NCBI GenBank assembly: GCA_021107855.1
Contig: JAIORZ010000006.1
Coordinates: 32,480-96,479, forward strand
DNA from: an archaeon
GTDB lineage: Archaea > Nanobdellota > Nanobdellia > Pacearchaeales > GW2011-AR1
Direction: 5' to 3'
Length of the DNA: 64,000 bases
The notes below the pieces were generated by a model. That model was not told where the DNA came from and did not search any database. It saw only the letters and a program-made list of their open reading frames with translations. This document shows positions 1 through 64,000 of the stretch, piece after piece. The position numbers were made by a program, and so were the translations under genes. How positions within the stretch are numbered: position 1 is the first letter of the stretch; each line of letters begins with the position of its first letter.

Positions 1-1
1 T

Positions 2-163
2 CTATCTGGCTTTGCGGAAATGGAAAGAGAAATGATTAGGGAAAGGATTAAATTGGGATTAGCTAGGAGAAAGAAGCAAGGTAAAAAGCTAGGAAGACCA
101 AGGGGGTCAAAGGACAAGGGATACAGAAAGAAGGGCGGATATTATCTAAGGTATGCAAAATAA
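2..163 (+). CDS. serine recombinase (resolvase/invertase family), C-terminal HTH part only; 5' end lies outside the window
   Basis: In-frame translation LSGFAEMEREMIRERIKLGLARRKKQGKKLGRPRG...YLRYAK* matches the C-terminal linker and HTH of small serine recombinases; stop TAA at 161-163. Confidence 0.6.
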   Translation, partial: LSGFAEMEREMIRERIKLGLARRKKQGKKLGRPRGSKDKGYRKKGGYYLRYAK

Positions 164-287
164 AAACAGGTAAAATTTATACTTACGTCAATAGTCAGAA
201 TTTGATTGATTTAATGTGGTTTAAAATACACACCAATCAATAGTAATGAGAAAATTTAATTCAATCCAGTGCTTCATTTTAATTCCC

Positions 288-2228
288 CTAAAAAATATAA
301 GAAATACATCTCTCTTCAACATCTTGCCTAGTAGCGTATGAACATATATCATCATCATTTGTCATTTCGTAAACTTCATCTAAGCAGTCAACTTGAAGCT
401 CCCATTCAAAATAATCGTGATAATGTCTATAGAAACTCCCGTATCTTATGGAATTGCAAATAGCAGGGTCCTTTCTATCCTTTGCAACTGCGGTATAGCA
501 TTGTGCCTGCTCTAATACGTCATCAATTTTAGGACATGCCCTTAAATCAGCACCATATTCTCCCACTATAGAATAACACATATCCTTTGCATCATCTCCC
601 AATATTCTATCACAAAATCTCGATTCATTATTTCTAATCCCGATACCCATATAGAAAGAATCCATTATTACATTTCCCATTTCTTCTTTCATTTGCTCCA
701 TATCTTCTACCATGCTTTCAAATTCTTGCCTTGCTTCTGCCAATTCTTCGCTGCTATATTCATCATCATTCGAAATCTTCTCAAATTTTTCAGCTAATTT
801 TTCAATTTCTTTATCTATATTCTCTCCCATTGGTACGGTGGCCATACATGATTCTTCCAACTCATCATCTGATATTAATTTGCATGAACTAGAATCGTAC
901 GTGGCAGAATAATAAAAGCACTTATCTTTCATCTCTTTATCTTTCATTTTATTGCAACTATCCGAATCCCTTTCATATACACTTTCTCCCAAATAACATG
1001 CCAACAAATAATCCTCGTTTTTAAAACTAGAGCAGAACCCAAAATCATTATTATCTAATGCTATATTAAGAGAAAGAACTTCATTGTTTTCCTTATATCG
1101 AGAATCTTTGTCTTTATCATCACCGTCATTAAATCCAAAGAGTCCTTTGAACCACTGAATAATTGAGCTCAGGATTCCGTCTTCTTTACATTTATCATTA
1201 ATACAGTTATTGTCTTTAGCATCTAGAACATTACTGACCTGTGAATTTTCTTCTTTTTGATAAAGCGTAATGACGTTTTCCGTCTTCTTGTTTAAAATTT
1301 CATTTGTCTCTTCTGGTTCTACCTCCTCTTTATGGTTATTGATGGGCTCTTCCTCATCTTTATACTGATTAGTAGGAGTTCCTTTATCTTCTATTTCTCT
1401 CTCAAAATCATGGTAATAATATTTTTCTGTTAATGGAAATTCCATCCACTCGTGCTTGCCATCACCATCACCTAACGACCATATAAGATTTCTATCGCTA
1501 TCCTCTAAACTCAATCCATCGAAACGGTAAGGTCCATTTATTTCTTTATCTAGAATATCTTCCCCGCTATATCTTAGCTCTACAATGTTTATCCCCTTTT
1601 CAATATTTATCTCAAATTGGGGTTGAATATTTAAGTCCTTTAAAAATCCAGTTAATTTGTAATTCCCTTTCTCAAAAGCTTCTAATTCTACTTCAATTAC
1701 TAAGTATTCGTATAGGTCATTTTCATCTTCGTCAACTACGTAATCAGAAAAATTTCCAGTTGGAATTACAGGGGGTTTTTCAAATTCTTCGTAATAAATA
1801 TCATCGAAACTATAAAAATTTTCAAGTTTTACAAAGAATGGTTCATTATTTCCATCTTCGTGCATATTGATACCCCTAATTAAGCTCTCACCATACGAAC
1901 GGTCCATATAAATATTAATCCCACTGAATTTGAATGAAATCCTGTGTATTCCTTCTGTAAGGTACCCATTGTAGTCCACCCATCGCATCCTGTCCTCTTT
2001 TTTGGCTCCCCTTATTCTATAATCCCCTTCCTTTAAAACGTCAACATCAAATTCTACTATCAGATAATCATAGAGCCCATTATTATTTTCATCTATTTTT
2101 TGGTCAGAAAAATTTCCTAGGATAGTTATCTTCGAGGTATCATCCCAATCTTCAGCAACACCCATAGCGCATAAAAATAAAATTGCTATGAGAGATAAAA
2201 GACATGTATGTTTATTGTTAATATGCAT
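288..2228 (-). CDS. secreted acidic Cys-rich protein with an internal tandem ~110-aa domain duplication; function unknown
   Basis: 646-aa ORF with an N-terminal signal peptide (LLSLIAILFLCAMGVA). Two similar segments (ITILGNFSDQKIDENNNGLYDYLIVEFDVDVLKEGDYRIRG... and IPTGNFSDYVVDEDENDLYEYLVIEVELEAFEKGNYKLTG...). The C-terminal half is D/E-rich with many paired Cys. Confidence 0.55.
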   Translation of the reverse strand: MHINNKHTCLLSLIAILFLCAMGVAEDWDDTSKITILGNFSDQKIDENNNGLYDYLIVEFDVDVLKEGDYRIRGAKKEDRMRWVDYNGYLTEGIHRISFKFSGINIYMDRSYGESLIRGINMHEDGNNEPFFVKLENFYSFDDIYYEEFEKPPVIPTGNFSDYVVDEDENDLYEYLVIEVELEAFEKGNYKLTGFLKDLNIQPQFEINIEKGINIVELRYSGEDILDKEINGPYRFDGLSLEDSDRNLIWSLGDGDGKHEWMEFPLTEKYYYHDFEREIEDKGTPTNQYKDEEEPINNHKEEVEPEETNEILNKKTENVITLYQKEENSQVSNVLDAKDNNCINDKCKEDGILSSIIQWFKGLFGFNDGDDKDKDSRYKENNEVLSLNIALDNNDFGFCSSFKNEDYLLACYLGESVYERDSDSCNKMKDKEMKDKCFYYSATYDSSSCKLISDDELEESCMATVPMGENIDKEIEKLAEKFEKISNDDEYSSEELAEARQEFESMVEDMEQMKEEMGNVIMDSFYMGIGIRNNESRFCDRILGDDAKDMCYSIVGEYGADLRACPKIDDVLEQAQCYTAVAKDRKDPAICNSIRYGSFYRHYHDYFEWELQVDCLDEVYEMTNDDDICSYATRQDVEERCISYIF

Positions 2229-2385
2229 ATTCTTTACAATAAAAAGTATTATTTAAAATTATCCAACCGATAGTAGCGAGGGAGTTTAAATATTATGATA
2301 GGTCTCAAATAAACTACCCCCAATAATTTGGCCAAATTTAAGGAGGGGAACTCCAAAACAAATAAAGAGTAGTTTATTTGCAAGG

Positions 2386-2436
2386 GAAAGCGAAAGAAAC
2401 ATAAGTATGAAGATTTCTGTATGATATAGGATGGCA
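2386..2436 (+). repeat. ~50-bp direct repeat copy 1 (leader/promoter-like) immediately upstream of, and overlapping, the HNH gene start
   Basis: GAAAGCGAAAGAAACATAAGTATGAAGATTTCTGTATGATATAGGATGGC is ~80% identical over ~51 nt to copy 2 at 3046-3096, with the same spacing to the downstream start codon. Confidence 0.6.
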
Positions 2437-3033
2437 GAATTCAAAACGTGGTCAACATTTTGGTATCAAGAGGATTATGAAATTGTAGAGAAAGGCTACA
2501 AAAACAAAAACACATTTGAAGATATTGCAAAACAGCTTAACGAAAACAGAAAAAGCAAGATAACAGAAAGAGGGCAAATTTGTGCATTGCGTTCCCCTGG
2601 AGCCGTGGCGCATAGGTTGAGAATTATGGGCTTAATTAGTAGCGAAGAAGTTGAAGAGTTTTACAAAACTCACCGCAAGAAAAAAGCCCAAAAGAGGAGT
2701 AAGGGTCTAGATAAAGAAAGGAAACTTGCCTTTAATCGAGATGGAAACAAGTGTGTTATCTGTGGAGTTGAGGAAAACTTAGAATTTGCCCATGTCGTTG
2801 CATACAAAGATACAAGGACCAATAATCATAAAGAGGCGATAACTCTTTGCAAAAAACACCACAAGATGTTTGATAAAAAAGATAAGGACACAACAGTTTT
2901 TATCTTTCAAAAAATGAAAGAGTACTATCCTGAATTTGAAAATGATTATTTATTTAAGTATCAATATTTCAAAAAGTATAACATGGATAAGTGGTGCATT
3001 GTGAGGAAAGACATGATTCCAGGTAAAAAGTAG
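2431..3033 (+). CDS. HNH-family endonuclease domain protein
   Basis: Motif CVICG...LEFAHVVAY...NNHKEAITLCKKHHKMFD (CxxC ... H..N ... CxxHH) is typical of the HNH nuclease fold. Confidence 0.65.
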   Translation: MAEFKTWSTFWYQEDYEIVEKGYKNKNTFEDIAKQLNENRKSKITERGQICALRSPGAVAHRLRIMGLISSEEVEEFYKTHRKKKAQKRSKGLDKERKLAFNRDGNKCVICGVEENLEFAHVVAYKDTRTNNHKEAITLCKKHHKMFDKKDKDTTVFIFQKMKEYYPEFENDYLFKYQYFKKYNMDKWCIVRKDMIPGKK

Positions 3034-3045
3034 TTTTTTTCGAAA

Positions 3046-3096
3046 GAAAGCGAAAGGAACAAAAAGATGAAGATTCCTATATACCATAGGATGACG
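3046..3096 (+). repeat. ~50-bp direct repeat copy 2, overlapping the start of the YkgJ-like gene
   Basis: GAAAGCGAAAGGAACAAAAAGATGAAGATTCCTATATACCATAGGATGAC; see copy 1. Confidence 0.6.
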
Positions 3097-3852
3097 AAAC
3101 AAAAAGTAAAGTTCAAATGTATCTCTTGTGGAAAATGTTGCCAAACTTTCAGGGACCAAGAAGCCAAAAGCAACGGATTACCCTTGCGCGAGTGGGAACT
3201 TGCAAAATTCAAGGAACTTGCAAAAAAACATAATGTCAAAATAAACATACAGCCAATTGATATTGCTCTTGAAAAAAGAAGTGGCTTATATTTCTGTGTA
3301 GATTTTAAGCAAATAATAGAACCCTGTCCCTTTTTGGATAAAAACAAGAGATGTTTAATCTATAGTGAACGACCTCTCACTTGCAGAATGTATCCTTTGG
3401 CTCAAAACCCCATAGTGTTCCCAAATATTGACCTCTCTCATTTTGGAGATTGTCCCGGCCTTGATGCAAAAGAATTCATAATTAAAAATCTCAAATTTAA
3501 AGAAGGGAAAGAAAATAAAACAAATAAGCAGTTTGCAGCAAAGGAATTTTTAGAAGCCTTCGGAGAGGATGCCTTTGTAAGTTCGTTAATTGTTAGCTGG
3601 CATCAGGCATTCGTGAAAAAGGCTATGGAGAACATTGTTCAAGATAAAAGTTTTAAATTAAGAAAAGTTTCTAAGTATGATTACCCCAAAATCACACCTT
3701 TGACATTTTTCGATTTTCTTATTAGAAAAGGATATATGGAAGAGGATTCTAAGGAAAAAATGATTGAAGGAACGCTTGGGTATGAAAGAAATAAAGAGAT
3801 GACTTACTCTATAATTAATGGCGAACCTGGAGATAAAAAAGTTGTCATTTAG
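3067..3852 (+). CDS. YkgJ-family putative zinc/iron-chelating (CxxCxxCC) domain protein
   Basis: CISCGKCCQTF plus CPFLDKNKRCLIYSERPLTCRMYP match the CxxCxxCC YkgJ/UPF0153 signature. Confidence 0.55.
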   Translation: MKIPIYHRMTKQKVKFKCISCGKCCQTFRDQEAKSNGLPLREWELAKFKELAKKHNVKINIQPIDIALEKRSGLYFCVDFKQIIEPCPFLDKNKRCLIYSERPLTCRMYPLAQNPIVFPNIDLSHFGDCPGLDAKEFIIKNLKFKEGKENKTNKQFAAKEFLEAFGEDAFVSSLIVSWHQAFVKKAMENIVQDKSFKLRKVSKYDYPKITPLTFFDFLIRKGYMEEDSKEKMIEGTLGYERNKEMTYSIINGEPGDKKVVI

Positions 3853-4025
3853 AAGAAATATCCTAGTGCAATTTATTGTAATAAATAATCAACACCTTTA
3901 ACCCAAAATAAATTCAAAATAATTACACAGTAAGAATGTTTATAAGGAAGTTTCCTCATTAACATGTATCCAATATAGTTGGTTCAGATTGAGAGTCAAA
4001 CTATTCTTCAAATCCTGCCGAGAGC

Positions 4026-4041
4026 GTAAACCTTATAAAAG
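4026..4041 (+). promoter_or_regulatory. archaeal BRE/TATA-like element (cgtaaaccTTATAAAAgg) ~25 nt upstream of the 5S rRNA 5' end
   Basis: TTATAAAA box at 4033-4040 at the canonical distance from the predicted 5S start (~4060). Confidence 0.4.
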
Positions 4042-4058
4042 GATATTTTCTAGAATTG

Positions 4059-4169
4059 TTAGACGGCCATAGTATCTTGGTTACACCCGATCCCGTTCCG
4101 AACTCGGAAGTTAAGCTTGATGCGTTCGTGTTTGTACTGTCTTTGATGGGAAGGCGCGAAGCTGTCTGT
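4059..4169 (+). rRNA. 5S ribosomal RNA (stand-alone, not linked to 16S/23S in this window)
   Basis: GACGGCCATAG...CCCGTTCCGAACTCGGAAGTTAAGC...GGGAAGGCGCGAAGCTGTCT. The conserved loop C/helix III motif CCGAACTCGGAAGTTAAGC is present, the termini are complementary (AGACGGC/GCTGTCT), and an oligo-T tract follows. Confidence 0.75.
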
Positions 4170-4197
4170 TTATTTTTTTAGAAGAGTTGTAGTTAAT

Positions 4198-4395
4198 TTA
4201 GAATTTTTTGAACTTGTTAACTAATTTCAATGTGTCTGTCTGTCCTAGAATTTGGGCTCGGCAGCAGTATCTTTTGATTCCTAGTTTGTCGAGGGCTTCT
4301 TTTTGTGTCATGCCTTCTTCGACTAGGGCTTTGTATTGTGTGTAGAGGTGCGCTATCGGTTTTCCGCAACTGAAGCATCTTATTGGGATTATCAT
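4198..4395 (-). CDS. rpoN: DNA-directed RNA polymerase subunit N (Rpo10/RpoN)
   Basis: 65 aa MIIPIRCFSCGKPIAHLYTQYKALVEEG... is the classic Rpb10/RpoN zinc-bundle N-terminus (CFSCGK). Confidence 0.85.
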   Translation of the reverse strand: MIIPIRCFSCGKPIAHLYTQYKALVEEGMTQKEALDKLGIKRYCCRAQILGQTDTLKLVNKFKKF

Positions 4396-4520
4396 AATTA
4401 GTTAGTGAAATTTTGGTTTATAAAACTTACGACGAAGTTTTCTAAACGAATTTTGTTCTGGTTTACCCAGTAGGTATCCCTGGTGGATATGAAACTCATA
4501 GCTAAATTTATATATCTCGA

Positions 4521-5279
4521 TTGTCTTTTTTGGGGATGGATAAGAGGAAAGAGTTGATTCGGTTGCGAAACGTGGCGAAGTTTTATGAGATGGGGGATAG
4601 CGTGGTGAAGGCTTTGAATGGGGTGAACCTTAAGGTTTTTGAGGGAGAATTTATTGCGATTATGGGACCGTCTGGTTCGGGGAAGTCGACTGCTATGAAT
4701 TTGGTTGGGAGCCTTGATGTTCCGACTAAGGGAACTATTTATTTGGATGGGGAAGATATTTCGACTTTGGAGGAAAGTGATTTGGCGCAAATTAGAGGGA
4801 AAAAAATTGGGTTTATTTTTCAGTCGTTTAATTTGATTGCGAATTTGACTGTGAAGGAAAATGTTATGTTGCCGATGACGTTTCAGGGAATGGATATTGA
4901 AGAGCGGGCGGATAAGGCGGAGGAGCTTTTGAAGTTGGTTGACTTGGGGGAGAGAATGGATCATTATCCTGGTGAGATTTCGGGGGGACAGATGCAGAGA
5001 GTTGCTATTGCTAGGAGTTTGGCTAATGACCCCGAGGTTATTTTGGCGGATGAGCCTACTGGGAATTTGGATACGAAAACTGGGACGATTGTGATGGAAT
5101 TTTTGGAGAGGATGAATAAGGAGGGGAAGACGATTATTGTGGTGACGCATGACGCGGATTTGGCGCGGAAGTATGCGGATGTTGTTTATTGGTTGTTGGA
5201 TGGGGAATTGGATAGGGTGACAGGGAAGGGTGGGAAGAGTTTGTTTAAGAATGGGAAGAAGAAAAGGAAGGGGAAGTAA
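4521..5279 (+). CDS. ABC transporter ATP-binding protein (MacB/LolD-like)
   Basis: Walker A GPSGSGKST, signature ISGGQMQRVAIARSL, Walker B ILADEPT, H-loop VTHD. Confidence 0.9.
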   Translation: MSFLGMDKRKELIRLRNVAKFYEMGDSVVKALNGVNLKVFEGEFIAIMGPSGSGKSTAMNLVGSLDVPTKGTIYLDGEDISTLEESDLAQIRGKKIGFIFQSFNLIANLTVKENVMLPMTFQGMDIEERADKAEELLKLVDLGERMDHYPGEISGGQMQRVAIARSLANDPEVILADEPTGNLDTKTGTIVMEFLERMNKEGKTIIVVTHDADLARKYADVVYWLLDGELDRVTGKGGKSLFKNGKKKRKGK

Positions 5280-6494
5280 ATGAAAGATTATTTTAATTTA
5301 GCGTTGAATAACTTGAGGCATCGGGGGATTCGTTCGTGGTTGACTTTGCTTGGGATTTTTATTGGGGTGATGGCGGTTGTTTCGTTGATTTCTCTTGGGA
5401 CGGGCTTGAAGATGGCGGTTGGGGCGCAGTTTGGAATTAGTAGTACTGAGGTGATTACTGTGCAGGCAGGAGGGATTAGTGCTGCTGGACCGCCTGGGAC
5501 TGGGGTTACAAATAAGTTGACGAGGGATGATGCTGAAGCTATTGAGAAGATATCTAGTGTTGATGTTGCAATTCCCAGGATGATGCCAACGGGGAAAATG
5601 GAATTTAATGATGTGGTTGGGTTTGGTATGGCAATGTCTGTCCCCGATGGTGAAGAGAGAAAGGTTGTTTATGAGATGGTGGATGTCGAAGCTATTGCTG
5701 GACGTATGCTTAAGGATGGCGATACCAATAAAGTTGTTTTGGGTTGGAATTTTTATAATAGTGATGATGCTTTTGGGGAAAAGATTGTTCCAGGGAAAAC
5801 CGTCTTGATTCAAGATGAAAGATTTACTGTTGCTGGAATTTTGAAAAAGAAGGGGAGTTTTCTTTTTGACAATATGGTTTTAATGAATGAAGATGTGCTT
5901 GCTGATTTATTTGACTACGAAGAGGATGTTGATTTGATTGCAGTGAAAGTTAAAAATAAGGATTTGATGGAGCGAGCGAAAGAAGATATTGAAAAGTTGA
6001 TGAGACAGAGACGAGACGTTGATATTGGGAAAGAAGATTTTTCGGTTTCGACGCCGGATGCGATGCTCGATACTGTGAACAGTGTTCTTGGGGGGGTCCA
6101 GGCTTTTATTGTTATTATTGCCTCGATTTCGATTTTGGTTGGAGCTGTTGGGATTGTTAATACTATGACGACCTCGGTCTTGGAGAGGAGGAAGGAGATT
6201 GGGATTATGAAGGCGATTGGAGCTCGGAACTCTCAGATTTTTATGCAATTTTTGATTGAATCTGGACTTCTTGGGCTTGTTGGTGGTTTGGTTGGTGTTG
6301 TGTTTGGTGTTTTGGTTGGTGTTCTTGGTGTTTTGGCAATTAATAGTTGGATTGGTGGGGAGGTTGCTCCGTCGATTGATTTTGTGTTAGTTGGTGGAGC
6401 TTTGGTTGGTAGCTTTTTGATTGGTGCTATCGCGGGGATTGTTCCGGCTCTGAATGCTGCTAAAGAAAATCCGGTGGAGGCTTTGCGAGGATGA
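5280..6494 (+). CDS. ABC transporter permease, FtsX/MacB-type
   Basis: N-terminal TM helix, large extracytoplasmic domain, C-terminal 3-TM FtsX-like region; directly follows the ATPase gene. Confidence 0.85.
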   Translation: MKDYFNLALNNLRHRGIRSWLTLLGIFIGVMAVVSLISLGTGLKMAVGAQFGISSTEVITVQAGGISAAGPPGTGVTNKLTRDDAEAIEKISSVDVAIPRMMPTGKMEFNDVVGFGMAMSVPDGEERKVVYEMVDVEAIAGRMLKDGDTNKVVLGWNFYNSDDAFGEKIVPGKTVLIQDERFTVAGILKKKGSFLFDNMVLMNEDVLADLFDYEEDVDLIAVKVKNKDLMERAKEDIEKLMRQRRDVDIGKEDFSVSTPDAMLDTVNSVLGGVQAFIVIIASISILVGAVGIVNTMTTSVLERRKEIGIMKAIGARNSQIFMQFLIESGLLGLVGGLVGVVFGVLVGVLGVLAINSWIGGEVAPSIDFVLVGGALVGSFLIGAIAGIVPALNAAKENPVEALRG

Positions 6495-7702
6495 TAGGAA
6501 TTGAGAGTGTTCGGTATGCTTTGAGAAATATTTTGCATCGGAAGGGTCGGAGTTTTCTGACGGTGTTGTCGATTTTTTTGGGGATTGCTACGATTTTTAT
6601 TTTTGTTAGTTTTGGGCTTGGGCTTTATGGTTATATGAATGATTTGTTGGAGGGTGGGAGTGGAGATAAAGTTATGGTTACAGCGAAAGGTAGTGGGGGT
6701 GTTCCTGGACTTGATTCTGCATTTGCCTTGACAGATAAAGATGTTCGGGTTGTAGAGAGAGCTGGTGGGGTTTATGAATCGACTGGGGTTTATATGAAGA
6801 TTGCGATGGTCGAATCTCGGGACGAACAGAAATATGTATTTTTGATGGGGTATGACCCGAAAGTGCCGATTGTTATGGATATTGGAGACGTGGATATCGC
6901 TGAGGGTCGAGAGCTACGAACAACTGATACGAACAAGGTGACGCTTGGTTATAATTATATGATTGATGACAAGATTTTTTCTAGAGGTTTGAAACTTAAT
7001 GATAAGGTTGAAATTCAGGAACGAGAGATGCAGATTGTTGGGTTTTATGAGGCTATTGGGAACCCTGGTGACGATGCTAATATTTATGTTGTAAATGATG
7101 CGGTCGCTGAAATCTATCCCAACGATACAGATTCTTATGGCTGGATTGTGGCTCGAGTTGATACTGATAATGTTGATTGGGCGGTGGATAATATTGAACG
7201 GGGACTTCGGCAGTCTCGAGACCTTGAGAAGGGGAAAGAGGATTTCAGCGTTGATAGTTTTGCTGATATGATTGAAAGTTATGCTGGTGCGATGAATATT
7301 ATTGTTGGGTTTATTGTTTTGATTGCGTTGATTTCTGTTTTTGTGAGTGCGGTTAACACGGCGAATACGATGATTACGTCGGTGATTGAGAGGACGAAGG
7401 AGATTGGTGTAATTAAGTCAATTGGTGGAACGAATGGCGAGGTGTTTGGGATTTTTCTTTTTGAGGCTGGGTTCTTGGGGCTTGTTGCTGGGGTAATTGG
7501 AGTTTTGTTGGGGTGGGGAGCGTCTTACACTGGAGGTGTTGTTTTAGATAATCTTGGTTGGGGTTTTTTGGCGCCGGTGTTTCCTAGTTATTTGTTTGTG
7601 AGTTTGATTGCATTTGCGGTTCTGACTGGTGCTATTAGTGGAGCGATTCCGGCATGGAATGCGAGTAAGACGAATATTGTGGATGCATTGAGGCATGAGT
7701 AG
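6491..7702 (+). CDS. ABC transporter permease, FtsX/MacB-type (second copy)
   Basis: Same architecture as 5280-6494; 4-nt overlap with the upstream gene. Confidence 0.85.
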   Translation: MIGIESVRYALRNILHRKGRSFLTVLSIFLGIATIFIFVSFGLGLYGYMNDLLEGGSGDKVMVTAKGSGGVPGLDSAFALTDKDVRVVERAGGVYESTGVYMKIAMVESRDEQKYVFLMGYDPKVPIVMDIGDVDIAEGRELRTTDTNKVTLGYNYMIDDKIFSRGLKLNDKVEIQEREMQIVGFYEAIGNPGDDANIYVVNDAVAEIYPNDTDSYGWIVARVDTDNVDWAVDNIERGLRQSRDLEKGKEDFSVDSFADMIESYAGAMNIIVGFIVLIALISVFVSAVNTANTMITSVIERTKEIGVIKSIGGTNGEVFGIFLFEAGFLGLVAGVIGVLLGWGASYTGGVVLDNLGWGFLAPVFPSYLFVSLIAFAVLTGAISGAIPAWNASKTNIVDALRHE

Positions 7703-7713
7703 ATAAGATAGAA

Positions 7714-8556
7714 TTATTTTTTCTTATTCTTTTGGGACTTCTTTCTTTTTCTATAAATCCAGTATCCTACTATTACGACGACGACCGCATAGAATGCGTA
7801 AGTTCCCATTCCTGTTGTTTTTTGGTCGGCTTTTCTTTCTGTGAAATATGATGAATCAAATGTTACTGTTTTTTCTACCGTTCGCCTTGTGTTGATTGTG
7901 TCGGAATATATTAGGTTTACTTTGAATTCTCCGTCGGATAAAATTGCTTCAAAATCTGCTGAGGTATATTCGTTTGAGTCTAGGTCTCCGACTACTACTC
8001 GATTTGAACCCTTAATGTTGATTGCATTTTGTTTTGGGATTTCTATTGTTAGTGCTTCTATATCGGATTCTTCAATATTTAGAACTTCGAGTGTGATTTC
8101 GTTTGTTGTGTAGCTGTAATCTTTTACGTAGATTTCGAATTCGGCTCGGACGTCGTCTATTTCTATGTTGAAAGTTTTTGTGATTGGTGCGTCGTGTTTG
8201 GATTGTACTCGGACTTCTATTGGATTTGCACCGTCAAGTGCGTCTTTATTTATTCTGACTTCGTATGGTATTAACAAATTTGATTCGTAATCTTTTATGT
8301 AGTCTACTTTGCTGAAGATTCGGATTCCTGATTCGCCTGGGTTGAATTCTATTGGGTAGTCCGCTAGTAGGTTGAACGTTATGTCGTCGCAGTCTGGGGA
8401 ATCGATTCCTTTTACTTGGAATACTAGTTTGACGTAATCGCCTGGTACTGCTGGGTATGGGTCTTGGTTTAGAAGTGTTGTATTTAAATTACATGCTGCT
8501 GAGGTTAGCCCTATTGATAATAATAGTAGCACGATTAATGTCACGTCTTTTTTCAT
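7714..8556 (-). CDS. secreted surface protein with C-terminal TM anchor and basic tail
   Basis: Signal peptide MKKDVTLIVLLLLSIGLTSAA, beta-rich body, C-terminal helix AFYAVVVVIVGYWIY followed by RKRKKSQKNKKK. Confidence 0.5.
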   Translation of the reverse strand: MKKDVTLIVLLLLSIGLTSAACNLNTTLLNQDPYPAVPGDYVKLVFQVKGIDSPDCDDITFNLLADYPIEFNPGESGIRIFSKVDYIKDYESNLLIPYEVRINKDALDGANPIEVRVQSKHDAPITKTFNIEIDDVRAEFEIYVKDYSYTTNEITLEVLNIEESDIEALTIEIPKQNAINIKGSNRVVVGDLDSNEYTSADFEAILSDGEFKVNLIYSDTINTRRTVEKTVTFDSSYFTERKADQKTTGMGTYAFYAVVVVIVGYWIYRKRKKSQKNKKK

Positions 8557-8660
8557 GTCATTAGTAACGTTATTTTCTTTTTAAGTTTTGTCATCTTGTT
8601 GGGATGGTTGTAATTTATCTCACAAAAATTTAAAAAGAGATGTGGGTAAGTTTGGTTTAG

Positions 8661-8945
8661 GTGATAATGGCAAAAAAGTGTGTTTATTGTTCTGTGGATG
8701 TTGCGGACGAATGTGTCGTCGATATGTGTGAGCGTTGCATGTATGGGGTTTGGGGAGAGAAGTTGGCGAAGACGATTATTGAGAATATGGAAAGGGAGAG
8801 GGATGTTGGGAATTTGGAGTTAGGGCAGGTTGGGGAGATTGAGGAAGCGGTGGAAGAGGTTAAATGTCCTGTTGCTGAAGAGGTTTGTGCGGAGGAGTTG
8901 GTGATGGATAAGATTCCTCAGAAATTTGGGATTGGGGATTGTTAA
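8661..8945 (+). CDS. small Cys-rich acidic protein, unknown function
   Basis: 94-aa ORF with CVYCSV...CERCMYG cysteine pairs; sits just upstream of rpl21e. Confidence 0.35.
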
Positions 8946-9043
8946 TTTTTGGTAGGAAAGATTTTTAAATGGAATTTTTCTTGGTTTGATAGGATAGAGA
9001 TGTCCGAGTGTACAGCGCTGAAGAGTTCTGTAATTTTAAGACG

Positions 9044-9298
9044 ATGGCAAGACGAGGAAAGAAGATTAGGGAGAAGGGAAAGTTGAAGCTTAGTTCTTAC
9101 TTTAAAAATATTGACGACGGTGCGCGTGTTGCTGTTGTTGACGAGAGGGGAGTTCGTATGAGTTTTCCGCCTAGGCTTCGGGGAATGAGTGGGAAGGTTA
9201 AGTGTAGTCGTGGGAAGTTTAAGGAAGTTGAAATTAAAGACGGGGACAAGTTGAAGACTTTTGTTATTCATCCTGTTCATTTGAAGGTGTTGGCATGA
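9044..9298 (+). CDS. rpl21e: ribosomal protein L21e (short form). Start taken at the internal ATG (MARRGKK); the track ORF begins at 9008
   Basis: MARRGKKIREKGKLKLSSYFKNIDDGARVAVVDERG...RLRGMSGKV matches the L21e core; conserved L21e-RpoF-DUF655 neighbourhood. Confidence 0.7.
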   Translation: MARRGKKIREKGKLKLSSYFKNIDDGARVAVVDERGVRMSFPPRLRGMSGKVKCSRGKFKEVEIKDGDKLKTFVIHPVHLKVLA

Positions 9299-9597
9299 TA
9301 AAGGAATCGAGACCTGTTAGTATGACTGAGGTTGTTAAGTTGGTTGGGGATTCGGAGAAGGCGGAGGAGATTAAGAGATTTGTTAAGAATTTTGATGTTT
9401 TGAAAGTTGAAAAGGCGGAGGAATTAGCTAAGGAAATTGAGGCGCTTGATTTGATTAAGTTGAAGGATCTTCATGTTGTGAAGATTGTGGATTTTGTGCC
9501 GACGGACGCTGAGGAATTGAATAAAGTTTTGGTTGATGTTTCGCTTGACGCGGATGAAGTAAATAAGATTTTGGATATTACTAAAAAATTCAAATAG
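9295..9597 (+). CDS. rpoF: probable RNA polymerase subunit F (Rpo4/RpoF)
   Basis: 100-aa acidic helical protein located between L21e and DUF655, as in conserved archaeal gene order; sequence match is weak. Confidence 0.45.
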   Translation: MIKESRPVSMTEVVKLVGDSEKAEEIKRFVKNFDVLKVEKAEELAKEIEALDLIKLKDLHVVKIVDFVPTDAEELNKVLVDVSLDADEVNKILDITKKFK

Positions 9598-9601
9598 ACT
9601 T

Positions 9602-10138
9602 ATGGCGAAAGAAGAGCACGCAATTATTTTAGACTTTTTACCATATGGTTATCCGCTGGAGAATCGTAGGATGCCGTTGGGGCAAGCGATTGGGATAGGT
9701 GGTTTTACTTTGTTGCAATTGGTTCCTAGGCGTGGCGAGAGGTTTGAGGTTGGAGATAAGGTTTATATTGGGGACGGGAAAAGGGATAAGGTTCAGTATA
9801 TTTTAGGTAGATGTCCGAGGGAGAAATTGACTGAGACTGCGAAAGGTCAGCTTGGGGATTTTGTTGAGGAATCGGTTTTGGATGACGAGGAAAGGTTTGT
9901 TAATTTCTTTAATAAAGCGCAAGCTATAAATACCCGACTTCACCAGTTTGAATTGCTGCCTGGTCTTGGGAAGAAACACACGAGTGCTATTTTGAAGGCT
10001 AGGGAAGAAAAAGAATTTGAATCGTTTGAGGATATTAGGGAACGGGTTAGCAATATACCGTCGCCGGAGAAGGTTGTTAGTAAAAGAATTATGGAGGAGT
10101 TGACAGAAATGCAGAGGCACAATCTGTTTATTTTTTAA
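9602..10138 (+). CDS. DUF655-family archaeal nucleic-acid-binding protein
   Basis: MAKEEHAIILDFLPYGYP...GQAIGIGGFTLLQLVPRRGERFEVGDKVYIG is typical of the DUF655 family that follows L21e/RpoF. Confidence 0.65.
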   Translation: MAKEEHAIILDFLPYGYPLENRRMPLGQAIGIGGFTLLQLVPRRGERFEVGDKVYIGDGKRDKVQYILGRCPREKLTETAKGQLGDFVEESVLDDEERFVNFFNKAQAINTRLHQFELLPGLGKKHTSAILKAREEKEFESFEDIRERVSNIPSPEKVVSKRIMEELTEMQRHNLFIF

Positions 10139-10139
10139 G

Positions 10140-10613
10140 ATGGAAGGAAAGAAAGATTATAAGAGAAAGAAGGAAGAAGATGTTATCTTGGTTAGGGTTT
10201 TGGGTAAAGATATTCGAGGGGATATTAAAATAAGGTCGGCTTTGACTAAGGTTGATGGGGTGTCTTGGGCGATTTCTAATGCTGTTTGTAAGGTTTTGGA
10301 GTTGGATCAGAATGTGAAGTTGCAGGATTTTAAGAAGGATGAATTGAAAAAAATTGAGGAGTTTATGAAGAATTTGGAGGTTCCGAGTTTTTTGAAGAAT
10401 CGGCAGAATGATTTGGAGAGTGGAGAGGATTTGCATATTAGTGGGGCGGATTTGAAGTTGAGGAAGGAGTTTGATATTAAGAGACTTAAGAAGATTAGGT
10501 CGTATAAGGGTGTTCGGCATGTTGCTGGATTGCCAGTTAGAGGGCAGAGAACTAAAGCTAATTTTAGGAGGAATAGGAAGCCGTCCGTTGCTGCGGCGAA
10601 GAAGAAAGGATAG
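10140..10613 (+). CDS. rps13: 30S ribosomal protein S13
   Basis: DVILVRVLGKDIRGDIKIRSALTKVDGVSWAISNAVCKVLELD...GVRHVAGLPVRGQRTKAN. Confidence 0.9.
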   Translation: MEGKKDYKRKKEEDVILVRVLGKDIRGDIKIRSALTKVDGVSWAISNAVCKVLELDQNVKLQDFKKDELKKIEEFMKNLEVPSFLKNRQNDLESGEDLHISGADLKLRKEFDIKRLKKIRSYKGVRHVAGLPVRGQRTKANFRRNRKPSVAAAKKKG

Positions 10614-11185
10614 TGGGAGATATTAAAAGAAAACGTAAATTGTTTAGTCGTCCGAAGAAGCTGTATGACCGGGCTAGGATGGACGAGGAGAATGTTTTGG
10701 TGAAGCGGTATGGGTTGAAAAATAAGAGGGAAATTTGGAAGGCGAAGAGTGCGGTTTCTAAGTTGAGGCGTAGGGCGAAGGGTTTGATTGGGGCGAGTGA
10801 CGAGGAGCAGAGGGCGTTTTTTGAGAAGTTGGGTAAGGTTGGGTTTAATATTACAGATATTTCTGATGTTTTGGCTTTGACTGAGGAGAATATTTTTGAC
10901 AGGCGATTGCAGACTTTTGTTGTTAGGAAAAAATTGGCGACTACTCCTAAGGGTGCGCGACAGTTGATTGTTCATAAGAATGTTTTGGTTGATGGGAAGA
11001 TTGTGAATATTCCGTCGTTTGTTGTGACTCTGGAGCTTGAGGGGAAGATTGCTTTGAAGGAGAGGAAGGTTAAGCCAAAGAAAGAAGTTGTTGAGGATAA
11101 GCCTGAAGAACCTGTTGTTGAGGAGAATATTAAAGAGGAGGCCCCATTGGATAATAAAGATCAAACGGGGCAAGATAAAGAATAA
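10613..11185 (+). CDS. rps4: 30S ribosomal protein S4 (GTG start overlapping the S13 stop; long acidic C-terminal tail)
   Basis: GDIKRKRKLFSRPKKLYD...RRLQTFVVRKKLATTPKGARQLIVHKNVLVDGKIVNIPSFVV (S4 domain). Confidence 0.9.
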   Translation: MGDIKRKRKLFSRPKKLYDRARMDEENVLVKRYGLKNKREIWKAKSAVSKLRRRAKGLIGASDEEQRAFFEKLGKVGFNITDISDVLALTEENIFDRRLQTFVVRKKLATTPKGARQLIVHKNVLVDGKIVNIPSFVVTLELEGKIALKERKVKPKKEVVEDKPEEPVVEENIKEEAPLDNKDQTGQDKE

Positions 11186-11574
11186 TGGCAAAGAAAGAAG
11201 AAGAGAATATTGGGATTGTGAATATTTATGCGACTTTTAATAATACGATTGCGACTGTGACGGATTTGGCTGGGAATACGATTGGGCGGATTAGTGGTGG
11301 GCAGATTACGAAGCATGATAGGATGCGGGCGAACCCGACGATCGCGATGTTTATTGCTAAGAGAGTTCAGGAGATTTGTAGGGATTACAGGATTAATGCG
11401 GTTTACGTTAGGATGAAGGGGCAGACTGGGGCGACTGGGGTTGGACCTGGGGCGCATGCGATTGTTAGGACGTTGACGAAGGAAGGTATGAAGATTTTGA
11501 GTATGGCGGAGACTACTGCTACTGCTCGAGGTGGACCGAAGAAGAAGGGAGGTCGGAGAGGTCGGAGACCATAA
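11185..11574 (+). CDS. rps11: 30S ribosomal protein S11
   Basis: IGIVNIYATFNNTIATVTDLAGNTIGRISGGQ...GVGPGAHAIVRTLTKEGMKI; a perfect hairpin ATGAAATTAAAAATTTCAT follows the stop. Confidence 0.9.
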   Translation: MAKKEEENIGIVNIYATFNNTIATVTDLAGNTIGRISGGQITKHDRMRANPTIAMFIAKRVQEICRDYRINAVYVRMKGQTGATGVGPGAHAIVRTLTKEGMKILSMAETTATARGGPKKKGGRRGRRP

Positions 11575-11706
11575 TGAAATTAAAAATTTCATCGGGGGTG
11601 GGTATTTGGTATTCGGACGCTTCGCTGGTCGGGGCTTGGCGAATTGAATTAGGGAATAAATTTGGGAGTATAAACTTATAAACTGATAATTTGATAAAAT
11701 ATTAAG

Positions 11707-12414
11707 ATGGAAAATATAAAAAATACAAGCGAGGAAGTTGTTTTTAGTGTTGAGATGAATGTCAGTTTGGCGAACGCGATTCGGAGGAGTGTCGGTGAGA
11801 TTGATATTTTGGCGATTGATGAATGTGATATTTACAAAAACGATTCTGCACTCTACGACGAGATTATTGCGCATCGGTTGGGTTTGGTAAGTTTGAAGAA
11901 TCAGAAGATGAAGAAGGGTGATGTTGTGGAGTTTAAGTTGAAAGGGAAGGGGGAAGTGGATGGTAAGATGATTTTGGCTGGTGAGATGGGCGCTGAGGTT
12001 ATTTATCCTGAGACTCCGATTGTTTTGTTGGGGGAAGGTCAGCAGTTGGAGATTGTTGCGAGGGCTCGTGCTGGTAAGGGTATTAATCATGCGAAGTTTA
12101 TGCCGGGGCTTGTTTATTATAAACATTTGCCGATGATTAAGTTGAATGCTGAGGGTGAGAAGCAAACTGAGTTGGTTGAGATTTATCCTGAGGTTTTTGA
12201 GATGTATGGCGAGAAAGTGAAGGTGAAGAATGCGTGGAAATGTAATTTGGACGAAGAGGATGTGAAGGATTATCCTGGTGTTGAGGTTTCGTTTGATGAT
12301 AATTTGGTTTTTGCGATTGAGTCGTGGGGACAGATGGAGGCTAAGAAAATTTTTGAGGAATCGTGCAGGGTGTTGAAGAGTAATTTGTTAGAGGTTTCTA
12401 AGGCGGTTAAGTGA
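11707..12414 (+). CDS. rpoD: DNA-directed RNA polymerase subunit D (Rpo3)
   Basis: VEMNVSLANAIRRSVGEIDILAIDECDIYKNDSALYDEIIAHRLGLV; canonical position after S11. Confidence 0.85.
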   Translation: MENIKNTSEEVVFSVEMNVSLANAIRRSVGEIDILAIDECDIYKNDSALYDEIIAHRLGLVSLKNQKMKKGDVVEFKLKGKGEVDGKMILAGEMGAEVIYPETPIVLLGEGQQLEIVARARAGKGINHAKFMPGLVYYKHLPMIKLNAEGEKQTELVEIYPEVFEMYGEKVKVKNAWKCNLDEEDVKDYPGVEVSFDDNLVFAIESWGQMEAKKIFEESCRVLKSNLLEVSKAVK

Positions 12415-12776
12415 TGGAAGTTAGCATTAATAAGACCAAGATTGAAAAAAGAATGCGTGGGAAAATGGATGGTGAGTTGGTTAATGTTATTGTGAAGTTG
12501 AAGAAGACGAATCCTGTTGTGGCTAAGGAATTGGCGCGACCGAAGAGACGGTGGCCGGCTGTGAATTTGAAAGATATTGATATGATTAAGGGGGATGTTC
12601 TGGTTGCTGGGAAAGTTTTGAGTGCTGGGGATTTGAGTGGACCGAAAAAAATTGTTGCTTGGGCTGTGAGCGAGAAGGCTTTGGGTAAAATTAATAACAT
12701 GAAAGGGACTTTTGTTTTTATTGGGGAAGAGATGAAGAAGAATCCGAAATTAAATGGTTTTGATATTTTGCGATAA
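12414..12776 (+). CDS. rpl18e: 50S ribosomal protein L18e (ATG overlaps the rpoD TGA as TGATG)
   Basis: MEVSINKTKIEKRMRGKMDGELVNVIVKLKKTNPVVAKELARPKRRWPAVNL matches L18e. Confidence 0.85.
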   Translation: MEVSINKTKIEKRMRGKMDGELVNVIVKLKKTNPVVAKELARPKRRWPAVNLKDIDMIKGDVLVAGKVLSAGDLSGPKKIVAWAVSEKALGKINNMKGTFVFIGEEMKKNPKLNGFDILR

Positions 12777-12966
12777 GATGAAGAATTGTTCTGGAGTTAC
12801 TTATGATGGGAGAAGGTTTCGTTTTTATTCTGATAGTAGAGAAGGATTTAAAAGGTATATGGAAAATGTTGCAGCTAATCCAAACAGAGAGGGTTTGTGG
12901 AGTTCTGAACCTGATAGTACTTTTAATTTGAAAAAAAGTTTGGAGGCGACTTTGATGTTATGGTGA
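12754..12966 (+). CDS. small ORF (70 aa) in the L18e-L13 spacer; paralogous to the small ORF at 13352-13555
   Basis: Protein-level similarity to the second copy (VT..G....YSDSRE.F...LW..EPDS....L.EATLML versus VT.VPG....YSEDEKREF...LW..NPDN....L.EATLL). Confidence 0.3.
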   Translation: MVLIFCDKMKNCSGVTYDGRRFRFYSDSREGFKRYMENVAANPNREGLWSSEPDSTFNLKKSLEATLMLW

Positions 12967-13355
12967 AAATAATTTATGACGGTGAAGGAGCGGTTTTTGG
13001 TAGGTTGGCTAGTGTTGTTGCTAAAGATTTGTTGAAGGGCGAGAACGTTGATGTTGTTAATTGTGAGAAGATTATTATTTCTGGGGATAAGAAGTTGTTG
13101 GCGAAAAAGATTTTGACGAAGAGAGAAATGGGAAGTGGTGGTTCGATGAAGGGACCGAAATATCCTAGGGTTGCTGATAAGTTGGTTAAGAGAATGATTA
13201 GGGGGATGTTGCCGCGGGATAGGGCGAAGGGGAGAGATGCTTTTAGAAATTTGAAGTGTTATGTCGGCGGGAAAAGTGAAGGAGCTGTTAAATTAAATCA
13301 TAGAAAGCCGATGAGGTTTGTTTCGGTTGAGGAAATTGTGAGGTTGTTGAAATGA
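12960..13355 (+). CDS. rpl13: 50S ribosomal protein L13
   Basis: VKIIYDGEGAVFGRLASVVAKDLLKGENVDVVNCEKIIISG...VKRMIRGMLPRDRAKGRDAFRNLKCY. Confidence 0.9.
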   Translation: MVKIIYDGEGAVFGRLASVVAKDLLKGENVDVVNCEKIIISGDKKLLAKKILTKREMGSGGSMKGPKYPRVADKLVKRMIRGMLPRDRAKGRDAFRNLKCYVGGKSEGAVKLNHRKPMRFVSVEEIVRLLK

Positions 13356-13555
13356 ACGGAGAATTGTATTGTGGAATAATTAGAATGAATAAAGTTACTG
13401 GAGTTCCTGGACAAGAAGTTGTTTTATATTCTGAGGATGAAAAAAGAGAATTCGATTATAAAACTAAGACACATGAGAAAGATATTGAAAGTTATCTCTG
13501 GATTGTAAATCCTGACAATATGCAAACGTTGATGGAGGCCACATTATTAGAATGA
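13352..13555 (+). CDS. small ORF (67 aa) in the L13-S9 spacer; paralogous to 12754-12966
   Basis: See 12754-12966; both ORFs fill unusually long (~180-195 nt) spacers inside a normally compact operon. Confidence 0.3.
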   Translation: MNGELYCGIIRMNKVTGVPGQEVVLYSEDEKREFDYKTKTHEKDIESYLWIVNPDNMQTLMEATLLE

Positions 13556-13959
13556 AGGATAATAAGTTGGTTGTTTCGGGGAAACGGAAGACTGCGGTTG
13601 CTAAGGCTACGATTGGAGAGGGAACTGGTGTTGTGACTTTTAATAAGAGGCCTATATCTTTTCTTAGTAGTTTGCAGCAGTTGGAGATTAGTGAGCCGTT
13701 GATTATTGCGAAGGATGTTTTGGGTGAGTTGAATTTTGATATTGCTTTGAATGTGAAGGGTGGCGGGATTGCTTGTCAGGTTGAGGCGGGTCGGTTGGCG
13801 ATTGCGAAGGCGATTGTTGGTTTTGTTGGGAAGGATGATGTGAAGCATGCGTTTTTGGCGTATGATAGAAATATGTTGGTTGCGGATACTCGTCGGAAGG
13901 AGACTTGTAAGCCTGGGGATTCTAAGGCGCGGGCGAATAGGCAGACGTCGTTTAGATAA
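13552..13959 (+). CDS. rps9: 30S ribosomal protein S9
   Basis: GKRKTAVAKATIGEGTGVVTFNKRPI...GGGIACQVEAGRLAIAKAIVGF...DTRRKETCKPGDSKARANRQTSFR. Confidence 0.9.
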   Translation: MKDNKLVVSGKRKTAVAKATIGEGTGVVTFNKRPISFLSSLQQLEISEPLIIAKDVLGELNFDIALNVKGGGIACQVEAGRLAIAKAIVGFVGKDDVKHAFLAYDRNMLVADTRRKETCKPGDSKARANRQTSFR

Positions 13960-14523
13960 TTATTTTCTTGGCTTCAAATAACTTTTCAATTTCCGTTGAG
14001 CCGCGTAGAATATCTCTGGATTGATTATTGGTTGGTGATTGCCTTTGTGAATTTTGCCGTCGAATTTGATTTCTCCTAAGTAGGTTCGGTTGGTGAGGAC
14101 TTTTTTGAGACCGTTGACTGATAGGGAGAAGTTTTTGGAGAGGGAGTTTAGGGAGTAGTTTCGTGCGAGGAAGGTTTTGAAGAGGGAGTGGATGCGGATT
14201 GAGTTTTCGTTTGGAGTGAGGTTGCCGTTTGTTGCGTCGTAGCCTAGGGGTGGGCGAGTTTGGAGTTTGCCGAGGAATGCCATTTTTTGCATGCCTTTTT
14301 TTTGTTTTGCTCCTGGACTGCTGCCGTAATTTCTGAATGTGTCTAGAATTTTCCAGTCAACTTTTTCTGCGATGTAATTTTGGAAATCTTCTTTTTTGGT
14401 TGGTGCGAATGTTGCGCAAACTTTGCAGAGCGTTGTGTCGAAGATTTTTGTTTGGGATTTTTCTGTGTAACCGCATTTTTCGCATGGCATGGTTTTGACA
14501 GGAGGGTAGATTTTATAAAACAT
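13960..14523 (-). CDS. serine-recombinase-derived protein: zinc ribbon plus recombinase domain, lacking the catalytic resolvase domain (remnant or domesticated)
   Basis: C-terminal PPLGYDATNGNLTPNENSIRIHSLFKTFLARNYSLNSLSKNFSLSVNGLKKVLTNRTYLGEIKFDGKIHKGNHQPIINPEIFYAAQRKL fits the large serine recombinase 'recombinase' domain pattern. The N-terminus has CEKCGY...CKVC. No catalytic Ser/Arg domain. The stop abuts the rps9 stop. Confidence 0.55.
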   Translation of the reverse strand: MFYKIYPPVKTMPCEKCGYTEKSQTKIFDTTLCKVCATFAPTKKEDFQNYIAEKVDWKILDTFRNYGSSPGAKQKKGMQKMAFLGKLQTRPPLGYDATNGNLTPNENSIRIHSLFKTFLARNYSLNSLSKNFSLSVNGLKKVLTNRTYLGEIKFDGKIHKGNHQPIINPEIFYAAQRKLKSYLKPRK

Positions 14524-14540
14524 GGTGTGTTTGTTTTTTT

Positions 14541-14981
14541 ATGAAAGAGAGAGGTTTGATTGGTATGATTATTTTGGGGATGTTTGGATTTTTGTTGATT
14601 GTTGGAATTGGGGCTGGGATTTATTTTTACAATTTTCATGTGTTTAAGGAAATTCGGATTTGTGTTGGGGAGGGTGAGAATACTATGTTCCCTTGTAATA
14701 CTCAGGAAGATTGTGTTAATGTAATGAGGGAGGCTGACTTGGATTTTAGTGTTTTAGATGGGGCTCCGGATTTTGTGGTGAAGAATTTTAATGATATTTT
14801 AGAGAGTGCCGTTTATTGTGAGGAGAGTTGTTTTGTTGGGAATGTGCGTGGGATTGATTATGAGAGTGGGGAGATTGAGGGATTGGAGAGTTGTTTAGAT
14901 GGGGAGGAGGAGTTTGTTATGGAAATTCGGGGGAAGGAAGGGGTTGAGATTTTGAAGTGGATGAAGGATAATAAAGATTAA
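14541..14981 (+). CDS. N-terminally membrane-anchored Cys-containing protein, unknown function
   Basis: TM helix LIGMIILGMFGFLLIVGIGAGIYFY followed by a soluble domain with 7 Cys. Confidence 0.45.
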   Translation: MKERGLIGMIILGMFGFLLIVGIGAGIYFYNFHVFKEIRICVGEGENTMFPCNTQEDCVNVMREADLDFSVLDGAPDFVVKNFNDILESAVYCEESCFVGNVRGIDYESGEIEGLESCLDGEEEFVMEIRGKEGVEILKWMKDNKD

Positions 14982-15958
14982 GATTCGGCTGCCTGTGTTG
15001 CTCCGAATACGATGTTTCCTGTGCATGTTCCGGCGACTCCTGTTGGAACGTAGATTCTCCAGTATGTTGGTTTGATTGTGTCGTCTGTCGTGTCGTCTGT
15101 TCTTGAGGTTAGGTTGAATTGTTTGACTGCTGGGGTCGTGGTTAGGTTTGTGTAGTTTGCTTGGAACTGGGTGAAATTGAGTTGACCTGGAGCTGATGTT
15201 GTTAGGTTGTATTTTTCTAAGTCGACGGAGATATTTTTTGATGCGCCTAAGGTGCAGTTCATTGCGTTGCCGTCGTTCGGATTTGCTCCATATCCTTCTA
15301 GTGAAAGGTTGGCTTTTACGTTCCCGTAATTTGTGATATTAATTGTCTGTTCGTTTGAGACTGATGTTGCATTTATTAGTCCGTAGCTAATCCAGTCTGG
15401 GAGTCCGAGAGAGAGGAGTGGCGAAATTGTTCCTTGTTTTGTTCCTGTCCCTATGCCGCCCTCTGTGTCGTTTGCTTGTATTGTGCAGTTCCAGCTTCCC
15501 GCGTTTGCATAATATAATATTTGGAATGTGCAATTTGCCAGGGCGCTTTCTCCGTCGTCATTAAATCCATTAAATGAAATAAATGATGTGTTTATATGAC
15601 AAGATGAGTTTGTGTAGTGGTTGTTGTTATCGTCTGGGTTTGATTGTGGGATGGATGAGTCGAAAAATGTCGCGTTGGCCGCTGTTATGTCGGCTTCTCC
15701 GTTGTAGTCTACAATGACCGCTACGCACTCGACGAGTGTTGTTGAATTTGGAGTTAGGGTTATGTCTACACCTCCGTTGATTGACATATTGTGTATTTCT
15801 GGGGCTGTGTTCCCGACTGTTAATTCGGATGTTGTGTTTGTATTGGGGGAACCTATTCCTGCTAAGACTTCTTGTGGTGCGAAGGAGAAGAGTGCCAATA
15901 ATAGTAGCACTTCTAAGATTATTAGCGTGATTCCCGTTAATGGATTTTCATTTTTCAT
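14978..15958 (-). CDS. secreted/surface protein, family A paralog 1 (C-terminal motif YWRIYVPxGVAGTCxGxIxFGATQAAxS)
   Basis: N-terminal hydrophobic leader with an embedded Glu (GITLIILEVLLLLALF), N-x-S/T-rich body, conserved C-terminus shared with 16470-17462 and 47945-49114. Confidence 0.6.
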   Translation of the reverse strand: MKNENPLTGITLIILEVLLLLALFSFAPQEVLAGIGSPNTNTTSELTVGNTAPEIHNMSINGGVDITLTPNSTTLVECVAVIVDYNGEADITAANATFFDSSIPQSNPDDNNNHYTNSSCHINTSFISFNGFNDDGESALANCTFQILYYANAGSWNCTIQANDTEGGIGTGTKQGTISPLLSLGLPDWISYGLINATSVSNEQTINITNYGNVKANLSLEGYGANPNDGNAMNCTLGASKNISVDLEKYNLTTSAPGQLNFTQFQANYTNLTTTPAVKQFNLTSRTDDTTDDTIKPTYWRIYVPTGVAGTCTGNIVFGATQAAES

Positions 15959-16151
15959 TTTTGATTATGGCTTTCCAGTAGATTTTAGTTCGGCCTTTTT
16001 TCTCGAGCCATCCCTTTTCATGCATTTCTTCGAGATATTTCTCTGTGGTGTTCCAGGATATTTTTGTGGCTTTTGATATCTCGGTTGTGTTTTGATATTT
16101 AGGATTTTTGATTAGTGTGATTAGGATTTGGGTTTCGTATGGATTTAGCAT
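15948..16151 (-). CDS. small winged-helix DNA-binding protein
   Basis: 67 aa, ETQILITLIKNPKYQNTTEISKATKISWNTTEKYLEEMHEKGWLEKK is a typical wHTH recognition helix plus wing. Confidence 0.5.
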   Translation of the reverse strand: MLNPYETQILITLIKNPKYQNTTEISKATKISWNTTEKYLEEMHEKGWLEKKGRTKIYWKAIIKNEK

Positions 16152-16152
16152 T

Positions 16153-16368
16153 TTAAATTTGGTATGTTAGTGTTTTAGTTTTTGGATTATATTTCACTTT
16201 CAATTTCTGACCCTTTGCTAATTCGAGTTCTCGTCTGATTTCGGCTGGGACTGGGAGTTTGATTTGGTGTTTTTCGACGATTGCGGTTACGGAAATTTTG
16301 TTTTCGGATTTCTCAATTATTTTGATGTTGAGTTCTTTTAGAATTTCTTGGGGAATTCCTTTCTTCAT
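16153..16368 (-). CDS. SpoVT/AbrB-like (swapped-hairpin) small DNA-binding protein
   Basis: IKLPVPAEIRRELELAKGQKLKVKYNPKTKTLTY matches the AbrB/MazE pattern (..iPk.iR..l.l..Gd.v.v....g.l.l). Confidence 0.55.
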   Translation of the reverse strand: MKKGIPQEILKELNIKIIEKSENKISVTAIVEKHQIKLPVPAEIRRELELAKGQKLKVKYNPKTKTLTYQI

Positions 16369-16469
16369 ATCTTTAGACTAATTTTACATTATATAAAGCT
16401 TTCGTAGTCCTTATAATTTTAGACTAAGATTACATTAAAAAAATATTGAGTGAAAATGATGGTATAAAA

Positions 16470-17462
16470 TTAACTTGCGGCTGCTTGTGTTGCACCAAAT
16501 ATTATTGATCCATTGCATGTCCCGGCGACTCCTTTTGGAACGTAGATTCTCCAGTAAGCTTCCTTGATTGCTTCATTTACTGTGTCATTTGTTCGGTAGT
16601 CTAGTTCGAATCGTCTGATTGGGGGAGCACCGCTTGTTAGATTTGTATAGTTTCCTGCGAGTTGAGCTAGGGTGAATTGTCCTGGGTTTGGTGTAGTTAG
16701 ATTATACTTTTCATGTTCTATGGCTATTGTCCCTATATTTCCCAATGTGCAGACCATTGCCAAGTTGTCGTCCTCTACTGCTCCATATCCTTCTAGCGAG
16801 AGGTTGACTTGCACATTTCCGTAATTTGTAACGTTTGTTGTGTTTTCATTTGAGACTTCTGTTGCGTTGACTATCCCGTAGTTGATTGTGTCGGGGAGTC
16901 CGAGTGAAAGAAGTGGGGAAATTGTTATGACGTCTGTGTTTTCTCCCATCCATCCGACTGTATCATTTACTGTTACATGGCAAATCCAATCTTCCGCGTT
17001 CGCGTAGTATTCTACTTGGAATGTGCAATTTGCTAACGAGAGGTAGGGGTCGTCTGTGTAACCATTATACCCCCCTGTGTCTGCATCAATTACGCAAGAT
17101 GAGTTTGTGTAATGATAGTTATTGTCGTCTGAATCTCCTGATGAGGAGGCTACTGAATCATAGAATGTTGCGTTGACCGCTACGATGTCGGCGTCACCGT
17201 TGTAATCTCTTAGGATTGCCATACATTGGACTAATGTTGTGGCATTTGGGGTTAGGATTAGAGAGGCTGCGTCGTCGTCGATACTTACGTTAATTACTTC
17301 AGGGTATGTATTCCCAACGGTTAAATTCGTGAGTACTGTTGCATCAGGGGTTCCTATTTCTGCGATTACCGACGAGGGGACGAAGGAGAAAAATGCTAAG
17401 AGAAGTGAAATTTCTAAGAAAATTAGTCCAATCCCTATTGCTGTCTTATTTTTTGTTTTCAT
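16470..17462 (-). CDS. secreted/surface protein, family A paralog 2
   Basis: N-terminus MKTKNKTAIGIGLIFLEISLLLAFF, C-terminus YWRIYVPKGVAGTCNGSIIFGATQAAAS; alignable with 14978-15958 over its full length. Confidence 0.6.
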   Translation of the reverse strand: MKTKNKTAIGIGLIFLEISLLLAFFSFVPSSVIAEIGTPDATVLTNLTVGNTYPEVINVSIDDDAASLILTPNATTLVQCMAILRDYNGDADIVAVNATFYDSVASSSGDSDDNNYHYTNSSCVIDADTGGYNGYTDDPYLSLANCTFQVEYYANAEDWICHVTVNDTVGWMGENTDVITISPLLSLGLPDTINYGIVNATEVSNENTTNVTNYGNVQVNLSLEGYGAVEDDNLAMVCTLGNIGTIAIEHEKYNLTTPNPGQFTLAQLAGNYTNLTSGAPPIRRFELDYRTNDTVNEAIKEAYWRIYVPKGVAGTCNGSIIFGATQAAAS

Positions 17463-17468
17463 GTTTCA

Positions 17469-18233
17469 TTATCCTAGTTCCACGTATATGTAATATGCAG
17501 TTGTTCCTGTGTTTGTTTCATTCCCGTTTTCCGGGACAATCATTTGAAAATCATATGTGGCTCCGTCATAACCTTGTTCGTCTGCTTCTAAGACTGTTGC
17601 AAATACTATGTCTGTGTTTGTGGAATCGTAAAGAATGACTTCTTCGAATTTGGTATCTGTGACATTATTTACATATGTGTTTGTTGCGGAACAGGTGTTT
17701 GTTGTAATTGTGGTTCCTGCAACTAGAAAAGTTTCGGCGTTGCTAGCGGGAGTAAAAGTTGATGTGATGTTGTCTTCGCCTGTCTGTTCCATGGCTACAT
17801 CTTCTGCTGTTATTTGTGCTGCGTTTGCGCATCCTATTGTGGTCCATTCAATTGTTGCGGAGGCTCTTGTTGCATAGACCTCTCCTGTAACTGTGCTCAT
17901 TGTCCAATCATAAATTGTCGAGCCTGTGGAATCGTCTAGTGTGAATTTCCCTTCTAACTGCCCCACGAATGCTTTCCAATGCGGATTTTGAGATGTTGCT
18001 GTTATGTTAAATTTTGAAATATATCCTCCAGAAATATTAACCATTTGACCTCCAGTAGCAATTCCTGTTGTATTTGAGACATGTGTGATTGCACTTGGTC
18101 CGGTTGGGATTGCGATTGCTAGGGTGGATAAAAATATTAGGGATAAAAGAATCACACTAATTACTATCGTTTTCTCTTTCATTGCTTGTTTCTTGGGTAT
18201 TCCCATTCTTCTCTTTCTTGTAGATTTTTGCAC
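17469..18233 (-). CDS. secreted protein, family B (YYFYVELE family) divergent member
   Basis: Signal peptide, then ...DSTGSTIYDWTMSTVTGEVYAT...TTAYYIYVELG; shares the family's conserved core and C-terminal motif. Confidence 0.55.
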   Translation of the reverse strand: MQKSTRKRRMGIPKKQAMKEKTIVISVILLSLIFLSTLAIAIPTGPSAITHVSNTTGIATGGQMVNISGGYISKFNITATSQNPHWKAFVGQLEGKFTLDDSTGSTIYDWTMSTVTGEVYATRASATIEWTTIGCANAAQITAEDVAMEQTGEDNITSTFTPASNAETFLVAGTTITTNTCSATNTYVNNVTDTKFEEVILYDSTNTDIVFATVLEADEQGYDGATYDFQMIVPENGNETNTGTTAYYIYVELG

Positions 18234-18276
18234 CCTTTTTATTGGGGCAAAAAATTGTTAAAAAAAATAAATCTTT

Positions 18277-19005
18277 TTACTCTAACTCTACGTAAAAGTA
18301 GTAGGTAGTTGTAGCTGTATTTGTTCCATGTCCGTCTTCTAGAACTAGCATTTCGAAATCGTGATATGCATTATCAAAGCCCGCGACGTCTTCTTCGTCT
18401 AAGATTGATGTGAAGATAACTTGCGTGTCTGCGCTTGAATCGGTTAGTAAAACTTCTTCGAAATTGTTATCCACGCTTGCTCCTGTACTATCATATATGC
18501 TTGTACTTGCGCAATCTCCTGCTACAAATTGCACGTTATTTGTAAAAAATTCGTCATGAGTCCCAGCGTCGGAAAATGTTTCATTGACTCCGTCGACATC
18601 GTCTGAGCTAATGTTGAATAATGTTTCAAGCGCGGAATGGTTTCCTGCTAAATCGAAACATGCAATATTTACCCATGCTACTGATGTATCTGTGGTTGCG
18701 TAAATTTCACCTTCAGGAGAAGCTAGTGTCCAGTTATACATTTGATTATCTGAAGCGTCTGCCAATTGAATTGTACCTGTTACGTTACCAAAATAACCTT
18801 GCCAAGACTGAGTTATTGAAAAACCAGAAACTGTTAATTCTGTTACATTCCCTGCTAGTGCTTCATGGTCTTGCGCTAGATCCATTGGAGCTCGTTCAGT
18901 CTTCACTTCTGTATAATTTGCACCAAACGGCTGAACGGCCATAACGTTTACTGCTAGAAACATCGTTAGAATTAATACCAATAATGTTAGTGCTTTTGTG
19001 TTCAT
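18277..19005 (-). CDS. secreted protein, family B (C-terminal TTYYFYVELE motif)
   Basis: Signal peptide MNTKALTLLVLILTMFLAVNVMA; ALAGNVTELTVSGFSITQSWQGYFGNVTGTIQLADASDNQMYNWTLASPEGEIYAT; ends TTTYYFYVELE. Confidence 0.65.
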   Translation of the reverse strand: MNTKALTLLVLILTMFLAVNVMAVQPFGANYTEVKTERAPMDLAQDHEALAGNVTELTVSGFSITQSWQGYFGNVTGTIQLADASDNQMYNWTLASPEGEIYATTDTSVAWVNIACFDLAGNHSALETLFNISSDDVDGVNETFSDAGTHDEFFTNNVQFVAGDCASTSIYDSTGASVDNNFEEVLLTDSSADTQVIFTSILDEEDVAGFDNAYHDFEMLVLEDGHGTNTATTTYYFYVELE

Positions 19006-19159
19006 CTCTTTTAACCTCCTTTTGATTATTTGTTCATACCATTAGTAGTATGTTACCCGTTTTGAATAGCAATATTGTTTATAAATCTTCTCTTTTTTCA
19101 AAAGTGAAAGAGTATTTCAAAAGTGAAAAACTTATATAGTTTGTATACGTGGAAAATGG

Positions 19160-19693
19160 ATGGAAATCAACGTTTTGTCGGGATTATTGGATGATAAGTT
19201 GATTAAAATTATTTCGTTGTTTATGAAATATCCCGATAAACGGTTTTCTATGAGTGAGGTTTCGAAGCTCAGTGGGATTAATGGGGCGACGACTTTTAGG
19301 ACTTTGAATAAACTTGTGACGGAGAATTTGATACGGGCGACGGTTATAGGGAAGACGCGGAGTTATCAGTTGTCGCAAGGTGAGAGGACGTCGTTATTGG
19401 TTCGGCTTTTGAAGAAGGATAAGGTTAATGTTTTGGATATTTTCTGTGAGAAGGTTAAGGAGTTGCCTAGGGTTAAGACGGTTTTGTTAGATTCGAATAA
19501 CGTGGACGGGGCTAAGGTTATTATTGTTGGGGATTATCCGTCGAAGGATAGAGTTGAAAAAATTTGTGAGGATATTCAGAGTGATAGGAAGTTTAAGATT
19601 GATTTTGTGGAGTTGACGCCGAAGCAGTATTTGGATTTGAGGAAGTTTGGCACTATTCCTTCGGGGAAGCGGATTTTGTTTACTCGGGCCTAG
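19160..19693 (+). CDS. winged-helix transcription regulator with C-terminal domain
   Basis: N-terminal wHTH (FSMSEVSKLSGINGATTFRTLNKLVTENLI); convergent with the giant gene, 4-nt overlap. Confidence 0.5.
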   Translation: MEINVLSGLLDDKLIKIISLFMKYPDKRFSMSEVSKLSGINGATTFRTLNKLVTENLIRATVIGKTRSYQLSQGERTSLLVRLLKKDKVNVLDIFCEKVKELPRVKTVLLDSNNVDGAKVIIVGDYPSKDRVEKICEDIQSDRKFKIDFVELTPKQYLDLRKFGTIPSGKRILFTRA

Positions 19694-22600
19694 GTTATTT
19701 CCATGTAGAATGCGACGGATGTTTGGGTGGCGGCATGGTATTCCCTGAGTTTTGCTGGAACTCTGAGTTCATAGTCCGTTACCTCGTATGAGCCTGCGGT
19801 GTCTTTGGAAATTCTTGTTACGAAGATTATGTCTTCTTTTTCGGTTGTGTCGTATTCGGAATCTGTGTCGTCGCTGTAGTCCCAGAGGATTCCTGTCTTG
19901 AATGATGAGGAGTTGATTGATGTTGTTACTGGAATGTATGGAATGTGTTTTCCGAATATTGTGAGGTTTTGGGTTTCGTTAATCTCTCCTGCGTTTAGGT
20001 AAAGAGCTTCTAGTGAGTCGGGAAATTGCGTCGAGCCTAGAATTGTGTCGATTTCTTGAATATCATTAGTTGAATTTGCGCCGGATGGTTTCTTGCCGAT
20101 TGCTTGTAGTGTCGTCCAATCTACGTTTGAGTCGTAGTCAGCGACGTAGATTTTGGAGTTTAGTAGACCTGTTTCGTTCCATGTGACTATTTTTGCTTCT
20201 ATTGAATCTGCGAGTTTGAGTTCGCTGTCTGGATTTATATCGCCGTAGAATAGATGCCAACTTGAGATAGTTATGGTCTTGTTTGCTTTGTTGTTTGTTT
20301 CTAAGTTTTCTGTGATTAAATCAGCTGGGTCTACTTTTACAAATATTTGCGTTGCTCCTATTTCTGCATCCCATACGACGGATGCGTTGCTGAAATTTAG
20401 TGCTGAGACTGAGATGGTTTGCGTGCTCCCAATTTGTGTTCCTGTTGTGTCTGGGTCGCCTGAGTAGAATTCGACTTGAACTGATGTGGCGTTAATTAGT
20501 GCTAGGTTGTGGACCGTTGCTGTTATCGTTATGGTTTCGCCTTCTGTTGGAGTTGTTGAGTTGAAGAATATTTGGCTTTGGTTGATTTGGAGGTCTGGGT
20601 ATGTTCGGTTGAAGACGTAGGTTAGGGATGTGTTTGTATTTCCTAGTGTGTCCCAGCATGTTACGTTCCAGAAATGTTGTCCGATGGAAAGTCCTGAGAC
20701 TGATTCTAGTTTTGAGAATCCTGATGTTACTAGGACATTGTCTTCTTCTACATTGCCATCGACGGTTAGGTTACAGGTTAGTAGTGTATCGAGTGCATCC
20801 GTCGCTGTCCAGTTGAAATCGGTGTCTACATCGTTTGCATCAACGCCGGTGTTATTGGGGGGTGAGTTTAGTTGAATTAATGGAGGACTTAAATCTCTTG
20901 AGAAATTTCTATATACGCTCATATTAATATTTGAATCTGTATCTGTACATTCAACGCTCCAATTATGTTTTCCTTCTAGAATTCCTGAAACTGTAAAATT
21001 ATTTATTATATTTTTTATGACTCCTGAGTCGGTTTGGTTTAATTTGTTGTCAATATATATGCTACAATTTACTAGTCCTAGTGCGTCAACTGGTGTGTAG
21101 CTAAAATTAATTGTTGAGTTTGTTGTTAGTATATCATTTGCTGGGCTGTCTAGGTATATTTTTGGTGGCGCGTAAACGGTAAAATTATATATTATGCTAC
21201 TGTTGTAGTTTCCGGCATCGTCTACGCAGGTTGTATTCCAGTTGTGTGCTCCGTCTACTAATAAAATTGGAACAATGTTTGTGCCGTTTATTAGCTCTCC
21301 TGTGAATTCAACGTCTCCGTCTACACTTAAATTGCAAGAGATGGAATCGTCTAGATTTTCTGTGATATTAAATGTGAATGTTACATTGTTATCACCTACG
21401 GTCGCACCTTCTGGCGGGTATATGAAATCTACTTGGGGGGCAGTAGTGTCTACATAGATTTCCCACGTTTCGCTTTCTCCGACCATTAAGGTAATATCTG
21501 TTACGTTGACACTCCAGTTGTATTTTCCGTCTGCTAGCGTTACTTCAAAATAATTATTTGCCCCACTTGTGACTATGGTTTGGTTTGTCATATAGACAGA
21601 ATTGTTAATAATTAATTCCGTTTTGGAAAATCCTTGGTCGTCTTGTGGAAAGTAAGTAAAATTGAAATTGGATGTGTTCACCCAGGAAGCATTTGGTGGA
21701 GAGATGAGAGAGATTCCTGGGGCAGTATACTTTGTGAAATTAAATACTGAAGTTGTGTTTATGTTTGAGGCATTGTCCCAACAGGTTACGTTCCATTCTC
21801 TATATCCGTCCAAGATTCCTGAGATATTTCTGGAAGCGTTCGTTGCATTGGCTAATGCAAAATTTGCATCTACTACTACAGAATCGATAGTCAAGTTACA
21901 AACTAAAAATTCGCTTATTTCATCAATGGCTTCAAATTCGAAGGTTACATTGGAAGTGTATACGTCAATTCCGAGTGGATAATAGGCAATAATATCTGGG
22001 GCATTGTTGTCGATGAACATGACGTTTTCCTCGCTGTAAGCGGCTAGTCCGTAGCTGTCAGAACAATTTACATAATAAGTGTATCTTCCGTCTGCTAATC
22101 CTTCTATTTCGAGATTGTTTACAGAGCCAAGAGATATCCCGGAGCTGACTGTTTCATTTGCTACTCCATTTAGATAGGCTGTGCAAAAATCTATGTCGGT
22201 ATTGTCATAAGGTGTGAATTGAATTGTGAATGAGTTCCCTTGATGGTAAGTCATGTTGCTGTTGTTTAAAAATACCGTGGGAGGTTCTTCTATGGTCACT
22301 AATCTTGTTTCGCTGATTCCGGAGTAACCTGAATCATCCGTGCAATTTACGTACCAGTAAGTTGCTCCATCGTCTAATAGGGAAGAATTCTGGGAGGTTA
22401 TCGCTCCTGAGGTCGCTGAGAGATTTGAATCTATAGAATTATTCACATAAATACTGCAATTTAAATTTGAATCAATTGCATCTGTGACATTAAATTGGAA
22501 GTTTACGATTCCGGATGAAGATGTGCTTTCGTTGTCTGGGTTTACTAGGACAATAGAAGGAGCGTTTAGGTCAACTCCAAAGGTTCTATTCGCAGTTGCG

Positions 22601-25600
22601 TTTGAAGTTAAACTTAAATCATAACAGGTGATGCTCCAATTATAATATCCTTCTGCAAATCCTGAAATTATAAAGAAGTTATTTACTCCGAGATTTATTG
22701 AGTCGTTTGTTTCATTTATTGCTCCATTTATTAATAAATCACAGTGGTCCATTCCTGAAGCATCGTCGGGTAGATATGTGAAATTCATGGTTCCGTCGGT
22801 GTCAATGTAGTTGTCTTCGGGGGAGACTAGGCTTACTGTTGGTGGAGTGTCTGTAATGGTGAATCTCCATGTTTCGCTAGTTGTGCTTCTTGATGATTCG
22901 TCGTAACAAGTGACGTTCCAATAGTGTGCTCCGCCACCTATCGCTCCGGAAGATACGTTTGTTTCGGTGTTGTTTAATGCAGGAACTCCTGTGTGGATTG
23001 TTGATCCGTCTAAAACAATGTCGCAAGATAAATTGCCGTCCATATTGTCGGTAGGTTTGAAGCTTAGATTTATTACTCCAACGGAATGATCTGAATTGTT
23101 TGGTGGGAAAATTAGAGTAACCTCTGGGTTTTCTAAGTCAACATAAAATTCCCAAGTTTCGCTTTGATTAGTTTCGGAGACGTCGGATAAATTGACACTC
23201 CAATTGTAGGTTCCAGAACTTAATCCGGTGATTGTGAAATTATTATTTCCTGAAGAAATTACACTTGCGTTTGTTGCGTTATAAATTCCGTTTAAAATTA
23301 ATGTAGCATTTGTAAAATCTCCGTTTGGGTCTGTTGCGTTGTAAGTTAAATTCCAGCTGCTGCTGTTAATCCAGGTTGTATTTGTTGGGCTGACTAAATT
23401 AACTTGAGGTGCTACGCCTGATTGAACGTTTAATGTGCTTTGGGCATTTGCGTTAGCTGTTTTATATCCACTTGTGACATTTACATCATAACTTCCGAAG
23501 ACACTTGTAGAATTAAAGCTATAATTGAAGAAACCTGTTGAATCTGTGAAGGCTCCGGTATAATTGAATGTTAATTCTTGTAGTTGAGGACTGTAGGTGG
23601 AATTGAATGCTCCCATTTCAATTTTATATTCTAGGTATCTGGATATATTAAGGTCGTCTGTGATGTTTTCGCCATTTGAAATTTCTGTCCAGTCGGTCCA
23701 ACTAATTTTGTCATTTGATGTTCTAATATAGATTAAAACTCCTGTGCAATCACTGGAACTAAAACTTACTGATAATTTTGGTCTGTCAGCTTGGGTTGTA
23801 TATTCTCTGCTTCTGAAAAGAACATTCCCAGAACCTATGGGATGAATTGCAAATCCGTTATTGCTAAGAGTTCTATCTGTCCATCTTTGAACGGTTGATG
23901 TAACTCCTAAGGATTTTGTTCCGGTTGAGGCTGTGCTCATGTATCCTAGGGAAGTTGTATTTATGGAAGGGGAACTTGCAAATCCTGCAGAACTCCATAA
24001 ATCGTCGCTGGTTCTGTATAGATAAGTTACTTCTTCTTCGTTCCAGCTTTGTAATAGTTCATAAAAATTAGGATTGTCTCCTGTGTCATAAACCGTCAGA
24101 CTTAAATTGGCACTGCTAATTGTGGAATTGTAGGGAATCTTATTTAGTCCATAGCCTGTAATATCCTTGAATTTTATGAGGGATCGTTCTGTGTCTGGTG
24201 AGGAGTCGACTGTGAGGAAGGCATCTGTCCCATAGTTTGTATTTTGGTTTGCGCTTGTGACATACGAGTCTTCTGTGCTAGAGTAAGAATTAGAATCTCC
24301 ATCTTGATAACTGATTGTTCCGGAGCATGGCTTTGCTACGGTGCTCCAAACAACGGTGTCCCAATTAACCTTTGCTCCAGCGTCTAAAATTCCGGAAAAA
24401 TTACCGGAAGTGTTTGTTCCGTCAAGTGTAAATTCTCCTCCTGAGTATGTAACATTATTATAGTCGGATAAGATTTCAATCTCATCTTCTGTAAAATTCA
24501 ATGCATTTTCGGAGGAACCTTGATTTGTTAAATTTTCGAGGGGGATGAATGTTCCATTAAACCAGAAGTTGATTGCATTTTTCGGGATTGCTGTTCCGTT
24601 TGATAAATTGAGATAACCTGTCATGAAAATATCTTCTTCTCCTATCGTTGTAGAGGGGTTTAGGTTTAGGTTTAAAATTAAATTTAGGATGTCAAAAGTT
24701 CCGTTATAGGAGTCTTCAAGTCCAGTTGTGTCGTTTGCATAAATTGTGTAATTATAGCTTCCATTAAAGCTTTCGTCTGTTTCTATTATGCCGCTCCAGA
24801 GGTCTCCGAAAATGTTGCTTAGGAAGATTATTGCTTTTTGAACACCCCCGATTGCGCCTTCCCAAATTATGACCCAGACACTATCTGTGCTGCTATCGCT
24901 GACGTTGACATTTATTGTTAGGTTCTCTCCTTCGTATAAGGGATTTGTGGAATTTACGATTTCTCCATCCTCATTTGTTTGGTTGATAAAAGTAATGTTT
25001 GGGGCTGAGGTGTCCACTGTGAATTCTACGCTTTTTATTCCTAAAGCTCCGGAGGTATCATTAGCATATATGAACCAGGTGTTGTTTCCGTCTACTGATG
25101 TGATTCCGGTTATATTTTGGTTACAAGTCATTGTGGTGTTGGTTTCTCCAAGGTTTAAGCTGTACCAACAAGTGTCGAGGGTTACTCCGGTTGCATGGGT
25201 GATGCTATAATTCATTTCTATTACTTGTGTGTTGTAAATATAGGTTTCCGGATAGAGGATGGTAATTGTCGGAGGAGATTCCCATGTGATGTTTAAGTCA
25301 TTAAGGGAAATATTTATGGCGCTGTCTGCAGAATATAGGACTCTGTATAAGAGATTTGAGCCAGGAGTGAATCCTGTTAAGTTGCCGCCGTTGGTAATTG
25401 TGTTCCAGTTCGCTCCGTTATCTACGCTAATTTGGACAGTGATATTATTTGTTGCATTTGTTCCTGTTTCTGCCCAGCCTGTGTATGAGATACTATTTAT
25501 TCCTTGTGATGCATTCATGACATGCGAAGTGAAATTCGCGGTTCCGCCTGAAATTACATCTCTAACATCCATTGTATCAACTCCATACATTAAATTTTCC

Positions 25601-28600
25601 GCAGCAGGAGACAGCCCGGACCAATTTTCATTTCCACTGTAATCAACTCCGCTTGCAGAATAAACCATTGTTGAAGCTGGGCTTAAATAGCTGATAGCGT
25701 TATTTGTTCCGTCGACATAAAAAGAAACCAAATAATCTTTAGAGGAATCGATGCTTAAATTTAACCAATCTGTATATTGTGAACTAGAGGCGGAAATTAT
25801 ATAACTAGTTGCTCCTCCGAATTCTAAAGCGGTCCAGGTTCCTCCGACGCAATCACTTGTTGACCCACTTCTTTCGCAAATAGTTGGATTATTGATTCCT
25901 AAAGAGCCGTCTGTTCCCGAAATGAATTTAATTCTTACAGAATCTCCGCTAGTGTTAATGGAACTAGATTGTAAAATATTTCTGTATGAATATGTGCTTC
26001 TTCCGCTATTTGCCCAAGTGCCATCCCCTGTTTGGTCGTTTGCGTCCCAAGAAATAACAGGGGAGCTTTCAGAAGTGGAAGCGTAGAAGGTCATATTTTC
26101 TCCGTCCCAAATTATACTATTTGTTTCTCTAATTGAAGAATTATCATCAAAAGTATCATAATAATATTTGTCAAAATCTACATCAAAACTGGTGCTATTA
26201 GAGGATGTGTCTCCTACTGAATTGTTTGCATAAAAGGTAATTGTTTGCGAGCTGCCTTCTTCTAAGATTATGGGGAAAATCCAACTTCCTTCGCAGTTTT
26301 TACAAATAGTTTCATTGGCTCCTCCATTAATGGACATTATTAAAGCTGCCGCACTCGAATTAAGTGTGACGTTAATAATGGGGGTGAAATCTTGCTCTAT
26401 TGGGGTTGTAATTCCTTCAATATGGATTCCTGGCGGGGGGTTTATTGTCGTCGACCAAGAAATGTTTAAATCCAATAATGAAAGATATGATAAATCTTCT
26501 ATATCAAAAAATACTCTATAAATGAAATCATCTCCTGTTGTGATAGATGTTAGTCCTGAATTTTTTGTAGCTTCATACCAATGAACACCGTCGTTTGCAC
26601 TTACTTCAATGGTTAAAGAATTATTTGCGTTGCTGTTTGCTTCGTTCCAGGTGATATTTGTAAATTTGGTTATATCGTCGGTTAAATCTACAGAATAGGA
26701 AGTGAAAGATCCGCTTTTTCTACCTCCAGTAATAATTCCTGCAAAATCGTCATGCCTGGCTTCGTCATTTAAATCGTTATAAATTCCTACTTTCCCCTCG
26801 GGATAATAGACATCTGTGGCTTGAGTTGCTAAGACTCCGTCGACATAACAGGAGACAGTGTGGTTTTTTATTTCTAATTTCATCTCGGTCCAAGTACTTA
26901 ATGAATAAGATGTCCCGTCGCTTGTTGTGGAAATGGTGGTTTCTCCGCCATTCGAAACTTCGACAATTTCTGCGTCTATTGGAGCTTGTTGTCGCACTTG
27001 GCATCTATAATAATTTGAGGAATTTTCATATCCAAAAACAAAACCTGAGTAGTCATTATCTGTAGAATATAAATCGTAAGTAAAATTATAATCTGTATCA
27101 TTGTCCATTGTGAATGAATTATAATATGCGATTGCGTCATTTGCATTTTGAGTTTGTCTCAATTCTCCGGAAATTGTTTGCCATTGTCCTCCAATTAAAG
27201 ACCACTCTTGTGAATCTGTAAAATCTTCGTTGATTACTGTGTCTTGGCTTAATTTGAGAGTTATATTCCCATTTAAAGCTTCTATCTCATCTGAGGTATA
27301 AACATAAGAAGAATCATTGAATGAATCATAATAATTATTGTTCATATTTACTGTGAAGGAAACGCTTTCGTGATTTTCTTCTCCCATCGGATTTCTGACA
27401 TAGACATTGACTGTATAGCTAGCTTCTCTTAAGTATAGGACTTCATCACTAGAGCCATTGCAGTTTGTGCAAAGAGTTTCATTTGCTCCGCCGTCTATAT
27501 TGTACCATAGGCTGCTGGCGGGACCAGTTAAATTAATATCTAAAACTGGAGTTGCGTCATTAATGTCTCCAGAAGTTGGATATGAAATTGTGATATTTGG
27601 AAGTTCTTGGTCAACTGAAATTGTGACATTCCAGATATCTGTTATGTCTGAATTAGAAAGATTGGATGTTGAGTTTGCAAAAGCAAAGAAATAATATTTC
27701 GAGTCTAGTTCTCCTGTTGCGTTTACAAAGAATGTAAAAATTTGGCTTTCTCCTTCATTTAGATAACTTGAAGTCAGGGGGTTTGAAGAGGCGTTTGTAT
27801 AGAATGGAGAGCCGGAGCCTACTGGGATAATTCCTTTATTCATGCTTGGGGTTTCGGTTGTGAAATTAACTGAATCTATATACCACCCTTCTCTTGTAAC
27901 GCTGTCGTCTGCGAAGAAATGGAATCTAAAGGTTACATTTTCTCCTGTAAAATTTGAGATATTGGCTATAACGTGTGCAAAAGATCCTGAAGATCCAATA
28001 TATCCATCGCCCCAGATGGCTTCACCATCAACTAAATCAGGTCCTCCGTTATAGTCATTATAATTTGCGTTATATCCTCCGGAAATAAAATTATCAAACT
28101 TTTTCCAGGAACCAGTTTCGTTAATTCTATATTCTAAAAGTCCCCCGTCATAACCGTTATTTTCTACGTACATATAATGATAGAAATCGAATGTGTGGTT
28201 ACCATCTTCTAAATCGTAGGTGGGAGTTACTAGAATTGAATCTGAATAAATCAAATAATTTCCAGATCCGGTGTCTCCGCATTTCCATGCTTGACTTCCA
28301 TTGTGTGTGCTCTCCGTGCTTATATGCCATTGGTCTTCTTTTTCATTTAAAGCAAAGTGTTCGAATCCTTCTGTGCCTGTTTCGAAATCGTTGTAAGTTT
28401 CTACTATTGGGTCTAGGGTCACATTAATTGTTCCACAATTTCCCTGGGTACATGTTAGATTTAAAGTTACATTAAAAAATTCATATTGTTCAACGTAGAC
28501 ATTTGAGGAAGTTGGCCATAAAACTTCTAAACTAATTTCGGGCTCTCCGAGATAGGTTTGGATTCTTAACTCTGAACTATTTGCCCAAGGTGAAAAGAAT

Positions 28601-30696
28601 TCTCCGTCGTAAAGTCTCATGGAGCAGGTCCAATTATCTCCGAGGGTTGTGTTCCCGCTTAATAAGACGCTGTTGAAGGAGGTTCCATTAGAATAGGTAT
28701 TATTATAGTCAATTGTCAGATTAAGAGCATCGTTTTTATACCATTTTACTGAAACGTTCAAATCGTCTCCGTCTATGTTGTCTAGGATTTCGAAACAATT
28801 AAGGTCTTGGTCGGCTTCATTTGAACCGTTTGTGGAATTTATGCCTGGTGTTGGTGCTGCTGGAGCTCTGTTACCGATGAATCCTGTGATATTTATTCCG
28901 TCAATCCAGCTCTCCTCTCCGTTCTGGCTGAATTCTGATTCGAATCTTAGGGTCACAGAACTATCAATTGTGCAACTTCCGAATTCGGGATTGCTTAGAT
29001 TAATTGTGTGATACTTCCATGTGTTTTCATTTCCAGTTCCGGAACACTGGGAACTGTCGTCAGCAGGGTCATTATTATCTTCAGGGTAGCAAGACCAAAT
29101 AGTTGTTCCGTCACATTTTACATCGAGTTCTTCTCCCCAGTCAATTGTTGTCTCATAAAAAGCCCAGAAGGAAAGTATAATGTAATCACAGGCGGCTCCT
29201 CCCCCACAAATATTGGATAGGTCGAAGGTTTGTTCTGAATACGACCCGGCGGCGTTATCTTTTATTTCTAAGCTCCAAGAGCCTACCCCGCTACATTCCG
29301 TATCATTACAATAACTTCTATCGGCACTTCTTGCACAATCACTTCCTCCGTCAATCCATCCGTCCCAGGGAGCTGTGGAATCGGCTTCAAATCCTGTGAA
29401 ATGAATTTCGTATGAAGGGTCGATTACATAATCAAAGGACACATTCCCTCCGACAACTTTCAAATCAAAGACGTCTTGGGTCCCATCTAATAAATCTAAA
29501 AATATTTTGTATTTTTTGAATTCTTTGATTATTCCAAAGTCAGCAATTTTAGTATTTCCGTCCTTTTCATAAACTTCAACGCTGGCGTTATTTGGAGAGC
29601 TGGCATAAATGGTAATATCTTTTGAGCTATCTAATAATTTTTCGAATTCGACTCTGAGGTATTCCCCATCGGCTATGGAAATCGTGACTCTGTCTTGCAT
29701 CCATACTTCTTCATAGACGTTGGAAATTATTTCCCTTTTAGAATTTAAATGTATGGCATTAGAGATTAGGATGATTTCAAATGTTTGGGTAGATAGGTGG
29801 GGGGCAATCCATTCGATATAATCAATTAAGGAATCGTTATCTAAATCAAAAGCTTTAAAATTTAAACTTATTTTTCCCTCAACCCAATAAACATTTATCA
29901 AATCTTTATTTTCAAGGAGAAATTTCTCTGAAACATTTGTATAGACTAAAACATTTTCATAATGTAAATCAGAAGAAACTTCTACTTCCTTTTTGTTTTC
30001 TGAGATTATTCTTTCTTTCTTTATTGGCGCTGGAGTTTCGTATTCTATTTTTGCACCTTCTGGTAATTCTGATACAGCAATTGTTTTTTCGTCTTCGCTA
30101 GATATTATGTTTGATACGCTTTCTATTAATGATGTTTTTACTTTGAAATCTAATGATTTGTTATTTGATAATATTGAAATATTTGTAGATGATTTGGGAA
30201 TTTTTATTTGTATATTTTTTCCTGAAGGTATTTCTTCTTCCCATTTTACTGGTTTCCCGACTACTATTTGAGAATAATTTTCTTTTGCTTGTTCGATTTT
30301 ATTTATGTTTACTTCTTTATTTGTTTTTGGGATTTCTTCTGTGTTTTCTTCTGGTGTTTCTATTTTATTCTGTTCGTCTTTTTTTGATTTTACTACTTTG
30401 AAAAATATTTGTCTTGACTCTGTCTCTGATTTTATATCTACTACGTAATCTCCTAAGTAATCTGGTTTGAATAAAAAATAGGGTTTGTTTGATTTGTAGA
30501 GGAGTGTTTGTTCTGGTGTTTGGATTGTTATGGCGTAACTGCCTATTTCGCCTATGTTTATTTTGATTTTTTCCCCTAATTCATAAACTTGTTCTGGCAC
30601 AGCCGAGCTTAGGAATATTAAGAAAATTGGTATTATTGCGGTTAAAATTACTATAAATTTCACCGCTCCTACTTTTGACATACATCTTTTATTCAT
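19690..30696 (-). CDS. giant (3668 aa) secreted/surface multidomain protein (adhesin-like). N-terminal signal anchor, MAM-like and ConA/LamG-like (DUF1080-like) beta-sandwich domains, FN3-like modules, about 12 tandem ~95-aa Ig-like repeats, a CARDB domain
   Basis: Uninterrupted 11-kb ORF. Hydrophobic N-terminus. WSLIGGQWQTISGELRQ (DUF1080/ConA-like start). Repeats with YNWSVNLSD / YWNVTCYD / HNWNTTCVD signatures. CARDB-like TEGETITITATVHNLALINATSVQVEFYSG...ETNNKANKTITI. Extreme N-x-S/T density. Confidence 0.85.
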   Translation of the reverse strand: MNKRCMSKVGAVKFIVILTAIIPIFLIFLSSAVPEQVYELGEKIKINIGEIGSYAITIQTPEQTLLYKSNKPYFLFKPDYLGDYVVDIKSETESRQIFFKVVKSKKDEQNKIETPEENTEEIPKTNKEVNINKIEQAKENYSQIVVGKPVKWEEEIPSGKNIQIKIPKSSTNISILSNNKSLDFKVKTSLIESVSNIISSEDEKTIAVSELPEGAKIEYETPAPIKKERIISENKKEVEVSSDLHYENVLVYTNVSEKFLLENKDLINVYWVEGKISLNFKAFDLDNDSLIDYIEWIAPHLSTQTFEIILISNAIHLNSKREIISNVYEEVWMQDRVTISIADGEYLRVEFEKLLDSSKDITIYASSPNNASVEVYEKDGNTKIADFGIIKEFKKYKIFLDLLDGTQDVFDLKVVGGNVSFDYVIDPSYEIHFTGFEADSTAPWDGWIDGGSDCARSADRSYCNDTECSGVGSWSLEIKDNAAGSYSEQTFDLSNICGGGAACDYIILSFWAFYETTIDWGEELDVKCDGTTIWSCYPEDNNDPADDSSQCSGTGNENTWKYHTINLSNPEFGSCTIDSSVTLRFESEFSQNGEESWIDGINITGFIGNRAPAAPTPGINSTNGSNEADQDLNCFEILDNIDGDDLNVSVKWYKNDALNLTIDYNNTYSNGTSFNSVLLSGNTTLGDNWTCSMRLYDGEFFSPWANSSELRIQTYLGEPEISLEVLWPTSSNVYVEQYEFFNVTLNLTCTQGNCGTINVTLDPIVETYNDFETGTEGFEHFALNEKEDQWHISTESTHNGSQAWKCGDTGSGNYLIYSDSILVTPTYDLEDGNHTFDFYHYMYVENNGYDGGLLEYRINETGSWKKFDNFISGGYNANYNDYNGGPDLVDGEAIWGDGYIGSSGSFAHVIANISNFTGENVTFRFHFFADDSVTREGWYIDSVNFTTETPSMNKGIIPVGSGSPFYTNASSNPLTSSYLNEGESQIFTFFVNATGELDSKYYFFAFANSTSNLSNSDITDIWNVTISVDQELPNITISYPTSGDINDATPVLDINLTGPASSLWYNIDGGANETLCTNCNGSSDEVLYLREASYTVNVYVRNPMGEENHESVSFTVNMNNNYYDSFNDSSYVYTSDEIEALNGNITLKLSQDTVINEDFTDSQEWSLIGGQWQTISGELRQTQNANDAIAYYNSFTMDNDTDYNFTYDLYSTDNDYSGFVFGYENSSNYYRCQVRQQAPIDAEIVEVSNGGETTISTTSDGTSYSLSTWTEMKLEIKNHTVSCYVDGVLATQATDVYYPEGKVGIYNDLNDEARHDDFAGIITGGRKSGSFTSYSVDLTDDITKFTNITWNEANSNANNSLTIEVSANDGVHWYEATKNSGLTSITTGDDFIYRVFFDIEDLSYLSLLDLNISWSTTINPPPGIHIEGITTPIEQDFTPIINVTLNSSAAALIMSINGGANETICKNCEGSWIFPIILEEGSSQTITFYANNSVGDTSSNSTSFDVDFDKYYYDTFDDNSSIRETNSIIWDGENMTFYASTSESSPVISWDANDQTGDGTWANSGRSTYSYRNILQSSSINTSGDSVRIKFISGTDGSLGINNPTICERSGSTSDCVGGTWTALEFGGATSYIISASSSQYTDWLNLSIDSSKDYLVSFYVDGTNNAISYLSPASTMVYSASGVDYSGNENWSGLSPAAENLMYGVDTMDVRDVISGGTANFTSHVMNASQGINSISYTGWAETGTNATNNITVQISVDNGANWNTITNGGNLTGFTPGSNLLYRVLYSADSAINISLNDLNITWESPPTITILYPETYIYNTQVIEMNYSITHATGVTLDTCWYSLNLGETNTTMTCNQNITGITSVDGNNTWFIYANDTSGALGIKSVEFTVDTSAPNITFINQTNEDGEIVNSTNPLYEGENLTINVNVSDSSTDSVWVIIWEGAIGGVQKAIIFLSNIFGDLWSGIIETDESFNGSYNYTIYANDTTGLEDSYNGTFDILNLILNLNLNPSTTIGEEDIFMTGYLNLSNGTAIPKNAINFWFNGTFIPLENLTNQGSSENALNFTEDEIEILSDYNNVTYSGGEFTLDGTNTSGNFSGILDAGAKVNWDTVVWSTVAKPCSGTISYQDGDSNSYSSTEDSYVTSANQNTNYGTDAFLTVDSSPDTERSLIKFKDITGYGLNKIPYNSTISSANLSLTVYDTGDNPNFYELLQSWNEEEVTYLYRTSDDLWSSAGFASSPSINTTSLGYMSTASTGTKSLGVTSTVQRWTDRTLSNNGFAIHPIGSGNVLFRSREYTTQADRPKLSVSFSSSDCTGVLIYIRTSNDKISWTDWTEISNGENITDDLNISRYLEYKIEMGAFNSTYSPQLQELTFNYTGAFTDSTGFFNYSFNSTSVFGSYDVNVTSGYKTANANAQSTLNVQSGVAPQVNLVSPTNTTWINSSSWNLTYNATDPNGDFTNATLILNGIYNATNASVISSGNNNFTITGLSSGTYNWSVNLSDVSETNQSETWEFYVDLENPEVTLIFPPNNSDHSVGVINLSFKPTDNMDGNLSCDIVLDGSTIHTGVPALNNTETNVSSGAIGGGAHYWNVTCYDESSRSTTSETWRFTITDTPPTVSLVSPEDNYIDTDGTMNFTYLPDDASGMDHCDLLINGAINETNDSINLGVNNFFIISGFAEGYYNWSITCYDLSLTSNATANRTFGVDLNAPSIVLVNPDNESTSSSGIVNFQFNVTDAIDSNLNCSIYVNNSIDSNLSATSGAITSQNSSLLDDGATYWYVNCTDDSGYSGISETRLVTIEEPPTVFLNNSNMTYHQGNSFTIQFTPYDNTDIDFCTAYLNGVANETVSSGISLGSVNNLEIEGLADGRYTYYVNCSDSYGLAAYSEENVMFIDNNAPDIIAYYPLGIDVYTSNVTFEFEAIDEISEFLVCNLTIDSVVVDANFALANATNASRNISGILDGYREWNVTCWDNASNINTTSVFNFTKYTAPGISLISPPNASWVNTSNFNFTYFPQDDQGFSKTELIINNSVYMTNQTIVTSGANNYFEVTLADGKYNWSVNVTDITLMVGESETWEIYVDTTAPQVDFIYPPEGATVGDNNVTFTFNITENLDDSISCNLSVDGDVEFTGELINGTNIVPILLVDGAHNWNTTCVDDAGNYNSSIIYNFTVYAPPKIYLDSPANDILTTNSTINFSYTPVDALGLVNCSIYIDNKLNQTDSGVIKNIINNFTVSGILEGKHNWSVECTDTDSNINMSVYRNFSRDLSPPLIQLNSPPNNTGVDANDVDTDFNWTATDALDTLLTCNLTVDGNVEEDNVLVTSGFSKLESVSGLSIGQHFWNVTCWDTLGNTNTSLTYVFNRTYPDLQINQSQIFFNSTTPTEGETITITATVHNLALINATSVQVEFYSGDPDTTGTQIGSTQTISVSALNFSNASVVWDAEIGATQIFVKVDPADLITENLETNNKANKTITISSWHLFYGDINPDSELKLADSIEAKIVTWNETGLLNSKIYVADYDSNVDWTTLQAIGKKPSGANSTNDIQEIDTILGSTQFPDSLEALYLNAGEINETQNLTIFGKHIPYIPVTTSINSSSFKTGILWDYSDDTDSEYDTTEKEDIIFVTRISKDTAGSYEVTDYELRVPAKLREYHAATQTSVAFYMEIT

Positions 30697-30697
30697 C

Positions 30698-30871
30698 TTA
30701 TAATTTGCCCTCCTTTTCCTTGAGTAATTTGAGAACGGCCATGTTAATAAAGCTTTTAACGGTCGGGTATTCTATTCTTATTTCTTCTTCTTTAAATAAA
30801 TTTTTTACTCTTTTTAGAAGTTTTTCATCAATCTTGACAGTATTTTGAGATTTCTTCTTCTTAGTCACCAT
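30698..30871 (-). CDS. ribbon-helix-helix (CopG/Arc-like) DNA-binding protein, 57 aa (below the ORF-track size cut-off); overlaps the start of the giant gene
   Basis: MVTKKKKSQNTVKIDEKLLKRVKNLFKEEEIRIEYPTVKSFINMAVLKLLKEKEGKL has beta-strand (VKIDEKLL) plus two helices typical of RHH. Its stop at 30698-30700 overlaps the giant gene ATG at 30694-30696. Confidence 0.6.
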   Translation of the reverse strand: MVTKKKKSQNTVKIDEKLLKRVKNLFKEEEIRIEYPTVKSFINMAVLKLLKEKEGKL

Positions 30872-30890
30872 TGGTGACTATTGGTGACTG
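30864..30890. promoter_or_regulatory. putative RHH operator: perfect palindrome GTCACCATTGGTGAC plus an adjacent direct repeat TATTGGTGAC, overlapping the RHH start codon and downstream of a TTTATAAA box
   Basis: AGTCACCATTGGTGACTATTGGTGACTG; a TATA-like TTTATAAAA sits at ~30893-30901 on the same promoter. Confidence 0.45.
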
Positions 30891-31001
30891 CCGTTTATAA
30901 AAGTAGTGATTAAGTGGTAAATTATAGATGTATGTTTGATTTTTGTTTACTGGGTTTGTGATTCTTGGGTGGAATTGTTCTTGTAAGAATTTAAGAATAT
31001 A

Positions 31002-31955
31002 CTAATAGGGAATGGATGATTGTTGATTACCGTATTCTGTTAAATTTTTGAATTCATTTTTTGTGTGTTTTCTTTTTCTGATAAAAAATATTGATACCAG
31101 AGTGATTATGAACATGATTAAAAGTAGAAATAATGCGATTATTCCCATGTTTTGAAGTGCTATATTTTTAGTAACTACAAAGTTGCTTTGTGTCAGTGCG
31201 GGCTCTGTTTGCCCTTCATAAGTTAGTTCTATTATCCAAGTGTATTTCCCGACTGGAAGATTAGAAATATTAATTTCTTTGATAAATTCTGTTTGTGTCT
31301 CAATGGAGAGTGTTTCTTTTTCTTCGTAAACTATTTCTTCTGTGGAATTTTTGATTTTGTAACTGAGATTGGCGATGACCTCTCCTGGAATTCCAATATT
31401 TATTAAGCCAATGGACCCAGATAATATTTCGTCGGTATATCTTTTTAATATTTTGAGATTGATGTCAAATAGAACTTTTTTTATATTTCGTCCGATTTTG
31501 CATTTCCTTTCTGTGTCTGGCTTGTCTGTTTCTATTCCGCAACTATTGTTATCTGTGCAAGTTCTTGATTGTTTTTTATTTATACATTTTCCCCAATTAC
31601 TACATTCCCATTCTGGGATACAGGCTATGTTGCTACCGCTACTTCCGCCGCCGCCTCCGTTAGGATTAGAGATAGGGGCTGGGAAAGTGAACACTAAGTT
31701 TCTGTTTTCACTTATATTTACTGATTGGCTTGAGGTTTCTTCTGATGTGGTTGCATTAATTAAATAGTTTGAATAGTATATTGTTTCACTCGAATTAGTT
31801 TGTGTATATTCAGTTAGAGTTTGCCCAATTGTTTTTCCGTGTTCATTTGTTAATATTGAAAATTTCTGCTTTCCTTCTTTGTCCCAAGCGGTTATATTTG
31901 TGTTGGGGGTTGGGGCTCCATTTGTGTAGTTTGTAAATATGTCTAAATACCACAT
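31002..31955 (-). CDS. surface protein with poly-Gly/Ser linker, Cys-rich module and C-terminal TM anchor
   Basis: NPNGGGGGSSGSN linker; CIPEWECSNWGKCINKKQSRTCTDNNSCG; C-terminal helix IIALFLLLIMFIITLVSIFFI followed by RKRKHTKNE. Confidence 0.5.
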   Translation of the reverse strand: MWYLDIFTNYTNGAPTPNTNITAWDKEGKQKFSILTNEHGKTIGQTLTEYTQTNSSETIYYSNYLINATTSEETSSQSVNISENRNLVFTFPAPISNPNGGGGGSSGSNIACIPEWECSNWGKCINKKQSRTCTDNNSCGIETDKPDTERKCKIGRNIKKVLFDINLKILKRYTDEILSGSIGLINIGIPGEVIANLSYKIKNSTEEIVYEEKETLSIETQTEFIKEINISNLPVGKYTWIIELTYEGQTEPALTQSNFVVTKNIALQNMGIIALFLLLIMFIITLVSIFFIRKRKHTKNEFKNLTEYGNQQSSIPY

Positions 31956-32553
31956 AATGTTTAATGTCCCGTTGGAGCTGCTGGACCAATTTTTTGTTAA
32001 ACTTATGTTTGTAAAATTCCAGTTGCCTTCCTTATTAGTAATAACGCCTGTGGAAAAATTGCAGGATGAAATAAATAGAATAGTTAGTTCTTTTGGTGGT
32101 ACTCCTGGAGTTTATGTTTCTCTTAATAAAACGCAGAGGGCTGCTGAGGGGATACTTCAAAAAAATACGATAGATATAAGTAAATTATTTTTTATAGATT
32201 GTGTTTCGGCGGAAAATACAAAAGAAGATGTTTTGCATATTCCGCCTAATAATTTAAATAATTTGGGCTATGCTATTGGTGATTTTATTAAGGAAATTCC
32301 GGGTAGCAAATTTTTAGTTATAGATGCACTTTCAACTCTTCTTATTTATAATCCAGAAAATAAGGTTGCTGCATTTGTTAAGGAATTAACGGAACGTGCG
32401 TCGAAAGAGGGAGTGGAAGTTATTGCGTTGTCTCCTTCGACAAAGGGGGAAAATCTTCTTAATAAGATATTTAATTTTTTTGATGAGGTGAAAAGAGATG
32501 AAAATGAAGAAAAAGAGGTTAAATATGAAGGGAATGAAGAACTTATATATTAG
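31939..32553 (+). CDS. KaiC/RecA-superfamily-like domain protein without a recognisable P-loop (DUF835-like); true start uncertain
   Basis: Alternating beta/alpha pattern (KFLVIDALSTLLIYNPENKVAAFVKELTERASKEGVEVIALSP) resembles KaiC-like cores; no GxxxxGK[ST]. Confidence 0.3.
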   Translation: MSKYHIMFNVPLELLDQFFVKLMFVKFQLPSLLVITPVEKLQDEINRIVSSFGGTPGVYVSLNKTQRAAEGILQKNTIDISKLFFIDCVSAENTKEDVLHIPPNNLNNLGYAIGDFIKEIPGSKFLVIDALSTLLIYNPENKVAAFVKELTERASKEGVEVIALSPSTKGENLLNKIFNFFDEVKRDENEEKEVKYEGNEELIY

Positions 32554-33112
32554 TTTGTTAATATTAACTGTTTTGTTAATAATTGGAATTTTTTATATCC
32601 CTTTTAAATTTCAGGGATTGGCAGTTCAGGATGGTGTGTTTAATTTGGAAGTTGAAATTCCTTCAATATACAAAACGATGGAGCAGGGAGCAGAAATTCA
32701 TTTTACTACTAAGATTCTTAATCTTGCCGGGGAAAAGAGGATGGATATTTCTTTAAGGTATGAAATAGTTGATGAGGATGCCCAAATAGTTGTTTCGAAG
32801 ACTGAAACTATGGCCATTGAAACGCAAGCTTCTTTTGTTGGTAGCTTGGATATCCCTGAAGATGTAACACAAGGAGACTATGAGCTTCTTGTTACACTCT
32901 TGGTAAATAATACTGAAGAAGCGGAAGGCAGGGGCTCATTTAAGATAATGGAACAAGAGGATAAAACTATGTATTATACATATATTATAATAATTTCAAT
33001 AATTTCTTTGGCTTTGATTATTTATCTTGCGTCAAAATCAAAGATTATTTTGGAGAAACTTAGAACTAGAAGTAAAATACATAAGATGATTAAGAAAAAA
33101 TTGGGTAATTAG
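32498..33112 (+). CDS. bitopic membrane protein (N- and C-terminal TM helices), unknown; probable start further downstream (MKNLYISLL)
   Basis: Hydrophobic helices LYISLLILTVLLIIGIFYI and YTYIIIISIISLALIIYLA flank a beta-rich ectodomain. Confidence 0.4.
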   Translation: MKMKKKRLNMKGMKNLYISLLILTVLLIIGIFYIPFKFQGLAVQDGVFNLEVEIPSIYKTMEQGAEIHFTTKILNLAGEKRMDISLRYEIVDEDAQIVVSKTETMAIETQASFVGSLDIPEDVTQGDYELLVTLLVNNTEEAEGRGSFKIMEQEDKTMYYTYIIIISIISLALIIYLASKSKIILEKLRTRSKIHKMIKKKLGN

Positions 33113-33373
33113 TTTAAAATTTAATATAATAATTTTTCTTTTGTTTTTGAAAACTCTTCATATCTTGTGGCAATTTCTGGATTTTTTTGGAAAAATTTTC
33201 TTAAATCAAAAATAATCTCTTGGATACGATCAAGATTTTCTTCCATTTTCTTAATTTGGTCATTCATTTTCTTAAAATAATTATATCGGATACCTTTATA
33301 GCGATTTATGTGATGAATTATATGTTTTGAGACGCAAGGAAAGGCTTATTAATTTTGATGATATTTTTTTGCT

Positions 33374-33730
33374 ATGGATTTGGAAGGGAGTAAATTATTG
33401 GAAGAAGTTTTGCCGGAAGATTACTTGAAGTTGACCGGTGGGGTAATTGTGCGTAGTTTGAGTGAGTTGGTTGAGGCTTTGGAGAAACTGAGTGATGAGG
33501 AGTTTGGGTTGTATGTTTATGGGGAGCATAATGATTTTGCGGAGTGGATTTTGGAGGCTTATTGGGACGATGAGTTGACTGGAAAGATTTTGGGTATTCG
33601 GGATAGGAAGAAAATGGTGAGGTTTTTGAAACGGGTTTTGAAGAGAGCAGAGAGGGAGAGTGTTTTGAGGATTGAGGCGCCGAAAAGTAAAAAGAGTATT
33701 TTGGGAATTTTGAGGGGTGTTGGCATATGA
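33374..33730 (+). CDS. hypothetical 118-aa protein co-transcribed with the MinD/ParA ATPase
   Basis: 4-nt overlap with the downstream minD-like gene. Confidence 0.4.
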   Translation: MDLEGSKLLEEVLPEDYLKLTGGVIVRSLSELVEALEKLSDEEFGLYVYGEHNDFAEWILEAYWDDELTGKILGIRDRKKMVRFLKRVLKRAERESVLRIEAPKSKKSILGILRGVGI

Positions 33731-34428
33731 AGGGGCGAGTGATTGGAATTATGTCGTTTAAGGGGGGAGTTGGGAAAAGTGTTTCTGCGATTAATTTGGC
33801 TGCGGGTTTGTGTAAGTTGGGGAAGCGGGTTTTAGTTGTGGATGGAAATTTTTTGTCGCCTAGTTTGCATTTTTATTTGGGGCTGCTTGTGCCGGAGAAG
33901 ACTTTGAAAGAGGTTGTTCGTGGTGAGGTTGGGGTTGATAGCGCGATTTATGAGCATAAGTCTGGGATTCATTTGTTGCCGTGTAATTTTTATAAGAAGA
34001 TTGATTTGGGAAAATTCAAGAAGATTGTTGACAATTTGAGGGGGAGGTATGATTATATTATTATGGATTCGGGTCCGAGTTATACCGACGAGATTATTGC
34101 GATTTTGATGGTTTGTGATGAGTTGATTTTTGTTGCTACGCCGGATTATCCTACGTTGGCTGCGACTGTGAAGGCGGCGAAGATTGCGGAATATAAGGGC
34201 GTTCAGGTTCGTGGGATTATTGTGAATCGGAAGAGGAAAGGCTTGGGTTTGAAGGTTGGGGATATTGAGAAAACGGTTGGGCTTTCTGTTGTTGCTGAGG
34301 TTCCGGAGGATGTAAAGATGATTAAGGCTGTCGAGAAATTTGTGCCGGTTGTTGGGGCGTATCGATGGAGTCGGAGTGCGAAGGTTTTTTTAGATTTGTC
34401 GAAGGAGATTTTGGAATCTGTTGATTAG
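33727..34428 (+). CDS. MinD/ParA-family P-loop ATPase
   Basis: Deviant Walker A KGGVGKSVSAINLAAGL; DYIIMDSGPS Walker B region. Confidence 0.8.
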   Translation: MKGRVIGIMSFKGGVGKSVSAINLAAGLCKLGKRVLVVDGNFLSPSLHFYLGLLVPEKTLKEVVRGEVGVDSAIYEHKSGIHLLPCNFYKKIDLGKFKKIVDNLRGRYDYIIMDSGPSYTDEIIAILMVCDELIFVATPDYPTLAATVKAAKIAEYKGVQVRGIIVNRKRKGLGLKVGDIEKTVGLSVVAEVPEDVKMIKAVEKFVPVVGAYRWSRSAKVFLDLSKEILESVD

Positions 34429-35477
34429 TCTTCTGTTCTGGATTTTGCTAGAAGGGCTAGGCTTAATGCTGATATTGATATACCTGATACCATTGTAAAA
34501 GTTGCGATTGCGGGGGAGAATCCTAGCGCTTGAACATCTAGATATGCTATCATGAGATTGAATCCTATCATCTCTAATGCTATTTCTTTGATGAATTTGC
34601 CCCCGACGAACATGAGTAATATTGCTATGAGAAATGGTAGAATTATTCCGCCTAATATCCATCCTTGTTTTTGTGAATTGCCGGAGCAGTTTACTTCTGT
34701 GCGAGGGAGGAATCCTGCTTCGTAGACTATTTTGGTGTTTTCGCAGTCTGAAAATTTTGCGACTGTTATGTGTCCGAGTTCGTGGATAGTGACTGTTCCG
34801 ATGAAGATAAAATTTGTGATTATTACTATGAAAATGAGATGTTTTAGGAAATGTAGGACTGGGGATTTTGCTTTTCGTGTAGTATAAGAGCGACGGCTGG
34901 GGATTTTTTGGAGGAATTTTAGAAAAGGTATTGTAAATGTTAGGAATAGGATTACTGAAATAAGAATTAGAATTGGTGTTATATTTTTCCAGAGGATTGC
35001 GAAGATGTAGAGAAGGAGTGAGACTGAGGTGTAGAGGATTATGTATCTTGTGGTGTTTTTGTGGAGACTTATTATTGAGAGGAAAGCTAAGAGGGTGATG
35101 AAAAGGGATGTCGGAATTGCGAAGTGGATTGACATGGGGGCGAAGGATATTAGTAGGATTAAGGATGAAAAGGGAAAGAGAGCGTAAAAGATTTTTTTGT
35201 CTTTTGTGATTTTGTAGAGGATTGTTAAGAGGCAGGCGGTTTGGATTGTTAGTATTATTGAGAAAACTATGAGAAAGTCTGTTGAGTTGAAGATGAAGGA
35301 ATTGGTTGCCCAGAGAAAAAGGACTGTTGCGAATGTGATGTATGTTAGTCCGAGAATTATTAGGGGGATTTCTTTGGAGTTGAAGGATGAGGTTCGGATT
35401 TCTTTTATGAGGAATAAGGATATTACTAGAAATATTGCGAGAGCTATGAAGGAGGATGCGAGGAGCATTATTTCCAT
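34425..35477 (-). CDS. polytopic membrane zinc metalloprotease candidate (S2P/M50-like)
   Basis: 8-9 TM helices; HELGH inside a predicted TM segment; downstream FNLMIAYLD resembles the S2P NxxPxxxLD(G) motif. Confidence 0.45.
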   Translation of the reverse strand: MEIMLLASSFIALAIFLVISLFLIKEIRTSSFNSKEIPLIILGLTYITFATVLFLWATNSFIFNSTDFLIVFSIILTIQTACLLTILYKITKDKKIFYALFPFSSLILLISFAPMSIHFAIPTSLFITLLAFLSIISLHKNTTRYIILYTSVSLLLYIFAILWKNITPILILISVILFLTFTIPFLKFLQKIPSRRSYTTRKAKSPVLHFLKHLIFIVIITNFIFIGTVTIHELGHITVAKFSDCENTKIVYEAGFLPRTEVNCSGNSQKQGWILGGIILPFLIAILLMFVGGKFIKEIALEMIGFNLMIAYLDVQALGFSPAIATFTMVSGISISALSLALLAKSRTED

Positions 35478-35560
35478 TGGTGTGGAAAGGTGATACTCTT
35501 TAAAAGTTTGAGTATATAATAAAAAATTGCCCCCCTTTCGGGGAGCTTGATTTTGTAGGT

Positions 35561-36271
35561 TTATTCTAGTTCTATGTAAAAGAAATAGGTCGTTGTGGAT
35601 GTGTCTCCACTGTGTCCATCTTCTAATACTAGCATTTCGAAGTCATGGCTTGCACTATCGAAACCTAATAGATCCTCTTCTAGCAAAGCTGCAAAAACAG
35701 TATTTGTTCCGTCGTATAATAGTACTTCGTCGAAATTGCCGGCTACACTTGCTCCGGTGCTGTCGAAAATTTGTGTACTCATACATTCATCGGCAGTGAA
35801 GCTTGTGCTTCCAACTACGAATGCGTCATGTGTTTTTGAGTCACTAAAAGTCTCATTAATACCATCAATCGAGTCGTTGATATTATAAGTAGTTTCTAAT
35901 GCTGTTCCATCAGCTGTCCAATTGAAGCATTCTATGCTTGCCCATGTTGGAGATGCTATTGAGGCGAAAACTTCTCCGCTTGGAGATGCTAAAGACCAGT
36001 TATACATTGGGTTTCCCGATGCGTCTGCTAGTCGGATTGCTCCTGAAACATTACCGAAGTAACCTTGCCAAGACTGGGTAATTGAACTACCTGAAATTGT
36101 CAGCTCTGTTACGTTTCCTGCATATGCTGAGTGGTTTGCTGCAGTGTCTGCGGGGGCTCTTGTGCTTGCTCCCGGGGTAACTGTTCCTGCTCCGTTTGGG
36201 TCTGCGAGAACTAATCCGAAACTTAAAACTAGTAATATCGTCACTAATATAAAAGAGTGTATTTTATTCAT
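35561..36271 (-). CDS. secreted protein, family B (TTTYFFYIELE C-terminus)
   Basis: Signal peptide; AGNVTELTISGSSITQSWQGYFGNVSGAIRLADASGNPMYNWSLASPSGEVFAS... Confidence 0.65.
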   Translation of the reverse strand: MNKIHSFILVTILLVLSFGLVLADPNGAGTVTPGASTRAPADTAANHSAYAGNVTELTISGSSITQSWQGYFGNVSGAIRLADASGNPMYNWSLASPSGEVFASIASPTWASIECFNWTADGTALETTYNINDSIDGINETFSDSKTHDAFVVGSTSFTADECMSTQIFDSTGASVAGNFDEVLLYDGTNTVFAALLEEDLLGFDSASHDFEMLVLEDGHSGDTSTTTYFFYIELE

Positions 36272-36896
36272 TTTTATCTAAACCTCCTTTCAAATTAATG
36301 TCGTCGTTCGCAATTTCTTGCGAGACGTATATCGAGAATAAGTGCTCGGAATCTAACTTTTCCAATGGAGCGGAAGAAGGTATTACTTCAAGCGAGATCT
36401 TCTTCTCTAAATTTTTTTGTATCTCATTTATTTTATGAGCGGTAGATTTGTCTTTTGATGTGATGTAAACTTTTGGTGTTGATAATTTTGTGTAGACTGA
36501 TATTGATGAAATGTTTTCTAGGTGGTTTTGTATTTGCCAGAATAGTTTTTGTAGGACGATTTGGATTTTTGTGTTTTCGAGGCACCATATATTAACGATG
36601 ACTTTGTTTTCTTCTGATAGGGGAATTAATTTTTTATCTGGGGAATTTTTTGCTAGAGGGATTAGGTATAGCGATTCTTCTGAGATTGAAAAGAGGCTTC
36701 TGGGTTTTCCTTTTTCGAATGCTCCGGTTTTTTGTTTTTTTACTAAGCCCGCTGCTTCGAGTAATTTTAGTTGTTGACTTACGAAAGATGTTGTTGTTTG
36801 TAGTTTTTGTGCGATTTCCATTGGAGAAGATGGCCTACTAATGATTATCCTTAGCATGTCCCACCTAGGTGACGAAAGAAAAGAATCAAGCTCCAT
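36264..36896 (-). CDS. winged-helix (ArsR/TrmB-like) transcription regulator with C-terminal domain; 8-nt overlap with the downstream family B gene
   Basis: PRWDMLRIIISRPSSPMEIAQKLQTTTSFVSQQLKLLEAAGLVKKQK is an HTH. Confidence 0.55.
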   Translation of the reverse strand: MELDSFLSSPRWDMLRIIISRPSSPMEIAQKLQTTTSFVSQQLKLLEAAGLVKKQKTGAFEKGKPRSLFSISEESLYLIPLAKNSPDKKLIPLSEENKVIVNIWCLENTKIQIVLQKLFWQIQNHLENISSISVYTKLSTPKVYITSKDKSTAHKINEIQKNLEKKISLEVIPSSAPLEKLDSEHLFSIYVSQEIANDDINLKGGLDKNE

Positions 36897-37043
36897 GGGA
36901 AGCTAAACCCACAAAAGCTATTTAAATGTTTTGTTAAATAGGATAATTAGTAATTTGGTTTAAGTGATTTATGAGCTTTTTTTACTTATTATGCAATTTA
37001 ACTAATTACTTAATTAGAAGTGCGAAAAAAAATGTTTTTGGGC

Positions 37044-37829
37044 TTACTCTAGTTCTACATAAAAGTAATATGTTGTTGTGGATGTGTCTGTCCCGTGTCC
37101 ATCTTCTAGGACTAGCATTTCGAAGTCGTGGGTTCTCCCATCAAAACCTAAAACATCTTCGTCGATTAAAGAGGTGAAAATTACGCTTTGAGTTGTTGGT
37201 TCATAGAGTAAGACTTCTTCGAATTTGTCGTTTTCTCCCATTCCTGCGTTGCTGAATACTCTTGTGCTTCGGCATTCACCTTCTGAGAACTCAAAATTGC
37301 TTGTGTAAAATAAATCGTGTGTACCTGCTCCCAATAAGGTGAATGTTTCGTTTATCCCGTCTACGTCGTCGGGTTCTATCCCGAAAAGTGCTTCTAGTTG
37401 TGTTAGATTCGTTCCATGTTGTGATGTTGTCCCGCCATTTCCAGATTCATCGGATAGAGTTCCGTCGGACGAGTAGTTTAGACACTGGATATTTTCCCAT
37501 GAGATTGAGGAGCTTGTAGACGCGTAGATTTCACCCTCTGGGGAGGCTAGTGTCCAGTTGTACATTTGGTTGTCATCAGCATCTGCCAATTGTATTGTAC
37601 CTGTTACGTTACCGAAATAACCTTGCCATGATTGGGTTGTCGAGAATCCGTTGATGTTTATTTCGGTTACGTTTCCGGCTAGGGCCTCGATTGATTCGGC
37701 GGCGTCTGGCGTTGCTCTTGTTGAACTGACTTCGGTGTAATTTGCTCCGAATGGTTGGACTGCCAGAACTAGGGAGACTTGGAAAATTATTAGTGAGAGT
37801 ATAATTAATTTAATATGTTGTAACGTCAT
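37044..37829 (-). CDS. secreted protein, family B (TTTYYFYVELE C-terminus)
   Basis: Signal peptide LSLIIFQVSLVLA|VQPFGANYTEV, identical mature N-terminus to 18277-19005. Confidence 0.65.
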   Translation of the reverse strand: MTLQHIKLIILSLIIFQVSLVLAVQPFGANYTEVSSTRATPDAAESIEALAGNVTEININGFSTTQSWQGYFGNVTGTIQLADADDNQMYNWTLASPEGEIYASTSSSISWENIQCLNYSSDGTLSDESGNGGTTSQHGTNLTQLEALFGIEPDDVDGINETFTLLGAGTHDLFYTSNFEFSEGECRSTRVFSNAGMGENDKFEEVLLYEPTTQSVIFTSLIDEDVLGFDGRTHDFEMLVLEDGHGTDTSTTTYYFYVELE

Positions 37830-38680
37830 TTGATTCCTTCCATGATAACTTTTAGTTGGTCGATGTCTTTTGAGAAACTGGTTTTCTTTTTGAGTTCGCT
37901 TAGTGAGTTGATGTATGTTTGTAGTTTTCTTACGAGTTTATCTAGTTCGGTTTTTTCTGCCAGGTTTGTGATTTTGTTTTTGACGAAGCTTACGTCCTTT
38001 GTGTTTTGTTCTATCGATGCTCTGGAGTCTTGAACTTCGGCTTTGAATGCATCCAAATCTTGGATTCGGGTTCGCATTTCGGTGTAGATTGTTTGGACTT
38101 TGTCTGTTTGTGTGTTTATTCGTCCTTCGGCTTTTTTGATTTCAATCAATTCGGTTTTTACTTCTTCCGCAAGTTTTATTACCTCTTCTACTCCTCTGAA
38201 AAATTCTACTTTCTTTCGGGTTTCTCGAAGTTCTTCCATAATTCGGTTCATAATCGCCTCGTTTCCTTCGAGGTTTGCTTTTAGAGCTTCAATTTTTACC
38301 TCTTGTTTCTGTACTTCTGTCATTAATTTCTCGGGTTGAACTGATGAGACGAGGTCTGAGGATTTTACGGCTTTTAGTTCGACTTCTTGGATTGTTCGGT
38401 CACGTTCTAATATCATGGAACGGAGTTCTCCTATTTGTTCTGAAATTCTTGTGAATCTTTCTGAGGATGAGGCTCTGACTTCTTTGAATGCTTCCTGTCC
38501 TGCTTTGAGTTTTTCTATTTCGGTTTTGAGCTTTACTACGTCGGAAGATGCTCCTTTGGAGACTTCTACTGGTGGTGCGGTTTCTTTTTTGGGTTCGGCT
38601 GACTCGGTTGTTTCTGCTGGGGCTCCCTCTACTTTTGTTTCCGTTTCTCCCTCTTTTTTCTTTTTTAAGAAATCAAGCAT
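37826..38680 (-). CDS. coiled-coil protein (284 aa) with low-complexity basic/acidic N-terminus
   Basis: Long heptad-like segments (KLKTEIEKLKAGQEAFKEV..., EVKIEALKANLEGNEAIMNRIMEELRE...); overlaps both neighbours. Confidence 0.5.
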   Translation of the reverse strand: MLDFLKKKKEGETETKVEGAPAETTESAEPKKETAPPVEVSKGASSDVVKLKTEIEKLKAGQEAFKEVRASSSERFTRISEQIGELRSMILERDRTIQEVELKAVKSSDLVSSVQPEKLMTEVQKQEVKIEALKANLEGNEAIMNRIMEELRETRKKVEFFRGVEEVIKLAEEVKTELIEIKKAEGRINTQTDKVQTIYTEMRTRIQDLDAFKAEVQDSRASIEQNTKDVSFVKNKITNLAEKTELDKLVRKLQTYINSLSELKKKTSFSKDIDQLKVIMEGIK

Positions 38681-38994
38681 TTTATTTCCTCTTCTATTTC
38701 TTTAATGAGTTTTTGGAGCATTTTATAATCTCGTTTTTTGTATGTTGATTTAAAAATTTTGATTTTGGATGGTAATAATATCAATTTTGATTCCGCAATC
38801 ATCGCCTTTCTTTTTTCAATTTCCCGCACTTTAGACTCTAATTCTAAGAGTTTTAGGTCTAATTTTGAAGCTACGAGATATTTTAAACTTTCTGTTTTGT
38901 CCTCGTAGTTTTGTAATTTTCGGACTTTTTTATAATGTTTTTTATCTATAATCTTTTTAGAGATTCTTCTTATTTTTTTGAATTCTTTTTTCAT
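38665..38994 (-). CDS. small basic coiled-coil protein (109 aa)
   Basis: K/R-rich N-terminus, LKLLELESKVREIEKRKAMIAESK helix; start overlaps the ATPase stop. Confidence 0.4.
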   Translation of the reverse strand: MKKEFKKIRRISKKIIDKKHYKKVRKLQNYEDKTESLKYLVASKLDLKLLELESKVREIEKRKAMIAESKLILLPSKIKIFKSTYKKRDYKMLQKLIKEIEEEIKCLIS

Positions 38995-41900
38995 TTTTTG
39001 GGTTTAGGTTTAGGGGTTTTATCTTTTTTGGCTGTGGTTTTCAATTGTTCTATCATTTCTGCTTTGTCTATTATCGGCTTTATTTTTGCTGCTAGTTCTG
39101 GGGAAAGTTCTTTAAGCCATTCTGAGATTTCGTTTTTCTGTTTATTAACGTGGAGTTTGAATATTTCGTCGTCTAGAGTTGGGAGAAGGTCTTTTAGTTC
39201 TCCTAATGTGGAGAGCATGGCGCCGTTGTCTAGAGTAAGTGCGTTGAGTTGTTTGTCGTCGATGTTTTCTGATTTCTTTTCCATTACTTTGTCTTCGGCT
39301 TTTTGCACTTTTTCTTTTGCTTCTACTTTTGCTCTTTCTCCTTTTGCTTCGGCCACTGATTTTTTAATTTCAGCCAAATCTGCTAATTCAATTTCTTTCT
39401 TCTTCGGCTTCTTCCCTAATTTCTCCCATTGTTTTACGATTCGTGGAGTTAGTCCTTCTAGGTAGATATCAACTACTGAGAAATTTCCTACCATGATTTT
39501 GTCTTTGACGAGTTTTAGTTCCATTTTTAAATCGAAGACATCTATTTTTAGTTCTTCCAATTGTTTGACTTGATATTCTAGGTCGTCGACTTGGTCGTTG
39601 TATTTGTTGTATTTTTCTAATTCCTCGTCGGAGAGTCTTCTTGTATTGTGGAGAATTGGTCGGAAGTTGATAAAATAGGGTAGACCTTTATTGTATTCTG
39701 CGTTTTGGAACATTGCTACTCCTACTTCTGATTTTACTAGAGATTTTAGGAAGCCCTCTCCGTATTTTGATTTTATTCTTTCTAGGTCTCCTTCTTCTAC
39801 GGTACGGGTTTGGATTTCAGTATTGATGTTTGCTTTTATTTCTCCGACGAAATCGCCCATTACCTGAGAAATTAATACTTGGCCTAGTCCCCACTTTCGG
39901 AATTCTCGGCATCCTCTTTCAATTTGGAGAAATCCTTCGCCTGTTCCGCCAAATTTTGGTAGAAGTCTGTGAACTTCGTCGAAGACTATAAGTGTTTTTA
40001 GGGTTGGGGATTCTTTTGGGTCGGATTTGAATATTTGTCGGATGACGTTTGCTACGAATATGTCCATGTCTTTTGGTTGGAGTTTGTTTAGGGTGAAAAT
40101 TTGGATGTGTCCTGGTTCGAAGTATTTGTTTATGTCGATGATTTGCCTTGCATCTTTTACGGCTCGAATGTTTCCTGGAAATCCTCTGGCGTCTGAGGCT
40201 TTCATTTTGAATTTCGGGTAGAATGACATCATTTTTTTGTCTTCGCATTTTCTTAATAGTCCGGACCATTGGGCTGTTGGGTCGAATACTATGACGCAGA
40301 TGTTTTTCATTAGTGCTTCTTCGATTAGGACTTGGGCGGAAATCGATTTACCCATACCGGTTGCACCTGCTACTATTGTGTGGACGGTTAGTTTGTCTAG
40401 TTCTAGGTATGCTTCTTTGGAGGTTTCGGCTATGTGTCCGAGTCGGGCTGTTCTTTCCCCTGGTCCTGGGAGTTCTGAATAATTCACTGCTACGCTGTAT
40501 CTTTTCTTTTTGTCCATTTGTCGTTTGTAGACGAAGAAGTTTAGTAGAATGAAACTTAGGAATGATATGACGGCTAGGTATAGCCATAGTGGAATTCCGA
40601 AAAAGGCGTAGAGGTAGATTGGTTGGGCGACTTTGAATGGGACGGTGACTGTTGATACTAGGTTTAGGTATTTGGCTTGAATTTTTAGATTGTATTCTCC
40701 GTTTGGTATGTCGTCTGGGAGTTTGATTTGTTCTAGGAGTGTTAGAGATGAGGCGATTTCTTCTTGGGTTTTGGCTGTGGCGTATACTTCTGAATTGTTT
40801 GCGCCTACAACTTTTGAGTCTATGTAGACTATGTAGCCTTGGTCACTTAGGAGATTTTGTAGGGTTATTTTATATTTTAGGTCTTCAGATTGTCTGGCTA
40901 TTGGGTTGAAGATGTCCGCTTTGATTAGCATTGTTTCGATTGGCATTCGTCTTTCTATTATTTCTACTGTGATTGGGACTTCTTGTTTTAGCGAGCCTGA
41001 TATTGAGAGGTTTCCTTTGTATGTGCCGATGTCGCGGATACCGTAAAAGGTTAAGGGGATTTCACCGATGGTATTTTTGGGTATTGTTAGGTGGCTTTGT
41101 TCTAGCTCTACCACATCATCTAGACTCGTTGATATTGTGATATCGATTTTCATTTCGCTTCCGAAATTATATATTCCGATGGTTTCTTCTAGGAAGGTGT
41201 TTTTTCTGATTTCTTTTTTGATTTCTTTTGTACTAATCCAATAGTCGTCTCCGTTTTTTATTGCCTCTTCTTGGATGTCAGAGAATTTATTTTCCGTGTA
41301 AGGACCTGTTTCGAAGAAGAGGTTTTCCGACGCTGGGATAACTTCTGAGAGTGTCATATTTAGTGATACTAGTGGGGGTTCGTCTGAGAAGTTTATTATG
41401 GTGAAGTTGTTGTTATATCCTGAGAGTACTGCTATGACTGTATGGTTTGTTGGTATTATTGATGGGAATATTGAGTAGTATCCGAAAAAATCTGTTTGGA
41501 CTGAGAAGCCCGCTATTGAAACTCTTGCATCGTAGAGTCCGGCGCCGGATGTATCTTTCACGTAACCTTCGATGTGTGGGACGAATAATTCGCTGATACT
41601 TGGAGTTTCCTCGTAGAGGGTTATGTTTTCTTGGAATGAATTATTTGTAAATGTTACTGTTATATTTGAAAATGCGTCGTCGTAGCCTGTTTTTTGTGTT
41701 ATTATAAAATATCCTCCTTCCGTGACCAATTCCGTAAAATTATACCATCCTAGCGTGTCTGTTTGAACTATTGTCCCGATGAATATTACCGTTGCATTTT
41801 CTATTGGATTTCCTAGTTCGTCTTTTACATATCCAGAAAGATTTACTTCTACTATGTCTCCGGGGTCTCCTCCTTCGGGGCATTCGTCGTAGGGGTCGGT

Positions 41901-42635
41901 GTAGAAATAATATGTTAATGTTGTGTTTTCTGGTGTTGGTAGCAACATCTGATAGTTGATTGTGACGTTTGGGCTGTATCCTTTTTGGATGGTTGAGATG
42001 TGGGTTACGAAAACCATATCGCCTGATCCATCTTTCATTATTCCAATGTCGAATATTACATTGTCGCCGTCCCATTTATATGTATAAGTTGATGGTATGC
42101 CTGAGATGTTTTGGGCTCCGAGCATGATTGACATATTTTGTGTGAATGTGCCGTCGGCGCAGTCTGTTCTTCCGCTACAGCTCATAAATGTATTGGCTTC
42201 TGCTACTGTTGCTGGTTCTAATGTTGCGAAATCTACTGTTGCTGATGTGGATGCATAGATTTCATTCCCGTTTGGGTCTGTGGTATCTATGCAATCAAAG
42301 AATAAATCCTGTCTTTCTATTTCCCCGTTCATGTCTATACTTATCATTTCTGAAAATCCCGCAACTTTGAGGGCTAATCCGTAGAGTCCATTCCAATAGG
42401 TTGTTGGGAATACCTTTTCTATTACGACTTCTGTGATTGAGCCGGCTTGACTGTCGATGTAGCTTGCGTATCCTGTTGCGAGGTAGTGGGATGTGAAGAG
42501 GATAAGGAATGCTGAGGTTGATAGGAGAGTTAGGAAAAGTAGGAAGAGTTCTATTTTTTTTGCTCGTTTTTCTTTGTTGATTTCGGCTAGCGCCAAGCTG
42601 TTTGCACGACTAGGATTTCTCTTTTTCCTCTTCAT
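38991..42635 (-). CDS. membrane-anchored HerA/FtsK-superfamily (DUF87-like) P-loop ATPase with a large extracellular N-terminal region and a C-terminal coiled-coil tail
   Basis: TM1 LFLLFLTLLSTSAFLILFTS; ~650-aa ectodomain whose first ~230 aa align with family B (AGSITEVVIEK / TTYWNGLYG / GNEIYASTSATVDF / TLTYYFYTDP); TM2 FFGIPLWLYLAVISFLSFILLNFFVY; Walker A VAGATGMGKS; Walker B/DEAH-like IVFDEVHRLLP; K/E-rich coiled coil at the C-terminus. Confidence 0.8.
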   Translation of the reverse strand: MKRKKRNPSRANSLALAEINKEKRAKKIELFLLFLTLLSTSAFLILFTSHYLATGYASYIDSQAGSITEVVIEKVFPTTYWNGLYGLALKVAGFSEMISIDMNGEIERQDLFFDCIDTTDPNGNEIYASTSATVDFATLEPATVAEANTFMSCSGRTDCADGTFTQNMSIMLGAQNISGIPSTYTYKWDGDNVIFDIGIMKDGSGDMVFVTHISTIQKGYSPNVTINYQMLLPTPENTTLTYYFYTDPYDECPEGGDPGDIVEVNLSGYVKDELGNPIENATVIFIGTIVQTDTLGWYNFTELVTEGGYFIITQKTGYDDAFSNITVTFTNNSFQENITLYEETPSISELFVPHIEGYVKDTSGAGLYDARVSIAGFSVQTDFFGYYSIFPSIIPTNHTVIAVLSGYNNNFTIINFSDEPPLVSLNMTLSEVIPASENLFFETGPYTENKFSDIQEEAIKNGDDYWISTKEIKKEIRKNTFLEETIGIYNFGSEMKIDITISTSLDDVVELEQSHLTIPKNTIGEIPLTFYGIRDIGTYKGNLSISGSLKQEVPITVEIIERRMPIETMLIKADIFNPIARQSEDLKYKITLQNLLSDQGYIVYIDSKVVGANNSEVYATAKTQEEIASSLTLLEQIKLPDDIPNGEYNLKIQAKYLNLVSTVTVPFKVAQPIYLYAFFGIPLWLYLAVISFLSFILLNFFVYKRQMDKKKRYSVAVNYSELPGPGERTARLGHIAETSKEAYLELDKLTVHTIVAGATGMGKSISAQVLIEEALMKNICVIVFDPTAQWSGLLRKCEDKKMMSFYPKFKMKASDARGFPGNIRAVKDARQIIDINKYFEPGHIQIFTLNKLQPKDMDIFVANVIRQIFKSDPKESPTLKTLIVFDEVHRLLPKFGGTGEGFLQIERGCREFRKWGLGQVLISQVMGDFVGEIKANINTEIQTRTVEEGDLERIKSKYGEGFLKSLVKSEVGVAMFQNAEYNKGLPYFINFRPILHNTRRLSDEELEKYNKYNDQVDDLEYQVKQLEELKIDVFDLKMELKLVKDKIMVGNFSVVDIYLEGLTPRIVKQWEKLGKKPKKKEIELADLAEIKKSVAEAKGERAKVEAKEKVQKAEDKVMEKKSENIDDKQLNALTLDNGAMLSTLGELKDLLPTLDDEIFKLHVNKQKNEISEWLKELSPELAAKIKPIIDKAEMIEQLKTTAKKDKTPKPKPKK

Positions 42636-42742
42636 GGTAGGATATGTTTTGGGAAATTAATAAACCTTGTTGTGGACGATAAATTAATGGGTGAGGCGAA
42701 AGGTATATATAATAATTTGAGTTTTTATTGGCAGAGGATTAG

Positions 42743-43459
42743 ATGGGATTTTTAAAAAAGAGCAAGGCACCTGATGAGTTACCCGATTTAGCGTTGGATA
42801 CTCCTGCTAAAAGTTCGGTGAAGCCGACTAAGGTTGTCGAGCCTGTTGTGGAGGAGAAGCCGATTGAACCTGTTGTTGCGGAGAAGCCAATTGAGCCTGT
42901 TGAACCTGTTGTTGCGGCGGTTGTTCCGGAAACTCCACCAATAGATTCTAAACCGCATCATAAAGAAGTTAAGAAAGTTGTGAAGAATGATTCTTCGAAA
43001 ATTGTAGCTCATGGCGAGAAGATGAAAAGCAAACATGAGGATATTAAGAAGCAGATTAGTGAGCATGTTGACAAAGGGGATGGGGTTTTGCAGGACGGTT
43101 TTTTTGATAAGATTTTGGAGGATGTGAATGAGGACATAGGGGATTTGGATAAGTTGGGGGAGTGGTATGAGAAGAAATTTTTGCGGCAGGATGTTGTGTC
43201 GGATATGAAGGGATATTGGGAAGGGAATAAGGAGGATATTCTTATTCAGAGTTTTGGGGCGAAGTATAAGAAAGAGATTAATGAGAGGATTAAGATTTTG
43301 CAGAAGCTCGAGGGGGATTGGCGTGATATTTATTTTAAGTTGATTAAGAAAGAAGAGGAGATGAAAAAGGAGGAGCGGGAGTTGAAGGATACATTGAGTG
43401 AATTTGTGGGTTTGTGTAAAGGGAGAAAAACTGATGAAAAGAAAACGAAGAAAAAATAG
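42743..43459 (+). CDS. hypothetical protein with Pro/Val/Glu-rich repeat N-terminus
   Basis: PIEPVVAEKPIEPVEPVV repeats, then a charged helical domain. Confidence 0.4.
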   Translation: MGFLKKSKAPDELPDLALDTPAKSSVKPTKVVEPVVEEKPIEPVVAEKPIEPVEPVVAAVVPETPPIDSKPHHKEVKKVVKNDSSKIVAHGEKMKSKHEDIKKQISEHVDKGDGVLQDGFFDKILEDVNEDIGDLDKLGEWYEKKFLRQDVVSDMKGYWEGNKEDILIQSFGAKYKKEINERIKILQKLEGDWRDIYFKLIKKEEEMKKEERELKDTLSEFVGLCKGRKTDEKKTKKK

Positions 43460-43751
43460 TTTGAAATCTGTTCGTTTGCTTTTTGGTGTTGGAATTTTTT
43501 TGGTGTTGGTTTTGATTGGTTTGATTTTGAGTAATTTTGGGGTATTTGATAGTCCGAATGAGGTGCAAGTTTTTTCTCTTGAGGATAAGTGTGCTCTTGT
43601 TATGGGGAATTTGATTCATCAGGTTCGTGATACGGGTGAATGCCATGTTAAATGTGTGAATGAATGCAAGATTAGGGAGCTGAATTTTGACCATGTGGAG
43701 TTTGTTGCGCATGATGTTTCTTGTAATGATTGCGACTGTTATTGTAATTAA
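43398..43751 (+). CDS. small membrane-anchored Cys-rich protein (likely start at MKRKRRKN)
   Basis: TM LLFGVGIFLVLVLIGLIL, then CALVMGN...CHVKCVNECK...CNDCDCYC. Confidence 0.35.
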   Translation: MNLWVCVKGEKLMKRKRRKNSLKSVRLLFGVGIFLVLVLIGLILSNFGVFDSPNEVQVFSLEDKCALVMGNLIHQVRDTGECHVKCVNECKIRELNFDHVEFVAHDVSCNDCDCYCN

Positions 43752-44370
43752 GATGAGTGAAATTGACGATAATTATGTGCAGAGGGGAGAGGATTCTGAT
43801 TTGAAATTTTTTGAGGAGATGAAAAATGGGGCGGAGAGGAAGGTGGCTGTTGAGAAATTTTTGGGAAGGTCTGGTAAGTCTCGGAGGGAATTTGAGGCGG
43901 ATTATGCGAAATTTTTGCGGAAGGAAAAGAGGAGGGTTTCGATTGTGAAAAAAAAGAAGGACAAAAAGGTTAAGTTTGATAGGTTGAAGGCGTGGCATTT
44001 TGATTTTAGGTTTGGGTTTTTTGAGAGGAAGAAGATGAAGGTTGATGTTTTGTGGTTTAATTTCGTGAGGAAATTTTGGAAGTATTGGAATCTGATTATT
44101 CCGAAATGGGCATTTTATGTTTATTATAAAGTTACTGGTTTTATTAAGAATGTTTTTGTCGAGACGAAAGATTTTATTTGGGATGCGACTTTTTGGGCAA
44201 AGGATTTTGTTATGGGGGTTTTGGGTGGAGCTTGGTTTTTGATGAAGAAAGGTTATCGTATGCTTTCTGTTGTTCTTGGAAAGATTATGTTTTGGAGGAA
44301 GAAGAAAGTTGTGGTGGAGGGTGAGGGAGATAAGGAGAAAAAGGGAGAGGGAGATAAGGAAGGGGATTAG
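43687..44370 (+). CDS. hypothetical basic, aromatic-rich protein
   Basis: ORF only; K/F/W-rich; ends with GEGDKEKKGEGDKEGD repeats. Confidence 0.3.
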   Translation: MTMWSLLRMMFLVMIATVIVIKMSEIDDNYVQRGEDSDLKFFEEMKNGAERKVAVEKFLGRSGKSRREFEADYAKFLRKEKRRVSIVKKKKDKKVKFDRLKAWHFDFRFGFFERKKMKVDVLWFNFVRKFWKYWNLIIPKWAFYVYYKVTGFIKNVFVETKDFIWDATFWAKDFVMGVLGGAWFLMKKGYRMLSVVLGKIMFWRKKKVVVEGEGDKEKKGEGDKEGD

Positions 44371-44675
44371 GCTCTGAGATAGATTGTTATTGATGAATTT
44401 GTGTGGATTTCGTAGTCTTTGTTTGGTTCGATTTGGAAGTTGGTGCCGACGCCACCGAGGACGTTTATGTATCCGAATGTTTGGCCGTATTGATATGTTG
44501 TGATTGATTGGATTTGTGGGTGTTCTTCAACTAGTTGGTTTGCGTATATTATTGGGAAATTTTCTTGGATTGTGAGATTGTTTCTGCCTGGGTTTAGGCT
44601 GACGCTTAGTGGGTTTTCGGCTATTATCGTTGTTGCGGATAAAATAAGTAGGATTGCGAATAGTTTGGGCGTCAT
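44367..44675 (-). CDS. small secreted protein (102 aa)
   Basis: Signal peptide MTPKLFAILLILSATTIIA; last gene of a minus-strand operon. Confidence 0.45.
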   Translation of the reverse strand: MTPKLFAILLILSATTIIAENPLSVSLNPGRNNLTIQENFPIIYANQLVEEHPQIQSITTYQYGQTFGYINVLGGVGTNFQIEPNKDYEIHTNSSITIYLRA

Positions 44676-46723
44676 GTTCCTGTTGATAGGTGTTTAACTT
44701 CTTCGAATACTTTTGATTTTTGATTTTGGTTTAATCTTAGGTAATCTGATTTTAGCACATTGTATAATTCTTCGGCTTTTTCTTCTTGTCCTATTTTTTT
44801 TAGATATTTTACTTCTTCAGCTTTTTCTATGAAGCTCATTACTGTGCTGTTTTTTTGTCGTTTTCTCATGAGGGTGAGGTATACGACTAGTGAACAGGCT
44901 AGGACTATCAGGGTGGTCATCCCCATGGAGCCGGTGCCTGGAATATTTGAGAGGAAATGTCCTGTGAAAAACGGTTTGTCTTCTGCTATTTTTAGTGGGG
45001 CTACGTTGATTTCGTTTATTGAGGCTGGGTCTAGTTTTGTGTCTATTATGTATGTTATTTCTTTTGTGTCCGCTCCAAATCGGATTAGTCCGGTGCCTCC
45101 TTCGGTGTAGTCTATGTTCTTTATTTTGAGGGATTCAATTGGGATTGATGCTGGTATTTTTAGTATGATTGTTTTATCCTCTGATTTTTCTAGTGTGGAA
45201 TCTATGTAGTGTTGTATTAGGGATTTTGATTGTCTTGTCCCGTCGAGGAATGTGATTTCGAAGATGTCGATTTGGCTTTGGATTTTTACGCTGTGTTCTT
45301 CTATTAGGGTCTGGGATTCTTTTACGCTTTTGTCGATTAGGGAGGGGGTTAGTTCTGAGAAGTATTCTATGAGTGCGATTCTTAGGGATTCTTCGGTTGG
45401 TTCGATTTCTTTTCTATTTGATGATGTTGATGTGATTGTGTCTGGGATTTTCTTTTTGATGATGTTGATTTTTATTCTTGAGGAAGCGAGTCTTGAGTTT
45501 AGGATTTCGGATGTTAGGTCTTGTAGTTTGTAGTTTTCTATTTCCTTTTTTAGTGCGGTGATTTCTGATTTGGTGCTTTCTAGACTGTCGAATAGGCCTA
45601 GGGTTTTTAGGTGAGCTGTTTCTGGTTCGTTGAAGTTGTTTAGTGTTGTTTGGGCTTGTAAGGCGTCTTTTTCTAAGAGAGCAAGTTCGGTTAATGCTGC
45701 GTCGACTGTTCCCATTAGATAAGGACTTAATCCGGTTGTGGATGTTTTATTGTCTGTTCTTGATGTCGCTGTGATTTCTCTTGATAGGTCTGCGATGTTT
45801 CCGGCTGAGTCTTCTGGGGCTATTTTGTAGTAATAGGTTTTCCCGCTTGTGACGTCTGTGTCTACGTAATCTTCTTCTGTCCCGTCGATTGATTTGTAGA
45901 AATCTGTGTATCCTACGTTTGGGTCTGTTGATTTGTAGATGTTGATTGTTTCTATATCTTCGTTTTCTGGGAATACCCATTCTAATCTTATTTGTTTGTA
46001 TTCTCCGATTGCTTCGAGTGATGATATTGAGGAAGGGGCTTTTGTGTCGACGATGAATGTGTTTCCTTCTCTTATGTTTGTTCCCGTTCTTCCCTCTATG
46101 TCTGTTGCTTCGAATTTGAATGAGCCGATTTTTTCTCCTGTTGATTCTGAAATCATTAGGTATCCTTTCCAGTTTGTCCCGGACCCGTAGAGAGTGATTG
46201 GGTTGTAGATTATTCCGTCGTATGAATATGTGAGTGTTGGTGTCGTGGATGGGATTTTTGATGTGATTAGGTTTATCTCGTGTTTCCCTGAGTTTAGAGC
46301 ATCTTCTTCTGTTTCTATACCTACTATGCTTATGTCCATGGCGGAAATTAAATTACTTGTTGTGAATATCGCTTCGAGTTCGTTTCTTCCTTCTAGTGGG
46401 TTGCTTAGGTCTGATACGTTTCGACATCTTACGAAATATCTATGGACATCGGTAGAGAGATCTGTTAGGGTTTTTTTGTGGATTGTTTCGAGGTTGTCGT
46501 CGAAGAACCCTGTCATGAAATCGAATGATGTTTCTGTGCTTGTTGAGTATCGGCATCGGACTCTTTGTGTGGTTTGTATTTGTAAAACTATTGATTCGGT
46601 GTAGATTATTCCTGGGTTTTCTTGAGTTGAGTTTTGGGTTGTGTCAAAATTGAAGTTGACTGTCGTTGCTGAAGCTAGTGTTGAAAATAGTAGTAGGGTA
46701 AATATTATCATTAGTTTCTTCAT
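44672..46723 (-). CDS. surface protein with FN3-like domain, coiled-coil stalk, C-terminal TM helix and cytoplasmic tail
   Basis: Signal peptide; LEAIGEYKQIRLEWVFPENEDIETINIYKS...GKTYYYKIAPEDSAGN (FN3-like); TM TTLIVLACSLVVYLTLM then RKRQ. Confidence 0.6.
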   Translation of the reverse strand: MKKLMIIFTLLLFSTLASATTVNFNFDTTQNSTQENPGIIYTESIVLQIQTTQRVRCRYSTSTETSFDFMTGFFDDNLETIHKKTLTDLSTDVHRYFVRCRNVSDLSNPLEGRNELEAIFTTSNLISAMDISIVGIETEEDALNSGKHEINLITSKIPSTTPTLTYSYDGIIYNPITLYGSGTNWKGYLMISESTGEKIGSFKFEATDIEGRTGTNIREGNTFIVDTKAPSSISSLEAIGEYKQIRLEWVFPENEDIETINIYKSTDPNVGYTDFYKSIDGTEEDYVDTDVTSGKTYYYKIAPEDSAGNIADLSREITATSRTDNKTSTTGLSPYLMGTVDAALTELALLEKDALQAQTTLNNFNEPETAHLKTLGLFDSLESTKSEITALKKEIENYKLQDLTSEILNSRLASSRIKINIIKKKIPDTITSTSSNRKEIEPTEESLRIALIEYFSELTPSLIDKSVKESQTLIEEHSVKIQSQIDIFEITFLDGTRQSKSLIQHYIDSTLEKSEDKTIILKIPASIPIESLKIKNIDYTEGGTGLIRFGADTKEITYIIDTKLDPASINEINVAPLKIAEDKPFFTGHFLSNIPGTGSMGMTTLIVLACSLVVYLTLMRKRQKNSTVMSFIEKAEEVKYLKKIGQEEKAEELYNVLKSDYLRLNQNQKSKVFEEVKHLSTGT

Positions 46724-47934
46724 TTGTGGTGTCTCCTCCTTTTTTTGAAATAGTTTTTTCTCTCGTTTCTGATTTTGAAAAGTAGTGCTAATATAATTGC
46801 GATTAGGATTGCGTAGGTTGCGGATTTTGCTAGTGATTTTAGGATGTTGGAATCTGGGTTGACGTTTAGGATTGCTGATTGTTCGTATGTCCTTTTGTTG
46901 TCGTAGAAGATTCTTCCTGATATTATGTATTTGCCGGCTTTTCTTGGGGTAAAGTAGAATTGGAAATTTGTGTTGTTGTCCATTGGGATGAAGAGTGGGT
47001 CTTCGGATTCTAAGAGTTGAATGATTTTATTATTGAACATTATTTTCCCAATGAATTTTGCTTCGAGTGGTTTTTCTCCGGTGTTTCTGAAGTTGACTGC
47101 GATTGGGACTATCTCGTCTATCTCTGCCCATGGTGAGACGATGATTCTTTCGAGTATTCCTGCTGCACGAAGTGCTCCCTCTTCAAGCACGTCGAAGGTT
47201 AGGGTTTGGGATGCGTAACAATCTATTGCTGACATGTCAACCCAGTATTGTCCGAGTTCTAAATCTGAGGACGGGATTCTTATTAGTATGTGGCTGGTTT
47301 GTGTTGGTTTGATTTGGGTTTGTGAGTATTCGGATTGTTTTACTAGGTTGATTGAATCTTGGTCCCAGATGTCGAATGTAATTGATGGATTGAGTCTTAT
47401 GTTCCCTTCATTTAGGATGTCGACTTCGAATATGATGTCGTCGTTTTCTTCGACGCTTGCGACTTTGAAACCTGTTGCTCTACATTTTTTTACTTCTTTG
47501 TCGGTGACTTGGACGTTTACGAAGATGTCGAGTGTTGGGATGATTAGTCCTGTGGCGTGACCTTCTTGAGCTTGAGCGAGCCTAGAGCTTTTTACTGTTA
47601 CGAATCCTGTGTAGTTTCCATTTGGTGTGTCGCTTGGCGGTGTAACTGATACTATTAGTTGAAATGCCTTACCTTTTGATACTGAAAAATTTTCCTTTGA
47701 AAATGTTAGCCATGATTCAATTTCACCTCGTGATGTGACGGTTACGTCTACTGGGTCTATCGTGTCGATTATTACCATTACCGGTCGTTCTGCGTATCCT
47801 CCTCTTAGCACGTCTTTGAAAGTTAGGGTGGCTGGGCTGACTCCGACGTTGGCTGCGGATGTTATTTGGATTAACAATATTAGCGTAGTTAAAACTAGTA
47901 TTGTTTCTCTCCCTCTCATTGTATTATTTCTCAT
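46720..47934 (-). CDS. secreted beta-sandwich (S-layer/DUF11-like) protein with C-terminal TM anchor
   Basis: Signal peptide ILVLTTLILLIQITSA; C-terminal YAILIAIILALLF then KIRNERK. Confidence 0.55.
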   Translation of the reverse strand: MRNNTMRGRETILVLTTLILLIQITSAANVGVSPATLTFKDVLRGGYAERPVMVIIDTIDPVDVTVTSRGEIESWLTFSKENFSVSKGKAFQLIVSVTPPSDTPNGNYTGFVTVKSSRLAQAQEGHATGLIIPTLDIFVNVQVTDKEVKKCRATGFKVASVEENDDIIFEVDILNEGNIRLNPSITFDIWDQDSINLVKQSEYSQTQIKPTQTSHILIRIPSSDLELGQYWVDMSAIDCYASQTLTFDVLEEGALRAAGILERIIVSPWAEIDEIVPIAVNFRNTGEKPLEAKFIGKIMFNNKIIQLLESEDPLFIPMDNNTNFQFYFTPRKAGKYIISGRIFYDNKRTYEQSAILNVNPDSNILKSLAKSATYAILIAIILALLFKIRNERKNYFKKRRRHHK

Positions 47935-47944
47935 TTTATATTTA

Positions 47945-49114
47945 TTAAGTTACTGATGCACCGAGGACGATGTGTCCCTGGCATGAAAACGCGACTTCTT
48001 GTGGCACGTAAACTCTCCAGTAAGTGTTGTTTTTTGCTTCGTTAACTATGTCGTTTTGTCTTGAATTCATGTTAAATTTTTCTGTTATTGGTGATGAAGT
48101 TAAATTTGTATATAGTGCTTCTGCTTGGGCGAGTGTTATCGACCCTGGGTTTGATTCGGTCATGTTGTATTTTGTGTGTTCTACCGATATGTTATTGTTG
48201 GTGCATATCATGGAGTCCTCATCTCCTTGTGTTTCCCCGTAACCACTTAGACTTATGTTTATTTTTACATTGCCGTAGTTTGTTATTTCAATTATTTTTT
48301 CTGATGTTAGTTCAGACGCGTTGACCTCTCCAAAATCTAGGGTTGAATTTGTTCCGATTGCTAAGAGGGTGTTGACGAATGTTTGATTCGCTCCCGTCGT
48401 TGAGTATGACTTGTTGTCGGTTACGTTGATTTGGCATTGCCAATTATCTGAATTTGCGTAGTATTGGATTTGAAGTGAGCAGTTGATTTGGGCTTCCATG
48501 ATGGTTCCGTATGAGGTGTTTATTTCGCATGATGAATTCGTGTAGTGGTCGTTGTTGTCGTCGGGGTCGGTTGGATTTGATGTTGAGGCGTAGAATGTTG
48601 CGGTTGCGTTTGTTAGTGATGTTGACGGCTCGTAGCCCGTGGTGATGGCGGTGCAAAAAATTTGTGTTGTGGCGTTTGGCGTTAGGTCGATTTCATCTTC
48701 TGGGCTTGGGTAAATGTCGTCTACTTCTATGTCTGAAATTATTAGTGGTGAGTTCATCGATATATTTGGCGCCATGTCATAGCCTGCTCCTGTGACTGTA
48801 ACTTGGACTTCTGCTGTTGCTTCGTGACCGGTTCCATCATCTACTAGTGTTATATTTAATATGTTTCCCACTATACACGGAGTTGGTAGCATTTCACAAT
48901 CTATCATGTAGATGTTTGATACTCCTGATGGGCCTGATGGGCCGACTATTGTAAAGATTTCTTCTAAATTTGTTGAGTTATATAATTTAATGGTTCTTCC
49001 GTTTGGCGAGGTGCTGTCTAGTGCATCTTCTACATATCCGACTATCCAGTGGGCAGCACTCGTTAGTGGGAATGTGAGCAATAGTATCAGGAGAAAAAGT
49101 GTTTTATTTTCCAT
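47945..49114 (-). CDS. secreted/surface protein, family A paralog 3
   Basis: C-terminus YWRVYVPQEVAFSCQGHIVLGASVT, and internal NITNYGNVKINISLSGYG shared with the other two paralogs. Confidence 0.6.
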   Translation of the reverse strand: MENKTLFLLILLLTFPLTSAAHWIVGYVEDALDSTSPNGRTIKLYNSTNLEEIFTIVGPSGPSGVSNIYMIDCEMLPTPCIVGNILNITLVDDGTGHEATAEVQVTVTGAGYDMAPNISMNSPLIISDIEVDDIYPSPEDEIDLTPNATTQIFCTAITTGYEPSTSLTNATATFYASTSNPTDPDDNNDHYTNSSCEINTSYGTIMEAQINCSLQIQYYANSDNWQCQINVTDNKSYSTTGANQTFVNTLLAIGTNSTLDFGEVNASELTSEKIIEITNYGNVKINISLSGYGETQGDEDSMICTNNNISVEHTKYNMTESNPGSITLAQAEALYTNLTSSPITEKFNMNSRQNDIVNEAKNNTYWRVYVPQEVAFSCQGHIVLGASVT

Positions 49115-49268
49115 CTTTTATATCGAGGGTTAATTTATTTGTTTGAAGATTGAATTTGATTACGACCTCTTGTCCTTCGTCTAGTTCGAGGGTGTCTACT
49201 ATGGCTTTTGGGATTTTAACCCTATATCCTTTTTGGATTTTTCCGTCTTTGAAAATCATCTCTTTCAT
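49104..49268 (-). CDS. SpoVT/AbrB-like small DNA-binding protein (54 aa, below the ORF-track cut-off); overlaps the start of the family A gene
   Basis: MKEMIFKDGKIQKGYRVKIPKAIVDTLELDEGQEVVIKFNLQTNKLTLDIKDGK matches the AbrB/MazE swapped-hairpin pattern. Confidence 0.5.
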   Translation of the reverse strand: MKEMIFKDGKIQKGYRVKIPKAIVDTLELDEGQEVVIKFNLQTNKLTLDIKDGK

Positions 49269-49354
49269 AGGTTCTTTTGAAATCCTTTTTTGATTCTTAT
49301 TAGAGACTTTTTAAAGTATTTAAGGTTTATGTTTTTTTGCTTAATATATTTATC

Positions 49355-50158
49355 TTAAATTAATGAAGAAACATAGATTTCTAGGACTGCGGAAATTATT
49401 AGAAGGAATATTGATATTGCCAAAAGAGATATTATGTCGATTACGATTCGTCTGATTTTGTTTTTGTTTGTTAGGTCGCCTTTGATGAATGCGAAATAGA
49501 GGATTCCGCCGGCGATGCTTGCGAGGATGTAGGCTAGGATTTCGGGGATTCCGTGGATGAAGTATTTTGCGAATGCGACTGGGAGTGCGATTAGTCCGAA
49601 GGTTTCTCTTGATATTGTGCCGATTACGAATCCCATTACGCTGGCGTTCCAGGCTAAGATGTAGATTACTCCGGCGCCGAAGAAGAGTGCGAAGACGAGG
49701 GAGATTAGGACGATGTTTAGATTGTTTGTGAAGATTTGGACTATTGAGGAGGTGGGTGATATGGCGTTTCCTGTGATGAGTTTTATTTGTTGGATGGATG
49801 CACTTTGTAGTTCGAAGACCGTGGCGGAGGTTTCGGCTGGGAGGAGGAATGTCCATAAGACTGAGGATATTGTGAAGCCGATAAATAGGGAGAGAATTAA
49901 TATTGCTATCGGTTTGTGTTGTTTTAATAGCCATTTTTCTGAATTCCAGTTGTTTTCTTTTTTCTCTTCCATTTTGATTGCGCCTTGGACTACGTAGAGA
50001 CAGGAGAGCGTGGTTAGGAAGATGATTGCTAGGGATGCGTGGTCTTTGAAAATCCAGAGTCCGAGGAAGACTGAGAGGGATGAGTAGAATATGCCGATGA
50101 GGATGATTTCGAATGGGTGGCGTTCGGCCTTTTGTGGGTTGAAGAGGAGGTCTAGCAT
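49355..50158 (-). CDS. SpoIIM-like (DUF95) polytopic membrane protein
   Basis: Six TM helices; NNLNIVLISLVFALFFGAGVIYILAWNASVMGFVIG fits the DUF95/SpoIIM core. Confidence 0.6.
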   Translation of the reverse strand: MLDLLFNPQKAERHPFEIILIGIFYSSLSVFLGLWIFKDHASLAIIFLTTLSCLYVVQGAIKMEEKKENNWNSEKWLLKQHKPIAILILSLFIGFTISSVLWTFLLPAETSATVFELQSASIQQIKLITGNAISPTSSIVQIFTNNLNIVLISLVFALFFGAGVIYILAWNASVMGFVIGTISRETFGLIALPVAFAKYFIHGIPEILAYILASIAGGILYFAFIKGDLTNKNKIRRIVIDIISLLAISIFLLIISAVLEIYVSSLI

Positions 50159-50197
50159 CTAATGATATTGAGAATATTATTTATAATTGTTTGGAGT

Positions 50198-52108
50198 TTA
50201 TGTGTGAAAAATATAGGACCAAAATTTGTCAAACCAATTCATGAATTTGTCTTTTAAGCTTAACTTGCTTTTTTCTGCGAAGATGAAAAATTCGGATAAG
50301 GGCTCATCTGACTCGAATTCATATTTTACTATTTCGTTTTCTGAGGATATCGCTCTACCTGTTATTGGTGAGAATTTTCCTTTTTTTCTTGTGAAGAATT
50401 TTATATTCTTGTAATCATTTTTTTCTAAGAAAGTTTTGTTTACTTCGTATTCAAATTTTATTTTTCCTCTTTCACTTGAATTCATGTTTGTTTCTATTGT
50501 GTACGATTTTATGTATTTGAAACTTCTATTAAAATTCCCTTCGTAGATAAATTTGAATAAATTAAATGATGCTTTTTCTTTTAGAATTTTTGAATAAAAT
50601 GCTACCCTCACATCTTCGTCTTTTATTATTAGTGGGAAGTTCTTTGTTGCTTTTGAAAAGTTTTTTGGGATATATTTGAATGGGAGGGACTTGGAAGAAG
50701 CTCCGCCTGAATTTCCTGAGTTACTTCTCTGAAAAAATGGGGGCACATAATTGTAAACTGTGGTGGTGGTTTCTTCTAAAATATTATTTTCTAATTCGCT
50801 TATGAATGAAAAATCTCCTGATATCGAAGGTGATATGGTATATTCAAAATTAAAATTTGATCCTGATAAGTCCCAAATGATTACATTGTAATTTGAAGTT
50901 GAAGACTCGACTCTTCCATCATTAGAAATTGAGGTGATTTCAAATTCTATTGGAACATATTCTTTGAACTCTAAATTTGAAACTTCTGAGGATAGCTTTC
51001 CTTTTAAAGAAATTTTTGTGTTTTTTCCGTTTTTTAATTTGAAATTCAAATTTTTTTCAAAATCAAATTTTTCTATCATTTGAAAAGAAACTTCATTTGA
51101 AAAATTACAATCAAAATAAAAATTTTCGTCTTTCAAATTTAAAGGTTCGTTGAAATTTATTATTTGGTTTTCAAAAGATTTTTTTAGAAGGATTTTGTTT
51201 TCTGGTATGAAGGAATATATTCCAAAATCGCATGTTCTTAGTTTTGGTTTTGGTCTTATTTTATAACTGAAATTGAATGATTCTGTGTTTATGTTTTTCC
51301 ATTCTATGCTTGAATATCCATCTTCTAAAAATATGAATCCTGAATCTGAAACTTCGAAAACTTCGAATTCGCTTGGGATAAAATCAGTTACTGAAAAACT
51401 TCCGTCTGATTTTGTGCCTGAAAATATGACTAAGAATTCGTCGGGAGATGATGAGAATAAACTTTTTTCGTAATTAACATATTTCTCAGTTGTTGATGGA
51501 AAAATCATGTCTCTTGATGCTCCTTTTAGTCTTTCTCCTGTCTGGCAGTCTGTTACAAAAATTAATTCGTTGTTCCCATAATCTCCTTGTAGCTCTTTCT
51601 TATAGTCACAACCAGATTCGCATAATTGTTCATAAGAATTGCTTTCTTTAAAATAAAAGTTACAATCATCGAAAACATTTACTTCCAATGTGAAATTTTT
51701 ATCTTTGGAAATTATTAATTTTTTATTTGGTTGTTTAAGTTGTACTACTTCACGAAATTCCATTTTGGAAAATATATTATAATCTTCTTGGTTTAATATC
51801 ATACTTACTGGCCCGGCGGCGAATCCGTTTTCAAAATCTAGAATTTCTGCTTGAAGAATTGAGCCTGTTGAGAAAATTGTATTTCCTCCGATTCTTGAAT
51901 TTAGAAAAGAATATCTGTGTCTATCTGGACTTACTAAAACTTCTACATAATCATTTACATTATCTACATTATAAACGAAAACGTTTTGCCAATTTGGGTT
52001 GATATTTCCTTCGAAGAAAACTTCGCCGCCTATGATTTGTGCTGATACTGGTAGCAATAGTGATGTGGTTAGAACTATCAATATTAGTTTTTTTATTGTT
52101 GTGTCCAT
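50198..52108 (-). CDS. secreted 636-aa protein, unknown function; start overlaps the giant gene stop by 16 nt
   Basis: Signal peptide LILIVLTTSLLLPVSAQ; F/N/K/S-rich beta protein; no TM anchor. Confidence 0.55.
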   Translation of the reverse strand: MDTTIKKLILIVLTTSLLLPVSAQIIGGEVFFEGNINPNWQNVFVYNVDNVNDYVEVLVSPDRHRYSFLNSRIGGNTIFSTGSILQAEILDFENGFAAGPVSMILNQEDYNIFSKMEFREVVQLKQPNKKLIISKDKNFTLEVNVFDDCNFYFKESNSYEQLCESGCDYKKELQGDYGNNELIFVTDCQTGERLKGASRDMIFPSTTEKYVNYEKSLFSSSPDEFLVIFSGTKSDGSFSVTDFIPSEFEVFEVSDSGFIFLEDGYSSIEWKNINTESFNFSYKIRPKPKLRTCDFGIYSFIPENKILLKKSFENQIINFNEPLNLKDENFYFDCNFSNEVSFQMIEKFDFEKNLNFKLKNGKNTKISLKGKLSSEVSNLEFKEYVPIEFEITSISNDGRVESSTSNYNVIIWDLSGSNFNFEYTISPSISGDFSFISELENNILEETTTTVYNYVPPFFQRSNSGNSGGASSKSLPFKYIPKNFSKATKNFPLIIKDEDVRVAFYSKILKEKASFNLFKFIYEGNFNRSFKYIKSYTIETNMNSSERGKIKFEYEVNKTFLEKNDYKNIKFFTRKKGKFSPITGRAISSENEIVKYEFESDEPLSEFFIFAEKSKLSLKDKFMNWFDKFWSYIFHT

Positions 52109-55100
52109 GCTGAATCTTGAGTTACACTGATTTCGTAGCCTTCCTCCATAGTTATATTAAAATTTGTTCCTAAAGGTATACAGCCAAACCAGAAGCAAAC
52201 CTCACCTAAATAACCCTGGCTAATCTGGAATTCTGGGTCCCATCTAGTGACAGCATCTTCACCTAAGAGACTTGCTGTTAATTCTTGAGCATTTGTCATG
52301 GTGGTTCCTGCTGTCATACTTATCCAATTTTTATTCATTCTCGTTCCAGTTTCGTCATAGACTAATGGTATTTGTATTGGGTCGTAGACTACCCCTACTC
52401 CGGACCAATTGACTTGAGAAGATTCACTTACGTTTAAACTTATTTCATATCCAGCTCCCGCGACCAATTCAAAATTACATGCCGTGTCTGTGCATGAGAT
52501 AGTTTCTGGGCAGCTAAAGGTATTACAAGTTACTTGCTTTTGGCTGCTTTTGTTTAATTGTGAAACCGCTACTGCTCCTATTATTTCATTTAATGTATCA
52601 TTTGCATTTTTCAAATAGGTAAAATTTGTGGGAAATGCTATCCAGTTTCTATTTTTAATAGAATGGACTGCGCTTGTGTTATGCTTAAGTCCATAGACAT
52701 GAGCTCCGAAGGTGTAGTCGCTTATGTTTGTTCCAGATGGGTTCCATGCTTCAACTTTGTAGAATCTTCTTTTGTTTCCTGAGAATGTATCGTCTGTATA
52801 ATTTAGCTCTGTGGTTTCGTTCATTAGGGTGAAATCTGTGACGTTTGGGCTTGAATATACTTTGTATTTTACTACTTCTAAAGATTCGTTCCATTCTAGG
52901 ATAATTGAGCCTGTTCCGTTATTTGCACTTTGTGTTATGTTCATAAATTCTGGCATACTTGGAGGAAGGAATGAACTGAAAGTATAATTTGTCGATGAGT
53001 CATTGTTCCCGTAAATATCAAAGCAAATCACAGACCAATTATAATAGTTACTTGTTCCGACGTCTACCATTGAGAAGTTGTTTTCAACTTCTGCGTTTAC
53101 TGAATAGATTGTTTGGTTTAAATGCCAGCCGCCATTCCAGGTCCCGTAAAGAGAACAGTTGGTCATATTGCTTTCGTCGTCAATTGTAAAATTGAATGGT
53201 CCTACTGTGTGACTTGTATAATTATAATTGTCTATTGGGGAAGTTAGGTTGATTGTTGGGCTGTTTAAATCTTTTATTTCAACTGCAAACCAGGAGGTTG
53301 TTCCTGCAGAGCTTCCGACTCCTTTTTGTAACGAAAGAGATGTTGTGTTTTTTATTGCTTGTGTCACGAATGCGTTTGCATAGGTGGTTGTGGCTCCGTC
53401 GTTGTCATTTGAATGTATATTAAATGACCTCTCGGTATTTATTAGATTGTGTTGTAAATTTATTATCTGTTCTGAACTAGAAATTAAATGGTTATAATCT
53501 TCTCTTTGGGAATTGAATAAATCTGAGGTTATAACGAAGTAATTTATTGATGCGTTTCCTGATGTTCCTCTACGATTAAATATTAAATTTGATGAATCTG
53601 AAAAATTTCCTTTGATGAATGAATCTTCTACGCTGTCATCGCCGATTAAATTATCTGAAAATATTATGAATGATTCATTTAAGTTTACCGCCGAAATTGA
53701 AACTGCTCCGCTGTCTGAATTCCCGTCTGTTATAATTGTGTTTCCCGATTGAACGTCTGTATTGTCCCAACTTACAACTTGCCAAGATAGTACCCCCGAA
53801 GAAGTCCCATTATCTCGCCTGAATACTACATTTGAATCGTCGATGAATTCGCCCGTAAAGAAACCTTCTACGTTGTCTGCTGAGTTCCCGGAGGAAAGTT
53901 TACTGTACACAACTACGAAACTGTTGCTCAAATTAACTTGGCCTATATTTAATGAAAGATTTGCCTCGTAAGAAAAGCTTATCTCTCCTCGCTGTACTTC
54001 GATATCTGGACCACTTATTAAGTTCCAATCTACAATTGCACCTGCGCCTGTATTATAATTTGAGAATGTTACTTCGTTGCTTTTTGAAAATTTGCTTATT
54101 ATTTGTAAAGTGTCGGGGCCATTATCGGAAGCTCTAGAGGTATGTAAAATGAAAGATTTGCTCATGTCCGTTATTTCAATTGTTTCTGTTGCGTTCCCGT
54201 CCACGAATGTTGAGCCGCTTAAAACTTTGTAAGTTGGGGTTTCTATTAAGCTTGAATTTACAAAAAATGTTACGTTGCTTGAGTTCATGTACCCCATGGT
54301 GTCGTTGACATAAAGATTTATTGTGTGCCCCGTTTCGTCTACGAAGTTCATAGAGATGGATTGGCAATTTGGCAAAGTCGTGTTTGCTGCCCCATCGAGA
54401 CTATACCAGCAAGTGTCTAAGTGGACATCATAGACATCGTACTCTAGTCTGATTCCGTTATTATATGGGTAGGTTATGTTTTCTGGTGATGTTAAAACTA
54501 GAGTTGGGCTTGTTATATCAATTAGCGTTATGTTTCTTGTGGAAGTTACTCCGAAGTTGTTTGCGTAATCCCACACAATTATGTCGTAGTAGTATGTGTT
54601 GTTTTCTCCGGAAGCCGTGAAATTAATATCGTTTACTACTGAATAAAAAGTCGTCTCGTTAATTATTTGGCTATCGTTGTCATATAATCTATAGCTCATA
54701 TTTTTGAAATTAGCTTCTACAACATTTGAATCCACATAAATCCAGTCTCTTTCGAACTGGGAGCCAGAAGGTGCTGTTGAACCAGCGAAATCAACTAGTG
54801 GGGCAGTTTTATCTAGTGTTATTTTTCTTGTTGGTAGACTATTGGTTAATCCTGCTTTGTCGAAAATTGTTACGTTGTAAAAGTATTCGTCGTCGAATAA
54901 TCCTGTCCAGTTGATATTTTTTATGGAAGTGTTATAGGTTGTTGAATTGATTAGTCCTCCCCCATCATATAGGTTAAAAGTTATGTTGGCGAAATTTATT
55001 TCTGTTATAGTTGTGTTTACGAATACAAAATTTTGGCTGACATTTGCCGTGTCAATTTCTGTTCCTGTTGAATAAGATATTGTTGGCGCTATATTATCTA

Positions 55101-58100
55101 GTGTTATGATTCTCGTTTCGCTTGTGTTGACATTTTCTGCAGAATCCCAGACGGTCACGTTATAAAAATATTCGTCGTCTGAGAGGAGAGTCCAGTTAAT
55201 GTCTCTTTTTGAAGTTGAGAATGTGTAGGAATAAGCTTCTCCTTCCCCGTTAAAAAGTTTGAAGGTTATGTTCTCAAAATTTGTTTCGACTACTGAAGTG
55301 TTTAGATAAATATAATCCTGCGAGACATAAGTATTATTATTAAGGGTTAATGGTATGAAATCTATAGTTGGCAATGTCGTGTCTATTGTAATTGTGTAAT
55401 TTGTGGTATTGTATAAATTTCCTATTGTGTCTTCTGCTTGATAGAACCAAGTGTAAATTCCATCCAATAAGAATTCGTAGACTATGCCGACGGTCGCGCT
55501 TAAGACTCCGTTTAATGAAACTAATTGACTATAAACGAATCCTGTTTGATTATAAATGTATAAGATGACTTCTTTTAGTCCGTTATCGTCGCTGAAATTC
55601 CCTGTTAAATTTTGTGTTGCGTTATTTGTTATTGTGTTATCTGAAGGCGAAATTAGGTTTCCTCCTGGAGGAGTCGTGTCTAATAAAATTTCTCTTGTTG
55701 AACTTGAGCCGTTTCTATTCGCGGAATCGAAAACCGTAATATTATAATAATAGGTTCCGTCGTCTAATCCTGTAAAAGTGTAATTTCTTGTTGAGTCGTT
55801 GAACCATTGTGAGGAGACTAGTCCTGTTGAATTGTAGATATAGAATGTGATATTTTTGAAATTGTTTTCGATTATGCTGGAGTTTATGTAGATATAGCTT
55901 TGACTAACATTTGAATTATCTGGTAAAGTATTTGCGCCGAAATCTACAACTGGGTCTGTCACGTCGAACGTGATTGAATAATTTGAAACTGCCCACGTGT
56001 AGTAACCTAGGCTATCGTTACATTCTACATTCCAGATACTGGTTCCTTCTTCTGAAAGATTGAGTGTGAAATTGCCCGATGGTTTATTGCTGGCAGGGAC
56101 AAAAGTTATATTGATGTCATCTATTGACATATCGCTTCGATATCCTGAACCAGTTATACTTCTGAATCTTAATTTTATGTTTCCTTCATACTCTGAGAGA
56201 CTTCTTGAAATATAAATATAATCATTTGTCTGACCTGATTGGTTTTGTCCGACTTGGGACCAAATAGAATTCCATCCAGATGAGTCATTAATTTCTAAAT
56301 GGAGTGTCCCCATATCCGCTCCATACATATGGAACCAGAAGCTTACGTTGTAGTCGTTTGAATCTGCGTCGAGGTTTTCGCTTTCTACCACAGCTTCTGG
56401 GCTTCCTTGGTCAAATCCACAAGGTTGTCCAGATGTTGCTTCAATAAATATGAAATGGCCCGCTATGGTTCCTAGGGTATGGTCTTCTTCTGGACCTGTG
56501 CTTCCGGAAGGGGTTCCGTCATTATCTGCATTTCTTGACCAGTCGCAATCATCCCCTGTGCTTTGAGTCCAGTTATTCCAAGGACTGGCTGTTTCAAAAC
56601 TTTCATTTTCCCAGCCACTTTCTCCGATTACCCAATTATAATCTGTTTGATTTAAATGCCAAGTTCCGTTGAAATCTCCCCATAATGAACAACTTTGGGT
56701 TAAGTCTGGGTCTTCGGCGGTGTAATTGAAAAATACTTCTGTTGCGGCAGAATAAAACGTATCGTCTTCTGGAAGTAATAATTGGATTGCTGGACCTGTT
56801 GTAGAAACTAAGAATGTTACATTTTTGTAATTTAAATTTCCTAATGTGTCGTTTGCAAAGAAATGTAATGTATGTTGTCCGTCGCTGGTATTGAAAGTTT
56901 CTGAACCTGAACAAGATACTGTTGTGTTTGTCCCGTCGTCTAAATTATACCAGCAGGTATCTTCTCCTACTATGTTGTCATTTACATTATAGTCTAATGG
57001 TAGGCTAATATTGTATCCGTATGCTTTTGCTTTTGGATTAATAATTGCGATTGATGGACCTAGAAAATCTAGTCCAATTTTTCTAGTTTCTGTTTTATTA
57101 TAATTTTCGGCAGAATCATAAATTGAAACATTATACCAATATTCGTTGCTTGCTAAATTTGTGAAATTGATTTGTGTTATTTGGTTAGTGTAGGTTGTGC
57201 TGTTGACTTCTCCTGTTGAGTTGAATAAATAGAAAGTTATATTTTCGAAGTTGTTTTCAGTAACACTTGTGTTTACAAAAATCCAATTGTTTGTGTTATT
57301 TACTCCGTCATTTAATGTTAATGAAACAAATTCAATTAATGGGTTGGTGTTGTCTAGAATTATCGTTCTTGTCGTCGTGCTTCCGTCGTTTCCTGCTTTA
57401 TCGTACATTGTTGCATTATACCAATAATTCCCGTCTGGTAAACTTGTCCAGTTAAACTCTCTGGTTGTGTCTGTAAATGATTCTGTTGAGACTAGCCCTG
57501 TTGAGTTGTAAAGTGATAAACTAATATTTAAAAAATTGTCTTCGACTGAGCTTACTTTGAATTGCACCCAATCTCTTGCGAATGCCGTGTCGTTATCTTC
57601 TGTTGGAAACATATAAGATAATACTGGGTCGGTGTCATCTATTGTGATTGACCTTGTTGCTGTAGAATCGGATTTTCCAACTACGTCAAAAATTGTGACG
57701 TTATAATAGTAGAGTCCTTCGGATAACAGGTTCCAAGAAACGGTTCTACGTTTGTCGGTGAATGTGTTATTTGTAACAGGGGAATTTGTTTCGTTATATA
57801 GATAAAATGTAATGTTTTCTTCGTTGGCTTCTGTCACATTTACATAAACGGAAATTGTGTCTCCTGAAATGAACCCTTCATCTTCTTCGTTTTGAGATGA
57901 GAAATCTATAATTGGTGCTTGATTATCTAATGTTATGTTTCTTGTTTCGGTTGTATTTGAGTTTCCGGCTATGTCGTATGCTGTTACATTATAAAAATAT
58001 AATCCGTCGGAAAGTAATGTCCAGTTGATATCATGCGGGCCGAATGAATGACTGTATATTTGTCCTCCTGAATCATATAAATCGAATGTGACATTGTCTA

Positions 58101-61100
58101 AATTGTCTTCGACTACTGTTACATTTACATAAATGTTTTCCTGTTCTAGGATTTCCCCGCTGGGTTCGGTTCCAAATGTGTAGTTAATGAGTGGGAGGGT
58201 CAAATCTATGTTTAATGTGAAATTGCTCGTGTTATAAACATTGCCGACTGTATCCTCTACGCTGTAAAACCAATAATAAATTCCTTCGGATAAGAAATCA
58301 TAAATTAAGCCCACTGTTGCTGAAATTGCCCCACCCAATGCTTGGGATGCTGTGTAAATTAGATGACCTGTCTCGTTGAAGATATATAGAGTTGCGTTGA
58401 ATAGTCCAGTTGCATCGTTGAATGTTCCGGTTAGGTTTTGTGTTAAATTGTTTGTATATGAGTTGTCGGATGGGGATACTAAATTTCCCGTTGGTGCTGT
58501 TAAATCTAGATTGATGATTCTTGTTGTGGAGCTGCCATTACGATTGGCTTTGTCATATACTGTTATATTATATTTGTATACTCCGCTAGCTAAACTTGTG
58601 AAGTTGTATTCTCTTGTGTCGTCTGTGAACGATTGGCTCCATTCAAATGCTGTTGAGTTGTAAAGATAAAATGTTATATTCTTGAAATTGTTTTCTATCA
58701 CGTTCGCATCCATGAAGACCCAATTTCTTCCGACATCTGTATCGTTGTCTTCGGTTCCTCCTGCAAATAAAACTTGAGGGTCTGTTACGTCTACGGTGAA
58801 TGTGTAATTTTCTAAGGCGAAGGAATCGTAACCGATTGTGTCGTTGCATTCTACGTTCCATTTGTAACTTCCTTCTTCGGAGATTAAAACATCGAATGCT
58901 GTGAAATTTTGTTCGGCTCCAAAAATTATATTGGAATCATAATTTGCGATATGTTGATAAGATTGATTTATCCAGTTTGTGCTTCTGTTTGTTGAAGAGA
59001 TTCTTATTTCGTCCAATGTTCCAATAAAGTTATGAGCCAGATTGTCATCAAACACTGGATTTGCGTTTACAGATGCACCAATTCTGGCATTACCAGTTCC
59101 TGACAAACCATCACCCATTGTTATCGAGCTTATTAGTTCTCCATTAACGTAAAGGAATTGATCGTTTCCTGCACCTTTGTGACCACCGCAAACATAGTGC
59201 CATTGGTTATCTGCGTAACTAGCTGAAGTATTAATTGCATTGAAATTCCCGTTATAACATTCTGCATATCTAAATTCTCCTGCGGAAGTTACACCAAGCC
59301 CTGTACCGTCTGTTAACCCACCATCCTCTAATATTGTTCCCTGGTGTCCTGTTGAAAATTTTACCCATGCACAATATGTATGTGCTCCGTCTACGTTCCA
59401 CTCTGGGTTTGTTCCTAGATAATCTGAGCCATCGAAATAATCTGCTCCGCCAACAATACCTGGGGAGTCCATATTAGAGTCTGGGTCTATTCCATCTTCG
59501 GCATCGAAATTCCCGAGAGTGTCTAATGCTGTTCCGGATGTGTGGTCGAGATGGTAAACGCTTGTATATGATGAGCTCCAAACTGATGTTGCATTTTCGG
59601 CGTTTTCTGCGTTTGCATTTGCATAATACATACAAATTGTGTTTGCTCCTGTTGTTAGGCTTGGTATTTTTATCCAAACATTTGCGTTTGTTGCACTATA
59701 ATCTTCAATTTCATAATCTAATGAAGTTGAACCTTCTGAGAGGCATGTCCCTGAATAAAATAATAAATCTGAATAATCTCCTGTCTCTGTATGTGATGTT
59801 GATATGTTTAGATAGACCGGGAAATCTGTTAGTGTGGACGAGCCTGTATTTGAAATGTTTATATCTCTTCTATTTTCAAATCCAACATCGCTCCAGTTTC
59901 CGGTATATGTTTCATTGAGATGCCAACCTCCATTCCAGTCTCCGTATAAAGAACAGGCATCAACCCCATCTGGGTCTGTCGCTGCGAAACTAAAATTAAT
60001 ATTTGTTGCTTCTCCATAAAATGAGTCGTTGGATGGTGCAATTAATTCTATTGCTGGACCTGTAATTGAAATGAAGAATGTAACTGAATCTGAACCCATG
60101 TTTCCGAAAGTGTCGTTTGCGAAAAAGTAAATTGTGTGTGTGTCTACTGTTGTGTTGAATGTCGTTGCTGAGTTACAGGTAATGGATTGGTTTGCTCCTC
60201 CGTCTATATTCCACCAGCATGAATCTACGCTTGAAACTTGGTCTGATACTGTGTGCTCCAGGGGAAGGCTTTCGTTATACCCGTATGTTTTTGAGGTTGG
60301 TTTTGTAATTGTTACAATTGGACCTGCGCCATCTAGCCCTATTGAACGGGTTTCTGTCGAGTTTGTATTTCCTGCCCAATCGGTTACTGTGACGTTGTAA
60401 AGATAGTTTTCGTCTGGTAGACTTGTGAAATTAATTTCTCTTGTTGAATTTGTAAACGTCTGGCTGTCTACTAGCCCTCCTGAGTCGTATATGTCGAATT
60501 TTATTTCTTTAAAATTAGTTTCTGTTACGGAAGTATTGATGAATACCCAGTCTCGGTTTCTTATTGTCGCGTTATCTTCTGTTGGTGGGATAAACTCTAT
60601 GGTTGGGAAAGTAGTATCTAGTGTTATTGTTCTGGTGGAGGTTGTATCATTTTGGGATGCTTTGTCAAATATTGTTACGTTGTATTCGTAATTTCCGTCG
60701 GGCAATCCTGTAAAATTGTAAAAAGTTGTTTCCGGTGAATTGGTCTGGCTTTCTACTAGTCCTGACGTATTGTAAAGATTGAAAGTTATGTTGGATGGGT
60801 TTATTTCTGTGAAAGTTGTGTTAACGAAAATCCAGGTTTGGGATTTGTTTGCTGTATCATTTTCTGTTGGTGAGGCGAAATCTATGATTGGGTCTGTGTT
60901 GTCTATTGTTACTTTTCTGGTGTCTGTAGAGCCGGATAATGAAACTTTGTCAAAGACTGTTATATTATAATAATAAGTTCCTTCGGATAATAGGTCCCAA
61001 TTAATTGAACGACGAGAATCTGTATATGTTTTTGGGGCTCCTTCTGGGGATTTTGTTGCGCTGTATAAATAAAATGTGATATTTTCTTCGTTGGGTTCGG

Positions 61101-64000
61101 TAACGGTTACGTTCATGAAAATAGAGGTTCCTGTAAATACGCTGTTGTTTGCTGCTGAATTTGGTGCGAAAGAAACCGCTGGAGCAGTTGTATCTAAAAT
61201 TATTTGTCTTGTTGATGAATATCCTATGTTAGTTGCCAAGTCAACACTTGTTATATTGTAATAATAAACGTCGTCAGAAAGTAATGTCCAGTTAATTTCT
61301 CTGGTTGAGTCTGTGAATGTATTTGGTCCACGGATTTGGGAGCTTCCATTATATAAATTGAAAGTTACGTTGTTGAAATTCTTTTCGTAAATGCTGATAT
61401 TTACATAGACGAAATCCTGTAAAAGAACTGCTCCGTCGGTTTCGGTTGAGGGGATAAATGTGATTACTGGTTCGGTAGAATCTATTTCTATTGAGTTGGA
61501 TGTTGTGTTGTATTCGTTGTCGACTGAATCTCTGATTCTGTAGAACCATGTAAAAACGTCGTCGTATAGGAATGTGTAAACCTTGCCAATGGTTGCCTCT
61601 GTTAATCCTGCTAAATCTATTAAGAATGTGTAAACAACATGCCCTGTTGAATTTATGATGAATAACATTGCGTTTTTTAGTTCTACCGAGTCTGATACAT
61701 TTGCCGTGAAATTATGTGTTACGGAATTTGTAAAATGATTGTCTTCTGGAGAAATCAAAGTTCCACTTGGAAGTTCTGTGTCAATTTCTATTGACCGAGT
61801 TGATGAATTCCCCACTCTTCCTGCTTTATCGTAAACAGTTATATTGTAATAATAGGTTCCGTCGTTTAAGGATGAGAAAGTATGGTTTAATGTGCCGTCG
61901 GAATAGGTTCCGTTTTCAATGTTTATTCCGTTTTCGTATAAATTGAATGTTATATTATCTAGATTTGTTTCTGTTACATTCGCGTCGATGAAAATATAAT
62001 CTACTGCTACTCTGCTTGAATCGGGCAATGTCCCTGAGTCGAAATCTACAACTGGTGCTGTTAAGTCTATTCCAACCGAGTAGTTGTATAGGGCTGTTTC
62101 GTTTAATCCTAGTGTGTCGTTACATTTTACATTCCAATCGTAGTTTCCTTCTGTGGATAGATTGACTGTGAAATTTCCGTATTCTTTTGTTATTTTTGGG
62201 ATTAGTGTTATATTTGCTTCGTCGATGGAAATGTCGCTTGTATATGCTGTTCCGACTACGGCTCTTAGTCTCAGATTTATTTGACCGGAATATGAACCTA
62301 AGTTCACGACTGCTTCCTGCCAGTTGGCTCCTTCTGCGGATTGTTGTTGCCCCGAAAGATTCCATGTATTATTATGCCATCCGGTGCTGTCATTAACGTC
62401 CAAGGAAAGAGTTCCCATAGCTGCCCCATACATGTGATACCAGAATGATATTGTTATGTTGTATGTATCTGCGTCTAGAGAATCGCTTTCTATTGATGCC
62501 CAATGATTTCCTGTATCGTATTCACAATTTTGTCCGCTGGTTGCTTCGGTGAAAAGAAAGTCTGAGCTTCCGGAAGGACTTGGTCCGTAACCACCCGTTG
62601 GTCCGGTGCTTCCAGAAGGGGTGCTCGTGCTTCTCGTGTAGTCACATCCATTGGAATCTCCAACTAATGTCCAATTATCCCATGATGCTGATTCAAAATC
62701 TTCTAATTCTGAATTTTTGGTTCCGAAACTCCAGTTGTAATCTGTTTGATTTAGATGCCAGCCTCCATTCCAGGTTCCGTAGAGGGAACATGAACTGACC
62801 CCCTGGATATCTGTTGCTGAATAATTGAATAAGACTTCTGTTGTTGTTGGATAAATAGTATCGTTTTCTGGGTCTATTAAAGAAATTGCGGGACCGCCTG
62901 TTGAAATTAAAAATGTGACTGAATCCATCCCTACGTTTCCGAAACTGTCGTTTGCAAAATATTTTATTGTGCGCTGACCGTTTGATGTGTTGAAGGTTGT
63001 GGCTGTGTTGCATGTGATTGAATTGTTTGTTCCGTCGTCTATATTCCACCAGCATGAATCTAAGGAACTAATTGCATCTGTTGCGGTTGCGTTAAGGGGG
63101 AGATTTTTGTCTATTCCGTAAGCTTTTGGTTCTGGGTCTATAACATTTATGATTGGTCCTAATGTGTCTAACCCTATTGTTCTGGTTAAGCTAGTTCCCT
63201 TGTTTCCTGCTTTGTCGTAGACTGTTATATTATAATCGTACATTTCAGAAGCTAAACTATTGAATGTGTAATCTCTTGTTGAGTCTGTAAAACTTTGGGT
63301 GACTTCTCCGGATGACTCTGGGTATAAATGGAAAGTTATGTTTTGGAAGTTGATTTCTGTTATTGATGAGTTTATGAATACATAATCACAGCTGAAATTT
63401 TGATTGTCTGCCTCAGTTCCCTCTCCGAAAATAACAACTGGGTCAACATTATCTAAAGTTAGTTGTCTTGTTGGGCTAGATCCCATGTTCCCTGCTTTGT
63501 CCCAGGATGTTACGTTATAATAATAAACTGAATCTGTTAAACCTGGCCAGTTTATCGAGCGAACTGAATTGGCAAATGTTGTGTTGTCGATTAATCCTGA
63601 TGAATTGTATAAATGGAACGTTACGTTTACGAAGTTAGTTTCTGTGACTGTTACTTCTGCGAATATATAGTTACGGGGGAAATATGTATCGTCGTCTTCG
63701 GTTGAACCTGTATAAGTTACGACCGGTAATACATTATCTAAGGTTATGTTTCTCATGACACTTGTATTTGTGTTCCCGTAATCATCCCAGACGACTACCT
63801 CATAATAATATAATCCGTCGGAAAGTAATGTCCAGTTTAGGTAGTTTTGAGTATGGTCTAAAACAGATCTTTCGGGCTGCATTGATTCGTCGTATAAATA
63901 GAAAGAAATATTTTTGAAATTGTCTTCTATTACTGTTACGTTTATGAAAATATTGGTGCCTTTCTTTATTGTGCCGGCTGGCGAGGTTCCTGTTGTGTAT
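52093..64000 (-). CDS. giant (>3968 aa; N-terminus beyond the window end) secreted multidomain protein (adhesin-like). Tens of ~100-aa Ig-like repeats, two MAM domains, a LamG/ConA-like domain, recurring Cys-pair modules, C-terminal FN3 domain
   Basis: The frame stays open upstream of the first in-window Met through 63999 (...TNIFINVTVIEDNFKNISFYLYDESMQPERS...). Repeat signature NITFNLYNSSG...YYYNVTVFDKAGN. MAM: FWFHMYGADMGTLHLEI...GDMSIDDINIT and FWYHMYGAAMGTLSLDV...SIDEANIT. LamG: QWHYVCGGHKGAGNDQFLYVNGE...GTLDEIRIS. FN3: GSIILEWNES...RFYKVEAWN. Confidence 0.85.
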   Translation of the reverse strand, partial: YTTGTSPAGTIKKGTNIFINVTVIEDNFKNISFYLYDESMQPERSVLDHTQNYLNWTLLSDGLYYYEVVVWDDYGNTNTSVMRNITLDNVLPVVTYTGSTEDDDTYFPRNYIFAEVTVTETNFVNVTFHLYNSSGLIDNTTFANSVRSINWPGLTDSVYYYNVTSWDKAGNMGSSPTRQLTLDNVDPVVIFGEGTEADNQNFSCDYVFINSSITEINFQNITFHLYPESSGEVTQSFTDSTRDYTFNSLASEMYDYNITVYDKAGNKGTSLTRTIGLDTLGPIINVIDPEPKAYGIDKNLPLNATATDAISSLDSCWWNIDDGTNNSITCNTATTFNTSNGQRTIKYFANDSFGNVGMDSVTFLISTGGPAISLIDPENDTIYPTTTEVLFNYSATDIQGVSSCSLYGTWNGGWHLNQTDYNWSFGTKNSELEDFESASWDNWTLVGDSNGCDYTRSTSTPSGSTGPTGGYGPSPSGSSDFLFTEATSGQNCEYDTGNHWASIESDSLDADTYNITISFWYHMYGAAMGTLSLDVNDSTGWHNNTWNLSGQQQSAEGANWQEAVVNLGSYSGQINLRLRAVVGTAYTSDISIDEANITLIPKITKEYGNFTVNLSTEGNYDWNVKCNDTLGLNETALYNYSVGIDLTAPVVDFDSGTLPDSSRVAVDYIFIDANVTETNLDNITFNLYENGINIENGTYSDGTLNHTFSSLNDGTYYYNITVYDKAGRVGNSSTRSIEIDTELPSGTLISPEDNHFTNSVTHNFTANVSDSVELKNAMLFIINSTGHVVYTFLIDLAGLTEATIGKVYTFLYDDVFTWFYRIRDSVDNEYNTTSNSIEIDSTEPVITFIPSTETDGAVLLQDFVYVNISIYEKNFNNVTFNLYNGSSQIRGPNTFTDSTREINWTLLSDDVYYYNITSVDLATNIGYSSTRQIILDTTAPAVSFAPNSAANNSVFTGTSIFMNVTVTEPNEENITFYLYSATKSPEGAPKTYTDSRRSINWDLLSEGTYYYNITVFDKVSLSGSTDTRKVTIDNTDPIIDFASPTENDTANKSQTWIFVNTTFTEINPSNITFNLYNTSGLVESQTNSPETTFYNFTGLPDGNYEYNVTIFDKASQNDTTSTRTITLDTTFPTIEFIPPTEDNATIRNRDWVFINTSVTETNFKEIKFDIYDSGGLVDSQTFTNSTREINFTSLPDENYLYNVTVTDWAGNTNSTETRSIGLDGAGPIVTITKPTSKTYGYNESLPLEHTVSDQVSSVDSCWWNIDGGANQSITCNSATTFNTTVDTHTIYFFANDTFGNMGSDSVTFFISITGPAIELIAPSNDSFYGEATNINFSFAATDPDGVDACSLYGDWNGGWHLNETYTGNWSDVGFENRRDINISNTGSSTLTDFPVYLNISTSHTETGDYSDLLFYSGTCLSEGSTSLDYEIEDYSATNANVWIKIPSLTTGANTICMYYANANAENAENATSVWSSSYTSVYHLDHTSGTALDTLGNFDAEDGIDPDSNMDSPGIVGGADYFDGSDYLGTNPEWNVDGAHTYCAWVKFSTGHQGTILEDGGLTDGTGLGVTSAGEFRYAECYNGNFNAINTSASYADNQWHYVCGGHKGAGNDQFLYVNGELISSITMGDGLSGTGNARIGASVNANPVFDDNLAHNFIGTLDEIRISSTNRSTNWINQSYQHIANYDSNIIFGAEQNFTAFDVLISEEGSYKWNVECNDTIGYDSFALENYTFTVDVTDPQVLFAGGTEDNDTDVGRNWVFMDANVIENNFKNITFYLYNSTAFEWSQSFTDDTREYNFTSLASGVYKYNITVYDKANRNGSSTTRIINLDLTAPTGNLVSPSDNSYTNNLTQNLTGTFNDATGLFNATLYIFNETGHLIYTASQALGGAISATVGLIYDFLSEGIYYWFYSVEDTVGNVYNTSNFTLNIDLTLPLINYTFGTEPSGEILEQENIYVNVTVVEDNLDNVTFDLYDSGGQIYSHSFGPHDINWTLLSDGLYFYNVTAYDIAGNSNTTETRNITLDNQAPIIDFSSQNEEDEGFISGDTISVYVNVTEANEENITFYLYNETNSPVTNNTFTDKRRTVSWNLLSEGLYYYNVTIFDVVGKSDSTATRSITIDDTDPVLSYMFPTEDNDTAFARDWVQFKVSSVEDNFLNISLSLYNSTGLVSTESFTDTTREFNWTSLPDGNYWYNATMYDKAGNDGSTTTRTIILDNTNPLIEFVSLTLNDGVNNTNNWIFVNTSVTENNFENITFYLFNSTGEVNSTTYTNQITQINFTNLASNEYWYNVSIYDSAENYNKTETRKIGLDFLGPSIAIINPKAKAYGYNISLPLDYNVNDNIVGEDTCWYNLDDGTNTTVSCSGSETFNTSDGQHTLHFFANDTLGNLNYKNVTFLVSTTGPAIQLLLPEDDTFYSAATEVFFNYTAEDPDLTQSCSLWGDFNGTWHLNQTDYNWVIGESGWENESFETASPWNNWTQSTGDDCDWSRNADNDGTPSGSTGPEEDHTLGTIAGHFIFIEATSGQPCGFDQGSPEAVVESENLDADSNDYNVSFWFHMYGADMGTLHLEINDSSGWNSIWSQVGQNQSGQTNDYIYISRSLSEYEGNIKLRFRSITGSGYRSDMSIDDINITFVPASNKPSGNFTLNLSEEGTSIWNVECNDSLGYYTWAVSNYSITFDVTDPVVDFGANTLPDNSNVSQSYIYINSSIIENNFKNITFYIYNSTGLVSSQWFNDSTRNYTFTGLDDGTYYYNITVFDSANRNGSSSTREILLDTTPPGGNLISPSDNTITNNATQNLTGNFSDDNGLKEVILYIYNQTGFVYSQLVSLNGVLSATVGIVYEFLLDGIYTWFYQAEDTIGNLYNTTNYTITIDTTLPTIDFIPLTLNNNTYVSQDYIYLNTSVVETNFENITFKLFNGEGEAYSYTFSTSKRDINWTLLSDDEYFYNVTVWDSAENVNTSETRIITLDNIAPTISYSTGTEIDTANVSQNFVFVNTTITEINFANITFNLYDGGGLINSTTYNTSIKNINWTGLFDDEYFYNVTIFDKAGLTNSLPTRKITLDKTAPLVDFAGSTAPSGSQFERDWIYVDSNVVEANFKNMSYRLYDNDSQIINETTFYSVVNDINFTASGENNTYYYDIIVWDYANNFGVTSTRNITLIDITSPTLVLTSPENITYPYNNGIRLEYDVYDVHLDTCWYSLDGAANTTLPNCQSISMNFVDETGHTINLYVNDTMGYMNSSNVTFFVNSSLIETPTYKVLSGSTFVDGNATETIEITDMSKSFILHTSRASDNGPDTLQIISKFSKSNEVTFSNYNTGAGAIVDWNLISGPDIEVQRGEISFSYEANLSLNIGQVNLSNSFVVVYSKLSSGNSADNVEGFFTGEFIDDSNVVFRRDNGTSSGVLSWQVVSWDNTDVQSGNTIITDGNSDSGAVSISAVNLNESFIIFSDNLIGDDSVEDSFIKGNFSDSSNLIFNRRGTSGNASINYFVITSDLFNSQREDYNHLISSSEQIINLQHNLINTERSFNIHSNDNDGATTTYANAFVTQAIKNTTSLSLQKGVGSSAGTTSWFAVEIKDLNSPTINLTSPIDNYNYTSHTVGPFNFTIDDESNMTNCSLYGTWNGGWHLNQTIYSVNAEVENNFSMVDVGTSNYYNWSVICFDIYGNNDSSTNYTFSSFLPPSMPEFMNITQSANNGTGSIILEWNESLEVVKYKVYSSPNVTDFTLMNETTELNYTDDTFSGNKRRFYKVEAWNPSGTNISDYTFGAHVYGLKHNTSAVHSIKNRNWIAFPTNFTYLKNANDTLNEIIGAVAVSQLNKSSQKQVTCNTFSCPETISCTDTACNFELVAGAGYEISLNVSESSQVNWSGVGVVYDPIQIPLVYDETGTRMNKNWISMTAGTTMTNAQELTASLLGEDAVTRWDPEFQISQGYLGEVCFWFGCIPLGTNFNITMEEGYEISVTQDSAWTQQ

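What the first reader, a model, noticed from the sequence alone, without database searches (positions are those of the whole stretch)
19690..30871. 3668-aa giant surface protein directly coupled to an RHH regulator gene
An 11-kb single ORF encodes an N-terminally anchored protein. It is built from ConA/LamG-like (DUF1080-like), MAM-like and FN3-like modules, about 12 tandem Ig-like repeats with Cys pairs (signatures such as YNWSVNLSD, YWNVTCYD), and a CARDB domain near the C-terminus. It has no C-terminal anchor. Its ATG overlaps the stop of a 57-aa ribbon-helix-helix gene, implying co-transcription and dedicated regulation. Proteins of this size and composition in small archaeal genomes are usually interpreted as host or substrate adhesins.
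Basis: partly seen in the sequence, partly recalled or inferred. Interest (0 to 1): 0.6.

Follow-up and report, generated by a model that had tools for sequence, protein, structure and literature searches.

The report
Giant archaeal surface protein with own regulator
An 11-kb gene of a small-genome (DPANN-type) archaeon encodes a secreted, sugar-coated chain of about 35 binding-type domains. It is transcribed together with a tiny DNA-binding protein that probably controls it, and this pairing recurs across related archaea with unrelated regulator types.

Summary
The ORF is real: 19690..30696 (-), 3668 aa, uninterrupted, under purifying selection, and collinear with orthologues of 3662-4396 aa.

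It is an all-beta, non-enzymatic modular protein:
- a Sec-type N-terminal signal
- a four-sandwich N-terminal module, undescribed in Pfam
- an InhA-like MAM jelly-roll
- a DUF1080/CBM66-like lectin module
- a DNRLRE domain
- 10 tandem Ig-like repeats of about 94 aa, 8 with a Cys pair
- CARDB
- a conserved C-terminal domain with no anchor

N-glycosylation sequons are 2.3-fold enriched.

FN3, the first "MAM-like" block and a permanent N-terminal anchor are unverified.

The 57-aa gene is a conserved family. No sequence model calls it RHH, but its predicted fold matches only RHH proteins, non-significantly. It does not overlap the giant gene here. The gap is 1 nt; relatives overlap by 8 nt.

Its promoter has a TATA box and three 10-bp-spaced repeats reaching the start codon. 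Both are conserved in six diverged relatives, which suggests an autorepressed bicistronic operon.

In 19 of 23 related loci a small wHTH, RHH, Zn-ribbon or AbrB gene sits at the same position.

The protein is a known kind. The regulator coupling appears undescribed.

The parts
30894..30901 (-). TATA box TTTATAAA of the small-gene/giant-gene operon. It is centred about 26.5 nt upstream of the A of the small gene's ATG, which implies a leaderless or nearly leaderless mRNA.
   Evidence: Sequence. It is conserved at a fixed distance in six relatives whose small proteins are 67-100% identical, while DNA further upstream is unalignable.
30863..30889 (-). Candidate operator of three repeats at 10-bp spacing: AGTCACCAAT, AGTCACCAAT, GGTGACT. 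The third is in inverted orientation and covers codons 1-3 (M-V-T) of the small gene.
   Evidence: The core rGTsACyAAT is kept in all six relatives. L086 has GGTGACCACT, AGTGACCAAT, GGTGACC. M1, V2 and T3 are invariant in 21 homologues. Single copies elsewhere in the window occur at chance level.
30698..30871 (-). 57-aa small gene, a probable ribbon-helix-helix DNA-binding protein (coordinates include the stop codon).
   Evidence: It belongs to a conserved family of 23 proteins at 67-100% identity. pN/pS is 0.18-0.29. The AF2 model has pLDDT 81, with residues 1-15 extended and helices at 16-26, 29-34 and 38-56. The top Foldseek PDB hits are all RHH proteins (ParD2, ParB of pCXC100, Arc, ParD1) with TM 0.5-0.68, but E-values are 0.8-9. 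No Pfam or PDB sequence hit was found.
30709..30715 (-). Shine-Dalgarno-like AAGGAGG inside the 3' end of the small gene, 12 nt before the giant gene's ATG.
   Evidence: An equivalent GGAGG or GAGG is present in all five relatives examined.
19690..30696 (-). Giant ORF of 3668 aa (coordinates include the stop codon).
   Evidence: Orthologues: P0083 (3664 aa, 79% identity over the compared residues 425-1624); L083 (3662 aa as called from Met6, 96% identity); 4194 aa and 4396 aa in L086 and L088. pN/pS is 0.14 against L083. No DNA tandem repeats were found.
30598..30696 (-). Residues 1-33: Sec-type N-terminal signal (MNKRCMSKVG..FLIFLSSA|VPE). It is either a cleaved signal peptide or a signal anchor.
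   Evidence: It is the only hydrophobic segment. The MNKKxM start and the S-S-A motif at the end of the h-region are conserved in most homologues.
29407..30591 (-). Residues 36-430: N-terminal module of four beta-sandwich domains. Motif: IDYIEWxxPHLSxQTFEII ... DITIYA ... FDLK..G..FDYVIDP.
   Evidence: AF2 with a 22-sequence alignment gave pLDDT 81. The best Foldseek hit is SGBP-B 6e57 (E 7e-6), followed by Ig-chain receptors and an F-lectin. No Pfam family matches. There are 534 related stretches in GTDB species genomes, and nearly all of the best 80 listed are DPANN.
28861..29415 (-). Fold unassigned.
   Evidence: Five homologues were found. No Pfam or PDB match. No similarity to the MAM domains of the second giant ORF.
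28549..28875 (-). Very common in DPANN giant proteins but unassigned.
   Evidence: No Pfam or PDB match.
27811..28395 (-). Residues 768-962: InhA-like MAM jelly-roll domain.
   Evidence: Its own Pfam score is 19.9 bits, below the 26.9 cut-off. All 11 aligned homologues hit InhA-like_MAM, best E 3e-12. The profile hits reelin (6e-7) and InhA 4yu5 (9e-6).
26743..27285 (-). Residues 1138-1318: ConA-like lectin module of the DUF1080 / CBM66 type.
   Evidence: It hits TSP_C, Laminin_G_3 and 3keto-disac_hyd, all just below cut-off. Eight of 9 homologues hit 3keto-disac_hyd, best E 9e-11. The profile hits the levanase chains 4b1l, 4b1m and 4azz at 1.3e-13.
25258..27598 (-). Residues 1033-1813: two copies of a ~390-aa cassette made of an Ig-like domain, a jelly-roll and a ~105-aa sandwich 'E'. 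The jelly-roll differs between copies: DUF1080-like in copy 1, unassigned domain F (1530-1712) in copy 2.
   Evidence: Self-comparison: 1033-1138 matches 1422-1528 and 1317-1426 matches 1710-1813. Domain F has only a weak hit to the N-terminal domain of the SGNH esterases 7toj/7tok, E 0.004. Domain E has no hit.
23767..24273 (-). Residues 2142-2310: DNRLRE domain.
   Evidence: NCBIfam NF033679, E 1.7e-21, 77 bits against a cut-off of 34.
20599..23568 (-). Residues 2377-3366: tandem Ig-like array. It has one degenerate copy and 10 full copies of about 94 aa, 8 with a Cys pair, at 25-40% identity to one another.
   Evidence: No repeats are detectable at the DNA level.
20281..20598 (-). Residues 3367-3472: CARDB domain.
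   Evidence: Pfam PF07705, E 1.8e-9. PDB 2kut, E 1e-4.
19693..20280 (-). Residues 3473-3668: conserved C-terminal domain of unknown fold (WHLFYGD ... VAFYMEIT). It has no hydrophobic anchor.
   Evidence: It is conserved to the last residue in the 1237-aa protein of L001, which is 39% identical over its full length. No Pfam or PDB match. No hydrophobic window.

Best explanation
The locus is a two-gene operon of a DPANN-type (Pacearchaeota/Woesearchaeota-like) archaeon.

TRANSCRIPTION AND CONTROL
- Transcription starts about 26 nt downstream of a TATA box, essentially at the ATG of a 57-aa gene.
- That gene encodes a small dimeric DNA-binding protein, most likely ribbon-helix-helix.
- I infer that this protein binds three 10-bp-spaced repeats lying between the TATA box and codon 3 of its own gene. 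This would repress its own promoter.
- Because the giant gene follows after 1 nt and has its own ribosome-binding site on the same mRNA, the output of the giant protein would be repressed with it.

THE GIANT PRODUCT
- It is exported through Sec and heavily N-glycosylated.
- It forms a long string of about 35 beta-sandwich domains.
- The N-terminal four-sandwich module and the central lectin-type modules supply binding sites for glycans or glycoproteins. These modules are the InhA-like MAM, the DUF1080/CBM66-like module and the DNRLRE domain.
- The ten Ig-like repeats act as a spacer.
- CARDB and the conserved C-terminal domain form the other end.
- Its most likely role is attachment to a host cell surface or to a polysaccharide substrate.

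WHAT IS SHOWN: the ORFs, domain identities, sequon enrichment, purifying selection, conservation of the gene pair, and conservation of the promoter and repeats.

WHAT IS INFERRED: the RHH fold, binding of the small protein to the repeats, repression, the ligand, and how the protein stays on the cell.
For: ORF and selection
- Searches show the ORF. One search gives pN/pS 0.14 against a 97%-identical strain and 0.31 against L088.
- Independent assemblies carry collinear orthologues of 3662-4396 aa.

Extracellular location
- There is a single N-terminal hydrophobic segment followed by a conserved S-S-A motif.
- Sequons number 178 against 76 expected, z = 13.7.

Binding-type architecture with no enzyme
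-.

The small gene is real and always paired
- One search shows the family. Searches show that all six family contexts examined have a homologue of the giant's N-terminus directly downstream, with an 8-nt overlap or a 1-7 nt gap.
- An SD-like site lies in the small gene's 3' end.

Promoter and operator footprint
-.
- The invariant M-V-T start coincides with the third repeat.

Fold
-.

Generality
- 19 of 23 related loci with the same N-terminal arrangement carry a small wHTH, RHH, Zn-ribbon or (divergently oriented) AbrB gene at the start of the giant gene.
- All 27 motif instances found in 881 kb of related loci lie 80-420 nt upstream of the giant gene and nowhere else.
- The other classes also have conserved or repeated elements around their TATA boxes.
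Against: - No sequence model recognises the 57-aa protein as RHH. The profile comparison with genuine RHH partners of related giants is not significant.
- The structural matches have E-values of 0.8-9, and the model has an extra short helix in the loop.
- No expression, binding or localisation data exist.
- About 45% of the giant protein has no assigned fold: domains A, B, E and F, residues 1915-2140, and the C-terminal domain. A catalytic module cannot be formally excluded there.
- No anchoring device was found, so the protein could be released rather than cell-bound.
- The ligand is unknown. CBM66-type and DNRLRE-type modules also occur in enzymes that act on polysaccharides.
Confidence: 0.65

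Rival explanations
1. The protein captures polysaccharide substrate rather than attaching to a host. In this reading it is a surface glycan-binding protein that holds fructan-, xylan- or other glycan-type polymers for a fermentative, free-living or loosely associated DPANN cell.
For: The strongest module matches are to carbohydrate-handling contexts. The profile of residues 1138-1318 hits the levanase chains 4b1l/4b1m/4azz at 1.3e-13. The best structural match of the N-terminal module is the Bacteroides ovatus mixed-linkage-glucan SGBP-B. A DNRLRE domain is present. The related locus L002 is flanked by glycogen/starch-type genes: GT5, GH57 and a phosphorylase.
Against: The window shows no glycoside hydrolase or transporter genes coupled to the giant gene. 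The same module types are predicted to mediate host recognition in cultivated DPANN (PMC10266531). The ligand-binding residues were not examined.
Confidence: 0.25
2. The protein is a structural envelope component, such as an S-layer-associated sheath or spacer, rather than a specific adhesin.
For: It is very large, acidic (pI about 4) and heavily sequon-enriched, like archaeal envelope glycoproteins. The window holds several more sequon-rich secreted proteins and a second giant ORF.
Against: Its architecture is mosaic and changes quickly between close relatives. The N-terminus is 41% identical to L088 while the middle is 65% identical, and the gene is split or shortened in L001. This is atypical of a lattice-forming core component. 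Lectin-type modules argue for ligand recognition.
Confidence: 0.12
3. The small upstream protein is not a promoter-binding autoregulator. It could be needed for some other step, such as transcription processivity over an 11-kb gene, mRNA handling or export of the giant protein. It could also be a remnant of an antitoxin.
For: DNA binding has not been shown. Neither the RHH nor the wHTH assignment for this family reaches significance by sequence. RHH and AbrB folds are also common antitoxins: the hits include ParD and MazE.
Against: Four unrelated folds that share only DNA binding occupy the same position. No toxin gene is adjacent. Conserved repeats with helical periodicity lie exactly between the TATA box and the start codon.
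Confidence: 0.15
4. The ORF is an artefact or a pseudogene, arising from assembly collapse of repeats or from a decaying gene.
For: The window comes from a metagenome-type assembly. The protein contains repeats.
Against: There are no DNA-level tandem repeats, and the repeats are only 25-40% identical as protein. Independent assemblies give collinear ORFs of 3662-3664 aa. pN/pS is 0.14.
Confidence: 0.01

Closest known systems
[quoted passage not shown]
   Same: It is the largest gene in a small genome. It has an N-terminal Sec signal, long arrays of Ig-like/fibronectin-like domains and lectin-type (LamG/ConA-like) modules. Both are predicted to act in attachment to a host.
   Different: It is much smaller: 3668 aa against 5998-9409 aa. 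No VirB4/TraG-like ATPase domain was found in it. It has a different lineage (relatives are Pacearchaeota/Woesearchaeota-type MAGs) and a different module set (N-terminal four-sandwich module, CARDB plus a conserved C-terminal domain). The papers read describe no coupled small regulator for those proteins.
Bacterial giant modular adhesins: Marinomonas MpIBP, Salmonella SiiE and Staphylococcus Embp (papers listed, not read in full)
   Same: Both follow a beads-on-a-string design: a long extender of Ig-like repeats plus a few ligand-binding modules.
   Different: No RTX/T1SS signal, LPXTG sortase motif or outer-membrane retention module was found. The setting is an archaeal envelope with N-glycosylation. 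The array has only 10 repeats, and they are diverged rather than near-identical.
CBM66 of Bacillus subtilis levanase SacC (PDB 4azz, 4b1l, 4b1m) and the DUF1080 / 3-keto-disaccharide-hydrolase family
   Same: The profile of residues 1138-1318 and its homologues matches these chains at E 1.3e-13. Eight of 9 homologues hit PF06439. From my own knowledge, the fold is a ConA-like beta-sandwich.
   Different: The window sequence itself scores below the Pfam cut-off (20.5 against 26.8 bits). Ligand-binding residues were not compared. No catalytic partner domain is attached.
Ribbon-helix-helix autorepressors that bind tandem repeats (Arc, CopG, ParD, ParG/omega-type proteins)
   Same: The protein is small. 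Its predicted topology is an extended N-terminus followed by two main helices. All the best structural neighbours are RHH proteins. Repeated short sites lie one helical turn apart and overlap its own promoter.
   Different: There is no significant sequence similarity. The inter-helix loop is longer and carries a short extra helix. The controlled gene is an 11-kb surface-protein gene, not a plasmid, phage or toxin function.
VARTIG modules of Thermococcales: a hypervariable large Ig-domain protein with variable downstream genes (PMC8416519)
   Same: It is a large archaeal secreted protein with several Ig-type domains, including CARDB-type ones. It shows signs of recombination and mosaicism between relatives.
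   Different: The authors found no counterparts outside Thermococcales. Here the variable part is the N-terminal and central region rather than a C-terminal Ig domain. The conserved partner is an upstream small DNA-binding gene, not a set of downstream cassettes.

Membership tests
CARDB (Pfam PF07705) | Match to the family model above the curated cut-off | tested here: met
   Residues 3367-3472 score 38.2 bits against a 22.7 cut-off, E 1.8e-9. PDB 2kut, E 1e-4.
DNRLRE domain (NCBIfam NF033679) | Match to the family model above the curated cut-off | tested here: met
   Residues 2142-2310 score 77 bits against a 34 cut-off, E 1.7e-21, covering model positions 1-163 of 164.
DUF1080 / 3-keto-disaccharide hydrolase / CBM66 (ConA-like clan) | Match to the family model above the cut-off | tested here: inconclusive
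   The window sequence scores 20.5 bits against 26.8, and also hits TSP_C and Laminin_G_3 just below their cut-offs. Eight of 9 aligned homologues hit PF06439, best E 9e-11. The family profile hits the levanase chains 4b1l/4b1m/4azz at E 1.3e-13. Membership is therefore met at profile level but not by the single sequence.
DUF1080 / CBM66 | Conserved ligand-binding residues or demonstrated glycan binding | not tested
   No residue-level comparison with 4azz/4b1m was made.
InhA-like MAM domain (Pfam PF20773) | Match to the family model above the cut-off | tested here: inconclusive
   Residues 768-962 score 19.9 bits against 26.9. All 11 aligned homologues hit the family at E <= 0.01, best 3e-12. 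The profile hits reelin (6e-7) and InhA 4yu5 (9e-6).
MAM domain proper (Pfam PF00629) | Match to the family model, or similarity to verified MAM domains | tested here: not met
   E is 0.072 for 768-962 and there is no hit for 428-612. BLAST finds no similarity to the two Pfam-verified MAM domains of the second giant ORF in the same window.
Fibronectin type III | Match to an FN3 model or to a solved FN3 structure | tested here: not met
   Residues 608-716 and 15 homologues gave no Pfam or PDB sequence match. The fold was not predicted.
Ribbon-helix-helix (CopG/Arc/MetJ superfamily) | Sequence match to an RHH family model | tested here: not met
   There were no Pfam, NCBIfam or PDB hits for the single sequence or for a 21-sequence profile. 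hhalign against genuine RHH partners of related giants gave probability ~1% and E 0.056.
Ribbon-helix-helix | Strand-helix-helix topology | tested here: inconclusive
   The AF2 monomer has pLDDT 81, with residues 1-15 extended and helices at 16-26, 29-34 and 38-56. Seven of the first eight Foldseek PDB hits are RHH proteins, with TM 0.5-0.68, but E-values are 0.8-9.
Ribbon-helix-helix | Dimerisation forming a two-stranded sheet that binds repeated DNA sites | not testable with these tools
   Candidate sites exist: three repeats at 10-bp spacing. Neither dimer prediction nor binding could be run.
Nanohaloarchaeal SPEARE-type giant proteins | VirB4/TraG-like ATPase domain within the giant protein (as re-analysed in PMC10266531) | tested here: not met
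   No P-loop or ATPase family was hit anywhere in the 3668 aa. A separate 1214-aa HerA/FtsK-like ATPase gene lies 8 kb away.
C-terminally anchored archaeal surface proteins (C-terminal TM helix or PGF-CTERM-type sorting signal) | Hydrophobic C-terminal segment | tested here: not met
   No 19-residue window with Kyte-Doolittle mean above 1.8 exists outside residues 6-35. The C-terminus ...VAFYMEIT is conserved and hydrophilic.

The most novel reading that the evidence does not exclude
Across Pacearchaeota/Woesearchaeota-type DPANN archaea, giant surface-protein genes may be self-contained cassettes that each carry a private small autoregulator at their 5' end.

The regulator has been replaced repeatedly by unrelated DNA-binding folds: wHTH, at least two RHH families, a Zn-ribbon and a divergently oriented AbrB. 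The synteny otherwise stays the same. L090 and L001 share the order 'second-giant-like gene, ~490-aa gene, small gene, giant gene', but one has an RHH and the other a wHTH.

Such per-gene autorepression at a leaderless promoter could let a reduced genome that encodes few regulators switch or meter alternative attachment proteins independently. This would be an archaeal analogue of adhesin phase or antigenic variation. It would also let the cassettes move between genomes with their control intact.
Probability: 0.3. Interest if true: 0.7.

Novelty: new variant of a known kind. Interest (0 to 1): 0.5.

Why it matters
How DPANN archaea recognise and hold on to their hosts is an open question. Almost nothing is known about how they regulate the very costly proteins thought to do this.

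This locus offers a concrete, testable unit:
- a defined promoter
- a 27-bp candidate operator
- a 57-aa candidate repressor
- a giant protein whose lectin-type modules can be expressed individually

The comparative pattern is that 19 of 23 related loci carry a small DNA-binding gene of one of four folds at the same position. This suggests a general design rule for these genes that I did not find described in the searchable literature.

The N-terminal four-sandwich module occurs as 534 stretches in GTDB species genomes, and the ~105-aa 'domain B' is also common. Both are widespread domain families without a Pfam model and would be worth defining.

If the regulatory inference fails, the finding reduces to one more DPANN giant surface protein, which is an already familiar kind.

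Tried and rejected
SEARCHES THAT FAILED OR WERE UNAVAILABLE
- The homologue search with the full 3668 aa timed out. A chimeric query (residues 1530-2400 plus 3470-3668) returned only 7 hits because of the candidate cap.
- Whole-protein self-BLAST returned only the identity hit. I replaced it with fragment BLAST and an iterated repeat HMM.

TESTS THAT CAME BACK NEGATIVE
- The idea that the 'MAM-like' blocks resemble the real MAM domains of the neighbouring giant ORF: no similarity.
- RHH by sequence: the single sequence, a 21-member profile against the PDB, and hhalign against genuine RHH partners were all negative.
- Profiles of domains A, B and E against the PDB gave nothing. Domain F gave only a marginal hit.
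- A regulon reading: single operator-like 10-mers elsewhere in the window occur at chance frequency, 7 observed against 5.3 expected. I therefore do not claim other targets.

OTHER POINTS
- An ungapped codon comparison was invalid because of an indel. It was redone with a protein-guided codon alignment.
- The window genome itself is not among the GTDB species representatives; the best match is 53% identical. The organism is therefore inferred only from relatives and from an NCBI record named 'archaeon'.
- Pseudogene or assembly collapse was considered and rejected.

Full report
**Observation**

The window has an ATG-initiated ORF at 19690..30696 on the minus strand, 3668 codons long. A 57-codon ORF lies directly upstream at 30698..30871 on the same strand. 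From the base composition, I calculate that an open frame of this length at 38% GC has a chance probability of about 1e-109.

The two genes do not overlap. The small gene ends with TAA at 30700-30698. One base follows, then the giant gene's ATG at 30696.

In relatives the small protein is three residues longer and the giant gene's ATG lies 8 nt inside it. In the window, the codon that reads AAA in L086 is TAA. The first ATG is the likely true start, because MNKK(S/C)M is conserved at the N-terminus of homologues. One gene caller instead used Met6, giving 3662 aa.

**Is the ORF sound?**

- TRF finds no DNA tandem repeats in it. The protein repeats are only 25-40% identical to each other, so assembly collapse is unlikely.
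- A 97%-identical strain from another run (L083) is collinear over the ~1000 codons fetched; its gene is called at 3662 aa. Against it, pN/pS is 0.14.
- An exhaustive search found a 3664-aa orthologue at 79% identity (compared over residues 425-1624) and further collinear giants of 4194-4444 aa.
- GC content matches the rest of the window.

**Organism**

- The window carries a 5S rRNA.
- It also carries an archaeal-type cluster with ribosomal protein S4 and RNA polymerase subunit D. I recognised these from the translations; they were not tested against a model.
- All close relatives of the giant protein's N-terminal module are MAGs labelled Pacearchaeota, Woesearchaeota or Nanoarchaeota. The best identity is only 53%, so the genome itself is not among the GTDB representatives.
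- The 57-aa protein is identical to an NCBI entry named only 'archaeon'.

**Anatomy of the giant protein (residue numbers)**

| Residues | Feature | Evidence |
|---|---|---|
| 1-33 | The only hydrophobic segment. It ends in FLSSA\|V; the S-S-A motif is conserved in most homologues. This fits a cleavable Sec signal peptide at least as well as a permanent anchor. | |
| 36-430 | A module conserved at 35-50% identity in hundreds of large DPANN proteins, with no Pfam family. AF2 with a 22-sequence alignment (pLDDT 81) gives four beta-sandwich domains. Foldseek finds the Bacteroides ovatus surface glycan-binding protein SGBP-B (E 7e-6), then Ig-chain receptors and an F-lectin. No enzyme fold appears. 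| |
| 428-612 | Domain A, Cys-rich. No match. | |
| 768-962 | InhA-like MAM jelly-roll. Sub-threshold alone; 11 of 11 homologues hit; the profile hits reelin and InhA. | |
| 1033-1813 | Two copies of a ~390-aa cassette. | |
| 1138-1318 | DUF1080/CBM66-type ConA-like module within the first cassette copy. The profile hits the levanase chains 4b1l/4b1m/4azz at 1.3e-13. | |
| 2142-2310 | DNRLRE domain, 77 bits. | |
| 2377-3366 | One degenerate and ten full Ig-like repeats; eight have a Cys pair. | |
| 3367-3472 | CARDB. | |
| 3473-3668 | Conserved hydrophilic C-terminal domain of unknown fold. | |

N-X-S/T sequons number 178 against 76 expected (z = 13.7). Predicted cytoplasmic proteins of the window have almost none. 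This marks the protein as extracellular and probably heavily N-glycosylated.

**The small gene**

- It is a real gene. Twenty-three proteins at 67-100% identity were found, and pN/pS is 0.18-0.29.
- No Pfam, NCBIfam or PDB sequence search recognises it, whether run with the single sequence or a profile.
- AF2 (pLDDT 81) predicts an extended N-terminus and helices at 16-26, 29-34 and 38-56.
- Seven of the first eight Foldseek PDB hits are ribbon-helix-helix proteins (ParD2, ParB of pCXC100, Arc, ParD1), with TM 0.5-0.68. Their E-values are 0.8-9.
- RHH is therefore the best reading of the fold, but it is not proven.

**Promoter**

Upstream of the small gene lies TTTATAAA at 30901-30894, centred about 26.5 nt before the A of the ATG. 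For an archaeal promoter this implies a leaderless or nearly leaderless mRNA.

Between the TATA box and codon 3 lie three repeats at 10-bp spacing: AGTCACCAAT, AGTCACCAAT, GGTGACT.

In six family members whose proteins are 67-100% identical, the TATA box and the three repeats (consensus rGTsACyAAT) keep their positions. Everything further upstream is unalignable.

The third repeat is the codon triplet ATG-GTN-ACN. This may explain why M-V-T is invariant in all 21 homologues.

Single copies of the 10-mer elsewhere in the window occur at chance frequency, so there is no sign of a wider regulon.

A GGAGG-type site lies inside the 3' end of the small gene, ahead of the giant gene's ATG, in all relatives.

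**Comparative pattern**

All six examined contexts of the small-gene family have a homologue of the giant protein's N-terminus directly downstream.

I then examined homologues of the N-terminal module in GTDB genomes. Twenty-three loci have the same N-terminal arrangement. Their upstream small genes fall into these classes:

| Class | Loci | Orientation | Support |
|---|---|---|---|
| ~70-aa winged-helix gene | 10 | same strand | Pfam HTH_12 above cut-off for one member |
| Genuine RHH gene | 4 | same strand | RHH_1, E 2e-7 |
| Zn-ribbon gene | 1 | same strand | Zn-ribbon models below cut-off |
| AbrB/SpoVT-type gene | 4 | divergent | MazE_antitoxin above cut-off |
| None found | 4 | - | - |

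The same-strand genes usually overlap the giant gene by 4-20 nt or lie 1 nt away.

In 881 kb of these loci, scanned in six frames, all 27 instances of the class motifs lie 80-420 nt upstream of the giant gene's start. None lies elsewhere.

L090 and L001 share the order 'second-giant-like gene, ~490-aa gene, small gene, giant gene'. L090 has the RHH-like gene and L001 the winged-helix gene. This is non-orthologous displacement within conserved synteny.

The other classes also show conserved or repeated elements around their TATA boxes.

**Evolution**

- The protein is mosaic. Against L088 the middle (residues 619-2603) is 65% identical, but the N-terminus is only 41% identical and L088 carries ~740 extra residues.
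- In L001 the equivalent is two genes: a 1028-aa gene matching residues 1-456 plus Ig repeats, and a 1237-aa gene matching residues 2434-3668. The central lectin region is absent.
- Purifying selection is weaker over the first 500 codons (pN/pS 0.23-0.30) than over codons 506-999 (0.05-0.07).

**Mechanism proposed**

I propose an autorepressed bicistronic operon. The small protein, probably an RHH dimer, binds the three repeats that cover the transcription start. It would thereby limit transcription of both itself and the giant gene.

The giant product is exported and glycosylated, and it acts as a long binding filament. Its ligand, its means of retention on the cell and the repression itself are inferences.

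Rivals are:
- a substrate-glycan-capturing role
- a structural envelope role
- a non-regulatory role for the small protein
- artefact or pseudogene, which is essentially excluded

**Relation to what is known**

Giant surface proteins with Sec signals, Ig-like arrays and LamG-type modules are documented in DPANN archaea and are proposed to mediate host interaction (PMC10266531).

This protein is a new member of that kind, from a different lineage. It lacks the VirB4-like ATPase domain reported for the nanohaloarchaeal giants.

Full-text searches found no paper describing a small DNA-binding gene coupled to such genes. This is absence of evidence within a limited library.

**Verdict**

- There is no literal overlap.
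- FN3 and the first MAM-like block are unverified.
- The N-terminal anchor may be a cleaved signal peptide.

The protein itself is of a known kind. The recurrent, fold-swapping regulator coupling and the conserved operator are the parts worth following up.

Noticed in passing
window 52093-64000 (-): A second giant ORF of at least 3929 aa is still open at the window end. It has two Pfam-verified MAM domains and several Big_13 Ig-like domains, and it is also sequon-enriched (206 against 92 expected). Its C-terminal ~390 aa are 46-47% identical to the C-termini of giant genes that lie two genes upstream of the small-gene/giant pair in L001 and L090. The source database annotates that region in L001 as AF_1625_C.
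   Followed up: partly
window 50198-52108 (-): A 636-aa secreted protein with no Pfam family is homologous (26-32% identity) to the 482- and 492-aa genes that follow the second-giant-like gene in L001 and L090. In those loci that gene directly precedes the small-gene/giant pair. In the window about 19 kb of other genes lie between them.
   Followed up: partly
window 31002-31955 (-) and 31939-32553 (+): The 317-aa ORF upstream of the operon is the C-terminal remnant of a beta-helix/NosD-type surface protein, which is 1082 aa in strain L083 and 1191 aa in L088. Relative to L088, about 8.3 kb is absent from the window. The missing stretch holds a response regulator, a 1177-aa histidine kinase, a PAS protein, a 185-aa gene, a small wHTH gene and the N-terminal part of the surface protein.
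   Followed up: partly
L086 7049-9939; L087 7032-9931; L088 6020-9894: In relatives, the gene before the operon is itself a pair of the same kind. A 65-100-aa winged-helix gene overlaps by 4 nt an 898-1191-aa surface protein, which is annotated beta-helix/NosD in L086 and L087.
   Followed up: partly
L007 about 5470 and 5712-5894: One Woesearchaeota locus carries both a winged-helix motif gene and an RHH gene in tandem, directly upstream of its giant gene. L004 has two winged-helix motif copies, one of them in a degenerate ORF.
   Followed up: no
window 38991-42635 (-): A 1214-aa ORF combines CarboxypepD_reg-like domains with a HerA/DUF87/FtsK-type P-loop ATPase. It lies between the two giant genes among many genes without a family. 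Nanohaloarchaeal giant proteins have been linked to VirB4-like ATPases (PMC10266531), so a functional link is conceivable but untested.
   Followed up: no
window 19160-19693 (+): A convergent 177-aa gene with an N-terminal winged-helix domain (sub-threshold IclR/HTH_24 hits, pI 9.7) overlaps the giant gene's stop codon by 4 nt.
   Followed up: no
window 14978-15958, 16470-17462, 47945-49114 (all -): Three further proteins of 326-389 aa are acidic and strongly sequon-enriched (z = 4-6). The two that were scanned (16470-17462 and 47945-49114) have no Pfam family, and 14978-15958 has a visible N-terminal signal. The window is rich in probable surface glycoproteins.
   Followed up: no
It has no Pfam or PDB match and is a candidate for a new domain family.
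   Followed up: partly
window 4000-16000: The plus strand shows very strong GC skew (0.39-0.55) over the housekeeping block (ABC transporter, ribosomal protein S4, RNA polymerase subunit D). Long spurious ORFs appear on the opposite strand.
   Followed up: no

Follow-up and report, generated by a model that had tools for sequence, protein, structure and literature searches.

A giant Ig-like repeat protein of a DPANN archaeon with MAM and LamG domains that appear nested and exchanged among related strains

Which protein decides what a DPANN archaeal cell sticks to? Host recognition and attachment by uncultured freshwater and groundwater DPANN lineages are largely unknown. Pacearchaeota appear strongly host-attached (bioRxiv 10.1101/2020.05.14.094862), and LamG proteins and giant surface proteins have been proposed as host-attachment factors of DPANN archaea (PMC10266531, PMC5498576). 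The locus described here offers a concrete candidate specificity determinant. It lies in a 64,000-nt stretch of DNA (the window), which a giant minus-strand gene enters at the edge, with its N-terminal part outside. The window also holds an archaeal DUF655-S13-S4-RpoD cluster whose RpoD is 78-80% identical to those of Pacearchaeota-type MAGs, and sequence comparison assigns the genome to a DPANN archaeon of Pacearchaeota/Woesearchaeota type. In Pacearchaeota-type relatives, comparison of ribosomal-protein cluster synteny shows no giant gene out to 10 kb from RpoD. We put at about 65% the probability that the gene encodes an N-glycosylated extracellular fibrillar adhesin, built of a constant scaffold and replaceable specificity cassettes.

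52093..63999, minus strand: giant ORF (3,968 codons plus stop; the C-terminal ~69% of a protein that measures 5,769 aa in the closest relative, P0156)

Translated, this interval reads through 3,968 codons to a terminal TAA without an internal stop, and the frame is still open at the window edge, as a preliminary description of this DNA had reported. An exact-DNA search with the window's final 46 bases found no match in genome or metagenome contig collections, so the N-terminus is inferred from relatives. P0156 is ~90% identical to the ORF, and its residue 1785 corresponds to window residue 1, which leaves 1,784 residues upstream; the complete protein would thus have about 5,800 aa and ~640 kDa. 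A second relative, P0012 (4,871 aa), is colinear at 51% identity. Each starts with a hydrophobic, signal-like stretch that leads into a low-complexity linker, and P0156 has a start codon. The visible protein is rich in threonine (12%), asparagine (11%) and serine (10%), with a computed pI of 4.05, and it carries 208 NxS/T sequons, against 93 ± 8 in shuffled sequences (z = 14.7). Across the 3,968 visible residues there is no transmembrane segment at the threshold used (maximum 19-aa hydropathy 1.56), no visible membrane anchor and, in a Pfam scan, no ATPase family match. A C-terminal sorting signal of the archaeosortase/PGF-CTERM type, with its transmembrane helix, is absent; the C-terminus, ...EEGYEISVTQDSAWTQQ, is hydrophilic.

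Most of the protein consists of Ig-like extender repeats punctuated by modules with a pair of cysteines.

63148..63999, minus strand: three Ig-like extender repeats (aa 1-284; the window edge truncates the first; E 1e-30 to 1e-36 with our repeat HMM; Pfam Big_13 / Big_3_2)
62881..63147, minus strand: Cys-pair module 1 (aa 285-373; beta-sandwich-like, two conserved Cys)
60313..62046, minus strand: six Ig-like extender repeats (aa 652-1229; the second of variant type)
60049..60312, minus strand: Cys-pair module 2 (aa 1230-1317)
57049..58770, minus strand: six Ig-like extender repeats (aa 1744-2317)
56785..57048, minus strand: Cys-pair module 3 (aa 2318-2405)
54499..55944, minus strand: five Ig-like extender repeats (aa 2686-3167)
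54217..54498, minus strand: Cys-pair module 4 (aa 3168-3261)

From a single unit we built a repeat HMM, which recovers 20 strong repeats of ~98 aa each (E 1e-21 to 1e-37), with weaker Ig-like modules besides, and the protein matches Pfam Big_13 at 113 bits. The repeats anticipated in the preliminary description are therefore real and close to the ~100 aa it gave, but DNA repeat families start 285-291 nt apart, or at multiples of this, and with the repeat HMM included the period is 285-294 nt, not 297-300 nt. Repeat pairs are 18-59% identical at the protein level (mostly 30-55%), the super-units compared are ~54-59% identical at the DNA level, and Tandem Repeats Finder reports no DNA-level array, so the duplications are old and not a recent expansion, as had been supposed. 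The proposed three-fold super-repeat is likewise recovered by self-comparison: position-matched repeats are the most alike across super-units (variant repeats 5, 11 and 17 at 44-59% identity), and the module order Ig-IgVar-Ig4-Cys-host{insert} recurs along the protein. Beyond the three units described earlier there is a fourth, truncated one, which ends in an orphan 317-aa domain (X) and has no nested insert.

The element that closes each of the three full units sets this protein apart from a plain repeat stalk.

62731..62880, minus strand: host Ig 1, N-terminal half (aa 374-423; motif WNGGWHLNQT)
62185..62730, minus strand: insert 1, MAM in host Ig 1 (aa 424-605; PF00629 48.3 bits)
62047..62184, minus strand: host Ig 1, C-terminal half (aa 606-651)
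58771..60048, minus strand: host Ig 2 (aa 1318-1368 plus 1695-1743, split by insert 2)
58918-59895, minus strand: insert 2, DUF2341 plus Laminin_G_3 (aa 1369-1694; PF10102 45.7 bits, PF13385 57.6 bits)
55945..56784, minus strand: host Ig 3 (aa 2406-2456 plus 2640-2685, split by insert 3)
56083-56631, minus strand: insert 3, MAM (aa 2457-2639; PF00629 72.1 bits; cassette apparently replaced in P0156)
52966..53265, minus strand: uninterrupted host-type Ig (aa 3579-3678; WNGGWHLNQT; 9-aa loop at the insert site of the other three copies)

Profile searches place both MAM domains and the LamG domain above the Pfam gathering cut-offs. The two MAM inserts score 48.3 and 72.1 bits (cut-off 26.4; profile positions 2-152 and 3-153 of 158; 108 bits for the whole protein), and the LamG domain scores 57.6 bits (cut-off 27.6; positions 3-150 of 151), which agrees with the two MAM domains and one LamG domain of the preliminary description. 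That reading had missed a DUF2341 domain (45.7 bits, cut-off 23.4; positions 1-79 of 84) immediately preceding LamG. It had also placed each special domain after a Cys-pair module; the Cys-pair modules are real, but the special domains appear to sit inside a split Ig-like domain. We aligned the intact host-type Ig (aa 3581-3682) with the N- and C-terminal halves of each split unit, joined after removal of the insert, and it aligns end to end at 36-42% identity, with 9 residues where the split copies carry inserts of 182-326 aa. The alignments thus indicate that the MAM and DUF2341-LamG units are nested in a loop of an Ig-like host domain. AlphaFold2 gave unusable models both for host Ig plus MAM (two alignment rows, pLDDT 40) and for the C-terminal 714 aa (three rows, pLDDT 31); the nesting and the folds are read from sequence.

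Animal MAM domains have four conserved cysteines. The inserts have two each (C452/C492 and C2485/C2527), and both carry FWYHMYG and SDxSIDD-type motifs that also occur in MAM arrays such as P0006. A word-indexed homology search with the host-Ig-plus-MAM unit returned no matches, and the family was found by a full HMMER scan. The full-library scan gave 5,822 matches (not sorted by taxon), so the occurrence of MAM beyond animals is no novelty. The nearest of these beyond the giant-protein family include long MAM arrays of uncertain origin.

How constant is this arrangement among relatives? Domain order is identical in eight (P0012, P0019, P0075, P0156, L001, L007, L008 and L013) over the part that each covers, and a looser relative (P0020) has the same modules. 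Over 3,277 codons compared with P0156, the scaffold has a dN/dS of 0.08 (dS 0.75) and is under strong purifying selection. All other modules are 79-98% identical between the two proteins, whereas insert 3 is only 37% identical and is flanked by modules at 92% and 98%. At the nucleotide level, codon-aligned identity drops sharply at the borders of this insert, to 46-56% in aa 2451-2650, against 75-94% in all other 50-codon windows but one (72.7% at aa 2901-2950). The inserts of further relatives differ as well. Site 1 holds MAM in the window ORF and P0156, and a 160-aa Cys-rich domain in P0012, L007, L008 and L013. Site 2 holds LamG subtypes at 72-74% or 34-35% identity, and site 3 holds one of four MAM subtypes (37-75% identity) or the Cys-rich domain. 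The MAM of insert 1 is 67% identical to the site-3 MAM of P0012. L007, the closest by scaffold among the four relatives compared, is yet different at all three insert sites.

These comparisons indicate that related strains exchange binding domains like cassettes, with whole domains replaced at three defined positions between genes that are otherwise ~90% identical. All the sequences compared are metagenome assemblies of a repeat-rich gene, and several relatives' contigs break inside it. An independent assembly (L001) is identical to the window over aa 1993-3968, which argues against a chimaeric assembly. No further MAM, LamG or Cys-rich coding sequence that might serve as a silent donor occurs in any frame of the window. 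We also considered the gene as the target of a diversity-generating retroelement. No repeat pair above ~80% identity involves it, save a 42-nt intragenic fragment of an Ig repeat (93%, family D11), and there is no reverse transcriptase among the window ORFs scanned.

The genes downstream keep their order among relatives at ~50% protein identity.

50198..52108, minus strand: 636-aa protein with a signal peptide-like N-terminus (16-nt overlap between its start and the end of the giant gene)
49355..50158, minus strand: SpoIIM-like polytopic membrane protein, 267 aa (PF01944, 59 bits)
44367..49268, minus strand: conserved accessory genes (54 aa; 389 aa; 404 aa; 683 aa; 102 aa)
38991..42635, minus strand: 1,214-aa membrane-anchored HerA/FtsK/TraD-superfamily ATPase (CarboxypepD_reg domains; far end of the conserved locus)

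The stop codon of the giant gene (52093-52095) lies within the start of the 636-aa gene (ATG at 52108). The same neighbour follows the giant gene in L001, L002, L007, L008, L009, L013 and L014, and the 16-nt overlap itself is repeated in L001, L002, L007, L013 and L014. Together with the signal-like N-terminus and the PF01944 match, this confirms the predicted order of an overlapping secreted-protein gene followed by a SpoIIM-like gene. The latter is the best conserved of the cluster (72-77% identity in distant relatives). Among the accessory proteins, that of 389 aa is secreted and sequon-rich, those of 404 and 683 aa each have a signal peptide and a C-terminal transmembrane segment, and the secreted 102-aa protein has a GTNFxIExxxxYEI motif in common with the C-terminus of the giant protein. 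The ATPase gene comes last in the syntenic locus of L001 and L014, and a truncated homologue follows a homologue of a 238-aa gene in L011. It may be part of the giant-protein system.

How might such a protein work? Export would proceed by a Sec-type N-terminal signal or anchor of the kind seen in the orthologs. A row of some 30 beta-sandwich domains, made up of Ig-like extenders, Cys-pair modules and the FN3-like module, would form a stalk more than 100 nm long, bearing three regularly spaced host Ig domains, each split by a lectin-type domain that buds from its loop: MAM, DUF2341 plus LamG, and MAM. The three side-mounted domains would be the ligand-binding sites, probably for glycans or glycoproteins of a host cell. 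Recombination would swap them between strains and between sites while purifying selection holds the scaffold. The giant gene stands at the head of a conserved operon, whose secreted and membrane proteins probably serve as anchors, maturation factors or partners of the fibre. As related strains exchange its binding domains, the giant protein probably determines what the cell sticks to. Host range, strain-level population structure and the generality of the split-domain design thereby become directly testable.

In bacterial RTX adhesins, the projection of ligand-binding domains from split Ig-like domains is a well-established design (PMC12077191, PMC10865825). AhLap of Aeromonas hydrophila, FrhA of Vibrio cholerae and MpIBP of Marinomonas primoryensis share with the giant protein a megadalton-scale, acidic, repeat-rich make-up and a long tandem chain of Ig-like extenders, and lectin- or CBM-type domains bud sideways from split Ig-like domains in both, here at the level of sequence (PMC12077191, PMC10865825). 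However, the giant protein is archaeal and very rich in sequons, its orthologs carry an N-terminal Sec-like signal, and it ends in a conserved Cys-containing domain. The GGxGxD motif of RTX nonapeptide repeats occurs nowhere in the 3,968 visible residues, and so there is no sign of type I secretion. Its binding domains are spread along the stalk, one for every six or so extenders plus a Cys module, rather than gathered at the far tip, and its cassettes are MAM, DUF2341 plus LamG, and a novel Cys-rich domain. We detected no sequence homology to RTX adhesins. The best reading is that the giant protein would work like the RTX split-domain adhesins without belonging to that family; if so, split-domain projection of a ligand-binding domain appears in an archaeon with neither a sequence link nor a secretion-system link to the bacterial proteins.

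Other parallels lie closer in phylogeny or in single domains. The 'SPEARE' giants of Nanohaloarchaeota (SVXNc_0300, BNXNv_0298) resemble the giant protein in several respects (PMC10266531): they too belong to DPANN archaea, start with a Sec signal and contain Ig-like/FN3-like arrays; they too are strain-specific within genomes that are colinear elsewhere, and they have an ATPase gene nearby, which here is 9.5 kb away; and a role in host contact is proposed for them. Published descriptions give them beta-propellers, a membrane segment at the C-terminus and a VirB4/TraG-like ATPase domain fused to the protein; none of these was found in the 3,968 residues here. DPANN LamG surface proteins (Mia14, Ca. 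Nanohalococcus SVXNc_0801 and others) share the ConA-like/LamG jelly-roll and are secreted or membrane-bound, with a predicted role in recognition of host glycoproteins (PMC5498576, PMC10266531), whereas the single LamG here follows a DUF2341, alternates with MAM and appears to lie within an Ig domain of a much larger scaffold. Both MAM inserts match the family profile (PF00629; meprin, A5/neuropilin, RPTP-mu) above its Pfam cut-off along almost its full length, but differ from animal MAM in having two cysteines each, in being archaeal and in their apparent nesting within another domain. DUF2341 also occurs in large predicted adhesins of type IV pilus loci (PilY1-type; archaeal arCOG03508) (PMC4858521). 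Here it is part of a nested cassette, and the locus showed no recognisable gene for a pilin, a pilus ATPase or a prepilin peptidase.

Could the ligand be something other than a host cell? The modules might be carbohydrate-binding tethers to polysaccharide, biofilm matrix or particles, or serve in polymer capture. LamG/ConA-like and MAM domains are generic lectin-type binding folds, the origin of the long MAM arrays closest to the family is uncertain, and RTX adhesins of the same split-domain design bind ice and diatoms as well as many cell types. We nevertheless consider such a role rather unlikely: the strain-level replacement of a single cassette on a strongly conserved scaffold is more readily explained by a changing biological partner than by a bulk substrate, the lineage appears to be host-dependent and host-attached, and no glycoside hydrolase or transporter gene linked to the locus was found. 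Far less probable still is that the protein plays no part in adhesion, being a structural, S-layer-like envelope component, an artefact of assembly or the product of a pseudogene. Archaeal S-layer proteins are likewise acidic, beta-rich and N-glycosylated, but the giant protein is much larger than is typical of them and has no S-layer family match in Pfam. Repeat-rich genes misassemble easily, as the broken contigs of relatives illustrate; against this, two independent assemblies agree exactly and eight relatives keep the domain order in frame. As far as the visible sequence goes, the pseudogene that the preliminary description had allowed for is ruled out by the dN/dS value, and the reading frame is open here and intact over 5,769 codons in P0156.

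The ATPase raises another question: is the giant protein the outer arm of a conduit that carries DNA or effectors on cell contact, formed with the SpoIIM-like protein, the TM-anchored proteins and the 1,214-aa ATPase? The position of the ATPase gene at the close of the syntenic locus, its product's two transmembrane segments and weak matches to CedD, TraD, TraC and HerA, and the nanohaloarchaeal giants, which have VirB4/TraG-like ATPases both as a fused domain and encoded downstream (PMC10266531), all point that way. Yet those matches are all far below family cut-offs, the gene is 9.5 kb from the giant gene and past two opposite-strand genes, and no further secretion-system component was recognised in the locus; with neither a transmembrane segment nor an ATPase domain in the visible residues, we regard a conduit as quite improbable. 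A bolder extension of the adhesin reading is speculative and, in our judgement, unlikely: the giant gene and ~10 conserved neighbours would make up a hitherto undescribed apparatus for host contact in Pacearchaeota/Woesearchaeota-type DPANN archaea, in which the fibre sets host range via three recombining lectin cassettes and an ATPase module moves material across the contact. The neighbours counted in such an apparatus include the translationally coupled 636-aa protein, the SpoIIM-like protein, the TM-anchored 404- and 683-aa proteins, the 102-aa protein and the HerA/TraD-like ATPase.

Turning from function to the terminal region of the protein, the fourth unit is followed by modules of a different kind.

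53266..54216, minus strand: orphan domain X (aa 3262-3578, 317 aa; predicted all-beta)
52684..52965, minus strand: FN3-like module (aa 3679-3772; weakly supported)
52096..52683, minus strand: C-terminal domain CT (aa 3773-3968, 196 aa; conserved, orphan)

This region had been described as an FN3 domain and a ~250-aa terminal domain. It instead comprises four pieces: X, the intact host-type Ig, the FN3-like module and CT. Support for FN3 is weak, as Pfam fn3 matches none of seven family members, and a seven-sequence profile (A4) searched against PDB gave top matches that are all FN3 but weak (E=0.0023 to 0.33). CT has a Cys cluster, C..FSCP....CT.T.CNF, and an invariant ...YE.SV.....WTQ end. 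Searches of Pfam, NCBIfam and PDB sequences gave nothing significant for X, CT, the Cys-rich insert or the accessory proteins. X does resemble the N-terminal domain of the relatives (hhalign E=0.019 over 299 colinear columns), and phmmer matches it at P0156 residue 1298, which is suggestive of a second copy of X in the N-terminal region of the full-length relatives.

The minus-strand translation of positions 52093..63999 gives 3,968 stop-free codons in a frame that does not close before the window edge at base 64000, as reported in the preliminary description. The product is rich in threonine (12%), asparagine (11%) and serine (10%), is acidic (490 D+E vs 146 K+R; computed pI 4.05) and, over its 3,968 residues, has no membrane-helix-grade hydrophobic segment at the threshold applied. 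It contains 208 N-x-S/T sequons vs 93 ± 8 over 1,000 same-residue shuffles (z = 14.7). An HMM grown from one repeat recovers 20 strong Ig-like repeats of ~98 aa each, named Big_13 / Big_3_2 in Pfam. DNA repeat families are spaced at 285-291 nt or multiples, not at the 297-300 nt originally proposed. Protein-level identity among repeats is 18-59% (most pairs 30-55%), the super-units compared are ~54-59% identical at the DNA level, and Tandem Repeats Finder detected no tandem DNA array in the giant gene; the duplications are therefore old, in line with the earlier view.

The special regions were scanned against Pfam as separate segments. Two are MAM domains (PF00629; 48.3 and 72.1 bits vs a cut-off of 26.4, nearly the whole profile covered), and the middle region is DUF2341 (45.7 bits vs 23.4) followed by Laminin_G_3 (57.6 bits vs 27.6), so the two MAM and one LamG assignments made initially hold. 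Every MAM or DUF2341+LamG unit is bracketed by two short host segments, the N-side one ending C-S-L-Y/W-G-x-W/F-N-G-G/T-W-H-L-N-Q/E-T and the C-side one beginning G/Q-N-F-T...W-N-V-x-C-N-D. Near the C-terminus (aa 3581-3682) is an intact host domain, with just nine residues between the two segments; it can be aligned over its full length with the concatenated halves of each of the three split copies (36-42% identity). This alignment places the inserts of 182, 326 and 183 aa within a single loop of an Ig-like ‘host’ domain. Thus, the order MAM, LamG, MAM stands, but these domains are nested in a split host Ig instead of following the Cys-pair module (Cys) in tandem.

With Ig and IgVar denoting ordinary and variant Ig-like extender repeats, the module order is Ig3 - Cys - host{MAM} - Ig - IgVar - Ig4 - Cys - host{DUF2341+LamG} - Ig - IgVar - Ig4 - Cys - host{MAM} - Ig - IgVar - Ig3 - Cys - X - host(intact) - FN3-like - CT. 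A beta-sandwich module is ~4 nm long, and the ~29 such modules in the window would give a visible stalk of >100 nm. The FN3 domain proposed previously has no Pfam match in the giant ORF product or six relatives; with a seven-sequence profile, the top PDB matches are solved FN3 domains, albeit weak ones (E = 0.0023). Searches of Pfam and PDB sequences gave no relatives for two other domains:

aa 3262-3578, domain X, 317 aa
aa 3773-3968, C-terminal domain CT, 196 aa

A full HMMER scan of a host-Ig+MAM profile against 1.84 billion representatives returned 5,822 MAM-containing matches, only four of which span the whole nested unit (P0012, P0019, P0020 and P0075). P0012 is complete (4,871 aa) and colinear with the giant ORF at 51% identity. 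The complete 5,769-aa P0156, in the same 90% cluster as the C-terminal fragment P0001, is ~90% identical to the giant ORF. Its residue 1785 corresponds to window residue 1, so the window ORF is missing ~1,780 residues. Seven metagenome loci hold further family members. The N-termini of P0156 and P0012 (M-N-K-K/R-G-x-I-E-x-K-D-F-G, a ~17-residue hydrophobic stretch and a low-complexity S/N/E/P/Q-rich linker) look like a Sec signal or signal anchor. Residues 1-1784 of P0156, encoded beyond the window at 5253-10604 of its locus L014, include, besides the signal-like segment and S/N/E/P-rich linker, a MAM-like region and a few Ig repeats. A putative second copy of X (phmmer match at residue 1298) lies here too, as does a match to the Nup98-type autopeptidase S59 domain that falls below threshold (23.6 bits vs a cut-off of 28.4).

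The scaffold is the same, domain for domain, in the parts covered by P0012, P0019, P0075, P0156 and the loci L001, L007, L008 and L013; P0020 is a looser relative made of the same modules. The inserts differ as follows:

Site 1: MAM in the window and P0156; a 160-aa Cys-rich domain, without a Pfam family, in P0012, L007, L008 and L013
Site 2: DUF2341+LamG in the window; 72-74% identical in L008 and L013, 34-35% in P0012 and L007
Site 3: MAM in the window; four MAM subtypes in relatives, 37-75% identical to the window copy, and the Cys-rich domain in L007

This is not the pattern that vertical descent would predict, given that L007, which has the closest scaffold of the four relatives in the module-wise comparison (60-89% per module), has a different insert at every site, and that the window site-1 MAM and the P0012 site-3 MAM share 67% identity while their two host domains are only 59% identical. 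Between P0156 and the window, modules are 79-98% identical with the sole exception of insert 3 (37%); the host halves on either side of it reach 92% and 98%. Nucleotide identity in 50-codon windows drops to 46-56% at aa 2451-2650; outside this interval it is 75-94% in all but one window (72.7%, aa 2901-2950). Excluding inserts, dN/dS is 0.08 over 3,277 codons (dS = 0.75), which indicates that the scaffold is under strong purifying selection and the giant gene functional. L001, an independent assembly (Logan), matches the window exactly through insert 3. No silent donor cassette was found elsewhere in the window, nor was any DGR-type repeat.

The giant-gene stop overlaps by 16 nt the start of a gene for a 636-aa signal-peptide protein (NCBI MCD4771336.1, ‘hypothetical protein K8R30_02865 [archaeon]’), and a SpoIIM-like gene comes next, an arrangement described correctly from the outset. 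From there the locus reads, in order:

SpoIIM-like six-TM protein
54-aa protein
389-aa secreted protein, sequon-rich
404-aa and 683-aa proteins, both bearing a signal peptide and a C-terminal TM segment
44367-44675 (-), 102-aa secreted protein
two opposite-strand genes
38991-42635 (-), 1,214-aa ATPase with two TM segments, HerA/FtsK/TraD superfamily, at the locus end

L001, L002 and L014 preserve this order in full and likewise end with the ATPase gene, their last gene being cut by the end of the locus; in L011 a homologue of the ATPase N-terminus is present. The stretch from the 636-aa gene to the 102-aa gene and first opposite-strand gene is kept in L008, L009 and L013 at ~50% protein identity. 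In L014 the giant gene comes first in the series, and a divergent CARDB gene lies before it. The 102-aa protein and the extreme C-terminus of the giant protein (52096-52200 (-), last ~30 residues) have in common the motif G-T-N-F-x-I-E-x4-Y-E-I (profile-profile E = 7e-5 over only 20 columns), which may be a docking or strand-exchange element. A similar motif, N-F-x-L-x5-Y-E-I, occurs once more within CT. The ATPase is laid out as TM - two CarboxypepD_reg domains - TM - P-loop ATPase (DUF87/HerA, FtsK), with weak matches to CedD, TraD, TraC and HerA.

The window also holds the archaeal cluster DUF655 - S13 - S4 - (S11, outside the scan) - RpoD (9602-12414 (+)) and a lone 5S rRNA gene (4059-4170 (+)). 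For RpoD, identity is 78-80% to MAGs with the labels Candidatus Pacearchaeota and ‘archaeon’, and 70-71% to those labelled Nanoarchaeota and Woesearchaeota; all are DPANN (Nanobdellati) lineages. The closest MAGs have no giant gene within 10 kb of the DUF655-RpoD cluster, and hence there is no synteny between this cluster and the giant loci.

What, then, is the giant protein? Bacterial RTX adhesins have been shown experimentally to consist of an Ig-like extender chain with ligand-binding domains that bud from ‘split’ Ig-like domains and project off the fibre axis (PMC12077191, PMC10865825), a design that the giant protein matches. However, it is archaeal, its orthologs have a predicted N-terminal Sec-type signal, its binding domains sit at intervals along the stalk, and no RTX repeats were found in the window ORF product; by sequence it is not a member of that family. 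For host attachment in DPANN archaea, the candidates usually named are LamG-domain proteins and giant surface proteins (PMC5498576, PMC10266531), and Pacearchaeota appear to be strongly host-attached cells (bioRxiv 10.1101/2020.05.14.094862). Based on the split-domain anatomy and these precedents, we read the giant protein as a glycosylated fibrillar adhesin, and we infer its location, glycosylation, ligand and anchored end. Its three lectin-type cassettes would set binding specificity, and recombination would exchange them.

The main alternative is that the protein binds matrix or substrate, not a host. Possibly, it forms with the ATPase a transfer apparatus in which it is an arm, but no ATPase is fused to it as in the nanohaloarchaeal examples, and the matches of the separate ATPase are weak. 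An S-layer protein, a pseudogene or an assembly artefact is unlikely in view of the protein's size, its conservation, the selection on it and the independent assemblies. Giant adhesins, DPANN LamG proteins, MAM domains in non-animals and split-domain display are all known singly. New are their combination in an archaeon, three nested cassettes at periodic positions along a scaffold that is strictly conserved, the clean replacement of cassettes at specific sites in genes that are otherwise near-identical, a conserved operon, and the orphan domains X, CT and the Cys-rich insert.

Elsewhere in the window, the first giant gene (19690-30696 (-), 3,668 aa) encodes an N-terminal TM/signal segment and a CARDB domain. 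It has Ig-like, Cys-module and host-Ig-like modules in common with the second (23-35% identity) and no MAM or LamG. Three paralogous sequon-rich secreted proteins (47945-49114, 14978-15958 and 16470-17462, all (-); 41-58% identical) lie one in the second giant gene's operon and two downstream of the first, so the two loci share accessory gene families. A four-member secreted family of ~240-260 aa (18277-19005, 17469-18233, 37044-37829 and 35561-36271, all (-); 29-61% identical) adjoins the first giant gene and the membrane ATPase; three of the four start with a signal peptide and QPFGANYTEV or similar, and the two members scanned have no Pfam family. Tandem 27-nt units (V-V-E-E-K-P-like; repeat family D16) occur at 11060-11127 and 42818-42885, in the S4 C-terminal tail and a 238-aa protein of the second giant gene's locus. 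A MacB-type ABC permease gene pair (5280-7702 (+); MacB_PCD + FtsX) shows 34% mutual identity.
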